Position numbers and translations under genes: made by a program
Virus record (IMG/VR): IMGVR_UViG_3300032285_003360
Location: 37,770 to 101,769 of that record
From: a virus
DNA length: 64,000 nt
Strand: one strand, 5' to 3'
Notes under the pieces: generated by a model
Told to the model about the DNA's origin: nothing
Seen by the model: only the letters and a program-made list of their open reading frames with translations
Database searches by the model: none
Part shown: piece by piece, positions 1 through 64,000 of the stretch
Layout of the letters: each line of letters starts with the position of its first letter
Position numbering within the stretch: the stretch's first letter is position 1

Positions 1-1518
1 ACTTGCAACACAGTGATGCATGAATGCACCCTCTTCAATATACTCCTCTTCTCTTTTTAAAATATATGGGTAGAACGTTTGCTTGATGTTCTTATCGGAT
101 GAAATAAATCTTGATATTGGTTTTTCAACCTCATCTATCATTTTTTGATTAAAGACATATTCAATCACCCAACCCTTCTTCATGGCTGAAATAATCTTAG
201 AAAACTCTTGGTGTTCTTTATTAAAGTCCATAATTGTCCTTGCTCTTATTCTAAATGATTGGTCAACTTCTCTAATTTTATTAACCATATAAACATGGTC
301 AAAAATATCTTTAGATAAATCAGCGTTTATGCCTCTTGGATAAGTCCCATCATTTACACATTTACTGATGTTTTCTTTCTCATCATCATAAAAGTTTAAT
401 ACCGCCATAGCATTTTTAAAATCATCTAATCTTTTTTTGATGTTATGAATACTATCTGGTTCCCGATTACCTTCTTTTTTATATGACGATTTTAATAAAA
501 TTTCATTACTTAAATTACCAATATACTTGGTATAATTTTCACCAAATAAAAAACAAAATTGACCTAACGCATATAAATCTATAAATCGATGGTCATGAAC
601 AATTTTAATTAATATTTTTGATTTACAACCCAATAAATCTAAGACGGATGCGATTAACTTTCTATCATTTTTCTTAAAGAATTTTTCCGTTGGGTAATAA
701 TACTTTAATAAGTGTTCATATTCATCATTTGGTATTTTGATTTTTTTAAGTTCAACAAACGTTTTAACAAGGTGATTGTAAAATGGTGATAAATCGGTAT
801 ACGTAGTGTTTTTAGCATCAAAATTAAATTGTGCTGTGATAAATTTATAAAACTCTTCATCACTTAAACATGTCTCCGTATTTTGCATTTGTGGTAACAC
901 CTTATCCTTTTTCTTATAATATCTTTCTAAATGAAAAATACTACTAGATGTGTTCATTATGTGATTTAACGATAAAAAAGAATTCGTTAAAAAAGTTTGA
1001 GTGGCTTTACGTCCGCGTCCAGGTTTACCAGATGTATTGATTATTATAAAATTCCCTTTAACTAAATCAAATGTTAAAGTAGTCCTACTTGTTGACGTTC
1101 TAAAATACTTAGCGTTATATGGTCTTATTTTAAGATGTTCAGAAATTGTTATTGAGATTTTATCACCGTTTTTTCTAACCTTTCTTTCAATTATTTTAAC
1201 TTGAACATGTGCAAATGGATTGTTGTAATGTCTTTTAATTTGACGGTCCTTAGTTGTTATATAATCTTTGATGGCGATGGGGAAAGCAACATGCTCCATT
1301 GAACCTTCATTTTGAACATAAAAAAAATGCGCGGAAGGTCGTTTATAACTTCCCGATATCTCAATCATTTCTTTATCGTTCCTAGTTATTTGTGAATCAA
1401 ATATGTTTTCCCATGTACGCTCCTTTATATTCTCTTTTTTAGGAGGTATTTGGTTATAATTCTTAACTAACGATATTGATGCGTAGCTAAGTCGTTGGTG
1501 AAATATAGGTGTTTCCAT
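1..1518 (-). CDS. PcfJ-domain-like protein (3'-truncated by window edge; not in ORF track)
   Basis: Hand translation from ATG at 1518 (METPIFHQRLSY...) stays open to position 1 and ends ...REEEYIEEGAFMHHCVAS, matching the PcfJ-like EG.xMxHCV.SY motif. A TATATTTG -7 box lies 4 nt upstream. Confidence 0.7.
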   Translation of the reverse strand, partial: METPIFHQRLSYASISLVKNYNQIPPKKENIKERTWENIFDSQITRNDKEMIEISGSYKRPSAHFFYVQNEGSMEHVAFPIAIKDYITTKDRQIKRHYNNPFAHVQVKIIERKVRKNGDKISITISEHLKIRPYNAKYFRTSTSRTTLTFDLVKGNFIIINTSGKPGRGRKATQTFLTNSFLSLNHIMNTSSSIFHLERYYKKKDKVLPQMQNTETCLSDEEFYKFITAQFNFDAKNTTYTDLSPFYNHLVKTFVELKKIKIPNDEYEHLLKYYYPTEKFFKKNDRKLIASVLDLLGCKSKILIKIVHDHRFIDLYALGQFCFLFGENYTKYIGNLSNEILLKSSYKKEGNREPDSIHNIKKRLDDFKNAMAVLNFYDDEKENISKCVNDGTYPRGINADLSKDIFDHVYMVNKIREVDQSFRIRARTIMDFNKEHQEFSKIISAMKKGWVIEYVFNQKMIDEVEKPISRFISSDKNIKQTFYPYILKREEEYIEEGAFMHHCVAS

Positions 1519-1522
1519 GGGT

Positions 1523-1530
1523 CAAATATA
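1523..1530 (-). promoter_or_regulatory. Bacteroidota-type -7 promoter box TATATTTG (probable leaderless transcript)
   Basis: Exact TAnnTTTG match on the - strand just upstream of the ATG at 1518. Confidence 0.55.
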
Positions 1531-1573
1531 CTAAAAAAAATTTGGAATATACTTATATAAAAATAACATAATT

Positions 1574-1708
1574 ATGGCTAAAGCAAAAGGTGGTAAATCA
1601 GCCTCTTCAGTAAAAGTCACTTTTGGTAAAAGAAAAGGTGGCAAGTCTCAAAAAAGTTGGGGCCCGAAGGCTCAAAAACCAAAGACCTATAGAGGTCAAG
1701 GTCGCTGA
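1574..1708 (+). CDS. 44-aa Lys/Gly-rich basic peptide ending YRGQGR (not in ORF track)
   Basis: MAKAKGGKSASSVKVTFGKRKGGKSQKSWGPKAQKPKTYRGQGR*; A-rich leader, followed directly by a terminator hairpin. Confidence 0.7.
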   Translation: MAKAKGGKSASSVKVTFGKRKGGKSQKSWGPKAQKPKTYRGQGR

Positions 1709-1710
1709 GG

Positions 1711-1740
1711 AAAGAACCACCCTTTATGGGTGGTTTTTTA
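1711..1740. terminator. bidirectional intrinsic terminator
   Basis: AACCACCC-tttat-GGGTGGTT stem followed by a T-run, between the convergent 44-aa ORF and thyA. Confidence 0.75.
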
Positions 1741-2877
1741 ATTTGATAAGGGTGCTTTAATCGATGGATGTGATTTATAACCCACAATCTCAAAGTCGTC
1801 AGGTCTCCAATATTTGGTCTTTTCAATGATTGATGGTTCATCACCTTTTATCTTAACTGATGGTAAACCAAAAGGTTCTCTTGTAATTTGCTCCTTAGCT
1901 TGTTCAATATGGTTCAAATAAAGATGCGTATCCCCCAAATTTCCCACCAATTCGTCTGGCAACATATTAACTTCTCTGGCAATTATTTCCAATAATAACG
2001 CATAAGAAGCGATATTAAAGGGTAATCCTAAGAATGTATCTACTGAACGCTGATTCCACATTAAAGAGATTGCTCTTGTTGGGGTTGGTTCATAATATGT
2101 GTCATCGTAGTTAGGTAAATTATTTGGGTCAAAGAATCTCTCCATACCTGTTTCATAATTCTTAACAAACCAAACGTTGTATCTTTCTTCCGCACTTAAT
2201 TCTCTTGTATAAACTTGAAATCCATAATGACAAGGTGGTAAAACCATCTTGTTTAATTCACCTACATTCCAAGCTGATACCATCAATCTTCTACTATCAG
2301 GATTAGTTTTAAGGTCATTGATTAGATTTTGGATTTGGTCGGTATCTTTTGGACTCCAATCTTCTTGCCAATATTGGCTAGTATCTACACTCTCCCATTC
2401 TTTCCATTGTTTACCATAAATTGGTCCTAATTCGCCCCACTCCTTAGCAAAATCATTATCTGTTTTGATTTTGTTAATGAATTCTTCTTGTGTCAATGGA
2501 ATTAAATCATCAGGGTTACTAAACATATTTTCAATATGTGGTTGCATCCCCATTATATCACCACATTTATATCCATCAATAAGTTCGTTTACTTTTTTAG
2601 AATAGTTTTTATAAGCATCTCCGTCCCAAATGTGACATCCATTCTCAACAAGATATTGAATGTTAGTTTCTCCACGAAGGAACCATAATAACTCAGTCAC
2701 CATTGTCTTCCACGCCATCTTCTTGGTGGTTAACAATGGAAACCCTTGTCTCATGTTATGACGTATTTGTCTTCCGAACACCGATATAGTTCCAGTGCCA
2801 GTTCTATCAGTTTTAGTGACACCATTATCCAAGATGTCTTGTAGCAAATCTTGATATTTTTTATCAATTGTATTCAT
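1738..2877 (-). CDS. thyA: thymidylate synthase with two insertions
   Basis: DRTGTGT, ELLWFLRG, LGPIYGKQW, SRRLMVSAWN, catalytic LPPCH, NQRSVD.FLGLPFNIASY, GDTHLYLNH. Confidence 0.97.
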   Translation of the reverse strand: MNTIDKKYQDLLQDILDNGVTKTDRTGTGTISVFGRQIRHNMRQGFPLLTTKKMAWKTMVTELLWFLRGETNIQYLVENGCHIWDGDAYKNYSKKVNELIDGYKCGDIMGMQPHIENMFSNPDDLIPLTQEEFINKIKTDNDFAKEWGELGPIYGKQWKEWESVDTSQYWQEDWSPKDTDQIQNLINDLKTNPDSRRLMVSAWNVGELNKMVLPPCHYGFQVYTRELSAEERYNVWFVKNYETGMERFFDPNNLPNYDDTYYEPTPTRAISLMWNQRSVDTFLGLPFNIASYALLLEIIAREVNMLPDELVGNLGDTHLYLNHIEQAKEQITREPFGLPSVKIKGDEPSIIEKTKYWRPDDFEIVGYKSHPSIKAPLSN

Positions 2878-2878
2878 A

Positions 2879-3982
2879 TTAATAATTGTCTAAATTATTT
2901 GTAAATTCATAATACCATTTTGACATGTGGTGTCTCCAAACGTCTTCATTACGATATTCTTTTTCCCATTGAAAAAATATGTCGGGTATGAATTTTTTAT
3001 TTTTAAGAATATCCAATGCAACATTATAATTATATTCGGCAGTATCCTTTAGCGCTTCACGTATTTCTAAAGGTGAATATTTTTCACAAACTCTTTTAAT
3101 TTCTTTAACATGTTCTTGAGCCCTAATTATATCATCATCAACCGAATCAAATGTATAATCAAATATTTCATCATAAAGTTTAAAACCAAAATTAGTTAGA
3201 ACTTTGTTAACATTTTTTGCACCATAAGTTATAAATGGTTTTCTATGAAGAATTGGAATGAATGTTTTTTCAGTTAAGAATATCACATCATACGTGCTTT
3301 CTGTAACTTGTTGGAACGCTGATTCCAAGTAGGATGGATAAATTTCCCAATAGTTACCTTGATTAACGACATCGGCGGGGTCGGGATAATTTGTTGGGAC
3401 ATTAAAATTGGTAAAATCAAAATGGTTTCTTGTGAACCAATTGAATTGTTTAATGTTAAACTCAGTTGAAAAACATGAATATAAATTCGTTTCTAATAGA
3501 CCAAAGTCTTTTAATAATTGTAAAATATACATCCTATGAACACGAGGAAGTCTATTATAACTTGTAAAATAATATTTCGGATTGTAATTTAAAGTGGGCG
3601 GCGTTACAAAACGATTTTGGTAATTTGCGAAAGTATGATATAAAAAATATAACGTAAAGAAATGTCTATTTGGATTTAAATGTCTAAAAAAATCTTGTCT
3701 ATTATAAAAATCTTTTTCTTTATCGTAATCACCATAACCTGAGTATATTATGTCGACCTTTGTTTGACTCCAATCGTTAAGATATTCAGAATAATTTTTC
3801 AAAAGCACAGGTTGAATTTCAGGTAAACAAAGAATTTTTAAATCATTGTTCCTATTATGACATTTGTCAATAATATCCAAGAATGTGGTATTAAAGGTAA
3901 ACGACCATATATAATAAGGGTAATTCTTATCGACACTGGTATTATATTTCACAAATCCTTCGTTTTGAATTGCCGGTGTCAT
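2879..3982 (-). CDS. hypothetical protein, possible GT-B/GT10-like glycosyltransferase C-terminal domain
   Basis: NRLPRVHR, VTEST..FLTEKTFIPILHRKPF..G, GFKLYDEIFDYTFD motifs resemble the TEK motif of GT10-like proteins. Confidence 0.4.
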   Translation of the reverse strand: MTPAIQNEGFVKYNTSVDKNYPYYIWSFTFNTTFLDIIDKCHNRNNDLKILCLPEIQPVLLKNYSEYLNDWSQTKVDIIYSGYGDYDKEKDFYNRQDFFRHLNPNRHFFTLYFLYHTFANYQNRFVTPPTLNYNPKYYFTSYNRLPRVHRMYILQLLKDFGLLETNLYSCFSTEFNIKQFNWFTRNHFDFTNFNVPTNYPDPADVVNQGNYWEIYPSYLESAFQQVTESTYDVIFLTEKTFIPILHRKPFITYGAKNVNKVLTNFGFKLYDEIFDYTFDSVDDDIIRAQEHVKEIKRVCEKYSPLEIREALKDTAEYNYNVALDILKNKKFIPDIFFQWEKEYRNEDVWRHHMSKWYYEFTNNLDNY

Positions 3983-3983
3983 C

Positions 3984-4172
3984 TTATAATATTTTTTGAA
4001 TTTGGAAACCCGCCATAAATGTTAACCACCTTACAGTTAAACCCCATGAAGGTGAGGTTTTACCATCATCATAATATTCATTCTTGTCATAATAAAAAAC
4101 TATAGCAGGTAAAATAAACCAGTGATGTCTTTTATTATAAATGAAAAAGTCTTTATAATATTTCTTACCCAT
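3984..4172 (-). CDS. small hypothetical protein
   Basis: 62-aa ORF tightly packed (1-nt gaps) within the operon. Confidence 0.6.
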   Translation of the reverse strand: MGKKYYKDFFIYNKRHHWFILPAIVFYYDKNEYYDDGKTSPSWGLTVRWLTFMAGFQIQKIL

Positions 4173-4173
4173 C

Positions 4174-4353
4174 TTATTTCTTTTTTGGTTTTTTAAAATA
4201 ATCTAAAACTAAATTGATTGAACCTAAGCTAATTGCACCCCAACCAAAATATTTTTCTATTTGCGGGTTAGCATCAGGAACACCGTATTTCTCAATAAGA
4301 ATACCAGTTAATATCATCATTATGTAAATGATTTCTTTGATTTTTATTTGCAT
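4174..4353 (-). CDS. 59-aa two-TM membrane protein (not in ORF track)
   Basis: MQIKIKEIIYIMMILTGILIEKYGVPDANPQIEKYFGWGAISLGSINLVLDYFKKPKKK*; TAAATTTG -7 box at 4368-4375. Confidence 0.65.
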   Translation of the reverse strand: MQIKIKEIIYIMMILTGILIEKYGVPDANPQIEKYFGWGAISLGSINLVLDYFKKPKKK

Positions 4354-4410
4354 AATATTGTTTTTAACAAATTTACAAAAAAATTTTGATATTCCGAAAT
4401 AATTATAGTT

Positions 4411-4776
4411 ATGTCAGTTATAATCGGTAATAAACATTTCCCCGCAGAATACATGTTAACTCCTGAACAAACTCGTCAGGGAATGATGGGTCGCGAAAGC
4501 TTGGAAGGTTGTATGGTATTCAAAATGGGTAAAGGTCACCATTCTTTTTGGATGAAGGATTGTGTTATCCCACTTGATATTGTGTTTGTTAGTAATAACC
4601 GAATAAGCCGCATCCACCCAAACTGTCCTCCTGCTGACCCACATGCAATGAATCCACCACGTTACACCGGTATTGGTGACCACGTGATTGAATTCCCTGC
4701 AGGCATGGCTTCAGACTTTAGAGTTGGTGACAGAGTTTCTATGTATTTGGGGACACCTCAGAATCCTGTTCAATAG
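4411..4776 (+). CDS. DUF192-family protein
   Basis: TPEQTRQGMMGR, GCMVF, SFWMKDCVIPLDIVF, VIEFPAG..GDRV. Confidence 0.85.
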   Translation: MSVIIGNKHFPAEYMLTPEQTRQGMMGRESLEGCMVFKMGKGHHSFWMKDCVIPLDIVFVSNNRISRIHPNCPPADPHAMNPPRYTGIGDHVIEFPAGMASDFRVGDRVSMYLGTPQNPVQ

Positions 4777-5428
4777 TCCATTTACTATAATCATACTTTA
4801 CTTTAGGGTTGGTCTTTTGGAACACCCAAAAATAACTATGATATTTTCTTGCATGTTGTTGTCTAGTCCACTTTGTCCCAAAACTATTAACCCTTGTGTT
4901 TGAATTTAAGATAAATAAATCTTTAGGATAGAATCCAAGCTCCATGGCCATATTCATAATCATAGAATGGGTAAAATGATTTTTACCGCTTGATACGGTA
5001 TCTTGACATTTCATTACAACAAAACCGTCCTTAGCGCAAATTCTGTATAACTCCTTAAGTGTTAAGTAATAGTTCTTCATCAAATCTTCATAAGTTGTAT
5101 ACCCTTCAAATCGTTTAGCCATAAGGGAACTACCTTCCTTGTTACTTTTATATGTCGCACCCGCAATAACAAACGGAGGATCATACATAATACTATTCAT
5201 TGAACCGTCAGCAAATGGTAAATTCTCTGAGCTCGCTTGAATTACACTATCATTGGCCGGATACAAATCTGATTTATTGATGGGTGATGGTAAGTCCTTC
5301 CAAAAGGATCCTTTTGAATATGTGCAATCCAAATCAAATTGCTCGATTTCATAAAGAAACATTATGTTTTTAATTGTTTCGTAATTAGAATTGTAGATGC
5401 TTTTTACGGGTTTAAAATCTTTATCCAT
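4739..5428 (-). CDS. amino (N6-A/N4-C)-type DNA methyltransferase-like protein
   Basis: DLDCTYSKGSFW SAM-binding-like motif, IMYDPPF catalytic motif, ELYRI..K.G.VVMKCQD. Confidence 0.7.
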   Translation of the reverse strand: MDKDFKPVKSIYNSNYETIKNIMFLYEIEQFDLDCTYSKGSFWKDLPSPINKSDLYPANDSVIQASSENLPFADGSMNSIMYDPPFVIAGATYKSNKEGSSLMAKRFEGYTTYEDLMKNYYLTLKELYRICAKDGFVVMKCQDTVSSGKNHFTHSMIMNMAMELGFYPKDLFILNSNTRVNSFGTKWTRQQHARKYHSYFWVFQKTNPKVKYDYSKWTIEQDSEVSPNT

Positions 5429-5462
5429 TTCTTGACATTTTAATTTTTATGTGTTATATTTT

Positions 5463-5494
5463 AAAATATAAGGAATTAAATTCAATAAACCAAA
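5463..5494 (-). promoter_or_regulatory. Bacteroidota-type promoter TTTG-N20-TATATTTT
   Basis: caaa at 5491-5494 and aaaatata at 5463-5470 on + strand, upstream of the MTase; adjoins a divergent TTGACA-N17-TATATT at about 5432-5460 on +. Confidence 0.5.
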
Positions 5495-5517
5495 ATATTT
5501 ATTAAAAAACACACACT

Positions 5518-5649
5518 ATGGGATGCGGATGCAAAAAAAAACAAGAACAACCAGTGGTTCAACAACCACCTCAATCAATTAACCTACAAAACGTAGCAGC
5601 ACCAACGGTGACTCAACCTGCAGCTCCTGCTCCACCTCAAAACCCTTAA
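5518..5649 (+). CDS. 43-aa peptide MGCGCKKK plus Pro/Gln-rich tail (not in ORF track)
   Basis: MGCGCKKKQEQPVVQQPPQSINLQNVAAPTVTQPAAPAPPQNP*; TATTTAT motif 16 nt upstream. Confidence 0.65.
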   Translation: MGCGCKKKQEQPVVQQPPQSINLQNVAAPTVTQPAAPAPPQNP

Positions 5650-5653
5650 TAAT

Positions 5654-5709
5654 ATATCGTCGATATAAACGATAATTAGCTTTATCACGAATATCGACGA
5701 TATTTTTTT
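5654..5709. repeat. 13-bp perfect inverted repeat / long hairpin (terminator or operator)
   Basis: ATATCGTCGATAT (5654-5666) ... ATATCGACGATAT (5691-5703) with inner GATAA/TTATC pairing, followed by a T-run. Confidence 0.7.
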
Positions 5710-5742
5710 ATTCAGGAAATATATAAACATGTATATATTATT

Positions 5743-5940
5743 ATGGAAGCAAAAAGCAAATTAACGAGCGTTCACGTCTTGGAAGACGTTTACAATAAAT
5801 TTAAAGTAAATTCAATTGAAGGAAGTTTATCATTTCAAAAATTTGTAAACCGTTCAATGGATTTATATAATAAAGACGAAAATTTTCGTAACAAGGTAAA
5901 CAACCACATTGGATTGGCTGCTACCGGTTCTAAGTATTAA
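5743..5940 (+). CDS. small ribbon-helix-helix-like DNA-binding protein
   Basis: LTSVHV alternating strand, then helix (EDVYNKFK) and helix (SFQKFVNRSMDLY); first gene of the operon. Confidence 0.5.
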   Translation: MEAKSKLTSVHVLEDVYNKFKVNSIEGSLSFQKFVNRSMDLYNKDENFRNKVNNHIGLAATGSKY

Positions 5941-5942
5941 TC

Positions 5943-7298
5943 ATGGCTAAAAAAAGAATATTATTATTAAGCGACGACTTAAGAATGACGTCTGGTATTG
6001 CCACGATGTCAAAAGAGATTGTCTTAGGGACAGTTGATAAATTTGATTGGGTTCAATTAGGTGCAGCTGTTAGTCATCCTGAGTTCGGTAAGATTGTTGA
6101 TATGAACGACGATGTTAGAAAAAGAACTGGTGTTGAAGATGCGTATGTAAGAATTTATCCAAACAATGGTTATGGTAACATTGGTATCATAAGAAAATTG
6201 ATAAAGGACGAACAAATCGATGCGATATTACATTTCACTGACCCGCATTATTGGCAATGGTTATATGATGCTGAGCATGAGATAAGACAAACGACGCCAA
6301 TATTATATTATCATATATGGGATAACATTCCTGACCCTGTTTATAATAGAAACTATTATGAATCATGTGATTGGTTAGGGTGTATTTCTAAATTAACATA
6401 TGGTATTGTTCATCGTGTTGGTAAATTAACAACTCACAACACATTTAAACCATTAGAAGATTGGCAGATAAGTTATGTCCCACACGGTATCAATGAAAAA
6501 GTTTTTAAACCAACTGAAGTGAGTGATGAAATAAAACAACTTGTTACAGGTGGTAAAGAATATGATTATATCTTATTTTATAACAACAGAAACATTAGAC
6601 GTAAACAACCATCCGATGTAGTTTATTCATATAGATTATTTTGTGATAGTTTGCCAAAGAATAAAGCTGACAAGTGTTTATTACTTATGCACACAGCACC
6701 TGTTGATGAGAATGGAACTGATTTGAATGCTGTGATTGAAGCACTTTGTCCTTACGATGTTCGATTCACTAACATGAAACTTGAACAAGAGAAGTTAAAT
6801 GAGATTTATAATTTTGTTGATTGCACAATCAATCTTGCGAATAACGAAGGATTTGGTTTGACAACAGCAGAAAGTATTATGGCGGGGACACCAATCATTG
6901 CTAACGTTACCGGTGGTTTGCAAGACCAAATGGGATTTGGTTATACTGCTGATGATTACATTACATTTGGTTCGTTACATAATGTAAGAACACATGGTGA
7001 AACATTACATGGTGATTGGGCACACCCTATTTGGCCAAGTGCAATTAATATAAATGGTTCTGTTCCAACACCTTATATCTTTGATGATAGAGTTGATGAT
7101 AACAAAGTTGCTGATGCGATTATGGAATCATATCAATTGGGTAAGAAGAAAAGAAAGAAGAATGGATTGAAGGGTAGAGAGTGGGCTATTGAGAATATAT
7201 CATCTAAGGTGATGTGTGATAAATTGACTGAAGGAATTGAAACAACGTTAGTAAATTTTAAACCTCGTCAAAAATTTGATTTTTATAAAATTGTATGA
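5943..7298 (+). CDS. GT-B (GT4-like) glycosyltransferase
   Basis: ILLLSDD..SG, VPHGIN, NRNIRRKQP, NEGFGLTTAES.MAGTPII...GGL. Confidence 0.9.
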   Translation: MAKKRILLLSDDLRMTSGIATMSKEIVLGTVDKFDWVQLGAAVSHPEFGKIVDMNDDVRKRTGVEDAYVRIYPNNGYGNIGIIRKLIKDEQIDAILHFTDPHYWQWLYDAEHEIRQTTPILYYHIWDNIPDPVYNRNYYESCDWLGCISKLTYGIVHRVGKLTTHNTFKPLEDWQISYVPHGINEKVFKPTEVSDEIKQLVTGGKEYDYILFYNNRNIRRKQPSDVVYSYRLFCDSLPKNKADKCLLLMHTAPVDENGTDLNAVIEALCPYDVRFTNMKLEQEKLNEIYNFVDCTINLANNEGFGLTTAESIMAGTPIIANVTGGLQDQMGFGYTADDYITFGSLHNVRTHGETLHGDWAHPIWPSAININGSVPTPYIFDDRVDDNKVADAIMESYQLGKKKRKKNGLKGREWAIENISSKVMCDKLTEGIETTLVNFKPRQKFDFYKIV

Positions 7299-8551
7299 GT
7301 AAACCAACATTATTATTTAGAGGACCAGTAAAAACAAGAAGCGGCTACGGTGCGCATTCGAGAGACGTTTTAAAAGCATTATATGAAATGGATGTATTTG
7401 ATATAATGATTGATAGTTGTCCGTGGGGGAACACACCTATGACAGCATTAGAAGATAACTTATTCCACAAGTGGATTGAGTCTAACATTGTTACATCATT
7501 AACGTCACAACCGGACATCTACATACAAGTTACCGTTCCAAATGAATTCCAAAGAGTTGGTAAATTTAACATTGGTATAACTGCAGGTATTGAAACAACT
7601 GTCGCTCCTAAAAATTGGATAGATGGTTGTAACAAAATGGATTTGATTATTGCTACATCAAGTTTTTCTAAGGATGTTTTATTATCAACTGTTTATAATG
7701 AAACGGAAAAGAATACTGGTAAGTTAGTTGGTCAATATAGAATTGAAAAACCAATTGAAGTTTTGTTTGAAGGTGTTGACCTTAACATTTATAACAATGA
7801 ATCTACAGGTTTAGATATTGACATCAAAGAAGATTTTGCTTATCTTTTTGTAGGTCATTGGTTGAAGGGAGATATTGGACAGGATAGAAAAGATGTTGGT
7901 ATGATGATTAAAGTATTTGCGGAAGCATTTAAGAATGAAGAAAACAAACCCGCATTGGTATTAAAGACATCAGCTGCGAGCTTTTCAATTAAGGAGAGGG
8001 AGAATATGAGAAAAAGAATACAAGACCTTGTATCAAGTATTGAAAATCCTCCATCTGTTTATCTTTTGTTCGGTGAATTAACTGATGCTGAAATGAATGA
8101 TTTATATAACCACCCAAAGATTAAATCAATGGTATCAATAACTAAAGGTGAAGGATTTGGAAGACCTTTACTTGAATTCTCAATGACAGGTAAACCAATC
8201 ATCGCATCTAATTGGTCAGGGCATAAAGATTTTTTACCAATGGATAAAGCGGTTATGGTTGGTGGAAAATTAACTGAGGTTCATGCAAGTGCGATTGATG
8301 ATTTTATTATTAAAGGTTCTAAATGGTTCACAGCTAACTATAATGAATTTGCTGAAGTATTAAAGTTGGTTCAAAAAGATTACGAAAGATTTGTTGAGAA
8401 GTCTGAGGAATTAAGAAAAGAAAACGGAGATAAGTTTTCATTTGAATCAATGAAGGTTACATTCAAAAATATTATTGAAAAATATAATAAAGTGACGCAA
8501 GCACCTGTTCAGACAAAATTAATTCTACCTAAGTTAACTAAAATAAAATAA
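7295..8551 (+). CDS. GT-B (GT4-like) glycosyltransferase
   Basis: SGYG, RKDVG, GEGFGRPLLEF...GKPIIASNWSGH. Confidence 0.9.
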   Translation: MSKPTLLFRGPVKTRSGYGAHSRDVLKALYEMDVFDIMIDSCPWGNTPMTALEDNLFHKWIESNIVTSLTSQPDIYIQVTVPNEFQRVGKFNIGITAGIETTVAPKNWIDGCNKMDLIIATSSFSKDVLLSTVYNETEKNTGKLVGQYRIEKPIEVLFEGVDLNIYNNESTGLDIDIKEDFAYLFVGHWLKGDIGQDRKDVGMMIKVFAEAFKNEENKPALVLKTSAASFSIKERENMRKRIQDLVSSIENPPSVYLLFGELTDAEMNDLYNHPKIKSMVSITKGEGFGRPLLEFSMTGKPIIASNWSGHKDFLPMDKAVMVGGKLTEVHASAIDDFIIKGSKWFTANYNEFAEVLKLVQKDYERFVEKSEELRKENGDKFSFESMKVTFKNIIEKYNKVTQAPVQTKLILPKLTKIK

Positions 8552-8552
8552 C

Positions 8553-8801
8553 ATGGCAAAGAAAAAGACTCAACCAAAAGTTGAGATGAATATCGAAAAA
8601 GTAGTTCAGGAATATATTCCATGTGAATGGGTGATTCAGTTTGATAATGATGAACCCAAAGTATTTGCATCTTCCGATGTTAATTCATCTTCACATGAAG
8701 TGGTTTTTAAAATACCTAACACCAGTGAGTCGCACGTAACCTTTACTGACCCAATATCAAATAAGCGATTTAGTATATACGCAAGACCAAAAACAAGTTA
8801 A
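8553..8801 (+). CDS. hypothetical protein (paralog of 8802-9041)
   Basis: shares QF.xxEP.VFA and K.F..[YF]ARP with the next ORF. Confidence 0.7.
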   Translation: MAKKKTQPKVEMNIEKVVQEYIPCEWVIQFDNDEPKVFASSDVNSSSHEVVFKIPNTSESHVTFTDPISNKRFSIYARPKTS

Positions 8802-9041
8802 ATGGATTTTAAGTTTTTTAAAAGTGAAGAATTAATACACGATAACTTTATTATATTACAACCTACAAATTTTGCACCTGAAAATGCTGAATTTTGTTTT
8901 CAATTTGGTGATGAGGAACCTGTTGTATTTGCTAATGGGCCAAATGAATGTCAAATTCGTATAAGTCCAACACCAGGTGGTAGTATGATATTCAATGATA
9001 ATGGTAAAGTTTTTAAATTATTCGCAAGACCAAGAGTATGA
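8802..9041 (+). CDS. hypothetical protein (paralog of 8553-8801)
   Basis: QFGDEEPVVFA...KVFKLFARP; translationally coupled. Confidence 0.7.
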   Translation: MDFKFFKSEELIHDNFIILQPTNFAPENAEFCFQFGDEEPVVFANGPNECQIRISPTPGGSMIFNDNGKVFKLFARPRV

Positions 9042-9466
9042 TGCACAAGTTTAAATTTTTTGAGGGGTTTCTTGAGAACGTATATGTGTTTGACACCGCT
9101 AATATTGTTGCGAGACATGTTCAGCATGGTGAAAGAACTTTACGTGCAACGTGGAGACCTGAACCAATAGAAGATATCTATTCACATCATGGGATAGATG
9201 CTGAGGCGGAATTAACAAGAATGCTATCAGCACAATGGGCACAAGAGATTGACAATGATATCATTAGACGATTAAGAGAAATCATTGGTGAAGAAAATGA
9301 AACCGATGATGAAGTATTAAGAGGTATTGAAGTTTTAAATGGTAGAGTTGAAGAGAGTGTTGATACAATCAGAAGAGTAACAAGAAGAATAAATGGTGGG
9401 GACGATTTAGCAGATAACGCCGACTATCTTGGTAGATATTTGGATATAGGAGGAGATAGAGCATGA
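9038..9466 (+). CDS. mini-protein containing a T4 gp23-like major capsid protein segment
   Basis: Residues 32-80 (ERTLRATWRPEPIEDIYSHHGIDAEAELTRMLSAQWAQEIDNDIIRRLR) align without gaps to the conserved gp23-family motif R.L[KR]A.[YW]..E..QD....HG.DA[DE]AEL...L......EI. Confidence 0.7.
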   Translation: MMHKFKFFEGFLENVYVFDTANIVARHVQHGERTLRATWRPEPIEDIYSHHGIDAEAELTRMLSAQWAQEIDNDIIRRLREIIGEENETDDEVLRGIEVLNGRVEESVDTIRRVTRRINGGDDLADNADYLGRYLDIGGDRA

Positions 9467-9648
9467 GATGTGAAAGACATAGTTGGGACACAACTGACGC
9501 TGAATGGTGTTGGAAATGTGAAGAATTAACAATAAACGAAAATAAAAAAAAATATGAAGATAAGTTTTGCGATAACAGTTTGCAACGAGATAAACGAGAT
9601 AAGGAAATTAGTTCCGTTTCTGTTGGACCACAAGAGACCTCAAGATGA
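9463..9648 (+). CDS. possible small Cys/His (CxxH...CxxC) peptide
   Basis: ATGA-coupled to the previous gene; the C-terminal half overlaps the GT2 gene out of frame. Confidence 0.35.
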   Translation: MRCERHSWDTTDAEWCWKCEELTINENKKKYEDKFCDNSLQRDKRDKEISSVSVGPQETSR

Positions 9649-10297
9649 AATTGTAATCTTATATGATGAAAATAATGGTGATGCTCGCGTATTAGATTTC
9701 CTTTTACCTTATAACAAATTACCTAATGTTCAAACATGGAGAAGTTATGATTTTGATAGAAATTTCGCTAATTGGAAAAACTTATTAAACAGTTATTGTA
9801 AAGGTGATTTTATTTATCAATTGGATGCAGATGAAATGATTAGCTCTTATATGGTAGAAAATTTACATACAATACTGGAAATGAATGATAAGGTTGACTT
9901 ATATTTCGTTCCAAGAATCAATACCGTAAATGGTTTAACTGAAGAAGATGTTATTAAATGGGGATGGAATTTATCTAAAATTGAAAGTCAAATAAATGAA
10001 AAAATTATAGACACTGAAAGTGAAGAATACAAATTATTAAAAAATGGTGGTTTTATAATTGAAGAAACGGATACTATGGGAAAAGTAAAAATTAAATATT
10101 ACATGCCAATAATAAATGCTTACGACTACCAAGGTCGCATATATCGCAAGAACATGACATGGTATGGTAAGGTTCATGAAAGAATCATTGGTGGTGAGAA
10201 ATTTGCATCATTACCCGATAATGAAGAATATTGTATTCAACATCACAAAGACATCGATAGACAAAGAAAACAAAACGATTTATACAGCAAAATATGA
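9554..10297 (+). CDS. GT2-family glycosyltransferase
   Basis: ISFAITVCNE, FANWKN, YQLDADE, DYQGRIY, W.GKVHE. Confidence 0.9.
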   Translation: MKISFAITVCNEINEIRKLVPFLLDHKRPQDEIVILYDENNGDARVLDFLLPYNKLPNVQTWRSYDFDRNFANWKNLLNSYCKGDFIYQLDADEMISSYMVENLHTILEMNDKVDLYFVPRINTVNGLTEEDVIKWGWNLSKIESQINEKIIDTESEEYKLLKNGGFIIEETDTMGKVKIKYYMPIINAYDYQGRIYRKNMTWYGKVHERIIGGEKFASLPDNEEYCIQHHKDIDRQRKQNDLYSKI

Positions 10298-10836
10298 AAA
10301 CACTAAAAGAAATTTATGGAGGTCATCAAAACAATGAGCATTATGGTGACAAAGGAACTGTTCATACATACATCGATGTTTATGAAGACATTCTATCAAA
10401 GTATAGGGAGAATAGCACTGTTTTAGAAGTGGGTATTTTTCATGGTCATTCTTTAAAAATGTGGAATGAATATTTTATTAATTCAAAAATAATCGGTGCA
10501 GATATCACTGACGCTTATTTAAGAAATACAATTAAAGAAGAGAAATATAATATAATAATTGCTGATGCCACCAAGGAAAGTTTTTTAGATAAATTAGGTG
10601 ACGACACATTTGATGTCATTATCGATGATGGTAGTCATAAAATCAAAGACCAAGTTAAAACATTTAATTTATTAAAAACTAAAATGAATAAGGGCGGTCT
10701 TTATGTGATTGAAGATATTTCTAATCTTGATGCCGATATTGAAGTATATAAGGAATTACACGATAATATTGAAATAATTGATAACAGACACATCAAGAAT
10801 AGATTTGATGACGTTTTAATACTATATAAATTTTAA
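10294..10836 (+). CDS. class I SAM-dependent (sugar O-) methyltransferase
   Basis: DKGTVHTY, VLEVGI..G.SL..W, FDVIIDDGSH, GGLYVIED. Confidence 0.85.
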   Translation: MKTLKEIYGGHQNNEHYGDKGTVHTYIDVYEDILSKYRENSTVLEVGIFHGHSLKMWNEYFINSKIIGADITDAYLRNTIKEEKYNIIIADATKESFLDKLGDDTFDVIIDDGSHKIKDQVKTFNLLKTKMNKGGLYVIEDISNLDADIEVYKELHDNIEIIDNRHIKNRFDDVLILYKF

Positions 10837-10839
10837 AAT

Positions 10840-11568
10840 ATGAGTTTAATAAGAACAAAAGGCGAAATCGATGTTACATTTTATAAAAATGAACAAGACA
10901 AACATCAATTTGGTAATGACAATGAATGGGTTAATGAACAAACCGAATTAAATTTGGGTAATATTGAATGTAGAATTGATATCCCCGCTTGGCAACAACG
11001 ATATGAATATGAAGCAGGAATGTTAAATACTATTATTCAAACAAATAACTTTAAAAAGATTATTGAATTAGGTTCAGGACCAGGTGCGTTAGGTCAAAAA
11101 ATGATGGAAAAAATTGAATTGGATTATACATTCATAGACCAACCAGGTGCAAAAAAAATATTTGAGGACAGGAAATACAAAGGTAAATTTTTAGTTAAAG
11201 ATTTGATGAATGGTTTTGATACCTCTGATTTAGATGCTAACTATGATTTTTTAATTACCAACGATTTTTTGGAGCACATTTATAACCCTTCTATTGTTGT
11301 TCAAGAATCTTATAAATTGATTAGACCAAATGGTAAAATGTTTGTGAGTGTTCCAAATTGGAGAATGGGTCACACTTTTATTTATAGGGGTTTATTTGAT
11401 TTCGATAATTTCGTATATTTTATGCACACACATGGTTTTAAAATAAGTGGATTATATGAATCACCATTAAAGTGTGGTTATTCATCCAAATTATCTTCTG
11501 AATCGGAAATGGACGATAATTTAATAACGAGTTGGAATTGGTATATGTTGTTTGATAAAATAAATTAA
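10840..11568 (+). CDS. class I SAM-dependent methyltransferase
   Basis: IIELGSGPG, DFLEHI.NP, L.RPNG...VSVPN. Confidence 0.85.
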   Translation: MSLIRTKGEIDVTFYKNEQDKHQFGNDNEWVNEQTELNLGNIECRIDIPAWQQRYEYEAGMLNTIIQTNNFKKIIELGSGPGALGQKMMEKIELDYTFIDQPGAKKIFEDRKYKGKFLVKDLMNGFDTSDLDANYDFLITNDFLEHIYNPSIVVQESYKLIRPNGKMFVSVPNWRMGHTFIYRGLFDFDNFVYFMHTHGFKISGLYESPLKCGYSSKLSSESEMDDNLITSWNWYMLFDKIN

Positions 11569-11569
11569 T

Positions 11570-12568
11570 ATGAAAAGAGTTTTAATAACGGGTGTTGTGG
11601 GGTTACTTGGTTCAAGACTTGCTGATTTTTTAATCGACACACAAGAAGACATTTATGTAGTTGGTATTGATGATTTAAGTGGTGGATATATTGAGAACGT
11701 TAACCCAAAGGTTAAATTTTATCAAACAAATCTTCTTGAGAAATCAATCTCAGTAATTTTTGAAATTGAAAAACCTGACTACGTTTATCATTTCGCAGCA
11801 TATGCGGCTGAGGGATTATCACCCTTCATTAGAAGTTACAACTATCAAAACAATCTTGTTGCAACATCTCGTATTGTTAATGAATGTATTAAACATGATG
11901 TTAAAAGATTGATATTCACATCAACATTAGCGGTGTATGGTCATGGGTATGGTGGAGTATTTGATGAAAATCAAACGCCAAAACCAATTGATCCCTATGG
12001 TGTTGCAAAATATGGTTGTGAAATGGATATACAGATTGCTGGTGAGCAGCATGGACTTGATTGGTGTATCATTAGACCTCACAATGTATATGGCCGTAAT
12101 CAGAACATATGGGACAAATATCGTAATGTATTGGGTATTTGGATGTATCAACATCTTAATGGTGAACCAATGACAATATTCGGTGACGGTAATCAAACAA
12201 GAGCTTTCAGTTATATTGACGATTCATTGGAGCCATTATGGCACGCAGCAATAGTTCCGCAAGCATCAAAACAAATTATTAATTTAGGAGGTATCGAAAG
12301 TCATTCAATTCGTGAAGCAAATAATATTCTTTTAGATATTGTAGGTGATGGAAATGTTGTATATTTGGAGCAAAGACATGAGGTTAAACATTCCATTCCA
12401 ACTTGGCAAAAATCAGTAGACTATTTGGGATTTGAACATAAAACAAATTTACATGATGGTTTAAGTCAAATGTGGGAATGGGCTAAAGAACAACCTAATC
12501 GTGATAGATTTGTGTGGAGCAATTATGAATTAGATAAAGGAATTTATTCGTTTTGGAAAACAAAGTAA
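11570..12568 (+). CDS. NAD-dependent nucleotide-sugar epimerase/dehydratase
   Basis: LITGVVGLLGS, HFAA, FTSTLAVYG, PYGVAK (YxxxK), RPHNVYG, GDGNQTRAF. Confidence 0.93.
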   Translation: MKRVLITGVVGLLGSRLADFLIDTQEDIYVVGIDDLSGGYIENVNPKVKFYQTNLLEKSISVIFEIEKPDYVYHFAAYAAEGLSPFIRSYNYQNNLVATSRIVNECIKHDVKRLIFTSTLAVYGHGYGGVFDENQTPKPIDPYGVAKYGCEMDIQIAGEQHGLDWCIIRPHNVYGRNQNIWDKYRNVLGIWMYQHLNGEPMTIFGDGNQTRAFSYIDDSLEPLWHAAIVPQASKQIINLGGIESHSIREANNILLDIVGDGNVVYLEQRHEVKHSIPTWQKSVDYLGFEHKTNLHDGLSQMWEWAKEQPNRDRFVWSNYELDKGIYSFWKTK

Positions 12569-12569
12569 T

Positions 12570-13148
12570 ATGAAAATAGAATTTATAATACCAACATACA
12601 ATAGACCGTATAAGTTGATGACAATTTTATCATCAATCAAGTCACAAAGCATTGATGCTTGGAAGATACACGTTGTTGCAGATGCAATGTATGAAGGTTA
12701 TGATGAAGTTAAAAATATCTTTATTAATGACCCAAGAATTAGGTTTAGTGAGCTTAATGGTCCACATATGGATTATGGTCACACAGCAAGAAATTATGGT
12801 TTGGAGAATGCGAGTGAAGAATGGGTTGTGATGAGTGGTGACGACAACTATTATGTTCCAGTGTTCTGTGAGTTATTTTTACAATCAATTAAAGATGAAC
12901 CAAATGTTAATTTTGTTTATTGTAATATGGTTCATAATTGGGTTGACAATGATTACATACCAATTAGGTCTGTTCCGCAAATAAACGGGATTGATATCGG
13001 TAATTTTATGTCTAAAACCGAAAACGCTAAACAATTAAGATTAGACGCAAGTAAAGTGAATGCTGATGGTGTGTTTGTTGAAGAATATTTGCAAAAGTTT
13101 CCCGCAGACATTTTACATATAGATAAATTATTATACGTGCACAATTAA
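12570..13148 (+). CDS. GT2-family glycosyltransferase
   Basis: IIPTYNRP, ARNYGL, GDDNYY. Confidence 0.88.
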   Translation: MKIEFIIPTYNRPYKLMTILSSIKSQSIDAWKIHVVADAMYEGYDEVKNIFINDPRIRFSELNGPHMDYGHTARNYGLENASEEWVVMSGDDNYYVPVFCELFLQSIKDEPNVNFVYCNMVHNWVDNDYIPIRSVPQINGIDIGNFMSKTENAKQLRLDASKVNADGVFVEEYLQKFPADILHIDKLLYVHN

Positions 13149-13149
13149 T

Positions 13150-13944
13150 ATGGTTAAGATTATATCAGGAGTTTCACATGTTGGTGGTTCAACTATTATA
13201 TTAATAAATCTAACAAATTTATTTAATAGTAAAGGTATTGACACAACATTCTATGGCCCACATGATTTTCATATGGGTAAATGTAAATCGAAACAACTTA
13301 AAGATTTAAAGTTTAAAAAGAATGACATTGTAATGGCTCATCATTTGAAATATGATGAAAGACCAAACGTTAAAAGAATTGTTTTGGCTTGTCATGAAAA
13401 ATGGTGGTTTGAGGTTGCGGATTGTCCGATGTATTGGGATACTGTTGTATTCAATCATGAAGAACAAAGAAACTATCATCACAGATATCAAGGACCGTTT
13501 GTTTATATCCCAAATCCAAAGGATGTTAATCAACCATTATATCCAATCGATAAACCTGAATTAGATTTAGTTGCGGGTGTTATCGGTAGCATCGAAGAAA
13601 GAAAACAAACACATATATCAATACAAAAAGCATTAGATGATGGTTGCGAAAAGGTATTGGTTTATGGTAAAGTAATGGACGCTGAATATTATAAAAAGTA
13701 TTGTAGGAAATATTATTTTCACCCTAACGTTCAATTCATGGATTATGCTGAAACTAAACAAGCTATGTATAATAGCATTGGTAGAGTTTATCATATGTCA
13801 ATGGGTGAGGTATCGTGTTTGGTTAAAGATGAATGTCAATATACGAACACCAAATTCTTTGGAACTGAACAAACAAATCACATTGTCTCTGATTTAACAA
13901 ATGATGAAATATTTGAACTTTGGAGAGACGTATTAAAATTTTAA
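13150..13944 (+). CDS. GT-B-like glycosyltransferase
   Basis: GGST N-terminal loop, CHE, IPNP, GVIGSIEERKQ. Confidence 0.65.
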   Translation: MVKIISGVSHVGGSTIILINLTNLFNSKGIDTTFYGPHDFHMGKCKSKQLKDLKFKKNDIVMAHHLKYDERPNVKRIVLACHEKWWFEVADCPMYWDTVVFNHEEQRNYHHRYQGPFVYIPNPKDVNQPLYPIDKPELDLVAGVIGSIEERKQTHISIQKALDDGCEKVLVYGKVMDAEYYKKYCRKYYFHPNVQFMDYAETKQAMYNSIGRVYHMSMGEVSCLVKDECQYTNTKFFGTEQTNHIVSDLTNDEIFELWRDVLKF

Positions 13945-13946
13945 AA

Positions 13947-15053
13947 ATGGATATATCATTTGTATTAGCTGTATATAACAAATTAGATTTAACAAAAGAT
14001 TGTTATCGATTACTTAGGGAGAAATACCCTGAGGCCCCATTAGTTATTAGTAGTGGTGGTTCATCGGATGGAACAAAGGAATGGTTGGAATCATTGGATG
14101 ATGATTATCTTTCATACATTCATGATGATGATAGATTAACGTTCTCCGACACATACAACGCGGGTATTAAACTTGTTGATACTGAGAAGGTTGTGTTGAT
14201 TCATAATGATATGGTTATTGGTGAAGGATTCTTGGAATCAATTGAAAGATTATTAACACCCAATATGTTATTATCATATACAACAATTGAACCACCAATA
14301 TTCAAAGGTCATCAAAGACCTGGTAAAGTATTGTTAGACTTGGGAACATCTTTCCATAACTTTAATCATATTCATTTTAACAACTATGTTCAACAATGGA
14401 ATCAAACAAATAATTTATACTCTGGTGCTGTATTCTTCATGAGTGGTTATAAGAAAATGTTTGAAGATGTTGGTGGATTTGATGGATTTAGTTTTGTTCC
14501 TTGCTTCTGTGAAGATGATGACTTTTTAATTCGTGCTAAATTAAAGGGTTACGAATTAAAGACTTGTGATAGTGCAATTACATATCACTTTGTTTCTCAA
14601 ACATCAAGATTCAGTGAGGAGATGAAAACCGATAGAGGAAGAATCGAAATGAATTCAAATAGAAACTTCATTAGAAAATGGGGAATATCAATTTCATCGT
14701 TTAATGAATTAAGATATTGGGAAGATAATGCGTTTAAGTTCAACACATTCAATATGGGTTTAACAACTCGTAACAAAAATAACATTCATATATTGGAACC
14801 TTTCTTTGATAAGATTAACTTGGGTGAGATACCTGAAGATTATATTGAGATGGAACAAAAGAATACTCGCTATGATTTAAGAAGTAAGTTCACATTGACT
14901 GAAACCGTGGATGTTATGATATATGAAACAAAACCATTTACGGATGAGGACCTTTACACATTACAAAAAATTAGATTATCATTACCCTATTACGAACCGG
15001 GTGAATACGAAAGTGGTAATATGAAGATAGAAATAAAAAAGGGACTTAATTAG
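13947..15053 (+). CDS. GT2-family glycosyltransferase (start re-assigned to ATG 13947)
   Basis: ISFVLAVYN, SSDGT, YNAG, IHNDM, VGGFD..F...EDDDF..R..L.G. Confidence 0.88.
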   Translation: MDISFVLAVYNKLDLTKDCYRLLREKYPEAPLVISSGGSSDGTKEWLESLDDDYLSYIHDDDRLTFSDTYNAGIKLVDTEKVVLIHNDMVIGEGFLESIERLLTPNMLLSYTTIEPPIFKGHQRPGKVLLDLGTSFHNFNHIHFNNYVQQWNQTNNLYSGAVFFMSGYKKMFEDVGGFDGFSFVPCFCEDDDFLIRAKLKGYELKTCDSAITYHFVSQTSRFSEEMKTDRGRIEMNSNRNFIRKWGISISSFNELRYWEDNAFKFNTFNMGLTTRNKNNIHILEPFFDKINLGEIPEDYIEMEQKNTRYDLRSKFTLTETVDVMIYETKPFTDEDLYTLQKIRLSLPYYEPGEYESGNMKIEIKKGLN

Positions 15054-15067
15054 TCCCTTCTTTTTTT
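15035..15067. terminator. bidirectional terminator at convergent gene ends
   Basis: AAAAAAGGGACT-taatt-AGTCCCTTCTTTTTTT spanning the overlapping stops at 15046-15053. Confidence 0.75.
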
Positions 15068-15513
15068 ATTAATTTAAACAACACCATGTAATTGTCTTTG
15101 GTGTCTCCCGCTTTTTTCAAATCCTCTTTAGTGATTTCAGGATATTCAATTTCTTTTTCTTGGTCAAGTAATGGATTGTATTCCGCTTCGAATTTTAAAT
15201 AAGCATCGTTGAATGTTCTTCCTGTCACATTACCTTCAGCATCAACTAATTCGTTGAACATCTTAACCATGATGCCACCCTTACCGTTATCTTCGCCATA
15301 CTTTAAGATTAACTCATCTCTAAGTTCTTCAACCTTTTTTCTTTCCTTTGATAATTTCTCACTTAATTCTTTAAGCTCATATTTTAAGATGACTGAAAGG
15401 TTTTGCTTTAAAAAACCGTTATAAATAACTTCATTAGTTTCGGGATTATTGAACCCGTTGATTTCACTTTCCAATTGTAGGATATCTCCTAATTTAAGTG
15501 TAATTTTTTCCAT
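15046..15513 (-). CDS. hypothetical phage protein (coiled-coil, tail-region)
   Basis: 155-aa ORF directly downstream of fibre genes. Confidence 0.6.
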   Translation of the reverse strand: MEKITLKLGDILQLESEINGFNNPETNEVIYNGFLKQNLSVILKYELKELSEKLSKERKKVEELRDELILKYGEDNGKGGIMVKMFNELVDAEGNVTGRTFNDAYLKFEAEYNPLLDQEKEIEYPEITKEDLKKAGDTKDNYMVLFKLIKKEGTN

Positions 15514-15570
15514 ATAATTTTAATTCTATTTAGTTAAAAAATAAATAATATTGTTTAAAATGTAAATGAG

Positions 15571-15777
15571 TTATAATATAATAATTTTATACACTCTACC
15601 AGTAGGATCAGCGGCTTCTAATTCTTGTTTTTTAACTTCAGCCTCCTCTAATGTATCAAAATCATCAAAGGTGTCATCATCGTTTAATTTTTGAACCCAT
15701 ATTTGTCTTTTTTCCCAATTTGGGTCAGATTGATTATTATCGATTGGTAGAAATTGTTTTATTATTCTGTAAGTCAT
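15571..15777 (-). CDS. hypothetical protein
   Basis: 68-aa ORF downstream of the fibre gene. Confidence 0.6.
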   Translation of the reverse strand: MTYRIIKQFLPIDNNQSDPNWEKRQIWVQKLNDDDTFDDFDTLEEAEVKKQELEAADPTGRVYKIIIL

Positions 15778-15791
15778 ATAGTGTGAATATT

Positions 15792-17813
15792 TTAATAAGA
15801 TGCTAATGTAGAATTTTCAGATGTTATTGAGGATACATATGTCATATAAGTATCTATTCCGAATCCTGTTAAATTAACATCGATTTCACCATTACCACCT
15901 GAGAATTTTAAAGCGAGATATCTTGAACCACCGTAATTACAATCAATTACTGCCATATCTTGTCCACCACCTTTAGCGACTCCTGTTACTGTTGCCGTTA
16001 CACTTGTTGATGCATATGCTTTTCTTAAATAAATGTCAGTAACGTTCCAACATGTCCATGACGCACAAACTATTGTGCCTCTTGCAATCCAACCTGAATC
16101 AACATCTAAACGACATAATAACACATAACCTAAATTACCTCCTATATTTGAATTAACATTACCATGAAACACACCGCTACCTCTAAATGCATTCGTGGAC
16201 GATACTCTAATACTACCGTTTACTTCTAACGCATATGATGGTGTTGAAGTGTTGATTCCGACGTTTCCTGATGCTAAAACATTTAATATATTATCTCTAT
16301 CATAAAATCCTAATCCCAAATAATTGCTTGAATTACTGTTTCCAACATAATGGAATTTTAATGCAGCATTATTATATGTTGAAAGTGATTGGCCAATGTT
16401 AAAAGATAATGCACCGCCAGTTTGATTTGGTGCTAAAAAATTCCACACATCATAGTTTGCCGATGTAAATGAATTAGTTGAGGTTGAAGTAAGATAACCT
16501 GTAGAACCAACAGATAACAATATTCTAGATGCCGCATAACTATAAAAGCTAATATTAGAATCATTTGCGGCAGTATATAATTCCCATTTGTTACCCGAAT
16601 TTGCAAAAAATATCCCTGCTTCACTTCCACCAGTATTCCCTGCGGTTAGTTGCAAATATGCATTTCCACTATTACTAACTGTCAATCCGTTTGCTGTTAC
16701 AGATGAAGCAAAAGTTGCAGCTTGTGATGAATTTATTGTTAAAGCAACAGTATTGTTTGTTTTTAAATACACATTACCGGCGCTTGCAACACCAACTGTT
16801 AAATTTCTTGATCCTTCAGCCCATAAAACGACGCTTGATGCATCACCATAAACATAGCCAACTGATGTCCCTGTGTTTTGTAAAGCATATAATGCACTTG
16901 TGCTACCATCTAACGCTGTTACAGTTCTACCTGTTGCAGTGTAATTTGGTGATGAAGTTCCAATCGCTAAATTACCATTAACAATTTGTAATCCATTAAA
17001 TGTGTTTGAACCAGTTGTTGCCAATCTTGCAATGTTTGTTGTTGACATCACGTCAATTTGTGCACTACCTGAAACAACTGAAATACCATTAAAATATGAA
17101 CCCGAGTGTATGGTTGATGATGGAACACTAATACTACCACTAATTAAGACGCTACCTGTGAATTGATGTGTGTTGGATATTGTGTTTCCGAATACATTAC
17201 TACCACTTGAATATTCAACAGAAGAACTAATTGTTTGAACCGTTAATTGTTGTGCGGTAATACCATTTGTAACAACTAAACTACCACTAACGGTTAAACT
17301 ATTGCCAACTTGTATATTGTTACCATCGGATGAAACTATCTTATTACCCGCATAAACTGTTGTTGTCCCTTTAAGGGCGATTACACCTGTGTTCGGGTCT
17401 AATATAACATCGCCACCACCTGATGACGCTAAAGTGATATTACCGTCCGCAGATTGTAATGTGATGGTATCTGAACCTGATTCTAATATTTTAAATGATT
17501 GACCGACATCTGTGGTAATCTGTAATTCTTGTGCTGTTGAACCTAAGACTTTTGTTCCGTTTACATAAAGTGAACCAGATGATATGTAAACGTGTCTAAA
17601 TTGTTGTGTTGGGCTACCTAAATCGTATGTATTGGTAACAGCAGGTAATATTGAACCTGACATTGTTTGAGTCCCTACAAAGGTATTAGAACCTGTTGTA
17701 GCGTAACCTAAGTTAGCTAACTGACCCGAACCTGTTAATAATGCTGTTGTGTTGGAAACGATTGAACCTGTGGCTACAACCTGACCCGCTGCACGTATAC
17801 TACCAAATTTCAT
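15792..17813 (-). CDS. tail fibre / virion structural protein (start re-assigned to ATG 17813)
   Basis: G/S/T/N-rich; ATTGSNTF repeats, TYDLGS, GNVGINTSTP.Y.LEVNG fibre repeats. Confidence 0.8.
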   Translation of the reverse strand: MKFGSIRAAGQVVATGSIVSNTTALLTGSGQLANLGYATTGSNTFVGTQTMSGSILPAVTNTYDLGSPTQQFRHVYISSGSLYVNGTKVLGSTAQELQITTDVGQSFKILESGSDTITLQSADGNITLASSGGGDVILDPNTGVIALKGTTTVYAGNKIVSSDGNNIQVGNSLTVSGSLVVTNGITAQQLTVQTISSSVEYSSGSNVFGNTISNTHQFTGSVLISGSISVPSSTIHSGSYFNGISVVSGSAQIDVMSTTNIARLATTGSNTFNGLQIVNGNLAIGTSSPNYTATGRTVTALDGSTSALYALQNTGTSVGYVYGDASSVVLWAEGSRNLTVGVASAGNVYLKTNNTVALTINSSQAATFASSVTANGLTVSNSGNAYLQLTAGNTGGSEAGIFFANSGNKWELYTAANDSNISFYSYAASRILLSVGSTGYLTSTSTNSFTSANYDVWNFLAPNQTGGALSFNIGQSLSTYNNAALKFHYVGNSNSSNYLGLGFYDRDNILNVLASGNVGINTSTPSYALEVNGSIRVSSTNAFRGSGVFHGNVNSNIGGNLGYVLLCRLDVDSGWIARGTIVCASWTCWNVTDIYLRKAYASTSVTATVTGVAKGGGQDMAVIDCNYGGSRYLALKFSGGNGEIDVNLTGFGIDTYMTYVSSITSENSTLASY

Positions 17814-17858
17814 GTATCTATATTGTTTAATATAAATACACAAAATGGTAGATTTAGA

Positions 17859-18425
17859 CTACTTCCACCACCAACCTTTTCCGTCTAAGGTGGCATAATC
17901 CATAATTAAATTAATCCTATCCTTGTTGCTGCTGTTTCTAACCTCATGTTCAACCAAATCATTTAACTCCCATACTTCACCTATTCTAAAGAATTTATCC
18001 TCGTCTCTAACGTTATAGACAATTTTTTCCTCTTCAGCGATTAGTGCCACATGTATTCTATGTGAAAGGGAATATGAGGGGCCAACGTCGATATGTCTAC
18101 CGACGTTTTTCCCTGCAAATAATTTAACGAACACCGCTCTTGCTATATAACCATCACCATATTCTTTTTTAAGAACTTCCAACAATGGCTTCATTAACTC
18201 TTCCATATTAAGTAAGTCCCAATACTTGTGCTTGGTTCCACCAAAATGTCTAAAGTCTTTGTCATATATCAACTGAATGGCTTGAGTTGAATGGTGAAAT
18301 GATTTATATGATTCTTGTCTAAAAGTATCGGCACCCCAATCAGCGTCATCAATCTTACTAAGAGAGTCAATCATTGGTTGAGGGTCAATCTTACCCAAAT
18401 ACTTAAAGTTAATTCCTATATTCAT
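17859..18425 (-). CDS. aspartyl/asparaginyl beta-hydroxylase-like 2OG-Fe(II) oxygenase (start re-assigned to 18425)
   Basis: HID, HRIHV.L, GEVWELN...HEV.N....R.NLI.D; ATGA overlap with the upstream gene. Confidence 0.82.
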   Translation of the reverse strand: MNIGINFKYLGKIDPQPMIDSLSKIDDADWGADTFRQESYKSFHHSTQAIQLIYDKDFRHFGGTKHKYWDLLNMEELMKPLLEVLKKEYGDGYIARAVFVKLFAGKNVGRHIDVGPSYSLSHRIHVALIAEEEKIVYNVRDEDKFFRIGEVWELNDLVEHEVRNSSNKDRINLIMDYATLDGKGWWWK

Positions 18426-19429
18426 AAAATGGTTATTAATGCGTAGGTTATCATAATAGATATCCAAATTATTAATGCTTTTAAATATGTCATAAATCCT
18501 GTGTGGAAATACTTTTGACCTATTGGTAAACATTTATGTGATGGTGATATCAAATACCCTGCGTATTCTAATGTGAAGAATAAAACAAAGTAATGTAAAC
18601 CAAACACACTTGTCAATAAGCTAACCATACTTGCATACTTTGCTGATGAACCTAACAAGAATGATGACAAGAATGATAACACACAAACAATAAGAATGTA
18701 TTGTGGTTTATTGTATTGTTTAATCACCTCTTCAATTTGAGCTGAATATGAATTAACTAAGTTACCCAATACGATAACTGCAGCTACAATCCATATCAAT
18801 TCCCAATTAATGTATTCAAGTAACTTTTTCCAACTACTTGAATAATATATTAACCATAATGTGAATCCTGTAAAGAATCCAAAGTAATAATCGGTAAAGA
18901 ACACACACATCATGATTGTTACCAAGAATGGAATAACAACTAACATAATGTTCTTGGTATTGATTGGTTCATCTTTAACTTCGATATCAATCTCACTATC
19001 ATCTAACGATATAACGTAGTATGTGATGTATAATGCTGATATTAATAACAATGGCCAAATATATGACATAAACTGAACGTATGTTAATCCCAATACGGCC
19101 ATTGGTATAATCACTGTCTTCTCTAATGGTGACCATAGATAATAATGATGCGTTGCAAGATAATCAATGATACCAAACTTTTTACGTTTCTTGTTGTCAA
19201 CTGGTGCAATACTATTCAACATAGATGCTGAGATTGCAACACGACCCGGTATTGGTAATATACCACCGAATAACGAAACCAAGAAGACAACCATCTTCTT
19301 TGATTTTACTTTTTGCTCTAATAATCTGAAGATGTCCATAAGGTATCCCTTTTCTTTAAGGATACCTGTTACGAACATAATGAATATTAGATAAATTAAG
19401 AACTCTTGTCCTTTATATAATATTTCCAT
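18422..19429 (-). CDS. multi-pass ion-transporter-superfamily permease (DUF401/CitMHS-like)
   Basis: About 9-10 hydrophobic segments; GGILPIPGR..SA, H..Y.WSPL, GY.ISP.H.CL. Confidence 0.7.
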   Translation of the reverse strand: MEILYKGQEFLIYLIFIMFVTGILKEKGYLMDIFRLLEQKVKSKKMVVFLVSLFGGILPIPGRVAISASMLNSIAPVDNKKRKKFGIIDYLATHHYYLWSPLEKTVIIPMAVLGLTYVQFMSYIWPLLLISALYITYYVISLDDSEIDIEVKDEPINTKNIMLVVIPFLVTIMMCVFFTDYYFGFFTGFTLWLIYYSSSWKKLLEYINWELIWIVAAVIVLGNLVNSYSAQIEEVIKQYNKPQYILIVCVLSFLSSFLLGSSAKYASMVSLLTSVFGLHYFVLFFTLEYAGYLISPSHKCLPIGQKYFHTGFMTYLKALIIWISIMITYALITIL

Positions 19430-19435
19430 AATAGT

Positions 19436-20308
19436 TTAATTAAATTTCCATCCGAAGATTACGAATGTTCTACTTGTTTTATTTGAATTACCAATACCAA
19501 CCATAGGTTCGATATCAAGATATGCTTTGTTGTTTAATCTGAATTGCATTGATGGTCCAATTAGATTATCAAAACTTTTATCTAAGTAATTGTTTGTTCT
19601 TTCATGTGCATTCGCATATTGGCCAGAGAAACCTAATGAGAAGTTTCTACTAAAGATATGTTGATATGAATAGGTTATTTGACCTTCGTTTGTTTTATCT
19701 TTATAAGGTGCTAAGTTTCCTTCATATACTAAGTTAACACTCCATAGATTATTCTTCTTAGGACCGAACGCATCACCTAATAATAACTTAGGTTCAACAA
19801 CATCGTAACTATTATTTAAATGTTGATACTCAAAGTATAATGTTGGGTTACCCCACATCTTTCCCCAATCAGCTAAGGCGTATCTAACTTCCCACGATAT
19901 TCCACGATTTTCAAATGAACCGTTGTTACCATCGAATGTTTTTAAACCTAACATGTAAAGGTCTAACTCAAATCTGTGTCCTAAACCAAATGCCAACTCT
20001 TCACGAGTTCTCATTTCAGTTCCATTTCTATAAGTTCTTAACTCTTGCCAATGTTCAAATGTAACAACGCCCGGTGCGTTCTGAACATAGATTCTTGAGT
20101 TAGGTGACTTTCTAAACTCAGACCAATAAGGTTGTTTGTATTCTCCAACTAAATCTGTTGGTAATGGTGTGAAGCTTTCAATTGTAACTTCATCTAAGAC
20201 TTTGACGGTGTCTTTGTCAGGTGGTCTTAATACCTTGATGTCTTGCGCAAACGATGTGATTGCAACAAACATAACAGCTAACATTAGCGATAGCTTTTTT
20301 GTTCTCAT
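19436..20308 (-). CDS. secreted outer-membrane beta-barrel-like protein
   Basis: Sec signal peptide ending SFA|Q; alternating beta strands; C-terminal FVIFGWKF(N) beta-signal. Confidence 0.65.
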   Translation of the reverse strand: MRTKKLSLMLAVMFVAITSFAQDIKVLRPPDKDTVKVLDEVTIESFTPLPTDLVGEYKQPYWSEFRKSPNSRIYVQNAPGVVTFEHWQELRTYRNGTEMRTREELAFGLGHRFELDLYMLGLKTFDGNNGSFENRGISWEVRYALADWGKMWGNPTLYFEYQHLNNSYDVVEPKLLLGDAFGPKKNNLWSVNLVYEGNLAPYKDKTNEGQITYSYQHIFSRNFSLGFSGQYANAHERTNNYLDKSFDNLIGPSMQFRLNNKAYLDIEPMVGIGNSNKTSRTFVIFGWKFN

Positions 20309-20365
20309 CTTTTTCTATTTTATAAACGTTTATTATTATTTATAATATAACAAAAAAAGATGAAA

Positions 20366-20698
20366 TTATAAAATGTGTTTAAGAATAATTGTTAAAGATA
20401 TTACAATCCATAACGTATTGAAAACGATTAAAGTAGGTAAAGATTTCTTCATACTTGCCCATATCAATAATGATGATGTGCATAAGGTTAAAAAATGTAA
20501 CCACCATATTTCTTTACCAAATACTAAACCAGGAACAATGATTGCAGCTTTAGCCATCCAAGCAGCAAATTCAATTGTGTTGTAGTTTGTCCAATATTCT
20601 TTATCGGTATACATTAAAATTTTATTCCATATCTTTTGGAATCCAATAAAGTAGAACAAAACAAAAATGAAACAAAAATAAACTAATATATTAATCAC
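20366..20698 (-). CDS. small 4-TM membrane protein
   Basis: hydrophobic 110-aa ORF overlapping the halogenase stop. Confidence 0.65.
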   Translation of the reverse strand: MINILVYFCFIFVLFYFIGFQKIWNKILMYTDKEYWTNYNTIEFAAWMAKAAIIVPGLVFGKEIWWLHFLTLCTSSLLIWASMKKSLPTLIVFNTLWIVISLTIILKHIL

Positions 20699-22211
20699 GG
20701 TTGTAAAAATTTTTTAAATAATCATATATGTTAGGGAACAATTCACAAAGTGAATCAGATTCTCTTTTAATCAATTCAATGCGATGTTCACAAAGTTGTT
20801 TATACTTCTCGTGAATTTTCCATTGACAGTTTTTATAAAAACCCATACCCCATAACCATTGGAACCAGTTAACTGCTCCGAAGATTCTGCCTCTAAACAT
20901 GTGTGCAGGTGGTTTATGTTCTAACACTTTAAACTTTTGAATTATCGTATCAGGTAAAAATGTTTTTTCATGAACGTCTCTCCAAAATTGTGTATCTCTT
21001 CTTTGACATAAATAGTAATGCGCAATAATAAAATCACGAATGTCAATCATCATATCGATGTTATCTCTGTTGATTGCATCAATAACTGGTTGACCATATT
21101 TTAATCCACTCTTTTCTAATTCAGTAACAAGTGTAGCCATAATACCTTGGAATGTTGAAATACCAGTTGATTCCATTGGTTCAGCAAATCCACTACTTAA
21201 TCCACACGCAACCACATTCTTAACAGCAACTCTTTCACGTGTTCCAATTCTCATTTTAATTTTCATTACCTCACCATTATATCCATCATGGAACTCTCTA
21301 AATTCTTTTTCAGCATCTTCATCACTGATATGGTTTGATGAATAAACGTAGCCACTTCCAATTCTACTATAGATTGGTGTCTTCCATAACCAACCGCTAT
21401 TCATCGTATATAAACTCGAATAAGGTGTTAATTCTTTTCTCTTATCTTTATATGGAATAGGTGCAACAACTGCTGTGTCGCAAAATAATGAATCTTTGAA
21501 TGATATGAATGGTTCACCCATTACCGCTTCAATTAATGCCGCTCTAAATCCTGAACAATCAATATAGATATCTGCACTATATTTTGATCTATCCATCATT
21601 TTTAATTCCTTAACAAAACCAAACGCATCTAACTTAACTTCTTTTAAATCAGCTTCAACAATCTTAACACCATTTGGTATTGCTACTTTATCTCTCAATA
21701 CGTCAGCAAATTTTCTTGCATCAAAGTTGTAACTATAAAAACTTTCTAACTTAGATAACTTTGGTGAATAAGAAATGTCTTCTTCAAAGTTTGGACAAAT
21801 ATTCATATCAGCCATCTTCGCTGTTAAATGAATGTCATTAATCTTTTTATGGTCGCCTGCGTATTCAGACACCAAGTATTCATGTAAGTTTAAATCATCT
21901 GTAATAAAGTGTCTACTTTCATTCTCAACAAGAACCATGTGTTCACCATCTTCAGACCAATTCATAAACTTACCACCATACTTGTATACCGCATCACATT
22001 CATTCATCCATTCACTTTCTTTTAAACCAAGGAACGACATAAAAGATTGTAAGCTCGCAGTTGAGCTCTCACCAACACCAATGGTTGGGATAAGTTTACT
22101 ATGTATCAAGGTAATGTCTACTTTACCTTTGAACATTTTTGACAATAATGATGCAGTCATCATACCAGCAGTTCCACCGCCTAAGATGACAATTTTTTTA
22201 ACGTCTAACAT
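20691..22211 (-). CDS. flavin-dependent (tryptophan-halogenase/PrnA-like) halogenase
   Basis: GGGTAG, IGVGES, A.YK.G (catalytic Lys position), DCSGF, GWLWKTP (WxWxIP variant), R.GSGYVYS, GF.EPMESTG. Confidence 0.9.
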   Translation of the reverse strand: MLDVKKIVILGGGTAGMMTASLLSKMFKGKVDITLIHSKLIPTIGVGESSTASLQSFMSFLGLKESEWMNECDAVYKYGGKFMNWSEDGEHMVLVENESRHFITDDLNLHEYLVSEYAGDHKKINDIHLTAKMADMNICPNFEEDISYSPKLSKLESFYSYNFDARKFADVLRDKVAIPNGVKIVEADLKEVKLDAFGFVKELKMMDRSKYSADIYIDCSGFRAALIEAVMGEPFISFKDSLFCDTAVVAPIPYKDKRKELTPYSSLYTMNSGWLWKTPIYSRIGSGYVYSSNHISDEDAEKEFREFHDGYNGEVMKIKMRIGTRERVAVKNVVACGLSSGFAEPMESTGISTFQGIMATLVTELEKSGLKYGQPVIDAINRDNIDMMIDIRDFIIAHYYLCQRRDTQFWRDVHEKTFLPDTIIQKFKVLEHKPPAHMFRGRIFGAVNWFQWLWGMGFYKNCQWKIHEKYKQLCEHRIELIKRESDSLCELFPNIYDYLKNFYNRD

Positions 22212-22221
22212 AAATTAAGTT

Positions 22222-22956
22222 TTAAGAACCTGGTGTGTAAGTTTGTTCAGCGAATCTTGTGTCTCCCGGAATTACTGTTGTATCAAATGGTAATCTTATA
22301 TTGATAATATCATCCCCATCAGCATCTTTTAATTGTTTCACGTATCCTTCTTGTGCGGCAAATAAACTCGCAATAGTTGCATTGTAATTTGTAACAGCAG
22401 TCAATACTTGTGAAGCCAATGTGCTAACATCAGTTCCTCTTGCAGTTGCTAACATAGAAAGCGTTGGTGTTGCTGCAGTATTATCTGCAGTAAACGCAAT
22501 TGCTTCAGCTTGTTGTGCCGCCCATGTAGCTTGTTCTTGAGGTGTTTTGTTAACCAACAAATTTTTAAATTGCTGTTTATAATATTCTTGAACTTGTTGA
22601 ATTCTTAACCAACGAATTGTGTCATATCTATCAGATACTTCTTGGTCCGTCATCGGTCTTTTAATTCTAATACCTTTTTGTTTATCAAACTCCTCATCAA
22701 AAAATTCAGCTTCTGAAGCAGATGAATATGTTTTAAATAATCTTGCAGCATCTTTTGTTGCGATATAAAATTGAATTCCGTTCTCAACATAACTTGGTGC
22801 TAATCGAATACCGTAACGTTCAGTTATTGATATTGCGATTTGATTAATGTCAGGAACCTTTACGATGTAAAAGTTTTCAGCATATCCAACCATTTCGACA
22901 CCACTTAATAATGGTGCAACGTCATTTACCGGAATTCTATAAGCTACTAAGTCCAT
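22222..22956 (-). CDS. tail-fibre assembly-like protein
   Basis: C-terminal EQATW..Q..EA......TP.L..LA.ARG.....LA..VL motif typical of phage fibre-associated proteins. Confidence 0.55.
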   Translation of the reverse strand: MDLVAYRIPVNDVAPLLSGVEMVGYAENFYIVKVPDINQIAISITERYGIRLAPSYVENGIQFYIATKDAARLFKTYSSASEAEFFDEEFDKQKGIRIKRPMTDQEVSDRYDTIRWLRIQQVQEYYKQQFKNLLVNKTPQEQATWAAQQAEAIAFTADNTAATPTLSMLATARGTDVSTLASQVLTAVTNYNATIASLFAAQEGYVKQLKDADGDDIINIRLPFDTTVIPGDTRFAEQTYTPGS

Positions 22957-22957
22957 A

Positions 22958-23611
22958 TTATAAATCTATTTGTTTAATTTGTGTTTTGTCAATTATTTTT
23001 GCAATGTCCTCATCTGTAACCATATCAAGATATTGCACTTGTTTTTGAACATCTCTTGTTATTCTTGTTGATTCAATTAATGTCTTTTGGAATAAGTCTT
23101 CACCCATTTGCATCATTGCTTCTAAGTTACCTGCACCGATTCTTCCTACTGTCAATACTTCCAATGCTGCTTGAGCACCCATTCTTCTTACCCAATAGTC
23201 TTCTTCTAATTGTTCTTGATTATCAATGAAGTTTTGGACGTCATAATTTTCTTTAAACCAATTGTAAATTCTTTCTAATGATGCGATTTCACTTTGAGTT
23301 CTTCCTAATGCTCTTACTGAATTCTCTTGTGCTGCAGCAAATTTGTCTTTCTCAATTTGATATAATTCTCTTTGTGCAGGCGATGTCTCAACCGCAATTT
23401 GTTCATCCAACAATTTTTGTTCTGCAATGTTTTTTCTTTGGTCTAACTTGATGGTTTCTTCCATTGTTTTTCTAACCTCCAATTCCATCAACACTTGTTT
23501 AAATTGTTTGTAAGCACTGTGTTGTGAATTAACAACGAATTTATTAATCTGAAATGTGGACATTGAAAACGAAAACTTTTCAAATTCTTCTGGTAATTTA
23601 TCTGATGTCAT
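22958..23611 (-). CDS. coiled-coil hypothetical protein
   Basis: helical 217-aa ORF, YW..R..AQAA.E....GRI..GN. Confidence 0.6.
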   Translation of the reverse strand: MTSDKLPEEFEKFSFSMSTFQINKFVVNSQHSAYKQFKQVLMELEVRKTMEETIKLDQRKNIAEQKLLDEQIAVETSPAQRELYQIEKDKFAAAQENSVRALGRTQSEIASLERIYNWFKENYDVQNFIDNQEQLEEDYWVRRMGAQAALEVLTVGRIGAGNLEAMMQMGEDLFQKTLIESTRITRDVQKQVQYLDMVTDEDIAKIIDKTQIKQIDL

Positions 23612-23628
23612 AATCTTTTAATTTTAGT

Positions 23629-23660
23629 ATAATATACATAATTTTATTCAAAAAGTCAAA
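23629..23660 (-). promoter_or_regulatory. Bacteroidota-type promoter TTTG-N20-TATATTAT
   Basis: caaa 23657-23660 and ataatata 23629-23636 on + strand. Confidence 0.6.
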
Positions 23661-24701
23661 TTAAAATGATGACCACATTGGAGATGCTGAAGATAATGCT
23701 CTTGGTGCATCACTAATGTTTACAATAGTATCCGTATTATAGTTTTGTCTATCTGTATGTGCATTTTGTGAACCGTTATAACCACCGGCCCAATAGCCGT
23801 GATTCTGTCCTAATACACCAGGGTTTTCACCGTTTGTGATTGTTTGTCTACCTGCACTAACTGTCCAAGTGTTTGTTGATGATGTGAATAAATAAACTGT
23901 ATATCCATCAGCACCGTTTGTATGTGACGTGAAACAGTTATTTGTTCCGATGTAATGTTTACCCCATTTACTTGGAACAGCATGTTCAGAGTTACAAGCG
24001 TTTACTTGACCTAAATCTAACATATTACTATTTGTTGTAATTGATGCAATCGACTCTGATGTCCAATCCATTCTAAAAGTATATTGAGCTCCAGCATCAT
24101 ATGCGGATGTTGCCCAACCGTAATATCTATCAAACCAACTTGCACCATATCTTCCTGATAAGCCATTACTATTTGTGGCCCAAGTCTCTGTTCCAAATGT
24201 TAATATATCCATATTAGCACTACCATTACCTGTTTGATATGCTTTAGTTCCATATGATGCTAAAGTATTATATGTTCCACCTGCTGTTATAGTGTTAACA
24301 GATACATCAAAACCAATACCATGTTGAATTGATACAGGACTAGAACCACCGTTGTAGTTTCTATTTGCAATTTGTTGAACTGATTCTGTTGGAAAGTTAA
24401 CGCGTTGATTATACAACCAAGAACTTTGGTCGCTTTCAAATACATAACCATTTGTAAACGCTGTCGCCCATCCACCGTATTTTGTTCCGTGTGGTAAAGA
24501 GTTTGCAGATGTCGACCAACCGTCTGTTGCAAATTGTATTTTTGTAATTGCAGTCCAACCCGCACCGCCTTGATAACCGCCACCTAAGAAACCTCTAATT
24601 AAATTTAAACCATATAAATAACTTTCCTGATAGAAGCCAAATATGTCTCTACTATTCTGTAATAATGCATTTGTAATTGTTACGTCTCCGTTTACTATCA
24701 T
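23661..24701 (-). CDS. kelch/beta-propeller-like virion protein, paralog 3
   Basis: GFLGGGY...F.T[DE].W repeats; GYWAGGYNG..NAHTDR..Y.TD; DAPRALSSASPMWS. Confidence 0.65.
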   Translation of the reverse strand: MIVNGDVTITNALLQNSRDIFGFYQESYLYGLNLIRGFLGGGYQGGAGWTAITKIQFATDGWSTSANSLPHGTKYGGWATAFTNGYVFESDQSSWLYNQRVNFPTESVQQIANRNYNGGSSPVSIQHGIGFDVSVNTITAGGTYNTLASYGTKAYQTGNGSANMDILTFGTETWATNSNGLSGRYGASWFDRYYGWATSAYDAGAQYTFRMDWTSESIASITTNSNMLDLGQVNACNSEHAVPSKWGKHYIGTNNCFTSHTNGADGYTVYLFTSSTNTWTVSAGRQTITNGENPGVLGQNHGYWAGGYNGSQNAHTDRQNYNTDTIVNISDAPRALSSASPMWSSF

Positions 24702-24713
24702 CTATCTATATTT

Positions 24714-25721
24714 TTAACTTAAAACTATTGCGCCTGATCCACTCCACATCGGTGCACCTGAAGACAATGACCTCGGCGCATCAAATATTTGTCTTATTGT
24801 TTCACTACCATAATCAATTCTATCACTATGTGCATTTTGCACACCACTATAACCACCCGCAAAATACCCGTGGTTTTGTCCCATCACACCCGATTGTTCT
24901 GAATTTCCTAATGTTTGTTTATATAATATACCAATCCATGTGCTTGTGCTATTTAAAAACTTTGCACAGTTTTGACCAGTTGATGTTCCAACATAATTTT
25001 GGTCCCCACACATAAAACATTTACCATCTTTTGTATTAACTGGTTTTTGCCAATAACCTGGGCTACCAAATCCTGCAACACCACTGTATGTGTTTGTTGT
25101 AGATAATACAGCCCAACTTTCAGATGATGTTGTCATTTTTTGTGTTGTTGTTCCATAGTTAACCCACGAATAATATTTGTCAAACCATCCTGATGTTTCT
25201 TGTGTGTCAGGTGCACTACCGCTTGATAATGCTGCAGCCGTTTCAGTTGCAAACACCCATCTATCCCAATAACCTCCGTTTGCGTAACCACCATGATATG
25301 CTTTAGTTCCATAAGCGGTTCCATCTGTGTTGAATCCAACACCTTCTTGAACTGACCATGGGTTCGCACCACCATAGTTTTTACTTCCACATGTTGAGGT
25401 TGTTTCAGCTGCAAAATTAAATTTTTGCATACCTGTTGCACTATCTCTTTGTGCATTACCACAATAACCATTCAATGCTGAACTTGACCACGTTCCATAT
25501 TTTGTTGCATATGGTAATGTGTTTGAAGCTGTGCTCCAAGCATCAGTTGCATTTGCAATTTTAGTTACAGTATTCCATATAGAACTACTAACATAACCAC
25601 CGCCAATATATCCTTTTGATAATGTTAATCCATGTTTATAATCATCAGTGAAAACTTGTTTTAAAACTGTTCCATTTTTTGATATGGTTCCTGTAAAATT
25701 TATATTTCCGTTTACTATCAT
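24714..25721 (-). CDS. kelch/beta-propeller-like virion protein, paralog 2 (start re-assigned to 25721, MIVNGN)
   Basis: same motifs as neighbours; N-terminus MIVNG matches paralog 3. Confidence 0.65.
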   Translation of the reverse strand: MIVNGNINFTGTISKNGTVLKQVFTDDYKHGLTLSKGYIGGGYVSSSIWNTVTKIANATDAWSTASNTLPYATKYGTWSSSALNGYCGNAQRDSATGMQKFNFAAETTSTCGSKNYGGANPWSVQEGVGFNTDGTAYGTKAYHGGYANGGYWDRWVFATETAAALSSGSAPDTQETSGWFDKYYSWVNYGTTTQKMTTSSESWAVLSTTNTYSGVAGFGSPGYWQKPVNTKDGKCFMCGDQNYVGTSTGQNCAKFLNSTSTWIGILYKQTLGNSEQSGVMGQNHGYFAGGYSGVQNAHSDRIDYGSETIRQIFDAPRSLSSGAPMWSGSGAIVLS

Positions 25722-25725
25722 AATA

Positions 25726-26706
25726 TTAAATTGGTGACCATAATGGTGCAGCTGATGACAATGATCTTGGTGCATCCGAAATATTAACAATGTTGTCAGT
25801 ATCGTAATATATTTTATCACTATGCGCATTTTGACCTGTTGATGTATTATAACCACCTGCTAAATAACCATAAGCTTGGCCCATGGTTCCTGAATTTTCA
25901 CAGTTCTGTAATGTTTGGTTATAATAATTTAAAGTCCATGTTGCAATGTTATTTCTAAACTGATACATTTTTGTATCAGATGTGCTACCGTCTGTTGTTA
26001 AATAAAATTTACCTCTTTTGGAGTTTAACCCTTTTTCCAAATAACCTGCGCCACCACCCCATCCAAATGTTCTTGGTGTGTTTGTTGTTCCATATGTTGA
26101 CCACGATTCGGTTGCAAATGTCATGATATATGTATTTGAACTATCCCAACCATAACCGTAATCTCTGTCAAACCATGCCGCATGATAAGCTGATTGCATG
26201 ATACCTGAATTGGTTGTTGATGACCATGTATCGGTTGCAAACGTTAATATATCCATACCAGTGTTACCGTTACCGCAAGTATATGCTTTTACACCAAACG
26301 CAGCGCCAATACCATCATATCCAACACCTTGTTGTAACGAATTCGGTGAACCACTACTATAAGTTCTATTACCTATTGTTGTTAATGTTTCGGATGCGAA
26401 TACTAATTTGTTATTACCAACGGAGCTATCCTGTGTGTTTAACATCACATAACCTGCGGTATGTGCTGATGCCCATCCTCCATATTTTGTTGCTTGTGTT
26501 AAAGATACGCCTGATGTCCCCCAACTATCTGTTGGATATTTTAATGTTGTAATTGCGGTATTAATTGTTCCGCCAACATATCCGCCACCAATTAAACCTC
26601 TGATTAATATTAGACCATTTTCATAGGTATCATCAATTAAGGAGGTGATATCTCTACCACCTACTCTCAAGTTACCTGTGAAACTTAAATTGTTATTTAC
26701 TTGCAT
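25726..26706 (-). CDS. kelch/beta-propeller-like virion protein, paralog 1
   Basis: GLIGGGY, GYLAGGY, NAHSDKI.Y.TD, DAPRSLSSAAPLWS. Confidence 0.65.
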   Translation of the reverse strand: MQVNNNLSFTGNLRVGGRDITSLIDDTYENGLILIRGLIGGGYVGGTINTAITTLKYPTDSWGTSGVSLTQATKYGGWASAHTAGYVMLNTQDSSVGNNKLVFASETLTTIGNRTYSSGSPNSLQQGVGYDGIGAAFGVKAYTCGNGNTGMDILTFATDTWSSTTNSGIMQSAYHAAWFDRDYGYGWDSSNTYIMTFATESWSTYGTTNTPRTFGWGGGAGYLEKGLNSKRGKFYLTTDGSTSDTKMYQFRNNIATWTLNYYNQTLQNCENSGTMGQAYGYLAGGYNTSTGQNAHSDKIYYDTDNIVNISDAPRSLSSAAPLWSPI

Positions 26707-26709
26707 ATC

Positions 26710-29700
26710 TTATATGTCTAATTTACTCTTTAATTCAGATATAATCAAGTTCTGCTCGTTTATTTCTTGTTTCAATTCTTTGATTGCTTCAATGAATACT
26801 GCACTCAATCTACCATAAGAAACACTATCAACTTCACCGTCTTTATTTTTTAAAACAACTTCAGGAATGATTTCATTCATCTCTTCAGCAATAACACCTA
26901 TTTCTTTTAAATCATCTTCTTTTCTTACGTATGTTACACCTCGCATCTGAAGAACTTTATCCAAACCATATTTAACTATTTCAATATCTTTCTTATATCG
27001 TAATGATGAGTTTTCTGTGATAACACCTGAAACAACTAAGTTACCATCTTGGTCTAATGACATTTTAGCAGTGCTCCAGTTTGTGCTTCCATTTTTTGAT
27101 GTGTGGAAATACATTACGTGGTTTTCAGTTGCAGTTGCGGTTCCTCTCCAGTGTCCCGCATATAATCTTAAATCGTTACCATAAGTTCTAACCATACCAT
27201 CATATGTTCCTTGAACACCTAATTCTATCGATGGGTAATTACCACTACCATATACTGTTAATCCTACAGTTCCTGCAGAACCGCCACCGCTTGCTGCTGC
27301 AGTTAATGTTAAGGTCGAGAATGTTACACCATTAGTTGTATTCAAGTTTTGGTTAGCAGAATAACCGGCACCTTGCATTGCATATGATGTGTAGTTAGAT
27401 GAATCTAACACAGTTCTCCATGATGTCCATGTTCCTGAGTTTTTACCTCTAACAGCTAATTGACCTGTTCTGAAATCACCAAATATTTCATGATACCAAG
27501 ATGTGCTATAACCTGCAACATATAAACCACCATCTGTTTGTCCAAACAAAGGAACGTTAGCATTTACATAACCAATCGCATCTAATGTTGGTGGTGAACT
27601 TGCGTCCATAGCAGTTGATGAATAAGCCGCTGTAAAGTTTGATATTGAACCTGCACTTGTTGCGGATGTTGCGGTAGCGGCATTACCACTAATGCTAATA
27701 CCCCAAGTTCCCGATGCGCCACCACCTGTTAATGTTGGTGAATATGAGTTATAGTTACCTGCGTGTAAAACTACGTTGGTTAACCATGTCATAGTAGAAC
27801 CATTATATAATTTTAAACCTTCAGTGTAAACACCATTACCGTCTTTACTACCGATGTCAATGTATCTATTTGCGGTTGCACTATCATATCTAACTTTAAT
27901 TACTGGACCATTTGCGGGACCATCTAAAATTGTATATATTGTTTGGTTAGCATAACCATTTAATTGTGCAGCGTAACCATCTGTATTAACACCTGATAAA
28001 TTTAATGTTGCACTTGCTCTACCTAATGAAATAGATGTTGAACCTAAATAAAAAGATGAGTTTGCTAAGTAACTATTACTAATGGCACTACCATTCCACG
28101 TTCCACTTATAATTGTTCCAACTGTTAAATTACCATTAGACGCCAATGACATTCTATCATAGAATGTACCACCATCATTAAATGTCCAATATAATGTGCT
28201 TGAGTTGTTTGATGCACTACCGTTAGCGTATCTTAAATCAAACATTGCATTATTCGTTCCACCATTAGGATTGATTCTAAAACTCAACGCAGTATAAGCA
28301 TTAGATGTGGTTGCGTTGTTAACTATCGATAAGAATCTATTCCCATCACCCATATCACTATTAGCGGTAAAACCACTACTAACTGTTAATGAAACGGTTG
28401 TTCCTGATGTGGATCTACTCGCACCGCCACCTTGTGTAAATTTACCCGTTACAGATGTTGCACCACTAACTGATAATGTGCTACCATCATATGTTAAACC
28501 GCTGTTACCTTGTATTAAACCTGCAGTTCCTGTTGCTGTAATTACGTAATTCGCGGTGTTATTATTAATTGTTGCGGCACCAGATGTTCCTGATGAACCA
28601 TTAGAACCAGAAGAACCACTTGTTCCCGAAGAGCCTGAGCTTCCTGATGTTCCTGAACTTCCCGATGAACCTGATGAACCAGAAGTTCCTGAACTTCCCG
28701 ATGAACCTGATGAACCAGAAGTTCCTGAACTTCCCGATGAACCTGATGAACCCGATGTTCCGGAGCTACCACTAGTACCAGATGAGCCTGAACTACCCGA
28801 ACTACCTGACGTTCCTGAGCTTCCTGAAGAACCTGATGAACCCGAAGTTCCCGATGACCCGCTTGAACCAGAGCTACCGCTTGTTCCTGATGAACCGCTT
28901 GTCCCACTTGAGCCCGAACTACCCGATGAACCACTTGTACCTGAGGTTCCTGAACTACCACTAGTTCCCGATGAACCCGATGACCCACTTGTTCCAGAAC
29001 TACCACTTGAGCCCGAACTACCCGATGAACCACTTGTACCGGATGTTCCTGAGCTACCACTAGTTCCTGAAGAACCTGATGAACCCGATGACCCACTTGT
29101 TCCAGAACTACCACTTGAACCTGAAGAACCCGAAGTTCCTGAAGTTCCCGATGAGCCACTTGAACCTGATGTTCCTGAGCTACCTGAAGAGCCTGATGAA
29201 CCACTTGTACCAGAAGTTCCTGAAGAACCTGAGCTACCACTAGTTCCCGAAGAACCACTTGAACCACTACTTCCTGAACTACCAGATGTTCCACTTGTTC
29301 CTGAACTACCGCTTGTTCCGGTTGAACCTGAGCTACCGCTTGAGCCTGACGTTCCACTTGTTCCTGAACTACCTGATGATCCACTTGTTCCACTCGTTCC
29401 TGAAGAACCACTAGAACCCGAACTACCTGAAGTGCCACTTGTGCCAGAAGAACCACTTGTTCCGGTGCTTCCGCTTGAACCGGATGTTCCTGAACTACCA
29501 GATGAACCTGAAGAACCCGAAGTTCCACTTGTTCCTGAAGAACCCGAACTTCCTGATGTTCCACTAGTTCCTGATGAACCACTTGTTCCACTTGTACCAG
29601 ATGTTCCGTTTACGATAGGTAATGTTAAAATGTTACCATTTGAATCAAAACCTAATGTACCAATAGTTGTACCAGTAAATTTAGTTGCTGAATTATAATT

Positions 29701-32487
29701 CTGTAATGATAATTGACCTGTTTGTAAATCAATTCCTAAATGTTGCGCATCACTATTATTATTGTTACCTCTTAAAACTCTAAACTTATTTTGATAATTA
29801 TCAAGCATAGCACCTGATGTGTAACCACTAATTCCTGTTCCTTGTAATATTAATTGACCACCCTCACCGTTACCACCTCCAGTTGGAGGTCCGATAATTA
29901 ATGTGTTCTCAGTTGAACCTGTTAGACCATTTATTGATAAACTTCCTGTTACATATGCATTATTTGTTATTTTTAATGAACCTGTAACTTCAGTATTTGT
30001 TAAATGTCTTATGGTTGTTCCATCATCAACGGTATTTGAATCATTTAAATGGAATCCACTAACCATTTTTGGGATTCTATTTGTTGTTAAAGGTGTTTCA
30101 TTACCAAGATTGTTTGCTGTCTCAGGACCCGTAATTAAAATTGATGATGTAATAGGTGAACCTGATTGAAATTGGTGCACGAAAATCCATTCATTATTAA
30201 TAGAATCAAATAACAATGAGCCTGAAACTTGGGGTATAGAACCTGAATCAATGATTTCAATACCACCATATCTTAATATAGGTGCATTCGCATTTAATGT
30301 TAAAATATTATCACCAATTGTTAATTGTGATGATGTGATGTATTGAATTGAAGACGAACCTGCAACTATAAAGTTTTGTGAAACATATAATGAACCAGTT
30401 ACAATTGTATTTCCCGTAATAGTTAATGCGCCACCGCTATAAACTAAATTAGCTGATGCTGTTGCGGCATTTGTTGTCCCATCTGAAAGTAATATACGAC
30501 CGCTCGCTGCTGAATTAATTGTTGAGAATCCTGTTCCACTCGTTCCTGCTGTTCCTGAGCTACCTGAACTACCAGATGTTCCACTAGTTCCTGATGAACC
30601 GCTCGAACCGCTACTACCTGATGTTCCACTCGTTCCTGAACTACCACTTGTTCCACTACTACCCGAAGAACCTGAGCTTCCGGATGAACCACTTGTTCCG
30701 GATGTTCCTGAAGAACCAGAGCTACCTGATGTTCCTGAGCTTCCTGAAGAACCACTAGAACCTGAGCTACCGCTTGTTCCCGCTGTTCCACTTGTCCCTG
30801 ATGAACCACTTGAACCAGAACTTCCTGATGTCCCTGACGAACCACTGCTACCTGAGCTACCACTTGTTCCAGATGTTCCTGAACTTCCACTTGTTCCACT
30901 ACTACCTGAAGACCCACTAGAACCTGATGTTCCCGCAGTTCCACTTGTACCAGAAGAACCCGAGCTTCCGCTTGTTCCAGATGAACCTGATGATCCACTT
31001 GAACCTGACGTGCCACTCGTTCCTGAACTACCCGATGTTCCACTTGTTCCTGATGAACCTGAGCTTCCTGAAGTTCCCGATGTGCCACTTGTTCCTGATG
31101 AACCTGAGCTTCCTGAAGTTCCGCTTGTACCAGACGAACCTGAAGTTCCCGAACTTCCTGAAGAACCGCTTGTACCAGATGTTCCTGAAGAACCACTACT
31201 ACCTGAACTTCCTGATGAACCTGAACTACCTGATGTTCCGCTTGTACCAGAGCTACCACTTGTTCCACTTGTACCAGACGTTCCTGAAGTGCCCGATGTT
31301 CCTGATGAACCTGAACTACCACTTGTTCCACTTGAACCCGAACTTCCAGATGTTCCTGAAGTTCCCGATGAACCTGAACTTCCACTCGTGCCTGATGTTC
31401 CTGATGACCCTGAACTACCTGATGTTCCGCTTGTACCAGAGCTACCACTTGTTCCAGACGTTCCTGAGGTTCCGCTTGAACCTGAAGAACCACTACTACC
31501 TGATGTGCCACTTGTTCCTGAAGAACCTGAACTACCTGATGTTCCACTCGTTCCAGAACTACCGCTTGTGCCTGAAGTTCCCGATGAACCCGAGCTACCT
31601 GATGTACCACTGGTTCCACTTGAACCAGAGCTACCACTTGTTCCACTTGTGCCAGATGAACCACTAGAACCTGAAGAACCTGAGCTACCACTTGTGCCGG
31701 AAGTTCCTGAACTACCACTTGAACCAGATGTTCCTGCGGTTCCGGACGTTCCGCTTGTAGCGGCATTATATGATGTTCCATTGATAACAACATCACCTGT
31801 TACATATAATGAACCTGTAACGTATGTGTCATCATTTATTCTTAAACCGACGCCGTCATAAACTTGTGCGTTTGCTGCGCCGTCAGAAATCTTATTTAAT
31901 TGTAAACCTGTAACTCCACTTGCAGGTATTCCATATAAACCTGCTCCACTACCTGTAAATGAACCTGATATTTGTGCCGCAAGAAATGGTTGAGATATTC
32001 CACCAAATCTTAAATAACTATTTTCCGGGTCTCTTCTAAAAACAATAGCAGTTGCACCCGTTCCTATTTGAAATTCGTTTGCGATAATTTTTTTCAAATT
32101 ACCGTCAATATCTAAAACCTCTATATCACCATCAATGGTTCTGATTATTTTAGTTGCACCAAAATGAATTGCTGAACCTGTTTCTAAAAATAAATCATTC
32201 CATTTAAATTCTGTGGAACCTAAATTATAATCACCATCTAAAGCAGGTATTAATGAACCGCTGAATGTTTGGTCATCCGCAAATACGTTACTTCCTGTTG
32301 TTGCAAATGATTCACGGTCTCTTCCACCTAATAATTTTGAATTTTGGGCTAATGAAGCGGAAATTGCATTTGAGGTAGTTCCGCTGATGGTGGCGTTAAT
32401 AACACCATCAACCGTTAAATCACCCGCAATATGACCATTTCCTTGGACTTCTAACGAACCCGATATACTGGCATCAAATATTTTCAT
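26710..32487 (-). CDS. long tail fibre with Gly-Ser/Thr-Ser triplet repeats and C-terminal peptidase S74 intramolecular chaperone
   Basis: two G-[ST]-S blocks; fibre motifs; SSLRYKKDI...GVIAEE.....PE.V......V.Y..L....IEAIKEL C-terminus. Confidence 0.9.
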   Translation of the reverse strand: MKIFDASISGSLEVQGNGHIAGDLTVDGVINATISGTTSNAISASLAQNSKLLGGRDRESFATTGSNVFADDQTFSGSLIPALDGDYNLGSTEFKWNDLFLETGSAIHFGATKIIRTIDGDIEVLDIDGNLKKIIANEFQIGTGATAIVFRRDPENSYLRFGGISQPFLAAQISGSFTGSGAGLYGIPASGVTGLQLNKISDGAANAQVYDGVGLRINDDTYVTGSLYVTGDVVINGTSYNAATSGTSGTAGTSGSSGSSGTSGTSGSSGSSGSSGSSGTSGTSGSSGSSGTSGTSGSSGSSGTSGTSGSSGTSGTSGSSGSSGTSGTSGSSGSSGSSGTSGTSGTSGSSGTSGTSGSSGSSGTSGTSGSSGSSGTSGTSGSSGSSGTSGSSGSSGTSGTSGTSGTSGTSGSSGTSGTSGSSGSSGSSGSSGSSGTSGTSGSSGSSGTSGSSGTSGTSGSSGSSGTSGTSGTSGSSGSSGTSGTSGSSGTSGTSGSSGSSGSSGTSGSSGSSGTSGTAGTSGSSGSSGSSGTSGSSGTSGTSGSSGSSGSSGTSGSSGSSGSSGTSGTAGTSGSSGSSGSSGSSGTSGSSGSSGTSGTSGSSGSSGSSGSSGTSGSSGTSGTSGSSGSSGSSGTSGTSGSSGSSGTAGTSGTGFSTINSAASGRILLSDGTTNAATASANLVYSGGALTITGNTIVTGSLYVSQNFIVAGSSSIQYITSSQLTIGDNILTLNANAPILRYGGIEIIDSGSIPQVSGSLLFDSINNEWIFVHQFQSGSPITSSILITGPETANNLGNETPLTTNRIPKMVSGFHLNDSNTVDDGTTIRHLTNTEVTGSLKITNNAYVTGSLSINGLTGSTENTLIIGPPTGGGNGEGGQLILQGTGISGYTSGAMLDNYQNKFRVLRGNNNNSDAQHLGIDLQTGQLSLQNYNSATKFTGTTIGTLGFDSNGNILTLPIVNGTSGTSGTSGSSGTSGTSGSSGSSGTSGTSGSSGSSGSSGTSGSSGSTGTSGSSGTSGTSGSSGSSGSSGTSGTSGSSGSSGTSGTSGSSGSSGSTGTSGSSGTSGTSGSSGSSGSSGSSGTSGSSGSSGTSGTSGSSGSSGSSGTSGSSGSSGTSGTSGSSGSSGSSGTSGSSGSSGSSGTSGSSGTSGTSGSSGSSGSSGSSGTSGSSGSSGTSGSSGTSGTSGSSGSSGSSGTSGSSGTSGSSGSSGSSGTSGSSGSSGSSGTSGSSGSSGSSGTSGSSGTSGSSGSSGSSGTSGSSGSSGSSGTSGSSGSSGSSGTSGSSGSSGTSGSSGSNGSSGTSGAATINNNTANYVITATGTAGLIQGNSGLTYDGSTLSVSGATSVTGKFTQGGGASRSTSGTTVSLTVSSGFTANSDMGDGNRFLSIVNNATTSNAYTALSFRINPNGGTNNAMFDLRYANGSASNNSSTLYWTFNDGGTFYDRMSLASNGNLTVGTIISGTWNGSAISNSYLANSSFYLGSTSISLGRASATLNLSGVNTDGYAAQLNGYANQTIYTILDGPANGPVIKVRYDSATANRYIDIGSKDGNGVYTEGLKLYNGSTMTWLTNVVLHAGNYNSYSPTLTGGGASGTWGISISGNAATATSATSAGSISNFTAAYSSTAMDASSPPTLDAIGYVNANVPLFGQTDGGLYVAGYSTSWYHEIFGDFRTGQLAVRGKNSGTWTSWRTVLDSSNYTSYAMQGAGYSANQNLNTTNGVTFSTLTLTAAASGGGSAGTVGLTVYGSGNYPSIELGVQGTYDGMVRTYGNDLRLYAGHWRGTATATENHVMYFHTSKNGSTNWSTAKMSLDQDGNLVVSGVITENSSLRYKKDIEIVKYGLDKVLQMRGVTYVRKEDDLKEIGVIAEEMNEIIPEVVLKNKDGEVDSVSYGRLSAVFIEAIKELKQEINEQNLIISELKSKLDI
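28579..29607 (-). repeat. G-[ST]-S triplet repeat block 2 (about 114 triplets)
   Basis: 9-nt periodic repeat encoding GSS/GTS with varied synonymous codons. Confidence 0.95.
30532..31755 (-). repeat. G-[ST]-S triplet repeat block 1 (about 136 triplets)
   Basis: 9-nt periodic repeat encoding GSS/GTS/GTA. Confidence 0.95.
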
Positions 32488-32542
32488 CTAAATAATATTA
32501 TACTTAGATAAATACTTGATTATTCGTATCTAAAACGGAAAA

Positions 32543-35275
32543 TTAGAACAATAACTTATCTATTTCGTTTATCACGTCTTGAGAGGTGATATTTTTAGAA
32601 CATTCAAACTGTCTGTCTGTATTTTTATGGTCAGGACACCAATTCCAATCACCCGCATCAAAATCGTGTCTATTCCAACAACTGTTACAAACATTTTTGT
32701 TGATAATTCTATTAACACCTATTATTGGTTCGGTATAATCATCACTAAATCCTGATATCATTATTGTAGGTGTTTCACATCCCCAAGCAACCCAACTTAA
32801 ACCACTACTAATCCCAATAAACAATTCAGATTCTTGCAATACTTTCATGATATCAATTAATGAACCATTTGGTTGTTTTGTTGCCCCTTTTGGATAGAAA
32901 TTACCCATATACCCATCCTCTTCTTTTGATAAGATTCTTACTTCATATCCTTTTGAAATTAGATAATCCGTAATATCTTGCCAACCTGTTGGGTTGTTCC
33001 AATACTTAGCTTGTGCTGTTGAATGTAAACCAATTGTCACCAACTTCTTTTTTTGAACATTGAACTTTTGTAACTTAGGTTTAAGTTCTTCATACTCTAA
33101 ACCAAGTATATCGGAACTATATTTTGTTAACGGCTCAGTTTTAGGGTCCGTTCTATGATATTCATTATTAACAACTCTTACACCATCTTCTGTTTTATAG
33201 AACATCCCTAATCTATATAAAGCGTAAAGACTGTTAACCGAAGAACCTGGTTCAACAAATTCAATTTCTTTGTATTGTTTTTTGAACAACTCATTTTGGA
33301 ATGTTGAACAAATCACTTTACAATTTCTTTGTTTTCTAAATTTCTCAACATATGGGATGAAAGCTAACGTATCCCCTAAAGACTTACTTTCGAAACAAAT
33401 CAAAACTCGTTGTTTTTCTAAATTCATTTCGTATTGAAATCTATAATTGTTGTCAATACCTCTAACATCAATTAACCAATCCACATAATATTTTATTGAA
33501 CACTTAGCCCAATGGTTTGATTTTAAATCAAGTTCATATTCCACTTTGTTGTTCGCTTTGTTTATAAATTGAACATGGTAATTAGAATCAAAGTCATTTA
33601 ATATCTCAACAAATGGCCCATCAACAAAATTGATATTAACCTTTGTTTTTGATTGGTCCTTATTCTCGTAAACAAGTTTATTTTTTCTTCTAAATTCATT
33701 TACATCTTCAGATAACAATTCATTATAGACCTCAACACCTTTGTGGTAAATTGAGACATTTTGATTTTGTTCGTAGTAACCAATTTTTTCTAAATGGTAT
33801 TGTCCTTTTTGAATTGTATAGAATTTTCGGTGATTTCCGTAATTAACCTCAACCAAGTAATCTTTGTCTGCGGGTTTATCGGTAAAACCAGATATGAAAT
33901 GAATATATAATTGATTTGAATTATCAACCGCCAAATATATTTGGAATCTACCACCGTTTCTATCTAAATGGTCTCTATTCCAAACAGCGTGAACATTAAG
34001 CTCGTTATCGTTAGCAATGTATTTGCTTGTGAAGATATTGTTCGTCACATCTTTAAGATACTTTAAAAACACTCTTTCCAATTGCCAACCATGTGGTCTG
34101 TTTGTGAAATATTCTTTTTTTGAATTTACCTTGCTGATTAACTCAAGAGCAACATCGGTTTTAACACTAAAGATAAATGTTGCACAAAATTCAGCGAAGT
34201 CTTTATTAACAGATGATTTTTCAGCGTATTCATAAATAACAGCATCGTGGCGATGACTATATTCCAAAAATGCTTGTTTATATTGCATTGGGTCTGGTAA
34301 GTTATCATATTCCAAAAAGTGAATATATTTTTTACCAAGATACTTCGCATAGTTAAACGCATTTCTCATTGTTTCCCAAATAGCGTAGTCATGATGGAAA
34401 CCCATTTTATTAATAACTTTAGCGCCACCTAAAGATGTCCATCTATCGCTCGCTACGCCATACTCTTCAAAATCTTTTTCAAGTAATATATCGTTGTTAC
34501 CATCATAGATATAATGGTCAACTAACTTTTGAATTTCGGGTTTAACGGGATAGTGCCCACATAATAAGATTGGAATATTAAAATTTCTAAGTCTTTCAAT
34601 TAAACCAAGTAAAGTGTTTTCTTTTTCGGGTGTGTCCAACCAACAATCAACAATAAAGATATCATCTTCAAATTCATTGTTTGACGATTTTTTAGGGAAG
34701 TAATGTTTCAAGAATGTGTCAACAGAAATAACATTCATAAGTTCGTTTCTATTATCACAATAGAAATTATACGTCAATTCCTCGCCGTTGTATTTGAATG
34801 GTGTGTTATTTCCTTTTCTAATAATACCCAAACCATAATCAGTATCAACGGTATTAATTTCTAAATCCGTTCTTTCGATTCTAAATTTAGCAATAGCTTT
34901 CCACACATCACCAGTCCATTCACCATCACACTCTTCTTGGCGTTGCATTACTTCACTAAATGGTAAACAGTCGTGACAAACAATTACACCATTATCAGAT
35001 AAATGATTCAATGAATTCTCAATGTCTCTTATTACTTGATAATCATGATGTAAACCATCAATAAAAATAATGTCATATTTGAAATCCTTATCTAATTGTT
35101 CAAAGAATTCATCTGATGTGATTGGGTAGTTACAATTACCTGCGGGGTCAACACCATCCTTATGCTCAACGTTGATAATGTTTAAATTATCATTAGGGTT
35201 TCTAACACCAATCTCTAAGTATGATTTAAAATTATTGTATTCAATAAATTTATTTATCGCGTCGTATCTTCTCAT
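32543..35275 (-). CDS. fusion: class I methyltransferase + GT-A-like domain + Aah/TibC-like (autotransporter) protein O-heptosyltransferase
   Basis: N-term YLEIGV/IFIDGLH/HDC; C-term SLGDTLAFIPY, K.WNNP.GW, FIG.SSGLSW, and the four-Cys iron finger CNSCWN...WCP.H....RQFEC. Confidence 0.85.
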   Translation of the reverse strand: MRRYDAINKFIEYNNFKSYLEIGVRNPNDNLNIINVEHKDGVDPAGNCNYPITSDEFFEQLDKDFKYDIIFIDGLHHDYQVIRDIENSLNHLSDNGVIVCHDCLPFSEVMQRQEECDGEWTGDVWKAIAKFRIERTDLEINTVDTDYGLGIIRKGNNTPFKYNGEELTYNFYCDNRNELMNVISVDTFLKHYFPKKSSNNEFEDDIFIVDCWLDTPEKENTLLGLIERLRNFNIPILLCGHYPVKPEIQKLVDHYIYDGNNDILLEKDFEEYGVASDRWTSLGGAKVINKMGFHHDYAIWETMRNAFNYAKYLGKKYIHFLEYDNLPDPMQYKQAFLEYSHRHDAVIYEYAEKSSVNKDFAEFCATFIFSVKTDVALELISKVNSKKEYFTNRPHGWQLERVFLKYLKDVTNNIFTSKYIANDNELNVHAVWNRDHLDRNGGRFQIYLAVDNSNQLYIHFISGFTDKPADKDYLVEVNYGNHRKFYTIQKGQYHLEKIGYYEQNQNVSIYHKGVEVYNELLSEDVNEFRRKNKLVYENKDQSKTKVNINFVDGPFVEILNDFDSNYHVQFINKANNKVEYELDLKSNHWAKCSIKYYVDWLIDVRGIDNNYRFQYEMNLEKQRVLICFESKSLGDTLAFIPYVEKFRKQRNCKVICSTFQNELFKKQYKEIEFVEPGSSVNSLYALYRLGMFYKTEDGVRVVNNEYHRTDPKTEPLTKYSSDILGLEYEELKPKLQKFNVQKKKLVTIGLHSTAQAKYWNNPTGWQDITDYLISKGYEVRILSKEEDGYMGNFYPKGATKQPNGSLIDIMKVLQESELFIGISSGLSWVAWGCETPTIMISGFSDDYTEPIIGVNRIINKNVCNSCWNRHDFDAGDWNWCPDHKNTDRQFECSKNITSQDVINEIDKLLF

Positions 35276-37986
35276 TTTGTAAAATATATCATTTGTAATT
35301 CGTCATTTCCACCCATAAACAATATGTAGGAAACAAAACCTAATCTTTGTAATCTGTTTATTAAATTTTCTCTTAATTCAACATTATGACCTAAATGTCC
35401 GTGATGATATTCCATTGCGATGTTTCTTACCTTTAAAAGATTATCATCCGATATTCCCGCAAAGGCATGTTGCTCTGCACCTTCGATATCCACTTTAAGG
35501 AAATCTATCTTATCAATCAAACCTGTTTCAAACAAATAATCTAACGTGTATGTTCTAACAGGATATTTTACACCATCACCCGCACCAAGTAAAGTGGAAC
35601 CACCTAAATGGTCGGTTTGGTATAATGTAAATTCACCAATTGTATCGGCCATTGCTGCGTTGAACAATATTGAACGTGGGTCAGCGTTTAATGATAATAA
35701 TTTGAAATATCTTCTATCAGGTTCAAACGAGATAACCTTACTTGCACCTTGACTGTAGACCCATCTATTGAAAATACCAACATTACCACCTAAGTCGACA
35801 ACAATATCACCTTCATTGATTACTCTTTCTCTATTCTTGTAATAATCCAATAGATTGAATATCTCATGGTAGATTGCTCTAAACCAACCGAACTTAGTTG
35901 CAACTTCCATTGTTCCGCCTTCGTAACCTTTGATGTCACCTAAGTTTTCTAATTTGTAAATGTCAGTATAAAAATATTCTGATTGATAGAATGAGTTGTC
36001 TCTTTTCATTTTAATAAACTCAATCATCTTATCTGATATCTCGGCGTTTTTATTACCGTGAAAATATATGATATCGGATTTATCTTTTGGAATGTATTGA
36101 TAACCAAAAATTCTATTGAAATTCTGTGGGCCATCTTCATTCCAAAACTTTAAAAATTGATGCATTGTTTTATCGATGAAACCTTCATCACCATCATAAG
36201 AAGATGTGTCAAAGTTTGATAATGGTAAGTGATTAGTAAAACCATGGTTCCATCTAATCGCATTATCTATACCTTCATCATTCCATAAGAAATATCGTTT
36301 ATAGTCTTCAGGACTACCTTGCATCATTGTGTCATAATATCCCAATATACCATCAAAAAAACCTCTTGAACCTTGATTGTAAATGTAGAAACAGATGTGC
36401 ATGTATGGTTGTTGTTTTTCAACTCCCCATCTTTTAGCTAATTCTTCATTAAATAATTGTGAACCACCTTCATATGTTCCAAAGAATTCTTCTTGAACGT
36501 GAATATCCGATAATGGGTAACGACCAACTTGTTTGAAATATTTTGTAACAGTATCAATATTGTAATTAACGACTACATCTCCGTCAACCCAAATGTAATA
36601 ATCAAAATCTTCGTTTAATGATTCTAAACAAGCCCATTGTTTCCAATACCATTTATCGTGTTCAGAAATCTTTGGTGGGTTAATAGTTCTTTTAATAACA
36701 TTAGGATAATCAAATGGAACTTCACAATCAACACCGTAAACAATAACTTTTTGACTACTGAATTCCAATAAAGATTGAACCATTTTTTCAATCACAGGCA
36801 TGTATTGTAAGTTACCGGTAGTAACAAATGCATATGATGGAAATATCTTATTCAACTTCTTACTTGCAAGCTCGGCCACATGTTCCCAATTAAAATCTTC
36901 ATGTATTTGTTTAGCCTCGGCTCTTGATTTGATGAGTATTGCTGTGTGATAATCATAAGCTTGACGCATTTGTGTTTTCAAATCATCCCAATTAGGTTCA
37001 CAATAATCACCTGGCCAATCTTTATGTTCAACATTCGCGGGTCTTAATTCTGATATACCTACAGGGATACCTTTACCACTAGCAAATTCAAGTTGTCCAC
37101 CCCAATTAGAATATATTGATGGTGTTCCACAAGCCATAGCTTCAATCAATGGTAAGTTCCATCCTTCGCTACGAGCACAAGAAACAAATACATCACCTTC
37201 TTGTAGATATTTGACGTATTCATCTCTTGTTGGGAATTTAATGAAATTAATTTTGGTATCATCAATTCCGTGGAATTCAATTCGTTCTTTTGTTGACTTT
37301 AAACCGTCATTTGGATATGGATTTTCAACTGATGCGATTAATTCCACATCATCAATATCTTTAAATGTTTCGGAAAAGGCTCTTAATATTTCTGTGGTTC
37401 CCTTTCTATAATCCCATCTACCAAAATGTAAAAATCTAAACTTATCTTTTTTTGAGAATTTCTCAATAGGTTTAAACGTCTCAACGTCAACACCTTCAGG
37501 AATGATTGTTATTTTGTGTTCAGGATAACCCTGCGCAACTAAACAATCATATTGCCATTGGGTTGGCACCCACATTTCATCAAATGTTAATAATCTATTA
37601 AAGAAATGTTCAGGGAATAATGTTGATTCCCAAACACAATAAGCAATTTTATAACCATCGTAATTGTCATAATAATAGAAGTTATCCATCTCCATTAAAA
37701 CAATGTGAACGTCAGGTTTAAAGCTACCATCATATCCGTAAATCGGATAGTCAGTTCTACTACCATCAGCATTGAATAGAGTTTGTTGAATCAACATATC
37801 CTTCATCTCATCGGTAATGTAAGGTTCGCCGTCATGTGGTGTTGGGTTATAACCTTTCCAACTATCACCAATAGTGAAGTTTCTTACTTTAACAGTGTGT
37901 AATTTGTTTAATGCACAAAAAAATGATTTACTATGGTTTGCGTAACCGGTAGTTCCAATAAAGGGTGCGTGAGCTAAGATTTTCAT
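35272..37986 (-). CDS. fusion: GT4 glycosyltransferase + GT-A-like domain + FkbM methyltransferase
   Basis: TGYANH, GRWDYRKG, SEGWNLPLIEAMACG; WVDGD; VVDLGGNVG.F, FEP, LKVDIEGAE. Confidence 0.85.
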   Translation of the reverse strand: MKILAHAPFIGTTGYANHSKSFFCALNKLHTVKVRNFTIGDSWKGYNPTPHDGEPYITDEMKDMLIQQTLFNADGSRTDYPIYGYDGSFKPDVHIVLMEMDNFYYYDNYDGYKIAYCVWESTLFPEHFFNRLLTFDEMWVPTQWQYDCLVAQGYPEHKITIIPEGVDVETFKPIEKFSKKDKFRFLHFGRWDYRKGTTEILRAFSETFKDIDDVELIASVENPYPNDGLKSTKERIEFHGIDDTKINFIKFPTRDEYVKYLQEGDVFVSCARSEGWNLPLIEAMACGTPSIYSNWGGQLEFASGKGIPVGISELRPANVEHKDWPGDYCEPNWDDLKTQMRQAYDYHTAILIKSRAEAKQIHEDFNWEHVAELASKKLNKIFPSYAFVTTGNLQYMPVIEKMVQSLLEFSSQKVIVYGVDCEVPFDYPNVIKRTINPPKISEHDKWYWKQWACLESLNEDFDYYIWVDGDVVVNYNIDTVTKYFKQVGRYPLSDIHVQEEFFGTYEGGSQLFNEELAKRWGVEKQQPYMHICFYIYNQGSRGFFDGILGYYDTMMQGSPEDYKRYFLWNDEGIDNAIRWNHGFTNHLPLSNFDTSSYDGDEGFIDKTMHQFLKFWNEDGPQNFNRIFGYQYIPKDKSDIIYFHGNKNAEISDKMIEFIKMKRDNSFYQSEYFYTDIYKLENLGDIKGYEGGTMEVATKFGWFRAIYHEIFNLLDYYKNRERVINEGDIVVDLGGNVGIFNRWVYSQGASKVISFEPDRRYFKLLSLNADPRSILFNAAMADTIGEFTLYQTDHLGGSTLLGAGDGVKYPVRTYTLDYLFETGLIDKIDFLKVDIEGAEQHAFAGISDDNLLKVRNIAMEYHHGHLGHNVELRENLINRLQRLGFVSYILFMGGNDELQMIYFTK

Positions 37987-37990
37987 TGAT

Positions 37991-38021
37991 ATAATATAAC
38001 AAAAATCAATGAATTTTCAAA
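37991..38021 (-). promoter_or_regulatory. Bacteroidota-type promoter TTTG-N19-TATATTAT (leaderless)
   Basis: caaa 38018-38021 and ataatata 37991-37998; ATG at 37986. Confidence 0.6.
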
Positions 38022-39098
38022 TTAAATGATGGTTTTATTTTTATCTAAAAATTCGTGCATATTATGGAATACCATCTTCTCACCTCTAATTTTATTTAGA
38101 CTAATTAAAAATTGTGTGTGCTCAGGGTGAGATGTGTCCCATACCTTTCTAATCAAATATTCACTTTCACTAAAGCTACCCCAGTTCGCAATCTTACTGA
38201 AAAATATAACACCTCGTTTACCAAAAATATCTCTTATTAAATTAACAAACTCACTCATTTCAAAGTAGTTACCCGATTGAACGACAAATGATGTTCGTAT
38301 AAATCTTAATGTGGGTATTGTTTTAATAAAGTTTAAATTGTTAATCAGGTTTTCCCAATTACCACCAAGCCTTGTAACATTTTCATATGTTTCTTTTGAT
38401 GCCGCATCTATACTGATTTCACAACTTTTAACATAAGGATGTATATTGGACATGCTATCCCACATCTCTTTATTCCACATACTTGCGTTTGTGTGTAGAT
38501 GTATCTTTTTTAACTTGGGGTATTTGTTTGAATCAAATGTTCTTAAGAAATTTCTAAATGAAACGGAAACGAATGGGTCGCCACTACCAGTAATGTAAAG
38601 CGCGGTAATATCCTTTGCATAAGCATCTTCTATTTCACTAATTGTTGATTTAATTTTTTTAATCTCATCGCCACTTGCTGTTATAACATCAATTCTACAT
38701 GATGGACATTTGTAATTACATGTCGCATCAAAAGCGAATTGGACAACACTTGGTCCAACCGTCATTTCACCAGTTTCATAATCATAGTCCTCAATTAATT
38801 CATGAAAATCTTCTTTTAATACCAACGGACCTTTCCTATCGTTTAAATCACCATCTAATAAAGCCGATAGATACGGACAATAGTTTTTGTCACAATATTT
38901 GTAACTACCATCTAATACCGACTTTCTTATTTCTTTGGATTCGGTTGAATTCCAAATTTGTTCAATTGAATGGTCTTCGTGTTTAATTACTTTTGGCATC
39001 CACGTGGGACAACACATATATGAAGATGTTTTGTGTATTTCAATGGTTTTAAATGGTGTCAAACAAACATAATCATTTAAATTAACATCATTTCTCAT
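38022..39098 (-). CDS. radical SAM enzyme with N-terminal SPASM/twitch domain
   Basis: C..PF...CCP.W...C...CP; CNYKCPSC; GSGDPF, LHTN, EISIDA. Confidence 0.9.
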   Translation of the reverse strand: MRNDVNLNDYVCLTPFKTIEIHKTSSYMCCPTWMPKVIKHEDHSIEQIWNSTESKEIRKSVLDGSYKYCDKNYCPYLSALLDGDLNDRKGPLVLKEDFHELIEDYDYETGEMTVGPSVVQFAFDATCNYKCPSCRIDVITASGDEIKKIKSTISEIEDAYAKDITALYITGSGDPFVSVSFRNFLRTFDSNKYPKLKKIHLHTNASMWNKEMWDSMSNIHPYVKSCEISIDAASKETYENVTRLGGNWENLINNLNFIKTIPTLRFIRTSFVVQSGNYFEMSEFVNLIRDIFGKRGVIFFSKIANWGSFSESEYLIRKVWDTSHPEHTQFLISLNKIRGEKMVFHNMHEFLDKNKTII

Positions 39099-39691
39099 AT
39101 TAAAACCTTTGTGTTTTTTTCGCCACGATATTTTTTACTAATATCTAAATAATCTTTAAAATATCGCTCATTATATGGACACTCAATTTCGTTTAAAAAT
39201 TCAATCATGTTTTCTTTATTATAAAATAAATCTTCATAATAGAAAATTTTTGACTGCTTAATTTCAGCGAGTTGGTGCATTTCGTTTTTAACATCTTGCA
39301 AAACCTTCAAACTCAATTCTAATTTTTGGGAATCCTTTTTTTCATCATACATATATTGTCCTTCCCACTTGTTACTAATTAAAGCAGATGAAAAACTTTC
39401 AGATTGTTTCTCAAGGTCTTTTCTACTTAAAAAAACTATTTTATCAAAATCATTAAAAACAATATCATAAAACTCATATCTTGTTATATTATTATATTCA
39501 CTTGGTATTTGTTTATATAATTGTTTAATAAAACAATCGTTATGTTTTAATACATCGCTATATGGAATTGATTCGTGTTTTAAAATGTTAAATGGTTCCA
39601 AATAAACACTATATTTTGGTTTAACCTTAAAAAAATATTTACCTAAGGATGTTGAACCCGTTCTTGGTTCAGCAATTAACATTATTCTCAT
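39095..39691 (-). CDS. sulfotransferase-like (P-loop) protein
   Basis: PRTGSTSL 5'-PSB motif, EPF, L.R......S, YEDL. Confidence 0.75.
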   Translation of the reverse strand: MRIMLIAEPRTGSTSLGKYFFKVKPKYSVYLEPFNILKHESIPYSDVLKHNDCFIKQLYKQIPSEYNNITRYEFYDIVFNDFDKIVFLSRKDLEKQSESFSSALISNKWEGQYMYDEKKDSQKLELSLKVLQDVKNEMHQLAEIKQSKIFYYEDLFYNKENMIEFLNEIECPYNERYFKDYLDISKKYRGEKNTKVLI

Positions 39692-40455
39692 ATAATCGTT
39701 TTTTTAGTTTGTGGTTCTAACCCTAACATACGAATAAATTCTTCATAAATCAAATGTTGTCTATAAGTTGTGTAATGATCCAAATCCCTTGCTTCTAATG
39801 AACCATCCTTACTCCAATTAATATCATCGTTTCTTAGAAGATAATAATTACACCCTATTTCCGATGCCAAATGTTTTATTGCGGAAATAAATGCAGTATC
39901 GATAAAAGATTGTTGGTCGTTGTTAACTAACGAATCTTCAATCAATGTTCCATATTGAACTTTCCATTCATCTTGATATTCATTGACTTTACAAATTGTT
40001 GGTTTACCGTTAATTATGAATTCGTATCTATAGTAATTTGGGAGGTAATGGAATATGTTTTTAATCTTTAACTCTTTATAATAACCAAGTAATAAACGAT
40101 AATGTGACATCACTCCAGTCCCGCCAATGGATAAGTTCCAAAACTTACCTCCGATTTGGTTGTTTACTTTATATGACCACACGTTTTCAAGATGGTGACC
40201 GACACCAAATGTATATGAACAACCTAAAAACACATTACCCTCATCAACCAAATTAAAATCATCAGGTGACCTGAAACCTTCATTGTTTAATGTGTATTTT
40301 ATTGGGTTTTCTAAATAATATTTTAAACTTTCGTTGTTGGGATATCTCTTTAAATTGGATATGAAATTCTCCTCTTCGTTTTGTGTAATCCAATTGTATG
40401 TTGTGTTAGGTGAATATTTCTCCCAACCGCACCTGTCTTTATAAATGGGAATCAT
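39688..40455 (-). CDS. SGNH/GDSL-like protein
   Basis: N..GFR, FLGCSYTFG.G, NLSIGG, ARDLDH. Confidence 0.65.
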   Translation of the reverse strand: MIPIYKDRCGWEKYSPNTTYNWITQNEEENFISNLKRYPNNESLKYYLENPIKYTLNNEGFRSPDDFNLVDEGNVFLGCSYTFGVGHHLENVWSYKVNNQIGGKFWNLSIGGTGVMSHYRLLLGYYKELKIKNIFHYLPNYYRYEFIINGKPTICKVNEYQDEWKVQYGTLIEDSLVNNDQQSFIDTAFISAIKHLASEIGCNYYLLRNDDINWSKDGSLEARDLDHYTTYRQHLIYEEFIRMLGLEPQTKKTII

Positions 40456-41000
40456 ATAAAACTTTTCTTTGTGATGGGTTTTACATTCTCATTGACAATT
40501 GCGATAATCATTGATTTCCTTTCCCCAGATGTTATTATTTCAACTTCATGTGGTGTTTCAGGTGTTATAGCTAAAAAACTACCAATTTCTTTACTCATTG
40601 GTATTGGTTGGTCGTTAACATAAGATAAGAACTGGCCACCTTCGTAATCTGTTTGATTTGATAATTGAACAATACACACACAAAATCTGTTATGTTCAAA
40701 TGGGTCGGAATCAATATGTTTACTGATAAAATTACCATCATTATATTTGTATATTTCAAATGGTAAAACATCGACATCTATTTTATACCCAAGTTCATTA
40801 AATGATTCGTTAATTTTCTTAAACAATAAATCATCTTTTGTTATTGAAGCATTTGTTACAAAACTATTTCGTTTTTTTAAATTATACCCAACTTCATTGT
40901 TATTTCCCGCTTTAAAATAAGACTGCACGAATTGTCCACCCAATCCTCTTAGATATTGACATTCGGATTCGTCAAATAGTTTTTTCTCAAATAAAATCAT
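40452..41000 (-). CDS. 2OG-Fe(II) oxygenase (PKHD/prolyl-hydroxylase-like)
   Basis: Y..G.F...HID, QLS...YEGG, HEV..I.SG.R.S. Confidence 0.85.
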   Translation of the reverse strand: MILFEKKLFDESECQYLRGLGGQFVQSYFKAGNNNEVGYNLKKRNSFVTNASITKDDLLFKKINESFNELGYKIDVDVLPFEIYKYNDGNFISKHIDSDPFEHNRFCVCIVQLSNQTDYEGGQFLSYVNDQPIPMSKEIGSFLAITPETPHEVEIITSGERKSMIIAIVNENVKPITKKSFI

Positions 41001-41009
41001 AAAATAAAA

Positions 41010-41150
41010 TTATGAATGAGCTGCTTTCAAATATGATATAAAATTCGCAATAGTTTGTGCAACTTTTGCTTTATCGCTTGTTGAAACCGGCTTAACTGTT
41101 CTATTTTTTAAATCTTCTAAATTAACTGATTTATAAACGTTTATAGACAT
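41010..41150 (-). CDS. 46-aa peptide (not in ORF track)
   Basis: MSINVYKSVNLEDLKNRTVKPVSTSDKAKVAQTIANFISYLKAAHS*; fills the gap between the Hint protein and the oxygenase, with an A-rich leader. Confidence 0.7.
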   Translation of the reverse strand: MSINVYKSVNLEDLKNRTVKPVSTSDKAKVAQTIANFISYLKAAHS

Positions 41151-41161
41151 TTTCTTTGATT

Positions 41162-43024
41162 TTAAACTTTGTTATGGACTAATATTCCATTAGCATAGAA
41201 ATTATGGTTATCTTCAACCGAAATGATATATGTTTGAACATCTTCTGTTGGTAATTCCTCTATTGAAGATATTGCTGTTTGACTAACACCATTTGTTACG
41301 TAAACCAAATTACCAACTTGAATTTTATTAATTTCTCTACCTAAATCATATCTCTCAGTTGTTAATTCAGGTGCATATGACGCTAAATTAAAACCATGGG
41401 TATAATATGGGTGGTCAAAAGTAGATGTTACCTCTGTTTGGTTTGAAAATTTATATTTAACCATGTCGTTATGGATTGGTTGTTTTAATCCAATAACTTT
41501 TTTAGGTTCGTTAGTTTTAGTTTCTTCATTAAATGACATAACCTCATCACCAATTACCACATCTTCAATGTTCTTTTGTGTGTTGTCACCCATTGTCACC
41601 TCAGTGCCAGCAGGGAAACAAGCACCACCTCTGATTACGTTGTGAGATACTAATCTAATGATTTTAGAACCACCAACTAAGAAAGTATCCACATCTTCCA
41701 TATTAGGTGAATAAAGCTTCTCAGTTGTTTCTAAAATTTGAATATCAACGCTAACAATCGGAACAAGGTTTCCTGTTGCATCAAAAACAGAATAGTTTGT
41801 TGTTAATATATTACACGGAACATACTTAATTGCGTCATCTGATGCACTATATACTAACAATCTTGTTGCACCACCAATTCTTACAAATTCATCGTCAGGG
41901 AATGTTATTTTGGTTATTTCATTTGCGAATGGTTCCCATTCAAACAAATAAATTAACACAGAAGTTGAGCCACTTGAACCTTCAGGTAATGTGCTCCCTG
42001 AGAAACTCCATGTGTCTAATAAATCATCATCATCCGTGTTTGGTGAACCATTTACAAAATATGATGGATATGAGTCACCTTCAACCATTGTTGATATTGG
42101 TATTTCATTACCATTGATATCTACAACTGTTTCATCAGCTAATAAACCGTGTCTTTCATTTTTGATAATATTTGTTGCAAATTCATAGTAATGTTTAACA
42201 TCTATTTTATTCGCAATTACTGTGTCATCATATTCCACTGAACTTGGCATGTTGAAAACAGCGTCAACTTCATATTCTGCAACATCACAAATATCCAAAT
42301 TAGGACCATAAACAATCTTAAATGATCTTACGGATGTGATTGCGTTATTTGTTAGTTGGTCAGATGAAACATGGTATTGTTCAATAACGTTATCTTGAGT
42401 TGCTGCACTATTTAAAAAATCAGCATATCTATCGCCCGTTGATAATTCGGATTTACCTATTTTATAGAATGGAAATGATTTATGGTCAACCACAACTGGT
42501 TTAATAACCATATCAGGAACATTAGATGGATTCAACGATGTTGTATCTAAAGTATTATATTGACCGTATGTTGTCGATGAGTGATAGAAATTCACAATTG
42601 ATTGGGCATCTCCACTATCTGCGAATAATTTTAAAAGGTTTAAAGTCCCTTTTGCATATTCTGAGTCTAAAATCGCTGTTTCATCGTATGCAAATCTTAA
42701 AATAAACTTGTTTACATCATCTGCAGGGGATTGTGGGAAAATGGAATCACCTGGAACCACAATTGGCTCAATAGTGGTTACAAATGGTGCTGACGCCATT
42801 AAGGTATCAGTTAAATGCTTAACAATGTTAGCATGTAACCCAATTTTGTATATCAAAACCACGTGGTTTATGTTGTTATCGGATAAGATTTGGATAAGAT
42901 TTGTGTAATCGAAAAAATTGGTTACACTACCATATCCTGCAGAAGTGTCGGTATTAATTTCCAATAATCTTAGGTCTCCATTGGAGTCTCTGACGAAATC
43001 GGAAGAAAAGAATGTTCCTTTCAT
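41162..43024 (-). CDS. circularly permuted ATP-grasp-like domain + tandem Hint (intein-like) domains
   Basis: N-term SDF....G.LRLLEINT, VIKP, VIEQY; Hint1 res. 293-462 (GLLADETV...VSHN); Hint2 res. 469-618 (CFPAGTEV..T.DHP..NHNFYANGILVHN). Confidence 0.8.
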   Translation of the reverse strand: MKGTFFSSDFVRDSNGDLRLLEINTDTSAGYGSVTNFFDYTNLIQILSDNNINHVVLIYKIGLHANIVKHLTDTLMASAPFVTTIEPIVVPGDSIFPQSPADDVNKFILRFAYDETAILDSEYAKGTLNLLKLFADSGDAQSIVNFYHSSTTYGQYNTLDTTSLNPSNVPDMVIKPVVVDHKSFPFYKIGKSELSTGDRYADFLNSAATQDNVIEQYHVSSDQLTNNAITSVRSFKIVYGPNLDICDVAEYEVDAVFNMPSSVEYDDTVIANKIDVKHYYEFATNIIKNERHGLLADETVVDINGNEIPISTMVEGDSYPSYFVNGSPNTDDDDLLDTWSFSGSTLPEGSSGSTSVLIYLFEWEPFANEITKITFPDDEFVRIGGATRLLVYSASDDAIKYVPCNILTTNYSVFDATGNLVPIVSVDIQILETTEKLYSPNMEDVDTFLVGGSKIIRLVSHNVIRGGACFPAGTEVTMGDNTQKNIEDVVIGDEVMSFNEETKTNEPKKVIGLKQPIHNDMVKYKFSNQTEVTSTFDHPYYTHGFNLASYAPELTTERYDLGREINKIQVGNLVYVTNGVSQTAISSIEELPTEDVQTYIISVEDNHNFYANGILVHNKV

Positions 43025-43055
43025 ATGTTGTTTCTTTAATGTTTATATATAAATA

Positions 43056-43790
43056 TTAGATTAATCTTTTAGTTTCTGGTGAGGGTATTTTAATCTTATA
43101 CTTAACCCTACCCGCATAATGTCTATAATATTGGTTTTGGTTACCCAAAAACTCAGATAACGGACTAAAGGCCACCCTCGCATTTTTGGTCAAAATAGTT
43201 AAGATATATTGGGCTCCCACCGATGTGTGATCTAAACTTAACCTATCCCCATTATCTTTTATAAATTGATTAAATTGTTTCCAATAATCAACATACTGTT
43301 TTTTTAGTGTTTCATTGGTAATCCTGAGTAAACCGCAATTAAACACTTTTTCCGCCCTCTTTGCGTCAAATAATGGGATTACGTCATTTACCCCAATACC
43401 GTTAAGTTCTTTAATTGGATCACCGTAAGTATCGGCCCAATAATTGGTTTCAAATGCGTCAAATGTTACGTCAACATCCAACACAGGTAATCTTGAACTC
43501 AGGATTACATCCCCATCAATTAGGTAAAAATCATCGGTTCTTTCTTCCAAAACCTTAATTTTAAAACTGTCAAATAATGGGGAGTCTTCATAATTCTCAG
43601 CCGTTATTATTTCATCCACATATTCTTGAAACAGCTCCGCCCTATCTTGATTTGTGTATAAAATGGTATTATAACCTAATTTCTTGGCAGATGCAATAGA
43701 AGTCCTATATAAGTCAATTAAGACGTTATAATGTCGATTCTCCATACCATCTCTACGAACGTTAAAGTTATATGTCCAAATTAGATTCAT
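43056..43790 (-). CDS. GT-A-like (DxD) nucleotide-sugar transferase, paralog A
   Basis: LYTN, K..VL, LIDGDVIL, FNCG, Y.HY.G..K. Confidence 0.55.
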   Translation of the reverse strand: MNLIWTYNFNVRRDGMENRHYNVLIDLYRTSIASAKKLGYNTILYTNQDRAELFQEYVDEIITAENYEDSPLFDSFKIKVLEERTDDFYLIDGDVILSSRLPVLDVDVTFDAFETNYWADTYGDPIKELNGIGVNDVIPLFDAKRAEKVFNCGLLRITNETLKKQYVDYWKQFNQFIKDNGDRLSLDHTSVGAQYILTILTKNARVAFSPLSEFLGNQNQYYRHYAGRVKYKIKIPSPETKRLI

Positions 43791-43795
43791 ATTGT

Positions 43796-44548
43796 TTAAA
43801 ATAACCTTTTATCTCCAATAAATGGAGGTTTTACTGAAAACTTTATTTTACCAACATAATGTCTATAATAATCATTTTCTTCACCAAGTATTTTAGATAA
43901 CGGATAAACCGTGGAGTCCATTTCTTTAGCTATCATCGTTAGAATATATTGACCCGCAACCAATGTTTGGTCTTTGTTTAATAATTGGCCATTGGTTTTT
44001 ACAAAACTGTTAAACCTTTTCCAGTAATCAACGTAAACATCTTTTAGCTTTTTATTAGTAATTCTTAATAAACCACAATTGAAGATTTTATCCTCACCAT
44101 TGAATATTTTTTCCGCCTTTTCGTTGAATATTGGAAGAGTGTCGTTGATATTCAATTTTAGTAGTTCTTTTATTTGGTCACCATATGTGTGTTTCCAAAA
44201 TTCAGCCTCATAAGCGTCAAATGTTATATCAACATCCATTTCTGGTATTCTTGAATTTAAAATGACGTCTCCATCGATTAAATAAAAATCGTCATTTCTA
44301 TCCTCTAAAACTTTAATTTTAAAACTATCGAATAATGGTGAACCCTCATAATCCTCCACAGTGATGATTTCATCAACATAGGGTTTAAAGATATGTGAAT
44401 GCGTGCTATTTGTGTAAATTATGGTATGATAACCTAATTTTTTTGCGGTGGTAATTGATAATTTATAAAATTCGGTTAAAACCTCCGAATGCCATTTCTT
44501 CATACCATCCATATTCACATTAAAGTTATATGTCCATATTAATTTCAT
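43796..44548 (-). CDS. GT-A-like (DxD) nucleotide-sugar transferase, paralog B (start re-assigned to 44548)
   Basis: highly similar to 43056-43790 (M.LIWTYNFNV, SPLFDSFKIKVLE, LIDGDVIL). Confidence 0.55.
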   Translation of the reverse strand: MKLIWTYNFNVNMDGMKKWHSEVLTEFYKLSITTAKKLGYHTIIYTNSTHSHIFKPYVDEIITVEDYEGSPLFDSFKIKVLEDRNDDFYLIDGDVILNSRIPEMDVDITFDAYEAEFWKHTYGDQIKELLKLNINDTLPIFNEKAEKIFNGEDKIFNCGLLRITNKKLKDVYVDYWKRFNSFVKTNGQLLNKDQTLVAGQYILTMIAKEMDSTVYPLSKILGEENDYYRHYVGKIKFSVKPPFIGDKRLF

Positions 44549-45021
44549 ATAAACTTTTGTGTTGGTGGTTTTGTCTCTAATATGTCGTTTAGGAAATCTT
44601 GTTTTGATGAACCAACCAAAGCCCATCTTAAACCTTTGTGTTCGGTGATTCGATGCATCTCATTCTCATTAAAATAAACTAACATCCCTTTTACCGGTTT
44701 AACAACTATGCCGTTTGTGAATTCCAATAACCCACCTTCAAATTCTTCGTTTAAGTATATGATAAAATTATATGGGTTAAAATGATTATGAAAAACAGGG
44801 TTTTGATTTATACTATCATCATATTTTTGCAACCTCAACGCCTCAAACTTTTTTGTTTTAAAAAAATTGTTTTTTGCGGTTATGTTATCCTTTTTTAAAT
44901 TTAAATCATTAAAATAAAAATATGCACCAATATTGGAATACTTTATGGTGTCATCTTCCCACATTGATAGAATTTGATTAATATCATCATCATTAAGAAA
45001 TTTCTCAACTATTAAAATCAT
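44545..45021 (-). CDS. 2OG-Fe(II) oxygenase
   Basis: H.H, IYLNEEFEGG.L.F, KP.KG...F, HR, R.ALVG. Confidence 0.8.
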   Translation of the reverse strand: MILIVEKFLNDDDINQILSMWEDDTIKYSNIGAYFYFNDLNLKKDNITAKNNFFKTKKFEALRLQKYDDSINQNPVFHNHFNPYNFIIYLNEEFEGGLLEFTNGIVVKPVKGMLVYFNENEMHRITEHKGLRWALVGSSKQDFLNDILETKPPTQKFI

Positions 45022-45479
45022 ATTAATCCTTTGCTTTCTTTATTAAATAAATCTTCTCTTAAAAATCCAATTAAAGTGAATCTATTACCAAATGTTGATT
45101 CAACTCTATGTCTTTCGTCTCCCGTAAAATACACCATTGTTCCCTTTTTAGGTTTTATTGGTTCTTTATCTAAAAACACTAATTCACCACCATTAAATTC
45201 TTCATTTAAAAAAATTGAAAAGGAATATGGTTCTGTATGTGCGTGGTAATATTCTACTTGGTTTATTGACTCATCCACTAACTGTATTCTTAATGAGTTG
45301 TATGATTTTCTTGATTTGAGAATTTCAGGAACATTAAGCTTATCTATGATTGGTAATAAATCAATCCCTTTAAATCGATATATTTCATCATTAACTTTAT
45401 AGAATACCTTATCATCCCATAAAGATAACACATGAGTTATTTGTTCATTATTTAAAAAATTATCAATAAATCTAATCAT
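45018..45479 (-). CDS. 2OG-Fe(II) oxygenase
   Basis: HAH, IFLNEEFNGGEL.F, PKKGT, HRV, R.TLIG; paralog of 44545-45021. Confidence 0.8.
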   Translation of the reverse strand: MIRFIDNFLNNEQITHVLSLWDDKVFYKVNDEIYRFKGIDLLPIIDKLNVPEILKSRKSYNSLRIQLVDESINQVEYYHAHTEPYSFSIFLNEEFNGGELVFLDKEPIKPKKGTMVYFTGDERHRVESTFGNRFTLIGFLREDLFNKESKGLI

Positions 45480-45480
45480 T

Positions 45481-45693
45481 TTAATCTTTTTTAAGCCCGT
45501 ATTTCACCCATTTATACCAAACCCTTTCATGGATGTAATATTGAATTGGTTTCCATACAAGTTCAGCTACACCAAATGCTGCGCCCCATTTAACTGAACC
45601 AGTAACAGCCCACATTGTTAAAAACCCGATAGTTGTGCTGATTATTCTATATGATATTGTTTTAGCAATATGTCTTTTTCTTTGAACTATCAT
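45481..45693 (-). CDS. DUF2061-family small membrane protein
   Basis: RH.AKT.SYR...K...YY.HER.W. Confidence 0.85.
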   Translation of the reverse strand: MIVQRKRHIAKTISYRIISTTIGFLTMWAVTGSVKWGAAFGVAELVWKPIQYYIHERVWYKWVKYGLKKD

Positions 45694-46295
45694 AATAATG
45701 TTTTTTTAATTTTTCCTTTGTAATGAAAATTATTACCATTGAATTTGGTGTATGTTATTTTAAAATCATTTCTTTTACCATAAGGTAATGATTTTAGGTC
45801 ATCTTCATTTAAAAGAAAATCAATTGTCTCAAATCTTTGGTCGGGTTTATCATAATGAAAGAATGCAACAATACAATTATCATTACATTTATCGATTATG
45901 TTATTTAAAAAAATGGGTAAATTACCATCTCTATGTGTGTCATGTAATATACCATCAAATTTTTCTGTAAGTGTTGGTAGAATGTCAATCCAATCACCCA
46001 ATATTATTTTAACATTCATTTTATCTTTAGCCCATTCAAGTGCTCTTTGATAAATTTCAGGATGAACTTCAATTATTGTATGAGATTTAACATTTGGATT
46101 GGCTTGGACTGCGTCAGCAGATAAATGTAAACCAAATCCTAACTCTAAAATATCGCCACCGTTTTGTGTTGCAACTTCCGCAAGTTTATTCATTAGTTCT
46201 CTTTCCCCGTTATGCATTATAGCTTCACCCTTACCCATTGTTGATTCAATGTAAATGGCGTCTTCAGTAAAAACTAATTTTTCTTTTCCGTTCAT
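45690..46295 (-). CDS. guanidinoacetate/RMT2-like class I methyltransferase
   Basis: M...E..LM, GGDILELGFG, HTIIE.HP, GDW, FDGILHDT. Confidence 0.8.
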   Translation of the reverse strand: MNGKEKLVFTEDAIYIESTMGKGEAIMHNGERELMNKLAEVATQNGGDILELGFGLHLSADAVQANPNVKSHTIIEVHPEIYQRALEWAKDKMNVKIILGDWIDILPTLTEKFDGILHDTHRDGNLPIFLNNIIDKCNDNCIVAFFHYDKPDQRFETIDFLLNEDDLKSLPYGKRNDFKITYTKFNGNNFHYKGKIKKTLL

Positions 46296-46679
46296 TTAAT
46301 CATTAAGATTAGGATACTCAATTAAATCACCATTGGAATCAATATATCCATTTCTAATTTGTGTTCCACTTATTTTAGATATGTCAGCAGGTGGTTCGTG
46401 ATAAATAACATCATATCCAACACCTCTACCATAATTTATCGATTCAATATCAGGTATAATTGATATTTGTATTTTATGTGAATTTTCCTTAAAAAATGGC
46501 TCGTCCGCTAATTCCATCATAACTTGTTGAGCTGTTTTAGGGTTATTTTCATCTGTTGGGACGTTTCTAATGGCAACCCAAATGTCTTTTCCCTTTTCTA
46601 ATTGTTGGTTAAGGAGCCACTCGTGACCCTTATGCCAGTTTTGCCATCGGCCCACATAAAGTGCATACTTTTTACTCAT
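46296..46679 (-). CDS. HxGH nucleotidyltransferase (cytidylyltransferase-like; candidate minimal ATP sulfurylase)
   Basis: GRWQNWHKGH, YGR.VGY, ISGT.IR. Confidence 0.75.
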   Translation of the reverse strand: MSKKYALYVGRWQNWHKGHEWLLNQQLEKGKDIWVAIRNVPTDENNPKTAQQVMMELADEPFFKENSHKIQISIIPDIESINYGRGVGYDVIYHEPPADISKISGTQIRNGYIDSNGDLIEYPNLND

Positions 46680-46680
46680 A

Positions 46681-47112
46681 TTATAGTGATTTTCTTATTT
46701 TTTGAAATGATTCGTATTGGTCTTCATTTGTTGTATCAATATTAACATAATTATCCAAGGGTGGTTCGTAATTTTGAACGTGGAATTCTTCTCGACCTCT
46801 AATATCTGTGGTATGAATATAAAATTCTTTAATGTCATTACCCATCTTAGATTTAAAGGACTCCCTTTGGTCTCGATATGGTGACACTAAAGATACAATT
46901 GCTGTTAATTTCTTATGATGTAAGAATAGAGCCAAATCTTGTGCTCTTTCGATATTCTTTCTTCTACCTTCTTCAGAATAATCCTTATTTTGATAAACAT
47001 CTCTAATATCATCGCCATCAATAATAATGGCGTTATTGTAAAAATGGGCTTTTAACCATTCAGCTAATGTTGTTTTACCTGCACCAGGTTGTCCTGTTAA
47101 CCATATAATCAT
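46681..47112 (-). CDS. cysC: adenylyl-sulfate (APS) kinase
   Basis: IWLTGQPGAGKTT, DGD.IR, YS.EGR..N, SLVSPY..R, YEPP. Confidence 0.88.
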   Translation of the reverse strand: MIIWLTGQPGAGKTTLAEWLKAHFYNNAIIIDGDDIRDVYQNKDYSEEGRRKNIERAQDLALFLHHKKLTAIVSLVSPYRDQRESFKSKMGNDIKEFYIHTTDIRGREEFHVQNYEPPLDNYVNIDTTNEDQYESFQKIRKSL

Positions 47113-47116
47113 AGTA

Positions 47117-47148
47117 ATAATATACCAAAAAATATTGGAAATATCAAA
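47117..47148 (-). promoter_or_regulatory. Bacteroidota-type promoter TTTG-N20-TATATTAT (leaderless)
   Basis: caaa 47145-47148 and ataatata 47117-47124; ATG at 47112. Confidence 0.6.
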
Positions 47149-47150
47149 TT

Positions 47151-47267
47151 TTAATGATTATAAATAAATGGGTCTTTTTTACGCAATTCTTCTAATTTCT
47201 TCTTAAAACGCTTTTTGCGTTTATAGTTTTCAATTTTTTCTTTAACCCAATTAATTAGTTTTTTCAT
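47151..47267 (-). CDS. 38-aa basic peptide ending DPFIYNH (not in ORF track)
   Basis: MKKLINWVKEKIENYKRKKRFKKKLEELRKKDPFIYNH*; 1 nt downstream of the carbamoyltransferase. Confidence 0.7.
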   Translation of the reverse strand: MKKLINWVKEKIENYKRKKRFKKKLEELRKKDPFIYNH

Positions 47268-47268
47268 G

Positions 47269-56931: not shown

Positions 56932-58317
56932 TTATATGTTTTTATAAAATTCGGCCAATTCGGGAAACGTTTTAACAAAATCCTTATTACGTCTTATATC
57001 ATATTCCGTTATAAATTTTTTAAAATCAAACTTGTTAGTTGTTAAATCTTCTTCAGTTTTTTCCGCCAACATCCAATCATGAATCCTATTTAATTTATTG
57101 ATTTCTATTTCCGTAAAACCATAACCGTCTAACCCAACTCTAACTTGTTCATAAAAATCCATTAACTGTATTTGTTCTTTAACAACATTATTCCATTGGT
57201 TATCCAATATTTTAACTGTTTGGTGTTTTGGCCATCTTAAGTAAGATGAATCCAACATAACAGATGAACCATAATATCTATATTGGTTATGGTATTCTTC
57301 TTTTAACTTATATACGTTTTTTATCAGTTCTTTATAGTTTGGAACCGATAAAGCGTTATATGTAGACATGATGATGACGGTAAGTTGTGGAATTTCATTC
57401 AATAATATATTAAGTCTATCCCACCATAAATTAAAGACCATTCCATCTCTAATATATTCAGCTTGTGGTCCCCACGTATCGGCACTTGTAAAAACAATAA
57501 CTTCATTTACTCTGTTTTCTTCAATCAATCTTTTGATTTTAATAACAAATTCATCGAATAATTTATTAGGTGCGCCAAGATTAGTGTTGATGGATAAATT
57601 TAAATTCCTATTTGGTTCTTTAGCTTCTAAAATATAATCAAATATTGACCATGTATCTTTAGATAATAATGGTTCGCCACCAGTGATTCTAAAAGTATGT
57701 AAATCAGTATAAAGCTCTGGCCACCATTTCCAAAACGCTTCAACATATGGGTTATGTTCAGAATGTAGATATGGTAATGGGTTTTGTCTTTTACCAAAAG
57801 CTAAATCTAAATTATTGAAATTGGTAGACGTTGGATATCCGCCATATTGCTCAATTTCTTGAACCCATTGAGAAGAATACGTTGGCCCACAATATGAACA
57901 TTTAAAATTACATTGATTACTAAAAGAAACCTCAACATATCTTGGGTTAAAATTATCTCTCCAATGTAAATCTTTGATTTCGTCAAAATGTTTTATTGAC
58001 CATGGCTCTGACGATTTAAAAACTCTATCTGAAAACGAATCTGAGTTATCTTCTACATTCCAACAATAGTTACACTCATCCGGTCTACCACCTTCCAACA
58101 TTATTTTTCTTTGTCTTTTTTTATAAGTGCTATTATGTAATGCTGATGGGTTTAATGGTAACTCATTTAATGATACTTGATGTTGGGGTGGGTGATGACA
58201 AGAATGTGTTTGACCCACCTGCAAATGCAAAGTTGCTTGAGTCCATTTGGCCAAGCAAAATCCACAACCAACAGAATTTATCTTTTCTTTGGTTTTATTA
58301 AATGCGTCATTAAACAT
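56932..58317 (-). CDS. twitch-domain radical SAM enzyme
   Basis: FCLAKW, HSCHHP, ECNYCW; CNFKCSYC; ITGGEP; close paralog of 54907-56277. Confidence 0.92.
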   Translation of the reverse strand: MFNDAFNKTKEKINSVGCGFCLAKWTQATLHLQVGQTHSCHHPPQHQVSLNELPLNPSALHNSTYKKRQRKIMLEGGRPDECNYCWNVEDNSDSFSDRVFKSSEPWSIKHFDEIKDLHWRDNFNPRYVEVSFSNQCNFKCSYCGPTYSSQWVQEIEQYGGYPTSTNFNNLDLAFGKRQNPLPYLHSEHNPYVEAFWKWWPELYTDLHTFRITGGEPLLSKDTWSIFDYILEAKEPNRNLNLSINTNLGAPNKLFDEFVIKIKRLIEENRVNEVIVFTSADTWGPQAEYIRDGMVFNLWWDRLNILLNEIPQLTVIIMSTYNALSVPNYKELIKNVYKLKEEYHNQYRYYGSSVMLDSSYLRWPKHQTVKILDNQWNNVVKEQIQLMDFYEQVRVGLDGYGFTEIEINKLNRIHDWMLAEKTEEDLTTNKFDFKKFITEYDIRRNKDFVKTFPELAEFYKNI

Positions 58318-59725
58318 TTTCTTTCATTTTTACATTTATAAACTTAGTTTTTGGATATAACGTTTCATCAATATTGTCAATATCCAAAACATCTAACACA
58401 TTTTTTAAACCATCGTTTTTATAATCAATTTTACCTTGTTGCATTTCTGTAACAAATCGCTTTTCATTTCTTGCTGTTGTTGCGCCTTTTTTCCATGTTC
58501 CATTAACAAATCCTTCATCTTCATGCGGTAAACAATAAAAAGAACCCTCTCTTCTATATGGAACTATATTCTCTACAATTTCAATATTTTCTTCGGTCAC
58601 TATTACATTATTGTCACCACTTTCATTGTTGAAATCGTATTTTAATATTGTGTTCTCATTATCAAATACATCATTAACATTCTCAAAAAATTTATCGAAT
58701 ATTTTAACCTCAGCTATTTTACCTTTATAACGAGTATTTGAATGATTACAATAACCAATTAAAAATGGTTGTATTGAATTGTGTGCCCTTAATTCACCAT
58801 AAACAGGGAATGGTATGTTTTGTTTAATACCATTCATTTGACACACCAATTCATCATTAATATAAAAGAATATACCATTTTTTTCTTTGGAGTATGATAG
58901 CGTAACCCATGTCCATAAATTTTCAAATCTTTTGGCCCAATTGTATATTGGGTTATTAAATTTATCAAAATATTGCATAGTAACAGCTCTTGAGTTGTTA
59001 AACGATAACCCCCAATTCCATGAACCTTCTTTTCTAAGTAATGGATATTCTATAAAACGTTTTTGTAAATCACCCACTAACCATATAGGCACCTTTTCTT
59101 CTTGTTGTTGTGCGTTAAACAATATTGATATTGTATGGTCTTCCTTTAAAGCGTTACTAATCTCTCTATTGGTTTCTAATGAAACATGCGAATCGTTACC
59201 ATTGAAATTTAACACCTTTTTATTTTCATATTTTTTAAAGATATCACCAGTAGTCATACCTTCAAAATAACATCTCCAAAATAAGTCATCATCTTCTTGA
59301 CCCCAATCCCAATAATCATTTGAATAACCGTTTGTTTGGTAAGCTTGCTCTTTTGTAAATAAAACAACTCCACCAAAGTATTGATCATACCCTAAACCAT
59401 AACCATATTTTGATAATTTAGTTGCGATGTGAATGGGATTTTCTTCAGGATAAGAATAATCACCGCCGATATGACCATCCTTATTATATGTTAACATATC
59501 AACGTCATGCCAAGCAATATAATCACACCCATCCTCAAACGCAACATGTGCTGCAATGTTCTTCATCGCACCACGATTAAATAATTTATTGTCAATTTGA
59601 TGACCAACATAAAATGCATGGTCAATACCTTGCGCAGTTAAATGTTGCGACAAGTGTGGTATTAATCTTTCTACGTGTTCTTTTCTGTTTCTATATGGTA
59701 TACACACCCCTAATTTATGACTCAT
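58310..59725 (-). CDS. GT7 (beta-1,4-galactosyltransferase-like) with inserted LamG domain
   Basis: IPYRNR..H, FNRG..N, HDVD, YFGGV, NGYSN.YW.WG.EDDD; FNG.DS...W..V..SY...Y.G.I.EV.IF; C-terminal H...N..R...DGL. Confidence 0.88.
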   Translation of the reverse strand: MSHKLGVCIPYRNRKEHVERLIPHLSQHLTAQGIDHAFYVGHQIDNKLFNRGAMKNIAAHVAFEDGCDYIAWHDVDMLTYNKDGHIGGDYSYPEENPIHIATKLSKYGYGLGYDQYFGGVVLFTKEQAYQTNGYSNDYWDWGQEDDDLFWRCYFEGMTTGDIFKKYENKKVLNFNGNDSHVSLETNREISNALKEDHTISILFNAQQQEEKVPIWLVGDLQKRFIEYPLLRKEGSWNWGLSFNNSRAVTMQYFDKFNNPIYNWAKRFENLWTWVTLSYSKEKNGIFFYINDELVCQMNGIKQNIPFPVYGELRAHNSIQPFLIGYCNHSNTRYKGKIAEVKIFDKFFENVNDVFDNENTILKYDFNNESGDNNVIVTEENIEIVENIVPYRREGSFYCLPHEDEGFVNGTWKKGATTARNEKRFVTEMQQGKIDYKNDGLKNVLDVLDIDNIDETLYPKTKFINVKMKENV

Positions 59726-61155
59726 ATTGATACTGTTATATGTGTTTGATTGTTTATTGTTGCACTACCTAATTCTTTAAAGTTTAAATTTGATAAGCCG
59801 TCTTCTTTTGTATTTCTATAACCAAAAAAAACTTCGTTATGATATCTCATTTGATTATATCTTGTTGTTATATCTTTCCATGCCCCATCAACATAACCAT
59901 TTTCTTTATGTGATAATAATTCAAATTCGCAATCTCTTCTAAATGGAATTTGAATATGTTTTATATCGTCAAATGTATAACCGACAATTTCGCAATTAAC
60001 TATTTTAGCATTGTTTTTGTAATTAACCAAATCCACCAATTGATAGTTTTTTATAAATTTTGCATCATAATATGTTACCAAATTATCCGAAGAATTATAA
60101 TCACCAAAATTTTGTGTTAATCCAAAATATTGATTTTTAGATAATTCTTTAATTTCACTTTCATCAAGACATTTATTATAAGATGCGAATGATGATATCA
60201 ACCCACTAAAATTATTTAAAGTAGATTCTTCAATTACGTTTGAACAACCTAAATAAGCTTTTCTAATTGAATTGTAATTAAACAATTCTTTTTCATATTT
60301 TTTTTCACCAACTAAAACACCATTTTGATACATTTTCACTAATTTATTAATCGGATTGATGGTTACACAAATATTCGTTTTATGGTTTGGTAAAATATCT
60401 GAATTTACATATATGACGTTTTCAAAAAAATCATACATTTGAAAATTATACCTTGAATATGAGTTATAATTTATTGATAAGTCACAACCAGGTATTGTAA
60501 ATATTGAATATGTATCATCATATTTTTCGTGATTACATTTTATGTCATCAGGATAAAATGTAACAAAAAATGTTACATTTGAATCCATATTAATCACATT
60601 CTTAAATTCAACATTAGCATTAACACCATTGAACTTTAGTGCTGCGGTATTACCACCAACTAAAGGTATTTCTTTGGTGTCTAATTTTATATTGTTTATC
60701 TTACACCTATAAAGCAAATCGGTATCTTCATAACCCCATCCCCAATATTCATTGGAGTATCCGTTAATTTGTTCAAAATCTTCAACAGAAAATAATGTTA
60801 CTCCGCCGAAATATTCATCAAAAATAACTCTATTGAAATTAGGGTCATTGCTTTTAAATTTTGCAGCTAAATGAACTGGATGTTCACTATACAAATAATC
60901 AACATTAATTGGTAACATGTCTACATCATGGAATACAACATAATCGCAATTCATTTTTTTAGCGTAAGTAAAACCGACGTTAAGTAACTTACCCCTATTA
61001 AATGTTTTAGCATCATCTTGTTCGATAACAATTAATTCATATTCAATACCCACATTATCCAAATAATCAGAAATGCGTTTTTTGAATGTTACTAATTGGT
61101 CATATCTATCCCTATATGGAACAACAACACCAAGTTTATGCTTCTTCTTCGTCAT
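59722..61155 (-). CDS. GT7 (beta-1,4-galactosyltransferase-like) with inserted LamG domain
   Basis: VPYRDR, FNRGKLLNVG, FHDVD, YFGGV, INGYSN.YWGWG.ED; ALKFNG..YQNG..FSG.I; DGLS. Confidence 0.9.
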   Translation of the reverse strand: MTKKKHKLGVVVPYRDRYDQLVTFKKRISDYLDNVGIEYELIVIEQDDAKTFNRGKLLNVGFTYAKKMNCDYVVFHDVDMLPINVDYLYSEHPVHLAAKFKSNDPNFNRVIFDEYFGGVTLFSVEDFEQINGYSNEYWGWGYEDTDLLYRCKINNIKLDTKEIPLVGGNTAALKFNGVNANVEFKNVINMDSNVTFFVTFYPDDIKCNHEKYDDTYSIFTIPGCDLSINYNSYSRYNFQMYDFFENVIYVNSDILPNHKTNICVTINPINKLVKMYQNGVLVGEKKYEKELFNYNSIRKAYLGCSNVIEESTLNNFSGLISSFASYNKCLDESEIKELSKNQYFGLTQNFGDYNSSDNLVTYYDAKFIKNYQLVDLVNYKNNAKIVNCEIVGYTFDDIKHIQIPFRRDCEFELLSHKENGYVDGAWKDITTRYNQMRYHNEVFFGYRNTKEDGLSNLNFKELGSATINNQTHITVSI

Positions 61156-61348
61156 TATTTTCGGTGTCTCCTTTTACAATTTTTGTGTGAAATTCTGCTA
61201 AATAATATTGCACTCTTGCGCTCCACTCTTCCTTATCGATATCCTCAAACCAAATAGTTAGGGCATCCATAGAGTTTGCAATTTTTTCTAAAGCTTTTAC
61301 TTTTCTTTGCTCAAGAAGTAGTTGTTCATTTTTTTCATCTTTTGTCAT
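61136..61348 (-). CDS. hypothetical protein
   Basis: 70-aa ORF coupled to both neighbours. Confidence 0.55.
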   Translation of the reverse strand: MTKDEKNEQLLLEQRKVKALEKIANSMDALTIWFEDIDKEEWSARVQYYLAEFHTKIVKGDTENNDEEEA

Positions 61349-62202
61349 ATTGATGCTATTTTTTTAATTAATTTATTCCAATTTTTATAACCGTTAAATT
61401 CAGGTTGTGTTAAACCCAATTCAAACATATAATCAGGATTTGCAAGTTCAATTTTAAATTTTGTTTTTAATAATTTAAGATACATCAATTCATACTCTTT
61501 TGAATATGAATAACTTTCGTTCAAATCAGCAACTTCTTTGATTCTTGTGATTGCTGTCTTATCCCATTTAAAATGATGAACTTGAACTGTATGTGTATCA
61601 ATGGGTGCAATTAATGGATGATTCCATCCTTGCCATTTCCAAGTTGTTTGGTGGTCAATTTTTGCGTAATGCTGTCCCGATGTAATTTCAATATTACCTT
61701 TTACCACACAAATTTTATTAGGACATGCTTTACTCATTGGATATCTAAAAAATCCTGCATTTGGAAATTGTTTCCATAATGTTGCGTTTTCTTTTATTGC
61801 AACGAAATTACCATTAGGACCGATTCTATCAATGAATCCGCCGCGAACAATATCCCAACCATTTTTATTACAATCGGAAATTAACATTTTTAAATCGTCG
61901 TCAGGATACAAATGAAACTCATCGATATCAGAGATAACCCACCAATCATTAGGTTTTTTGGCTTTAACCATATTGTATAAAGATGTAACCTTTTCCCAAT
62001 CAAAAATTCTATCTGTAACAACCTTAACAATTTTTACATTATCAAAATCTTTAATATAACTTCTAACTTCGCTCTCAATGTTTGGTTGTGACGCATGATT
62101 ATACACAACTAATTGAATTTCATCAACATAGTGTGAATAGTGTTCAATAAAATGTGGTAATAAATTGGTTCCGTGACCTACGACGGATAGTAATCTAATC
62201 AT
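61345..62202 (-). CDS. GT2/GT92-like glycosyltransferase
   Basis: LPHFIEHY, W....D.DEF, G.F.DR, K, GQH, HHFKW. Confidence 0.75.
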   Translation of the reverse strand: MIRLLSVVGHGTNLLPHFIEHYSHYVDEIQLVVYNHASQPNIESEVRSYIKDFDNVKIVKVVTDRIFDWEKVTSLYNMVKAKKPNDWWVISDIDEFHLYPDDDLKMLISDCNKNGWDIVRGGFIDRIGPNGNFVAIKENATLWKQFPNAGFFRYPMSKACPNKICVVKGNIEITSGQHYAKIDHQTTWKWQGWNHPLIAPIDTHTVQVHHFKWDKTAITRIKEVADLNESYSYSKEYELMYLKLLKTKFKIELANPDYMFELGLTQPEFNGYKNWNKLIKKIASI

Positions 62203-62927
62203 TTTCGTTTGTTAATTATCGTAATACCGCTTGAAGATGGTTTTGTAGGTAATATACGAAAATTAAACAAATTAATCAAATTATAGTCAGGGTTTTTTTC
62301 AAGTTCTTTAACGAACTTAGATGGTCCGTCAAATCTGTGGTAATCCTTTTTATTATCTTCCGAAACGATGATACTTTCCTCATATTTTTCATCCGTGTCA
62401 TGAATGATAATGACACCATTTTCACTTAAGATGTTGGAATACAATTCAAAATCTTTTTTGACACCTTCATATGAATGGTCGCCATCGATAAATAAAACGT
62501 CTATTTTGATGTCTTGGAGAACAAAGAAGTTATAATACGCATTTTCCGACGTATCCTTAATAAAGCGTGGGTAAAAAGTTTTTCTATAAAATGATTCTGA
62601 ATCATCCAAATCATTCGGTCCACCAATTCCATTACAAGCATCCACGAGATAAGTGACACCAATATCACCCCAATTATAGTCATTGTTACCATCAAATATG
62701 TTTTGTTTGTGTAAGTCGATTCTCGCCTGTGTCATTATTCGAGGAATAAATCCTCCACCTGAACCAATACAGACGCAATTTTTGGCTCTCATGTGTTGTA
62801 TAATTGAATATACCAAAATACCATCACCCATATGCAAATCGGTGGCACCATGTGTCCAACGATATGGAACAGGTTCATCGCCATTGTTGGTGATATTGTT
62901 TTTAATATAGTCATTATTACTTATCAT
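62199..62927 (-). CDS. class I SAM methyltransferase (Methyltransf_24-like; start re-assigned to 62927)
   Basis: V.IGS..G, IDVLFIDGDHSYEGV..DF, G.I..HDT. Confidence 0.85.
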   Translation of the reverse strand: MISNNDYIKNNITNNGDEPVPYRWTHGATDLHMGDGILVYSIIQHMRAKNCVCIGSGGGFIPRIMTQARIDLHKQNIFDGNNDYNWGDIGVTYLVDACNGIGGPNDLDDSESFYRKTFYPRFIKDTSENAYYNFFVLQDIKIDVLFIDGDHSYEGVKKDFELYSNILSENGVIIIHDTDEKYEESIIVSEDNKKDYHRFDGPSKFVKELEKNPDYNLINLFNFRILPTKPSSSGITIINKRK

Positions 62928-63661
62928 CTCATCCATTCTGGCCAAAATTCAGGTCGCATAAATCTTCTACTTACACTTTCAAAATTATTTTTTATTTCAT
63001 CATATAAACCCATATCTCGTTGTAAATCAGTGTTTGATAATTTACAAGACACAGCTAACGATACACCTTCACCTGCACCGCTTACCATTTTATTACAACC
63101 TAAATCAGAAAAGTCTTTTGCTAATTGTAGTCTTTCATAAAAATAATAAAATCTTGGGTTAAAACCAATTTTATTGATAACTAAAAAATACTCCCATATA
63201 GTTTCAAGGTCAATATAACTTGGATAAATTTTTTGCACATATAAACGATATTGTTCCCATTCAATTTGATTAGATACGATACTCTTCGCGGTTTCTTGTT
63301 TACCTGGATGATTTAATAAAGTATCAACATATGTGATACCATAACCAAATTTATAATCTTTTAATAATTTTAAAAATGAAAAATCTTTGATGTGAATATC
63401 GGCATCAATTAAAACACAAAAATCGTGTTTCTTTAATATGTGTTTTGGTAGTATCATTTTATCATGATACGATTTGTATTCTCTTGTGTATAAAATTATG
63501 TGAACAAATTCATTTGAATACTTTTCTTCAAAATACTCGGGTTCATCTGTTAATATATAACAGTGATAACCTTCTTTTAAAATCTCGTTAATTTTGTTAA
63601 CTGTTCCTTTAAAGTAATATTCTTCACCAAAACAAAAAATACCAAATCCTATATTGTTCAT
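62924..63661 (-). CDS. GT-A-like (DxD) protein
   Basis: FGEEY, ILTD.P..F, SY.DK, LIDAD. Confidence 0.5.
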   Translation of the reverse strand: MNNIGFGIFCFGEEYYFKGTVNKINEILKEGYHCYILTDEPEYFEEKYSNEFVHIILYTREYKSYHDKMILPKHILKKHDFCVLIDADIHIKDFSFLKLLKDYKFGYGITYVDTLLNHPGKQETAKSIVSNQIEWEQYRLYVQKIYPSYIDLETIWEYFLVINKIGFNPRFYYFYERLQLAKDFSDLGCNKMVSGAGEGVSLAVSCKLSNTDLQRDMGLYDEIKNNFESVSRRFMRPEFWPEWMR

Positions 63662-63681
63662 TGGTATAATATAATTAAATT

Positions 63682-63849
63682 TTATTGGATTGGGTAGCCA
63701 ATTTTTTCGGCGTTGATTTCGTCAAATAAATCTTTAGCTTGTTGATTAGTTTCACATATAACAACTTGTTCAATCCCATTATATGTGTAATGAACTTCAA
63801 AAAATCCCGTTGTTTTGTTTATTTCTGTATAAAGGTAATATCTAATCAT
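63682..63849 (-). CDS. 55-aa hypothetical protein (not in ORF track)
   Basis: MIRYYLYTEINKTTGFFEVHYTYNGIEQVVICETNQQAKDLFDEINAEKIGYPIQ*. Confidence 0.55.
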   Translation of the reverse strand: MIRYYLYTEINKTTGFFEVHYTYNGIEQVVICETNQQAKDLFDEINAEKIGYPIQ

Positions 63850-63855
63850 AATATG

Positions 63856-64000
63856 TTATTTAATCCACCACCATAAATTACCACTGAATCCTGTTGTCCA
63901 AGAAACATTATCATCTCTACCTATTTTTGCACTAATGTTTGTGTCATAGTCTTGTCCACTTGTATCTGTTGTTGAACCTTGGACTGGTATTGCTAAACTA
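63856..64000 (-). CDS. 3' end of a gene extending beyond the window (possibly structural)
   Basis: ...GQDYDTNISAKIGRDDNVSWTTGFSGNLWWWIK* with stop at 63856. Confidence 0.5.
   Translation of the reverse strand, partial: SLAIPVQGSTTDTSGQDYDTNISAKIGRDDNVSWTTGFSGNLWWWIK

Follow-up and report, generated by a model that had tools for sequence, protein, structure and literature searches.

A small protein copied from the major capsid protein in a glycosylation operon of T4-like jumbo phages

The 64,000-nucleotide window of viral DNA analyzed here (positions 37,770 to 101,769 of IMG/VR record IMGVR_UViG_3300032285_003360) carries, within a glycosylation operon, an intact gene for a small protein, mini-gp23, the core of which is homologous to the major capsid protein (MCP) found in T4-like phages and corresponds to an element through which neighboring capsomers contact each other. 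The gene (9038..9466, plus strand) encodes an acidic protein of 142 aa (pI 4.8, net charge −12). Judged by its pattern of sequence evolution, mini-gp23 is a functional gene under selection, and it arose through partial duplication of the MCP gene of its own lineage.

A stand-alone gene with a gp23-type core

The gp23-type motif noticed in this ORF by the first-pass annotation lies at residues 33–79 (nt 9134–9274), and profile searches substantiate the relationship. The Pfam family Gp23 (PF07068) matches the ORF with an E value of 6.1e-11 and 42.8 bits (gathering score, 24.4 bits), the match joining residues 26–83 of the ORF to positions 141–198 of the 376-position profile, that is, approximately 15% of its length. 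PHROG 138, “major head protein,” also matches (E = 1.2e-9), and a clade-specific profile built from 55 MCPs recovers mini-gp23 (E = 1e-16) as its sole significant match among the 504 ORFs of the 101.8-kb record, which is estimated to be 31% complete and holds no full MCP. The flanks of the motif had been described as unrelated to gp23; indeed, full MCPs (500–680 aa) cover just positions 21–80 of the family profile, which has 101 positions, and the two ends of mini-gp23 are therefore foreign to the MCP.

The comparison with a true MCP was made in a relative, G001 (316 kb, estimated to be 95% complete), which encodes a full 575-aa MCP and a mini-gp23 gene located approximately 180 kb apart. The two proteins share 50% identity across 52 residues (E = 2e-16). 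This identity, together with the near invariance of the copied block among the MCPs of the clade itself, points to mini-gp23 being an old partial duplicate of the MCP gene of its own lineage. In the window, the gene lies in the middle of an operon among glycosyltransferases, outside the head-morphogenesis module.

Homologues of mini-gp23 recur in public data. A search restricted to lengths of 80–170 aa returned short homologues in 52 clusters, each of which has a precomputed match to Gp23, and an unrestricted search of 1.84 billion representatives returned 266 matches, many of which are short proteins aligned from residue 1. Scans of IMG/VR with motif-specific DNA patterns located 34 loci beyond the window, each with an intact copy of 69–108 aa; the window copy, which has an acidic insertion and is extended at its C-terminus, is the longest variant of the family. 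PF07068 is matched by all 41 members tested. The carriers are jumbo phages with genomes of 211–334 kb, and no cultured phage carrying the gene was found, the closest cultured phages being devoid of it. Outside the core, conservation extends to both termini: F5, F7, and G10 are invariant in the N-terminal motif M..KFKFFEG, and N119 and G120 in the C-terminal motif TRRINGG...RA, the terminal alanine of which is nearly so. The window ORF contains both of these motifs as well as the family core R.LRA.W...HGIDAEAELT and matches the family profile with an E value of 2.4e-43.

The family evolves as expected for a functional gene, with dN/dS values of 0.0–0.26 in close pairs (Nei-Gojobori, dS of 0.05–0.7). 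Pseudogene debris can be excluded, as can a chance ORF left behind when the MCP gene was partly duplicated. Although the ORF corresponds to only part of a larger gene and is predicted to have no fold alone, it is intact in 35 of 35 copies, the window's included, it evolves under constraint and recurs in 52 clusters, its terminal motifs are conserved, and its start and stop are coupled to the neighboring genes. The significant profile match and the homologues, which are neither sporadic nor frameshifted nor neutral, thus bear out the earlier view that this is a genuine gene.

The AlphaFold2 model of the 142-aa protein has a pLDDT of 51, with residues 1–53 disordered and the remainder helical; it contains helices only, with no beta-sheet or HK97 fold, and a search of the ESM Atlas gave no match beyond noise. 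Such a low-confidence prediction is as expected for a segment that would fold on a partner. The literature that we consulted, which covers capsid decoys, the glycosylation of virions, and the jumbo lineage of “moraphages” (PMC12619734), contains no mention of the gene or of the tag described below. We found no published description of mini-gp23, although the kind of protein, an MCP-derived paralogue or viral mimic, is known; there is a modest chance that it is categorically new.

The copied segment and its counterpart in T4 gp23

The MCP-derived core (residues 26–83; 9113..9286, plus strand) comprises the P-domain strand R.LRA.W, a short acidic helix, HGIDAEAEL, and the first half of the spine helix. 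Comparison with the solved structures of T4-type gp23 and gp24 (PDB 6uzc, 5vf3, and 7vrt) aligns it to residues 257–308 of T4 gp23, with about 40% identity. In T4, the head-length mutations A268V, A275T, D285V, and D287V/N adjoin a short, negatively charged helix of the P-domain (Fang et al. 2022, PMC9546572). This acidic helix and a positively charged beta-strand region of the same domain form the conserved electrostatic contacts by which neighboring capsomers are held to each other at the quasi-threefold axes; these contacts survive expansion and serve as anchor points (PMC9546572). With a constant offset (gp23 = ORF + 231), A268 corresponds to A37 of mini-gp23, D285 to D54, and D287 to the invariant E56, and the T4 sequence HGMDADAEL to the family sequence HGIDAEAEL. 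The acidic helix is the most conserved stretch of the family (H51, I53, D54, A55, E56, E58, L59, and T60), and nearly all MCP-invariant residues of the block, both buried and exposed, have been retained. The copied segment is thus the inter-capsomer contact element of gp23. Mini-gp23 is homologous to gp23 and gp24 over approximately 58 residues, this piece deriving from the MCP of its own lineage; unlike these proteins, it lacks the A domain, the insertion domain, the N-arm, and the P loop, carries the tag and a foreign C-terminus, and is encoded outside the head module.

The first-pass annotation had cited Lit as an example of a defense system that detects capsid proteins. The trigger of Lit is Gol, a 29-residue region within the first quarter of gp23 (PMC3014915), and since Gol and the copied core are different segments of gp23, this analogy does not apply to mini-gp23. 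Mini-gp23 is like Gol in being a short, highly conserved gp23 segment, and Gol acts alone as a ligand (PMC3014915); Gol, however, aligns to approximately residues 98–124, and the core of mini-gp23 to residues 257–308.

Downstream of the core, the long family variants carry an acidic helical insertion (residues 84–114; 9287..9379, plus strand), for which no donor protein was found among the 1.2 million residues of collected phage ORFs. The family-specific C-terminal module, TRRINGG...RA (9380..9463, plus strand), shows a weak resemblance to the C-terminus of a GH19 endolysin. In BLAST, the C-terminus of the window protein is 37% identical over 35 residues to that of the G001 endolysin, which ends ...ITKRVNGGTIGLADR..., with an E value of 8e-4 in this pairwise comparison only. 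The endolysin is the top non-family match of a profile of the C-terminal module, at a nonsignificant E value of 0.28, hhalign of the module against GH19 gives a weak probability of 6%, and none of the 41 family members matches PF00182 (GH19) at E ≤ 1.

Glycosylation operon, end-tag, and mosaic relatives

The description of the surroundings as a glycosylation operon holds for the window: mini-gp23 is surrounded by two GT1 and three or four GT2 glycosyltransferases, two methyltransferases, and an NDP-sugar epimerase/dehydratase. Translational coupling on both sides, also proposed before, takes the form of ATGA overlaps at 9038–9041 and 9463–9466. The module, all on the plus strand, opens with a gene of 65 aa (5743..5940), which is RHH-like by eye but has no Pfam match, followed by the conserved upstream partners, two GT1 (GT-B) glycosyltransferases of 451 and 418 aa (5943..8551). 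Next come two small paralogues: an untagged 82-aa protein with a basic N-terminus (8553..8801) and a tagged 79-aa protein (8802..9041), which starts MDFKFFK and the stop codon of which overlaps the mini-gp23 start. The 79-aa protein is modeled as a small beta protein with no match in the PDB (best Z, 2.3). The stop codon of mini-gp23 in turn overlaps the start of a Cys/His mini-ORF (9463..9648), of which only the first approximately 33 residues are conserved (C..H...C..C, to about nt 9561), in 10 of the 19 distinct loci including the window; its tail overlaps, in another frame, the start of the conserved downstream partner, a GT2 glycosyltransferase (9554..10297). The variable tail of the operon (10294..15053) encodes the two methyltransferases, the epimerase/dehydratase, a GT2, a 264-aa protein of no assigned function, and another GT2.

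The best sigma-70-like site (5432..5460, plus strand; 11/12, with an extended −10) lies in the gap that precedes the module, which ends at a bidirectional terminator-like hairpin (15039..15059), both being consensus matches only. The number of promoter-like sites overall is no different from chance, and the T4 late promoter motif TATAAATA shows no excess (7 occurrences versus 13.6 expected).

At every locus with flanks available, the gene order is the same: the 65-aa RHH-like gene, GT1, GT1, one or two proteins of approximately 80 aa, mini-gp23, in some cases the Zn mini-ORF, and GT2. The slot of mini-gp23 between GT1b or the small beta protein and GT2 is thus shared by the window and the 34 other loci, insofar as their flanks are available. 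Typical lengths are approximately 455 aa and 417 aa for the two GT1 and 206 aa for GT2, and the neighbors of approximately 80 aa form two paralogous subfamilies, one of which begins MNFKFF. The mini-gp23 stop codon overlaps the next start or lies 2 nt from it in all 19 distinct loci examined, whereas the genes past GT2 vary from locus to locus. Across loci, identity is 69%–77% for GT1b, 54%–63% for GT2, and 30%–54% for mini-gp23 itself; given the values for GT1b, the lineage is not very deep.

The closest cultured phages, Flavobacterium phage vB_FspM_immuto and Microcystis phage Mel-JY01, have a GT1-GT1-[slot]-GT2 module with approximately 45% identity, from which mini-gp23 is absent. In Mel-JY01 the slot is empty, and gp179 of immuto, which occupies it, was considered as a counterpart of mini-gp23 and ruled out, being an unrelated Zn-ribbon protein. 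What fills the slot therefore varies across the wider clade but is constant in this jumbo lineage.

Mini-gp23 begins with an end-tag, MMHKFKFFEG (9038..9067, plus strand), the x-F-K-F-F/L core of which is common to approximately 25 other small ORFs. About 25 distinct ORFs of the record start M-x(0-4)-F-[KRI]-[FL]-[FL], compared with 0.45 in shuffled sequences; the search found 27 start positions, two of which are alternative starts of the same ORFs. Most tagged ORFs lie upstream of the window, where they overlap one another in tandem arrays within the record's first 16 kb, and G001 carries a similar array. The tag codons differ synonymously (TTT/TTC, AAA/AAG, and TTT/CTC/TTA), indicating that the tag is selected as a peptide. 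The residues that follow FKFF differ from one tagged ORF to another (E, R, S, H, D, N, K, and others), and in three ORFs with hydrophobic N-termini, the products of which would be membrane anchored, the tag is at the very C-terminus. None of 20 other tagged ORFs has a Pfam or PHROG domain over the cut-off. MCP mimicry as a general theme of the tagged set is a weak lead, mini-gp23 being the only significant match of the clade MCP profile. Hsp70 is not supported as the reader of the tag, no HSP70 having been found in G000–G004. G001, which has no DnaK, encodes a ClpC/ClpA-like AAA+ protein that has two rings and lacks an N-domain, and this protein is only a candidate reader.

Family matches of 190–280 aa are mosaics in which the core lies near the N-terminus and is followed by the N-terminal part of the MCP. 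This second module carries F-P-I-V-R-R-V...D-I-V-x-V-Q-P, which in real MCPs is found approximately 250 residues before the core. In the divergent loci L219, L217, and L002, a gene of 78–95 aa corresponding to a C-terminal piece of the MCP directly precedes the mosaic gene. On T4 gp23, the three pieces map to residues 98–124 (N-arm, Gol region), 258–312 (core), and 432–479 (C-terminal piece), and the three clusters of T4 head-length mutations (66–97, 268–287, and 457–461; PMC9546572) fall within or beside them. This link between the three pieces and contact elements is partly due to detection bias, since the same pieces are the most conserved and most detectable parts of gp23. The mosaics lie among accessory genes, with no glycosyltransferases nearby, and carry a related leader, R-H-D-F-[VL]-T-G. 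Thus, while the notion of a stand-alone, intact, capsid-derived gene stands, the glycosylation setting is a property of the mini-gp23 lineage and not of the wider superfamily of phage mini-proteins, built from capsomer-periphery pieces of the MCP, to which mini-gp23 belongs.

A separate tagged protein of 159 aa (G000, 1006–1485) matches the second module of the mosaics P0112 (E = 5e-6) and P0080 (E = 4e-5), and its G001 counterpart matches P0112 with an E value of 5e-10. Against the clade MCP profile it scores only E = 0.7, and its N-arm motif is recognized through the mosaics only. In the window phage, it is this protein that carries the Gol-equivalent motif, which is also found on the mosaics. 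One polypeptide in the mosaics is hence represented by two separately tagged proteins in the window phage, a Rosetta-stone link.

Possible roles of mini-gp23

Our leading, albeit tentative, reading is that mini-gp23 mimics the inter-capsomer contact, docks on the capsid protein, and links it to the co-expressed glycosyltransferases. The protein would be assembled from a terminal tag, an approximately 58-residue copy of the P-domain contact, an acidic linker, and the family-specific C-terminal module, and alone it would be largely unfolded. The copied strand and acidic helix may bind the complementary P-domain surface that unassembled capsomers or proheads present, leaving the tag and the C-terminal module to connect the bound capsid protein with other factors. 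The prediction of disorder and helices, the strong acidity, and the retention of MCP-invariant residues all suggest such a mimic. In this lineage, where the gene has a fixed, translationally coupled place in the glycosylation operon, the likeliest link would be to the enzymes co-expressed from that operon, with mini-gp23 serving as a capsid-directed adaptor or holdase; both binding to the MCP and any link to glycosylation are inferred.

Two further observations count in favor of the mimic reading: relatives join the core with the N-arm piece and adjoin the gene for the C-terminal piece, all of them elements of the capsomer periphery, and the position in the glycosyltransferase module is invariant, while the genes downstream of GT2 turn over. 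On the other hand, a mimic of a universal contact should disturb the phage's own assembly unless its timing or dose is controlled, and the shared tag implies a common reader, which a capsid role leaves unexplained. The glycosylation link in particular may reflect phylogenetic inertia, as cultured relatives run the same module without the gene and the mosaic relatives lie outside such modules.

The main rival to the mimic reading, which we regard as possible but somewhat doubtful, holds that mini-gp23 is an immune bait or decoy that displays the MCP's most conserved linear segment and either occupies a capsid-reading host factor or delivers it to a tag-reading effector. Its target may be an MCP-sensing defense protein, EF-Tu, or a chaperone, with the effect that abortive infection would be blunted before late MCP synthesis. 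Bacterial immunity widely senses the MCP (10.64898/2026.01.04.697583; Gol-Lit, PMC3014915), the mini-genes keep the most conserved MCP blocks, which are the expected targets of sensors, and the non-native order of pieces in the mosaics, with the core before the N-arm, suits independent motifs. Membership in a set of approximately 25 ORFans that combine a common tag with a variable payload is typical of accessory or counter-defense arrays, and the best promoter-like site is of the sigma-70 and not the T4 late type. The C-terminal module may even copy a second late protein, the GH19 endolysin (pairwise E = 8e-4), although this resemblance is not significant by profile. However, known Avs/Dsr-type MCP sensors read folded protein through extended interfaces (10.64898/2026.01.04.697583) that an unfolded piece of approximately 58 residues cannot reproduce, and a sensor should be activated, not blocked, by a faithful copy of its trigger. 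Furthermore, the copied segment is not Gol, and a decoy leaves the fixed place in the glycosyltransferase operon unexplained.

That mini-gp23 has no capsid role and is one of many FKFF-tagged clients of a reader, such as a phage Clp-type unfoldase, is unlikely. Under this explanation, the MCP helix would be an exapted spacer, or the protein would be a subunit of a glycosyltransferase-serving complex together with the approximately 80-aa and Zn mini-proteins. The tag is invariant in the family, selected at the peptide level, and located at either terminus, G001 encodes the ClpC/ClpA-like protein without an N-domain, and the three small proteins are always co-encoded and coupled; yet the near-complete retention of MCP-invariant residues, including the acidic helix, is hard to reconcile with a mere spacer, and independent lineages keep further MCP pieces alongside the core. 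We consider it still less likely that mini-gp23 is an assembly regulator or exclusion factor, that is, a dominant-negative or geometry-modulating fragment that competes at the quasi-threefold contact and either tunes the very large head in timing, curvature, or size or poisons the heads of co-infecting relatives. The T4 mutations that alter head length map to the copied segment, the three pieces of the superfamily coincide with or adjoin all three mutation clusters, and the carriers are jumbo phages. Against this, the MCPs of the clade itself hardly vary in the copied block, so self-poisoning could not be avoided through sequence divergence, and the tag and the glycosyltransferase context remain unexplained.

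Several known systems offer partial parallels. The T4 internal proteins IPI–III and Alt carry an N-terminal capsid targeting sequence (CTS). The FKFF-tagged proteins are like them in being otherwise unrelated small proteins that have only a terminal leader of approximately 8–10 residues in common. Unlike the CTS, the FKFF tag is not followed by a conserved (L/I)-x-E protease site and can be C-terminal on membrane-anchored proteins, and the mini-gp23 gene lies in a glycosyltransferase operon instead of beside head genes. Satellite proteins such as P4 Sid, SaPI CpmB, PLE TcaP, and cf-PICI Ccm redirect capsid size or assembly, acting on HK97-fold lattices at inter-capsomer positions, and Ccm is a homologue of the MCP. 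Mini-gp23 is likewise a small accessory protein, the action of which on the lattice is only proposed; whereas the redirectors are encoded by satellites, act against the helper, and are not fragments of its MCP, mini-gp23 is encoded by the phage itself. Virion glycosylation in mycobacteriophages, for which we know of no MCP-derived adaptor, provides a precedent for a capsid-directed glycosyltransferase operon. In these phages, glycosyltransferases modify capsid and tail-tube subunits (Freeman et al. 2023, as cited in PMC12619734).

A broader proposition, which we consider rather doubtful, is that T4-like jumbo phages have an undescribed class of capsomer-edge mimics: small selected proteins derived from three quasi-threefold elements of the MCP (the N-arm/Gol region, the acidic P-domain helix, and the P-loop hairpin), sometimes split and separately tagged, that act on the capsid lattice by influencing very large heads in their curvature, size, or timing or by coupling capsomers to modifying enzymes, the FKFF tag being a sorting signal that one shared phage factor would read. 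If mimicry is real, phages use cut-down copies of their shell protein as tools that steer or modify capsid assembly or blind capsid-reading host sensors, a new class of small viral regulators, and the approximately 58-residue peptide would be an experimental handle on the contact that controls the size of T4-type heads. The end-tag shared by approximately 25 ORFans suggests that jumbo phages possess a sorting or recognition system yet to be described. Finally, because mini-gp23 genes carry a genuine Pfam Gp23 match, annotation can mistake them for capsid genes, and g23-based surveys of T4-like phages can miscount them.

Small genes around the capsid-segment ORF

The 142-aa ORF that copies a segment of the gp23-type major capsid protein (MCP; mini-gp23) is immediately followed by a Cys/His mini-ORF, with approximately 33 conserved residues (window 9463–9561, within a listed ORF at 9463–9648), which shows translational coupling to the stop codon of mini-gp23 in 10 of the 19 distinct loci. 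Its C..H...C..C pattern probably corresponds to a zinc knuckle; the same operon slot in phage immuto is occupied by an unrelated Zn-ribbon protein. Upstream lie 2 paralogous beta proteins of about 80 aa (window 8553–9041), one lacking the tag and having a basic N-terminus, the other tagged at its start (MDFKFFK), and at least 1 such protein is encoded in every locus. The fold modeled for the tagged 79-aa member at a pLDDT of about 80 over residues 28–79 had no match in the PDB. A 43-aa ORF (window 5518–5649, plus strand), located downstream of a promoter-like site and ahead of the glycosyltransferase operon's first gene, starts with MGCGCKKK and continues into a Pro/Gln-rich tail.

The C-terminal module of mini-gp23 resembles, in a pairwise comparison, the last 35 residues (37% identity, E = 8e-4) of a GH19-type endolysin encoded by the 316-kb relative G001 (L223:952–1794, plus strand), whose N-terminus is peptidoglycan-binding.

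End-tagged ORFans and a candidate reader

The start M-x-x-F-K-F-F/L is found on approximately 25 small ORFan genes, located at 106–15609 of the whole 101.8-kb record (locus L137, upstream of the window) and at window 8802–9041. Most form minus-strand tandem arrays, and many neighboring pairs share exactly 14 nt, which places the upstream TAA stop within the TTT-AAA tag codons of the next gene. Three minus-strand ORFs with hydrophobic N-termini (record 3710–4186, 4510–4977, and 25649–26137) carry F-K-F-F/L at the extreme C-terminus; the tag thus works at either end. One tagged 95-aa ORF (L137:2477–2761, minus strand) matches ribosome modulation factor at 21.7 bits, below the cut-off of 27.9.

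A putative candidate for the tag reader is a two-ring ClpC/ClpA-like AAA+ protein encoded by G001 (L138:1201–3216, minus strand; AAA, UVR motif, AAA_2, and ClpB_D2-small), which is devoid of the usual N-domain.

Other genes carrying MCP pieces

A tagged protein of 159 aa in our record (1006–1485, minus strand; L137:1009–1485) and 155 aa in G001 (L134:1456–1923) bears the MCP N-arm motif, equivalent to the Gol region of T4 gp23. Its match to the MCP profile was not significant (E = 0.7); its relationship to the second module of P0112 is clear (E = 5e-6 and 5e-10), P0112 being a mosaic protein that joins a mini-gp23-like core to the MCP N-terminal region. In accessory regions of other phages, mosaic genes of this composition are each directly preceded by a 78–95-aa gene corresponding to the MCP C-terminal piece (T4 gp23 residues 432–479), with both genes opening with the leader R-H-D-F-[VL]-T-G; these gene pairs lie at L219:11607–12711 (minus strand), L217:364–1366 (plus strand), and L002:9736–10357 (plus strand).

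What the first reader, a model, noticed from the sequence alone, without database searches (positions are those of the whole stretch)
26710..35275. Aah/TibC-like protein O-glycosyltransferase directly upstream of a Ser-rich tail fibre
Seen: the C-terminal domain of 32543-35275 has the SLGD motif and the CxxC...C...C iron finger (CNSCWN, WCP, FEC). The next gene encodes a fibre with about 250 G-[ST]-S triplets (roughly 500 Ser/Thr). Established: Aah/TibC enzymes hyper-glycosylate Ser residues of repetitive autotransporter passengers using ADP-heptose. Inference: the phage glycosylates its own fibre, and the fused methyltransferase and GT-A domains and the upstream GT4-GT-FkbM fusion extend and cap the glycan. 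This would give a phage-encoded virion glycan coat built with bacterial adhesin chemistry. The donor sugar is unknown because no ADP-heptose pathway genes are visible in the window.
Basis: partly seen in the sequence, partly recalled or inferred. Interest (0 to 1): 0.85.

Follow-up and report, generated by a model that had tools for sequence, protein, structure and literature searches.

The report
Phage TibC-like enzyme beside serine-collagen fibre
A large uncultured phage encodes a true relative of TibC, the E. coli enzyme that sugar-coats adhesins, directly upstream of a 1925-residue proline-free collagen-like tail fibre; this pairing recurs across many phages and some bacteria, so the phage probably sugar-coats its own fibre, though no sugar has been observed.

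Summary
Residues 543-907 of the 910-aa protein (32543-35275, minus strand) score 272 bits against TIGR04414 (Aah/TibC; cut-off 200). They keep the catalytic Asp, three of four donor-binding residues and all four iron-finger Cys. The TibC adenine contact Arg286 is Ile. The next gene is a 1925-aa fibre with 250 collagen triplets, 242 of them G-[ST]-S, and an S74 chaperone end.

- Of 78 viral contigs picked blind for GSS/GTS collagen repeats, 31 carry a TIGR04414 gene. Only 2 of 44 Gly-Pro-X collagen control contigs do (p = 1e-5).
- The two genes usually lie within 10 kb of each other.
- In methanotroph chromosomes a TibC-like gene sits beside a secreted (G-T-S)n protein.
- The TibC-like domain is repeatedly fused or adjacent to GT4, GT-A-fold and methyltransferase domains.
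- One phage clade carries HldE-like heptose kinase and nucleotidyltransferase genes next to it.

This contig (31% complete) has no heptose-pathway genes, so the donor sugar remains inferred. I found no paper describing this. The scan has noted the same pairing on many other genomes (191 notes). I class it as a new variant of a known kind; it is untested experimentally.

The parts
35272..37986 (-). 904-aa three-domain enzyme (GT4, GT-A-like, FkbM methyltransferase); its stop overlaps the next gene's start by 4 bases
   Evidence: ORF list and translation. Pfam Glycos_transf_1 54.1 bits and Methyltransf_21 56.7 bits. TIGR01444 fkbM_fam 73.5 bits. phrog_2170 glycosyltransferase E 3.5e-41.
36844..37986 (-). 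GT4 (GT-B fold) glycosyltransferase domain, residues 1-381
   Evidence: PF00534, PF13692 and PF20706; phrog_2170 over residues 1-381.
35842..36834 (-). Middle domain, residues 385-715; tentative GT8/GT24-like GT-A fold with an invariant D-x-D
   Evidence: No Pfam hit. The AF2 model is weak (pLDDT 56). Foldseek top hits are glycogenin and UGGT at E about 1e-4. D84 and D86 are invariant in alignment A2.
35332..35838 (-). FkbM-family methyltransferase domain, residues 717-885
   Evidence: PF05050, TIGR01444 and phrog_8156.
32543..35275 (-). 910-aa three-domain enzyme (methyltransferase, GT-A-like, TibC/Aah-type O-glycosyltransferase)
34766..35275 (-). Class I SAM methyltransferase domain (Methyltransf_24), residues 1-170
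   Evidence: PF13578 38.6 bits; phrog_27561. Equivalent domains in relatives also hit CmcI/TylF-type sugar O-methyltransferases.
33641..34708 (-). Middle domain, residues 190-545: GT-A fold followed by a beta-sandwich
   Evidence: No Pfam hit. AF2 model pLDDT 81.5. Foldseek top hits are GT-A enzymes: COLGALT1 at E 3.5e-6, mannosylglycerate synthase, LH3 and alpha-1,3-GalT, with TM about 0.35.
32546..33649 (-). TibC/Aah-family (BAHT, GT9-related) protein O-glycosyltransferase domain with iron finger, residues 543-910
   Evidence: TIGR04414 272 bits against a cut-off of 200. PDB 4rap at E 3.6e-50. D635, T753, K757, W828, C863, C866, C880 and C892 align to TibC D110, T226, K230, W305, C339, C342, C358 and C370.
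26710..32487 (-). 1925-aa collagen-like tail fibre, the proposed acceptor; it starts 55 bases after the enzyme gene
   Evidence: Collagen 328.9 bits. Tail-fibre PHROGs such as phrog_5073 at E 1e-94. It is the only ORF with G-[ST]-S tracts in the 101.8-kb contig.
30538..31752 (-). Collagen-like array 1, residues 246-650, 135 triplets
28573..29607 (-). Collagen-like array 2, residues 961-1305, 115 triplets
26851..27009 (-). Peptidase_S74 intramolecular chaperone domain at the fibre C-terminus, residues 1827-1879
   Evidence: PF13884 42.7 bits against a cut-off of 22; phrog_33119 long tail fibre distal subunit.

Best explanation
The three co-oriented genes form a virion-fibre O-glycosylation cassette.

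Inferred mechanism: in the infected cell's cytoplasm the TibC-like domain transfers a sugar from a nucleotide sugar onto Ser hydroxyls of the G-[ST]-S triplets. The donor is most likely an NDP-heptose. The Y-position Ser, present in 98% of triplets, is the most likely acceptor site. The other domains are one GT4, two GT-A-fold domains and two methyltransferases. They would then extend the first sugar into a short oligosaccharide and O-methylate it. The result would be a glycan-coated, proline-free collagen-like tail fibre.

Shown here: the domain identities, the conserved catalytic, donor-phosphate and iron-finger residues, and the genomic linkage of the enzyme with G-[ST]-S repeat proteins.

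Inferred: that the fibre is the acceptor, the identity of the sugar, the order of the steps, and any benefit such as triple-helix stability, protease or antibody shielding, or receptor binding.
For: 1. Enzyme identity.
- TIGR04414 scores 272 bits, above the 200-bit cut-off, over the full model length.
- The match to TibC structures has E 3.6e-50.
- Residues shown by mutagenesis to be needed in TibC (PMC4358343) are conserved here and invariant in 82 phage homologues: D110, K230, W305 and the four Cys. T226 is kept in 81 of 82.

2. Reverse co-occurrence.
- Viral contigs were picked only for eight consecutive G-[ST]-S-type triplets.
- 31 of 78 of these carry a TIGR04414 gene, including 5 of 5 that are at least 90% complete.
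- Among Gly-Pro-X collagen contigs the figures are 2 of 44, and 1 of 10 complete.
- Fisher p = 1.2e-5, odds ratio 13.9.

3. Proximity.
- About 21 of 30 co-occurring contigs have the two genes within 10 kb.
- In 6 of 8 contigs of at least 100 kb the gap is 5.5 kb or less; binomial p is about 2e-5.

4. Forward direction.
- 21 of 80 loci fetched by the TibC-like domain carry a Gly-X-Y ORF within 10 kb. In almost all of them the top triplets are GTS and GSS.
- 23 of 30 clusters of the domain at 60% identity include such a neighbour.

5. Independent lineage. In Methylobacter and Methylomicrobium chromosomes the TibC-like gene (43-45% identity) is adjacent to a signal-peptide (G-T-S)n protein and sits among housekeeping genes.

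6. Recurrent fusion or adjacency of the TibC-like domain with GT4 and sugar-type methyltransferases, in several architectures.

7. HldE-like kinase and nucleotidyltransferase genes lie immediately after the TibC-like gene in about 50 loci. In L034, the representative of the main clade among them that I examined, it follows a 2327-aa tail fibre and its chaperone.

8. Precedent. C. difficile sgtA lies immediately upstream of bclA3 and O-glycosylates Thr in its collagen GPT triplets (PMC7157674).
Against: - No glycan has been observed on any such fibre; all the evidence is genomic.
- The TibC acceptor is a beta-helix, not a collagen helix.
- Arg286, the adenine contact whose mutation disables TibC, is Ile here and V/I/L in 78 of 82 phage homologues.
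- The 101.8-kb contig has no nucleotidyltransferase, SIS or PfkB gene. Four of five complete TibC-positive phage genomes also lack an HldE-like gene, and none of five has GmhA.
- A close relative (L004, 65% identity in the domain) has the same enzyme pair next to a fibre without Gly-X-Y arrays, with Ser+Thr at 29%.
- In the stand-alone clade the GSS/GTS genes lie about 50 kb from the enzyme.
- Contigs are related to one another and share habitats, so the Fisher p-value overstates independence.
Confidence: 0.66

Rival explanations
1. The TibC-like enzyme is active, but its acceptor is some other phage or host protein, for example another Ser/Thr-rich fibre, a capsid decoration or a host envelope protein. 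Under this reading, the linkage to G-[ST]-S fibres reflects shared residence in the tail-fibre module of one broad group of aquatic phages.
For: L004 keeps the enzyme pair beside a non-collagen Ser/Thr-rich fibre. In L034, the representative of the stand-alone clade that I examined, the enzyme sits beside a 2327-aa non-collagen fibre, and in the three near-complete genomes of that clade that carry GSS/GTS arrays these lie about 50 kb away. Accessory genes often cluster near tail-fibre genes (general knowledge).
Against: The enrichment is specific to repeat composition, GSS/GTS against Gly-Pro-X. The pairing recurs in non-phage bacterial chromosomes as a two-gene unit. The fibre is the only ORF with such tracts in this contig.
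Confidence: 0.17
2. The acceptor is the fibre, but the first sugar is not a heptose. The phage clade has changed donor specificity to a hexose, or to a sugar carried on a different nucleotide.
For: Arg286 is replaced by V/I/L throughout the phage clade, and position 300, the TibC stereoselectivity determinant, is Gly or Ser. This contig has no heptose genes and most complete genomes have none. The neighbouring kinase and nucleotidyltransferase of relatives score below the HldE equivalog cut-offs: 116.9 against 345, and 100.7 against 181.5.
Against: The best-scoring families for those neighbours are nevertheless rfaE domains I and II and phrog_7878 HldE. Trp305, which binds heptose O4 in TibC, and the phosphate ligands are invariant. 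The clade with HldE-like genes also lacks Arg286, so its loss does not exclude heptose.
Confidence: 0.3
3. The cassette makes or modifies a non-protein glycan, such as host lipopolysaccharide core, capsule or a lipid-linked oligosaccharide, as LPS heptosyltransferases of family GT9 do.
For: There are weak hits to the LPS heptosyltransferases RfaQ and WaaC-type families at E 1e-6 to 1e-3 and to Pfam Glyco_transf_9.
Against: The score for the protein-specific family is far higher, 272 bits against 27 or less. The iron finger and N-terminal barrel region that distinguish TibC from WaaC are present. No membrane or lipid-carrier genes were seen in the cassette. The linkage to repeat proteins would be left unexplained.
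Confidence: 0.05

Closest known systems
TibC-TibA and Aah-AIDA-I of E. coli (bacterial autotransporter heptosyltransferases, BAHT; TIGR04414; PDB 4RAP/4RB4; PMC4358343)
   Same: It belongs to the same sequence family over the whole protomer, with about 37% identity over the aligned region. It has the same catalytic Asp, phosphate ligands, heptose-O4 Trp and four-Cys iron finger. The logic is the same: an enzyme gene sits next to a highly repetitive Ser-rich acceptor gene, and modification is cytoplasmic.
   Different: The acceptor here is a Gly-X-Y collagen-like phage fibre, not a beta-helical autotransporter passenger, and no autotransporter domain is present. The adenine-contact Arg286 is lost. 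The domain is fused behind a methyltransferase and a GT-A domain and is partnered with further transferases, which suggests an oligosaccharide rather than single heptoses. The setting is viral.
SgtA-BclA3 of Clostridioides difficile, and BclA of Bacillus anthracis (the latter from my own knowledge)
   Same: The glycosyltransferase gene lies immediately upstream of a collagen-like filament gene. The hydroxyl residue in the Y position of the triplets (GPT) is O-glycosylated, and the glycan is then extended (PMC7157674).
   Different: SgtA is a GT-A O-GlcNAc transferase unrelated to TibC. The triplets are Gly-Pro-Thr. It is a spore surface protein, not a virion part.
Mycobacteriophage virion glycosylation (Freeman et al. 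2023, cited in PMC12619734)
   Same: Phage-encoded glycosyltransferases O-glycosylate the phage's own structural proteins.
   Different: Those acceptors are the C-terminal ends of capsid and tail-tube subunits. The enzymes are not of the TibC family, and no collagen-like repeats or heptose genes are involved.
Viral NDP-heptose biosynthetic enzymes (Tang et al.; commentary PMC11573728)
   Same: Relatives of this phage carry HldE-like kinase and nucleotidyltransferase genes. That paper reports such enzymes in viruses and says their role there is unsolved.
   Different: Here they sit next to a protein heptosyltransferase homologue and a tail fibre, which suggests a use for them. This window's own contig has none.

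Membership tests
BAHT / TIGR04414 (Aah/TibC O-heptosyltransferase) | Score above the curated equivalog cut-off over the full length | tested here: met
   272 bits against a cut-off of 200, model positions 9-373 of 374; 274.6 bits in the six-frame search.
BAHT / TIGR04414 | Catalytic base Asp110 in the SLGD motif | tested here: met
   D635 aligns to D110 and is invariant in 82 phage homologues.
BAHT / TIGR04414 | Donor ligands Thr226, Lys230 (beta-phosphate) and Trp305 (heptose O4) | tested here: met
   T753, K757 and W828 align to them.
BAHT / TIGR04414 | Arg286 contact to adenine N1 (ADP specificity) | tested here: not met
   Ile809 occupies this position here. Across 82 phage homologues it is V 65, L 10, I 3, T 2, A 1 and R 1.
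BAHT / TIGR04414 | Four-Cys iron finger (Cys339, 342, 358, 370) | tested here: met
   C863, C866, C880 and C892 are invariant in 82 of 82 homologues. Iron binding itself was not tested.
BAHT / TIGR04414 | Ring-shaped dodecamer | not testable with these tools
   Not attempted. Here the domain carries 540 extra N-terminal residues.
BAHT / TIGR04414 | Transfers heptose from ADP-heptose | not testable with these tools
   The only evidence is indirect: HldE-like genes lie beside the enzyme in relatives. None is present in this contig.
BAHT / TIGR04414 | Acceptor is an autotransporter passenger encoded nearby | tested here: not met
   There is no PF03797 match in the contig. The neighbour is a collagen-like fibre.
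Collagen triple-helix repeat (PF01391) | Long uninterrupted Gly-X-Y arrays | tested here: met
   328.9 bits; 135 and 115 consecutive triplets. Trimer formation was not tested, and the arrays contain no Pro.
Phage tail fibre with S74 intramolecular chaperone | C-terminal Peptidase_S74 domain and tail-fibre family hits | tested here: met
   PF13884 42.7 bits against a cut-off of 22; 15 of the 25 PHROG families listed are annotated as tail or tail-fibre proteins.
GT-A fold glycosyltransferases (two middle domains) | Rossmann-like GT-A fold with an acidic metal-binding motif | tested here: inconclusive
   No Pfam hit. Fold matches have TM of only about 0.3-0.37. One model has pLDDT 81.5 and the other 56. 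D-x-D is invariant in the second domain.
HldE (heptose kinase and adenylyltransferase) in the phage | Presence of rfaE domain I and II homologues | tested here: not met
   None is present in this contig. In relatives the best hits are rfaE_dom_I and rfaE_dom_II, but they score below the equivalog cut-offs.

The most novel reading that the evidence does not exclude
TibC-type enzymes define a widespread, undescribed virion glycosylation system of aquatic phages. They attach heptose-based, methylated oligosaccharides to the Y-position Ser of proline-free G-[ST]-S collagen triplets. This modification is what lets such Pro-free helices fold or persist, and it is the purpose of the puzzling NDP-heptose genes found in viruses. 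The same chemistry is used by methanotrophs on secreted (G-T-S)n proteins.
Probability: 0.35. Interest if true: 0.85.

Novelty: new variant of a known kind. Interest (0 to 1): 0.72.

Why it matters
- It would assign a function to thousands of metagenomic proteins. 5098 clusters match at E <= 1e-10, and pipelines auto-name them 'autotransporter heptosyltransferase' although no autotransporter is nearby.
- It would suggest a use for virus-encoded NDP-heptose enzymes, which the literature calls unsolved (PMC11573728).
- It would extend the BAHT family from beta-helix adhesins to collagen-like acceptors.
- It would add a second, chemically different case of phage virion glycosylation beside the mycobacteriophages.
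- Glycan-coated receptor-binding fibres would bear on host recognition and on how proline-free collagen helices are stabilised.
- The test is cheap: co-expression in E. coli followed by mass spectrometry.

Tried and rejected
- Megablast of 32000-38000 against the phage collection found nothing.
I therefore could not inspect the 335-kb and 238-kb contigs that hold close homologues.
- The listing of cluster members gave no accessions.
- Pfam at E <= 1 found nothing for the two middle domains, so I used structure prediction instead.
- The T4 late-promoter motif TATAAATA is not enriched (7 found, 13.6 expected) and is absent before these genes. I make no claim about the operon beyond co-orientation, a 4-base overlap and a 55-base gap.
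- PHROG and Pfam scans of the flanking small genes were uninformative.
- I considered that the three nearby 2OG-Fe(II) oxygenases (PF13640, the prolyl-hydroxylase type) might hydroxylate the fibre. I set this aside because the arrays contain no Pro or Lys.
- I considered that the C-terminal K-L-L-F of the enzyme is the 'tag' noted by another finding. The same ending is intrinsic to stand-alone TibC-like proteins of other phages, so I do not claim it.
- I did not run complex prediction. An enzyme-substrate pair is a poor case for it.
Full report
**What is in the window**

Three co-oriented minus-strand genes fill 26710-37986.
- The first, 35272-37986 (904 aa), has an N-terminal GT4 glycosyltransferase and a C-terminal FkbM methyltransferase.
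- The second, 32543-35275 (910 aa), overlaps the first by four bases. It has an N-terminal Methyltransf_24 domain. Its residues 543-907 match TIGR04414, the Aah/TibC 'autotransporter strand-loop-strand O-heptosyltransferase', at 272 bits against a curated cut-off of 200.
- The third starts 55 bases later, at 26710-32487 (1925 aa). It is a tail fibre with many tail-fibre PHROG hits, Collagen at 328.9 bits and a C-terminal Peptidase_S74 chaperone.

The contig is an IMG/VR virus record of 101,769 bases that CheckV estimates to be 31% complete.

**Checking the observation**

The TibC structures 4rap and 4rb4 align to residues 563-908 at E 3.6e-50. I took residue roles from the TibC paper (PMC4358343) and mapped them onto this protein.
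- The catalytic base Asp110 corresponds to D635, within SLGD.
- The beta-phosphate ligands Thr226 and Lys230 correspond to T753 and K757.
- The heptose-O4 ligand Trp305 corresponds to W828.
- The iron-finger Cys339, 342, 358 and 370 correspond to C863, C866, C880 and C892.
- The adenine-N1 contact Arg286 is Ile809.
- The stereoselectivity position Pro300 is Ser, as in Aah.

In an alignment of 82 phage homologues the Asp, Lys, Trp and four Cys are invariant. The Arg286 position is V, I or L in 78.

The fibre has exactly 250 Gly-X-Y triplets in two arrays. Of these, 242 are G-[ST]-S, and together they hold 493 Ser/Thr. No other ORF in the contig has such tracts.

**The other domains**

The two unnamed middle domains have no Pfam match.
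- A model of residues 190-545 of the 910-aa protein (pLDDT 81.5) matches GT-A enzymes best: COLGALT1, mannosylglycerate synthase, LH3 and alpha-1,3-GalT. E reaches 3.5e-6 but TM is only about 0.35. A beta-sandwich follows the GT-A part.
- The model of residues 385-715 of the 904-aa protein is weak (pLDDT 56). It matches glycogenin and UGGT (GT8/GT24) and has an invariant D-x-D.

The cassette thus carries four glycosyltransferase-type domains and two methyltransferase domains.

**Relatives fetched by the enzyme**

A scan of IMG/VR found 260 contigs with a relative of the TibC-like domain, and I fetched 80 loci. The protein database holds 5098 clusters at E <= 1e-10. Many are auto-named after TIGR04414.
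- The nearest relatives (54-68% identity) keep the same two large genes, often with a small extra methyltransferase between them.
- In other clades the domain stands alone (about 380 aa) or is fused in various orders to GT4 and to FkbM, Methyltransf_24/CmcI-like or Methyltransf_23 domains. The 1226-aa protein of Microcystis phage Mel-JY01 is one such GT4 fusion, with no methyltransferase hit.
- 21 of the 80 loci have a Gly-X-Y ORF within 10 kb, and in almost all of them GTS and GSS are the commonest triplets.
- Several of these neighbours share the S74 C-terminus with the window's fibre.

**Heptose-pathway genes in relatives**

About 50 loci form one clade with conserved gene order. In L034, the representative I annotated, that order is: a 2327-aa tail fibre, a tail-fibre assembly chaperone, a GT4-methyltransferase fusion, the TibC-like gene, a 129-aa nucleotidyltransferase and then a 250-aa PfkB kinase.
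- The best family hits of the last two are rfaE domain II (100.7 bits) and rfaE domain I (116.9 bits), that is, HldE. Both are under the equivalog cut-offs. phrog_7878 also names HldE.
- The closest relative's contig has a weaker rfaE-II-like gene 25 kb away from the enzyme.
- This window's contig has none.
- No GmhA-type SIS gene was found in five larger genomes.
- Only one of five complete TibC-positive genomes has an rfaE-II-like gene.

Most of these phages must therefore draw the donor, or its precursors, from the host.

I scanned IMG/VR for eight consecutive GGN-WSN-WSN codons, blind to the enzyme.
- 80 loci had at least 30 triplets with at least half GSS or GTS.
- Of the 78 contigs that could be searched, 31 have a TIGR04414 match, 29 of them above the cut-off. 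All 5 contigs that are at least 90% complete have one.
- As a control I scanned for eight Gly-Pro-X triplets. Only 2 of 44 of those contigs have a match, and 1 of 10 complete ones. One of the two positives had also matched the Ser/Thr pattern.
- Fisher's exact test gives p = 1.2e-5 with an odds ratio of 13.9. For complete genomes alone p = 0.002.

The two genes are also close together.
- About 21 of 30 co-occurring contigs have them within 10 kb.
- In 6 of 8 contigs of at least 100 kb the gap is 5.5 kb or less, where chance gives at most 10% each.

The association is spread over diverged lineages. After clustering the domain at 60% identity, 23 of 30 clusters include a member with such a neighbour.

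Three cautions apply. Contigs share ancestry and habitat, so these p-values are upper bounds on the strength of the evidence. In the stand-alone clade the GSS/GTS genes exist but lie about 50 kb away. One close relative pairs the enzymes with a Ser/Thr-rich fibre that lacks Gly-X-Y arrays.

**An independent lineage**

A scan of bacterial genomes found 13 loci at 41-50% identity. In Methylobacter luteus, another Methylobacter, two Methylomicrobium genomes and several proteobacterial MAGs, the TibC-like gene is directly next to a 230-350-aa protein. That protein has a signal peptide and runs of G-T-S (also G-T-A and G-T-T) triplets. In M. luteus the pair lies among QueA, Mfd, MiaB and PhoH, so it is not in a prophage. 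This is the same enzyme-plus-repeat unit outside phages.

**Mechanism, with its status**

Shown: an intact TibC-family catalytic domain, and a tight, composition-specific and phylogenetically broad linkage to G-[ST]-S repeat proteins.

Inferred:
- The fibre's Ser residues are the acceptors. The Y-position Ser, fixed in 98% of triplets, is the most likely site. This parallels the Y-position Thr of the BclA3 GPT triplets glycosylated by SgtA, whose gene also lies immediately upstream of its substrate gene (PMC7157674).
- The donor is an NDP-heptose.
- The GT4, GT-A and methyltransferase domains extend and methylate the glycan.
- The modification happens in the cytoplasm before assembly, as it does for TibA.

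The loss of Arg286 across the clade, including members with HldE-like neighbours, means either that adenine is read differently or that the nucleotide differs. CDP- and UDP-heptose are known products of some heptose nucleotidyltransferases (PMC11573728).

**Comparison with the literature**

Full-text searches for TibC or heptosyltransferase together with phage, tail fibre or collagen-like found no description of this system. Two recent papers on large aquatic phages and cyanophages mention virion glycosylation only through the mycobacteriophage work. A 2024 commentary states that the role of heptose-pathway enzymes in viruses is unsolved.

**Earlier notes of this scan**

After I had reached the above, a word look-up showed 191 notes on at least 144 other genomes that describe the same enzyme-fibre pairing. 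Follow-up agents reached the same reading. These are not independent evidence. My conclusions rest on the calls cited here.

**Verdict**

I class it as a new variant of known kinds: BAHT enzymes, glycosylated collagen-like filaments and phage virion glycosylation. It has a cheap decisive experiment.

Noticed in passing
L384:6920-9122 (Methylobacter luteus IMV-B-3098); also L386, L387, L385, L389, L391, L381: This is a bacterial two-gene unit. A signal-peptide protein with (G-T-S)n, G-T-A or G-T-T runs and two repeated Cys-containing domains sits directly next to a TibC-like gene, among housekeeping genes.
   Followed up: partly
L034:11092-12223, and about 48 other loci: Split HldE-like genes (a 129-aa nucleotidyltransferase and a shortened 250-aa PfkB kinase) lie immediately after a stand-alone TibC-like gene. 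The nucleotidyltransferase ends in F-S-T-T, so it lacks the Arg of the published promiscuity motif.
   Followed up: partly
L034:2-6982: A 2327-aa tail fibre (open at the locus 5' end, so possibly longer) carries Hint/intein-type domains (about residues 1747-2049) ahead of a gp53-like C-terminus.
   Followed up: no
L034:12658-17127: A 1100-1490-aa protein is conserved in the stand-alone clade between the heptose genes and the terminase. It has an N-terminal NMNAT-like nucleotidyltransferase and a GNAT domain.
   Followed up: no
window 32546-32590 (C-terminus of the 910-aa protein): The protein ends in D-K-L-L-F, which fits the K-x-[LIF]-[ILF] tail reported for neighbouring enzymes. Stand-alone TibC-like proteins of other phages end similarly (E-K-F-L, E-K-I-L), so it may be intrinsic to the domain.
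   Followed up: partly
window 40452-41000, 44545-45021, 45018-45479: Three small 2OG-Fe(II) oxygenases of the prolyl-hydroxylase type (PF13640) lie upstream of a collagen-like fibre whose arrays contain no Pro or Lys.
   Followed up: no
window 20691-22211: An intact tryptophan-halogenase family gene (373.6 bits) lies a few genes downstream of the fibre.
   Followed up: no
L005 (two genes), and contigs G050 and G059: Some phage contigs carry two TibC-like genes, either in tandem or a few kb apart. In L005 the two are only 31% identical.
   Followed up: no
L004:11161-13347: A 729-aa fibre sits next to the same enzyme pair. It shares the N-terminus and a C-terminal-region segment with the window's fibre and ends in an S74-chaperone-like tail, but it has no Gly-X-Y arrays. 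Instead it has repeated 'TGNISGNAATVTTNANLTG'-like units.
   Followed up: no

Follow-up and report, generated by a model that had tools for sequence, protein, structure and literature searches.

A virus-only ATP-grasp–Hint protein whose VIRGGA linker is best read as part of a tail split by a mobile Hint domain

The gene studied here, from a large uncultured phage, lies on the minus strand at positions 41162..43024 of the window, a 64,000-nucleotide stretch of IMG/VR virus record IMGVR_UViG_3300032285_003360 (positions 37,770 to 101,769 of that record). Its translation, a protein of 620 residues, agrees with the original prediction made from this DNA. Read from the N-terminus, the protein consists of a circularly permuted ATP-grasp domain, a first Hint domain (Hint1), the linker VIRGGA, a second Hint domain (Hint2) and Lys-Val before the stop codon. 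Downstream on the same strand are a 46-residue partner ORF (41010..41150), recognized by its conservation downstream of the main gene in related loci, and a 2OG-Fe(II) oxygenase gene (40452..41000; Pfam PF13640, phrog_61). Homologues of the 620-residue protein number more than 568 at 90% clustering and are covered by 248 representatives at 50% clustering. Among 121 homologues, Gly293, His461, Asn462, Cys469 and Phe470 are invariant (121/121), and Thr535/His538, His617/Asn618 and Lys619 are nearly so. Residues of catalytic type in the ATP-grasp domain, in Hint1, in Hint2 and in the terminal HN-K are kept across 97–121 sequences, down to ~25–30% identity.

The N-terminal domain (residues 1–292; 42149..43024) was assigned from its AlphaFold2 model, from Foldseek and VIA-align comparisons and from residue conservation. 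The model reached a pLDDT of 96 and matched circularly permuted ATP-grasp enzymes with a Foldseek probability of 1.0; the best folds were glutathione synthetase, YgiC/YjfC and GspS, in agreement with the permuted ATP-grasp domain originally proposed. The VIA-align Z-scores were 10.0 for yeast glutathione synthetase, 9.7 for YgiC, 9.1 for YjfC and 8.6 for GspS, with 196–232 residues aligned over positions 1..288, whereas unrelated entries scored at most 5.7 and D-Ala-D-Ala ligases only 5. The permuted order is also suggested by the motifs: E22-x-N24 precedes K175-P176, just as the Mg-binding E-x-N lies N-terminal to the K-P strand in eukaryotic glutathione synthetase (GshB), GspS and E. coli YgiC/YjfC. 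Near-invariant positions are Asp9, Glu22, Asn24, Arg110, Tyr113, Asp120, Ser121, Lys175 and Arg233, among which Glu22, Asn24, Lys175, Arg110 and Arg233 are putative nucleotide/Mg motif residues, their roles being assigned from the motif pattern. On the other hand, the phage domain shares just ~10–13% identity with these enzymes and is without the ~95–120 N-terminal residues that they possess, having a C-terminal Hint fused instead. No ATP-grasp or GSP_synth family of Pfam matched it at E up to 1, and PHROGs held no family for it. Glutathione synthetase, GspS and YgiC/YjfC all form a bond between the carboxylate at a peptide's C-terminus and an amine, and it is the fold and the motif conservation that suggest a putative ligase activity for the phage domain. 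YgiC/YjfC are cited as peptide-spermidine ligases in PMC12568646.

Hint1 (residues 293–462; 41639..42148) had been described as a Hint domain that starts with Gly, lacks the block-B TxxH and keeps the terminal His-Asn, a description upheld by the predicted structure for the fold and by conservation for the residues. The domain was modelled as residues 286–468. In isolation the model had a pLDDT of 89, with residues 460–468, HN included, below 50. Foldseek matched it to BIL domains, inteins and Hedgehog with E values from 8e-9 to 1e-4, the best folds being the Tetrahymena BUBL BIL2 domain (6y75, E 8e-9), the C. thermocellum BIL (2lwy; TM 0.88 by target, rmsd 2.5), the Prp8 intein and Hedgehog HhC. 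A profile alignment of Hint1 with Hint2 (hhalign) ran end to end over 145 columns, placing Gly293 over Cys469 and HN over HN (E 1e-4, probability 57%, 16% identity). Taken by itself this match is suggestive; it was the fold search that settled the identity of Hint1. At position 1 of block A all 121 homologues have Gly293 and thus no Cys/Ser nucleophile, and at the position aligned with the block-B Thr-x-x-His the homologue alignment shows no conserved Thr or His. The block-G pair His461-Asn462 is kept in 121/121 homologues and in nearly all representatives, and HN is the one Hint feature present in every subfamily, including distant ones in which position 1 is no longer Gly. Glu443 and Asp446 of Hint1 are conserved as well. 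The domain also has a conserved insert of its own (Pro328, Thr330, Asp331, Trp339, Gly343, Pro347), and no PHROG family corresponds to it.

Class 2 inteins likewise lack an N-terminal nucleophile while keeping the terminal His-Asn (PMC7664689). Their example from M. jannaschii KlbA (PDB 2jmz) begins with Ala1 where Hint1 has Gly1. However, class 2 inteins depend on a Cys at +1 to attack their N-terminal junction, whereas Val463 follows Hint1, and across the 121 homologues the residue after the Hint1 HN is Leu in 67, Cys in 21, Ala in 15 and Val in 10. Class 2 inteins also keep block B and occur as sporadic insertions, while Hint1 is without TxxH and is a fixed domain of its protein. We therefore rejected the assignment of Hint1 as a class 2 intein.

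Hint2 (residues 469–618; 41171..41620) is a mini-Hint without a homing endonuclease. The claim that it carries Cys1, TxxH and a terminal His-Asn followed by KV was borne out, with Cys469, Thr535..His538 and His617-Asn618 all conserved. These are traits of class 1 inteins, and the residue at +1 is Lys619 rather than Cys, Ser or Thr. Pfam gave sub-threshold Hint/intein matches, PF07591 (Pretoxin-HINT) being among its matches; phrog_21587 matched only the Hint2 region of the ORF. In the PDB, phmmer found 6tmm/6y75 at E 3e-8, although identities to phage inteins also reach 30–34%. A-type BIL domains can reportedly religate their flanks through a freed alpha-amine. Hint2 has the features that define the A type, namely Cys1 and a C-terminal His-Asn in the absence of a +1 nucleophile (PMC7765530, PMC7664689), and BIL domains give mainly N- and C-cleaved products (PMC7664689; PMC7765530). 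Cys1, TxxH, the C-terminal His-Asn and the non-nucleophilic +1 are common to Hint2 and the A-type BILs 2lwy and 6y75/6tmm, and BIL entries are both the best sequence match of Hint2 and the best fold matches of Hint1. The settings differ: Hint2 sits in a phage enzyme, BILs in secreted proteins of bacteria or in a polyubiquitin-like locus. Unlike BILs, the phage copies number one to three, are stacked behind a degenerate Hint and have a conserved basic +1. That residue is Lys or Arg in nearly all family members; in a tally of 268 family proteins, the residue after the terminal extra Hint was Lys in 178 and Arg in 5 among the junction classes listed. At position −1 of the extra Hints, small residues (Ser, Gly) are favoured. 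Conservation of the basic +1 goes beyond the needs of a purely selfish element, which hints at a further function.

The number of Hint domains behind the core varies across the family. Proteins of ~470, 620, 750 and 905–935 residues carry 0, 1, 2 and 3 extra Hints, respectively, and essentially all of these extra Hints keep Cys1, TxxH and HN. On a core tree of 128 tips, Hint number changed at least 31 times, compared with ~60 after shuffling. In none of 79 cases (0/79) was the nearest relative of an extra Hint located in its own protein, and recent tandem duplication was rejected on this ground. Measured against P0001, the identities of Hint2 and core are uncoupled (r = 0.23); in one case a core at 63/49% accompanies a Hint2 at 26%, and cores at 55/39% accompany Hint2 domains at 64–69%. 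We assume that the Hints are exchanged by recombination among co-infecting phages. A distant subfamily has no Cys1 Hint and instead carries Cys-rich segments and Peptidase_S74 tails, with core and partner kept, so that one position hosts two unrelated self-cleaving modules, Hint or Peptidase_S74. The Cys-rich segments are 66–107 residues long, contain 6–12 Cys, always an even number, and have a median identity of 26% versus 48% for the core.

The linker VIRGGA (residues 463–468; 41621..41638) was examined by homologue comparison. The arrangement of a Gly1 Hint1 without TxxH and a Cys1 Hint2 is conserved and the peptide between them varies, as had been anticipated for a core peptide; in addition, there is no random loss of HN and Cys among homologues, and the protein is therefore not a decayed duplication. 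On the other hand, the linker ranges from 0 to 7 residues in the 121 close homologues and from 0 to 14 in the representatives, and it is absent altogether from 21 of the former and 15 of the latter. Relatives without a second Hint end in short Lys-containing tails that match the linker plus the post-Hint tail. For example, P0127, which has no extra Hint, ends in ..HN-PAPPPKL, and a 66%-identical relative reads ..HN-AP, Hint, RGIPKL; P0167, also without an extra Hint, ends in ..HN-YKLKPQF where P0180 reads ..HN-AKS, Hint, KPQY; and P0147 ends in ..HN-ILAGKV where the present protein reads VIRGGA, Hint, KV. A search of loci with the Hint-less P0127 found only Hint-bearing relatives, at 56–67% identity. 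In these alignments the linker and the terminal Lys tail together appear as one short tail that was already present and was then broken up when a Hint inserted. Because of this tail comparison, the variable Hint number and the uncoupled identity of Hint2, we take VIRGGA for the upstream half of a tail VIRGGA|KV, of which Lys619-Val620 and the stop codon (41162..41170; supported by the tally of +1 residues) would be the downstream half. VIRGGA is thus best read as having been split off from KV by a mobile, BIL-like Hint. The ubiquitin-like reading of its RGG was rejected: RGG occurs in only 3 of the 121 linkers, and the domain upstream, where a BUBL-type polyprotein has a ubiquitin-like beta-grasp domain ending in RGG before the BIL, has a Hint fold and no beta-grasp.

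The partner ORF starts 12 nt beyond the main gene's stop codon. It lies directly downstream of that gene in 70 of 80 related loci, and likewise in all 19 loci of the S74 subfamily (19/19). Its near-invariant residues are Tyr6, Lys7 and the penultimate His, with a C-terminus of the form ..NFIxYxKxKH-x; conservation is concentrated at the two ends, with no recognizable leader/core layout. It has no PHROG family and no Atlas relative. The conserved unit is the ATP-grasp domain, the Gly1 Hint with its HN and this downstream partner, and it does not need Hint2, because the ~470-residue forms lack that domain and the Cys-rich/S74 forms keep the partner. As a third member of the module, the 2OG-Fe(II) oxygenase gene occurs most often; a homologue is present in 58 of 80 loci, often 150–170 nt after the main gene. 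A radical SAM gene (rSAM/SPASM) belongs to the same-strand island in 45 of 80 loci and is absent from the 19 S74-subfamily loci, where the partner is kept. Of the neighbours named in the original prediction, the radical SAM, oxygenase (2OG) and carbamoyltransferase genes were confirmed and are frequently co-located, but the sulfotransferase at 39095 had no support in Pfam or PHROGs. Around the gene there was no terminator-like site, and promoter-like sites were not enriched.

The family is confined to viruses, its Atlas clusters being 96–100% viral, and with 248 clusters at 50% identity it is common in large aquatic phages. A set of 185,579 prokaryote species genomes yielded a single match, on a contig of 2.8 kb that had been binned with a Cyanobium MAG. 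At the DNA level the ORF matched none of 50,697 phage records, and the protein search of the same records returned only inteins in helicase and terminase genes, reached through Hint2. The literature yielded no description of an ATP-grasp domain joined to a Hint in phages, or of tandem Hints. The domain types are known singly (ATP-grasp ligase, BIL/intein-like Hint, Peptidase_S74); the combination of a predicted ligase fused to a nucleophile-less Hint, 0–3 exchangeable Hints and a ~46-residue partner is absent from the literature and family libraries searched.

We consider it reasonably probable, at about 60%, that the protein is a ligase-like core with a degenerate Hint, linked to its partner, in whose tail a mobile Hint2 sits and leaves VIRGGA as a tail remnant. 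The core would be a virus-specific permuted ATP-grasp domain permanently fused to the degenerate Hint and ending in a short Lys-containing tail. Into this tail, VIRGGA|KV, a mobile mini-Hint of the A-type BIL kind with Lys at +1 would have inserted. After translation Hint2 may remove itself by an N-S acyl shift at Ala468-Cys469 and cyclization of Asn618; since +1 offers no nucleophile, cleavage would be the main outcome, with religation of KV through an amine as a possible alternative. The core would be left short-tailed, like that of relatives without an extra Hint; VIRGGA would be the part of the tail beside the insertion site, and at most an incidental by-product if Asn462 also cyclizes. 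The core most likely acts on or with the 46-residue protein. What this explanation does not account for, should the core merely keep its tail, is why the HN of Hint1 is invariant.

That HN, kept even where position 1 is not Gly, is the starting point for a reading that we regard as unlikely yet compatible with the preferred one, in which the Gly1 Hint cleaves at its own HN and frees or sheds whatever follows: a tail, Cys-rich modules, an S74 domain or Hints, and here VIRGGA-Hint2-KV. In polymorphic toxins, Pretoxin-HINT domains (PF07591) similarly separate a conserved N-terminal part from C-terminal modules that are hypervariable, and are believed to set the variable toxin domains at the C-terminus free. 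The hypervariability of the downstream segments, with the Cys-rich modules at 26% median identity against 48% for the core, and the sharing of one position by two unrelated self-cleavers are consistent with such a release. However, there is no toxin domain here, the N-terminal part is a putative enzyme, and the cargo, made up of a short tail, Hints or Cys-rich plus S74 segments, can be as short as a single Lys or 4–8 residues with no obvious use; moreover, Hint1 has no block-B His, and its HN region was modelled at low confidence. Slightly less probable is a Hedgehog-like transfer, in which the Cys1 thioester of the extra Hint would be resolved by a specific nucleophile instead of water, attaching the core covalently through its tail to Lys7 or the N-terminus of the partner, to a small molecule or to a virion protein. 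The Hedgehog C-terminal domain (PDB 1at0/6tyy) is a fold match in which a C-terminal Hint uses its Cys1 thioester to process the domain ahead of it, and the retention of Cys1, TxxH and HN in essentially all extra Hints, the Ser/Gly preference at −1 and the conserved Tyr-Lys of the partner fit this scheme. But the sterol-recognition region that would hold an adduct is missing, only Lys following the Hint; the terminal His-Asn is, unlike in Hedgehog, retained; and the number of extra Hints changes often. Since forms without an extra Hint and S74-tailed forms keep the partner, its role cannot depend on the thioester.

A small conserved ORF adjoining an ATP-grasp gene, in a same-strand island with radical SAM and 2OG genes at the frequencies given above, also resembles a RiPP-like cluster in which the 46-residue protein is a precursor modified by these enzymes and the Hints are incidental. 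We consider this improbable: the ATP-grasp domain appears, from its top folds and the Z of 5 for D-Ala-D-Ala ligases, to belong to the GshB/GspS class rather than to the RimK-type ligases of graspetides such as microviridin, the S74-subfamily loci devoid of rSAM still keep the partner, and the partner itself does not look like a leader and core. The original prediction, that Asn462 cyclization and a Cys469 N-S shift release an H2N-VIRGGA-thioester as a selected, ubiquitin-like peptide for ligation, cyclization or tagging, now appears very improbable. Both reactive ends, HN461-462 and Cys469, are indeed invariant, the chemistry is established for Hint domains (PMC7664689), and ahead of the Tetrahymena BUBL BIL2 domain stands LRGGA, to which IRGGA aligns. 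Against this stand the variable and often missing linker, the rarity of its RGG, its match to the front half of a tail in relatives without an extra Hint, the Hint fold upstream, where a BUBL locus has a ubiquitin-like domain, and whole subfamilies that retain core and partner in the absence of any Cys1 Hint. We give almost no weight to a decaying duplicated intein devoid of present function: Hint1 has lost Cys1 and TxxH, yet Gly293 and HN are invariant in 121/121 homologues and in nearly all of ~150 representatives at 25–50% identity, and the domain combines its own conserved insert with only 16% identity to Hint2.

A more far-reaching and doubtful proposal is that Hint chemistry prepares the substrate end for a virus-specific system of protein or peptide ligation, made up of the ATP-grasp domain, the Gly1 Hint and the partner. 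Cyclization of Asn462 would shed the variable C-terminal module and leave a defined or activated C-terminus, and the GspS-class ligase would then link the carboxylate of a peptide to an amine, such as one on the partner's Tyr-Lys; the sister subfamily with S74 tails might free its hypervariable disulfide-rich modules by the same device.

Under the preferred reading, a core with a mobile Hint in its tail, the claim that the locus encodes an activated hexapeptide fails, and what the locus represents is a widespread virus-only module of an enzyme and its partner. The alleles with and without the insertion form a natural series in which the spread of endonuclease-free mini-Hints can be studied, and the compact, stacked, predicted self-cleaving modules with Lys/Arg at +1 may be of use in protein engineering. 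The putative enzyme–partner pair heads a phage island of oxygenases, radical SAM enzymes, glycosyltransferases and carbamoyltransferases, which probably modifies components of the virion or of the host surface.

The translated 620-aa ORF (41162-43024, minus strand) lies in an IMG/VR virus record of 101,769 nt with about 31% G+C and a completeness estimate of 31%. Recognition from sequence alone was limited to its C-terminal 150 residues, where the Hint/intein Pfam matches were sub-threshold and the closest PDB sequence match was BIL2 from the Tetrahymena BUBL1 locus (E 3e-8). Using the N-terminal 468 residues as the family query, we collected more than 568 homologous proteins at 90% clustering, or 248 clusters at 50%.

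Residues 1-292, modeled from a 110-sequence alignment, gave a predicted structure at pLDDT 96 whose only notable fold matches were circularly permuted ATP-grasp enzymes. The VIA-align Z values were 10.0 for glutathione synthetases, 9.7 for YgiC, 9.1 for YjfC and 8.6 for GspS, against 5.7 or less for unrelated rows; thus, the glutathionylspermidine-synthase-like order originally proposed for this domain is correct. The structural match begins approximately 95–120 residues into these enzymes, indicating that their N-terminal substrate-binding part has no counterpart in the phage protein. A nearly invariant ATP-grasp-like set (D9, E22, N24, R110, Y113, D120, S121, K175 and R233) was found across 121 close homologues. 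The core is predicted to be a carboxylate-amine ligase of the GspS/YgiC class with an intact-looking active site.

The predicted structure of residues 286-468 (pLDDT 89) matched BIL domains, inteins and Hedgehog HhC, with a TM-score of 0.88 and an rmsd of 2.5 to 2lwy, which supports a Hint fold for residues 293-462; the final nine residues of this model (460-468), including the His-Asn pair, have pLDDT below 50. Profile-profile alignment of the two Hint domains placed G293 over C469 and HN461-462 over HN617-618 and contained no counterpart of TxxH in Hint1, in agreement with the earlier description of Hint1 as a domain with Gly in place of Cys1, no TxxH and a terminal His-Asn. Hint1 also carries a conserved insert of its own (P328, T330, D331, W339, G343, P347). 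G293, H461, N462, C469 and F470 are invariant in the 121 close homologues; T535, H538, H617, N618 and K619 are nearly invariant.

The original prediction held that the two Hint domains release VIRGGA as an activated hexapeptide with a ubiquitin-like RGG. The two-Hint arrangement is indeed conserved while the linker varies, as that prediction expected. In close homologues, HN and Cys1 are separated by 0, 3, 4, 5, 6 or 7 residues, and among family representatives by 0–14; CF directly follows HN in 21 of the 121 close homologues, and RGG occurs in only 3. The position before Cys1 is in most cases Ser or Gly. IRGGA-C resembles LRGGA in the BUBL construct, a likeness limited to the nearest relatives of the window's protein, in which, unlike in BUBL, the domain preceding RGG is a Hint rather than a ubiquitin-like fold.

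Most informative were related genes that either carry or lack an extra Hint, since they suggest that an insertion interrupts a short tail. HN-PAPPPKL corresponds to HN-AP|Hint|RGIPKL (core identity 66%), HN-YKLKPQF to HN-AKS|Hint|KPQY, and HN-ILAGKV to the window's own VIRGGA|Hint|KV. Therefore, VIRGGA and KV are best read as the two halves of a tail native to the host protein, with a BIL-like mini-Hint inserted between them, and release of an activated hexapeptide is unsupported. In the shortest architecture the core stands alone, at about 470 aa, and its tail has 1–10 residues that always include Lys; others add one, two or three Cys1 Hints. The residue after the last Hint is almost always K, and after internal Hints K or R. 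A Lys at or near the extreme C-terminus is seen in all architectures of the family, as HN-K in the shortest, as Hint...HN-K, or, in Cys-rich tails, as a final K that may be followed by 1–3 residues. A core tree with 128 tips showed at least 31 changes in the number of extra Hints, and the nearest relative of an extra Hint was never another Hint of the same protein. Identities of Hint2 and core were uncoupled (r = 0.23): some cores at 55/39% identity carried Hint2 domains at 64–69%, and a core at 63/49% carried one at 26%. These results argue for extra Hints as exchangeable insertions within a short C-terminal tail. BIL domains have no +1 nucleophile, and their products are mainly cleaved (PMC7664689, PMC7765530).

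A distant subfamily of 19 loci (25–29% identity; for example L087:6001-7986 and L097:2023-3963) follows the ATP-grasp and Hint-like core with a Cys-rich segment in place of the extra Hints and then a Peptidase_S74 domain of the intramolecular chaperone type. The invariant HN is retained and is followed by a conserved Y-D-Y-D-C start, after which the segment is hypervariable (66–107 aa, 6–12 Cys, the number even in all). This piece is flanked by two predicted self-cleavage sites and looks like a disulfide-rich exposed module.

The 46-aa partner ORF (41010-41150, minus strand) begins 12 nt past the main gene's stop codon. A partner homologue lies directly downstream in 70 of 80 IMG/VR loci, with Y6, K7 and the penultimate His nearly invariant; in all 19 loci of the S74 subfamily the partner ORF lies 2–48 nt downstream. 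Because the distant subfamily keeps HN and partner with another tail, the fixed unit consists of ATP-grasp, Hint with HN, and partner, and the part after HN is variable. Genes for 2OG oxygenases are the commonest further neighbors (58/80 loci; 9/19 in the distant subfamily), and radical SAM and carbamoyltransferase genes recur only around the window's own subfamily. The third gene differs by subfamily, being a 2OG oxygenase in the window's and, in the S74 subfamily, a conserved 94–108-aa protein with a CxxC...CxxCGC pattern, located after the partner ORF and approximately 170–200 nt after the main gene (L087:8160-8486 and equivalents).

Elsewhere in the window, a 1925-aa collagen-repeat protein ending in a Peptidase_S74 chaperone domain (26710-32487, minus strand) is probably a long fibre. 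Its gene shares a same-strand island with glycosyltransferases, an FkbM methyltransferase, 2OG oxygenases and radical SAM enzymes, and the island enzymes may modify it. The minus strand also encodes a full-length tryptophan halogenase family protein (20691-22211, E 2e-111), a DUF401/CitMHS-like membrane transporter (18422-19429), here in a phage record, and a 379-aa thymidylate synthase (1738-2877), whose residues 6-378 span a 266-position Pfam profile, implying about 100 inserted residues. A 142-aa ORF (9038-9466, plus strand) matched the T4 Gp23 major capsid profile above cut-off (40 bits) at positions 141-198 only; it is a short fragment resembling Gp23 rather than a gene for a capsid protein.

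Almost all members of the family are viral: Viruses account for 96–100% of its Atlas clusters, and 185,579 prokaryotic species genomes yielded a single match. That match, L106 (CAYNGR010000277.1, 2811 nt), had been placed in the bin of an uncultured Cyanobium MAG. The 2.8-kb contig probably represents phage DNA and gives a weak hint that picocyanobacteria are hosts of some members. In the arrangement we propose, Hint2 would be an insertion that removes itself, and Hint1 would owe its retention to the His-Asn pair, whose simplest role would be to cleave at the C-terminal end or to hold the tail; Hint1 may also serve as the substrate-binding module that the ligase lacks. The partner is the leading candidate substrate or subunit. 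The main gene thus belongs to a widespread phage family, for which we found no published description, built from domain kinds that are already known.
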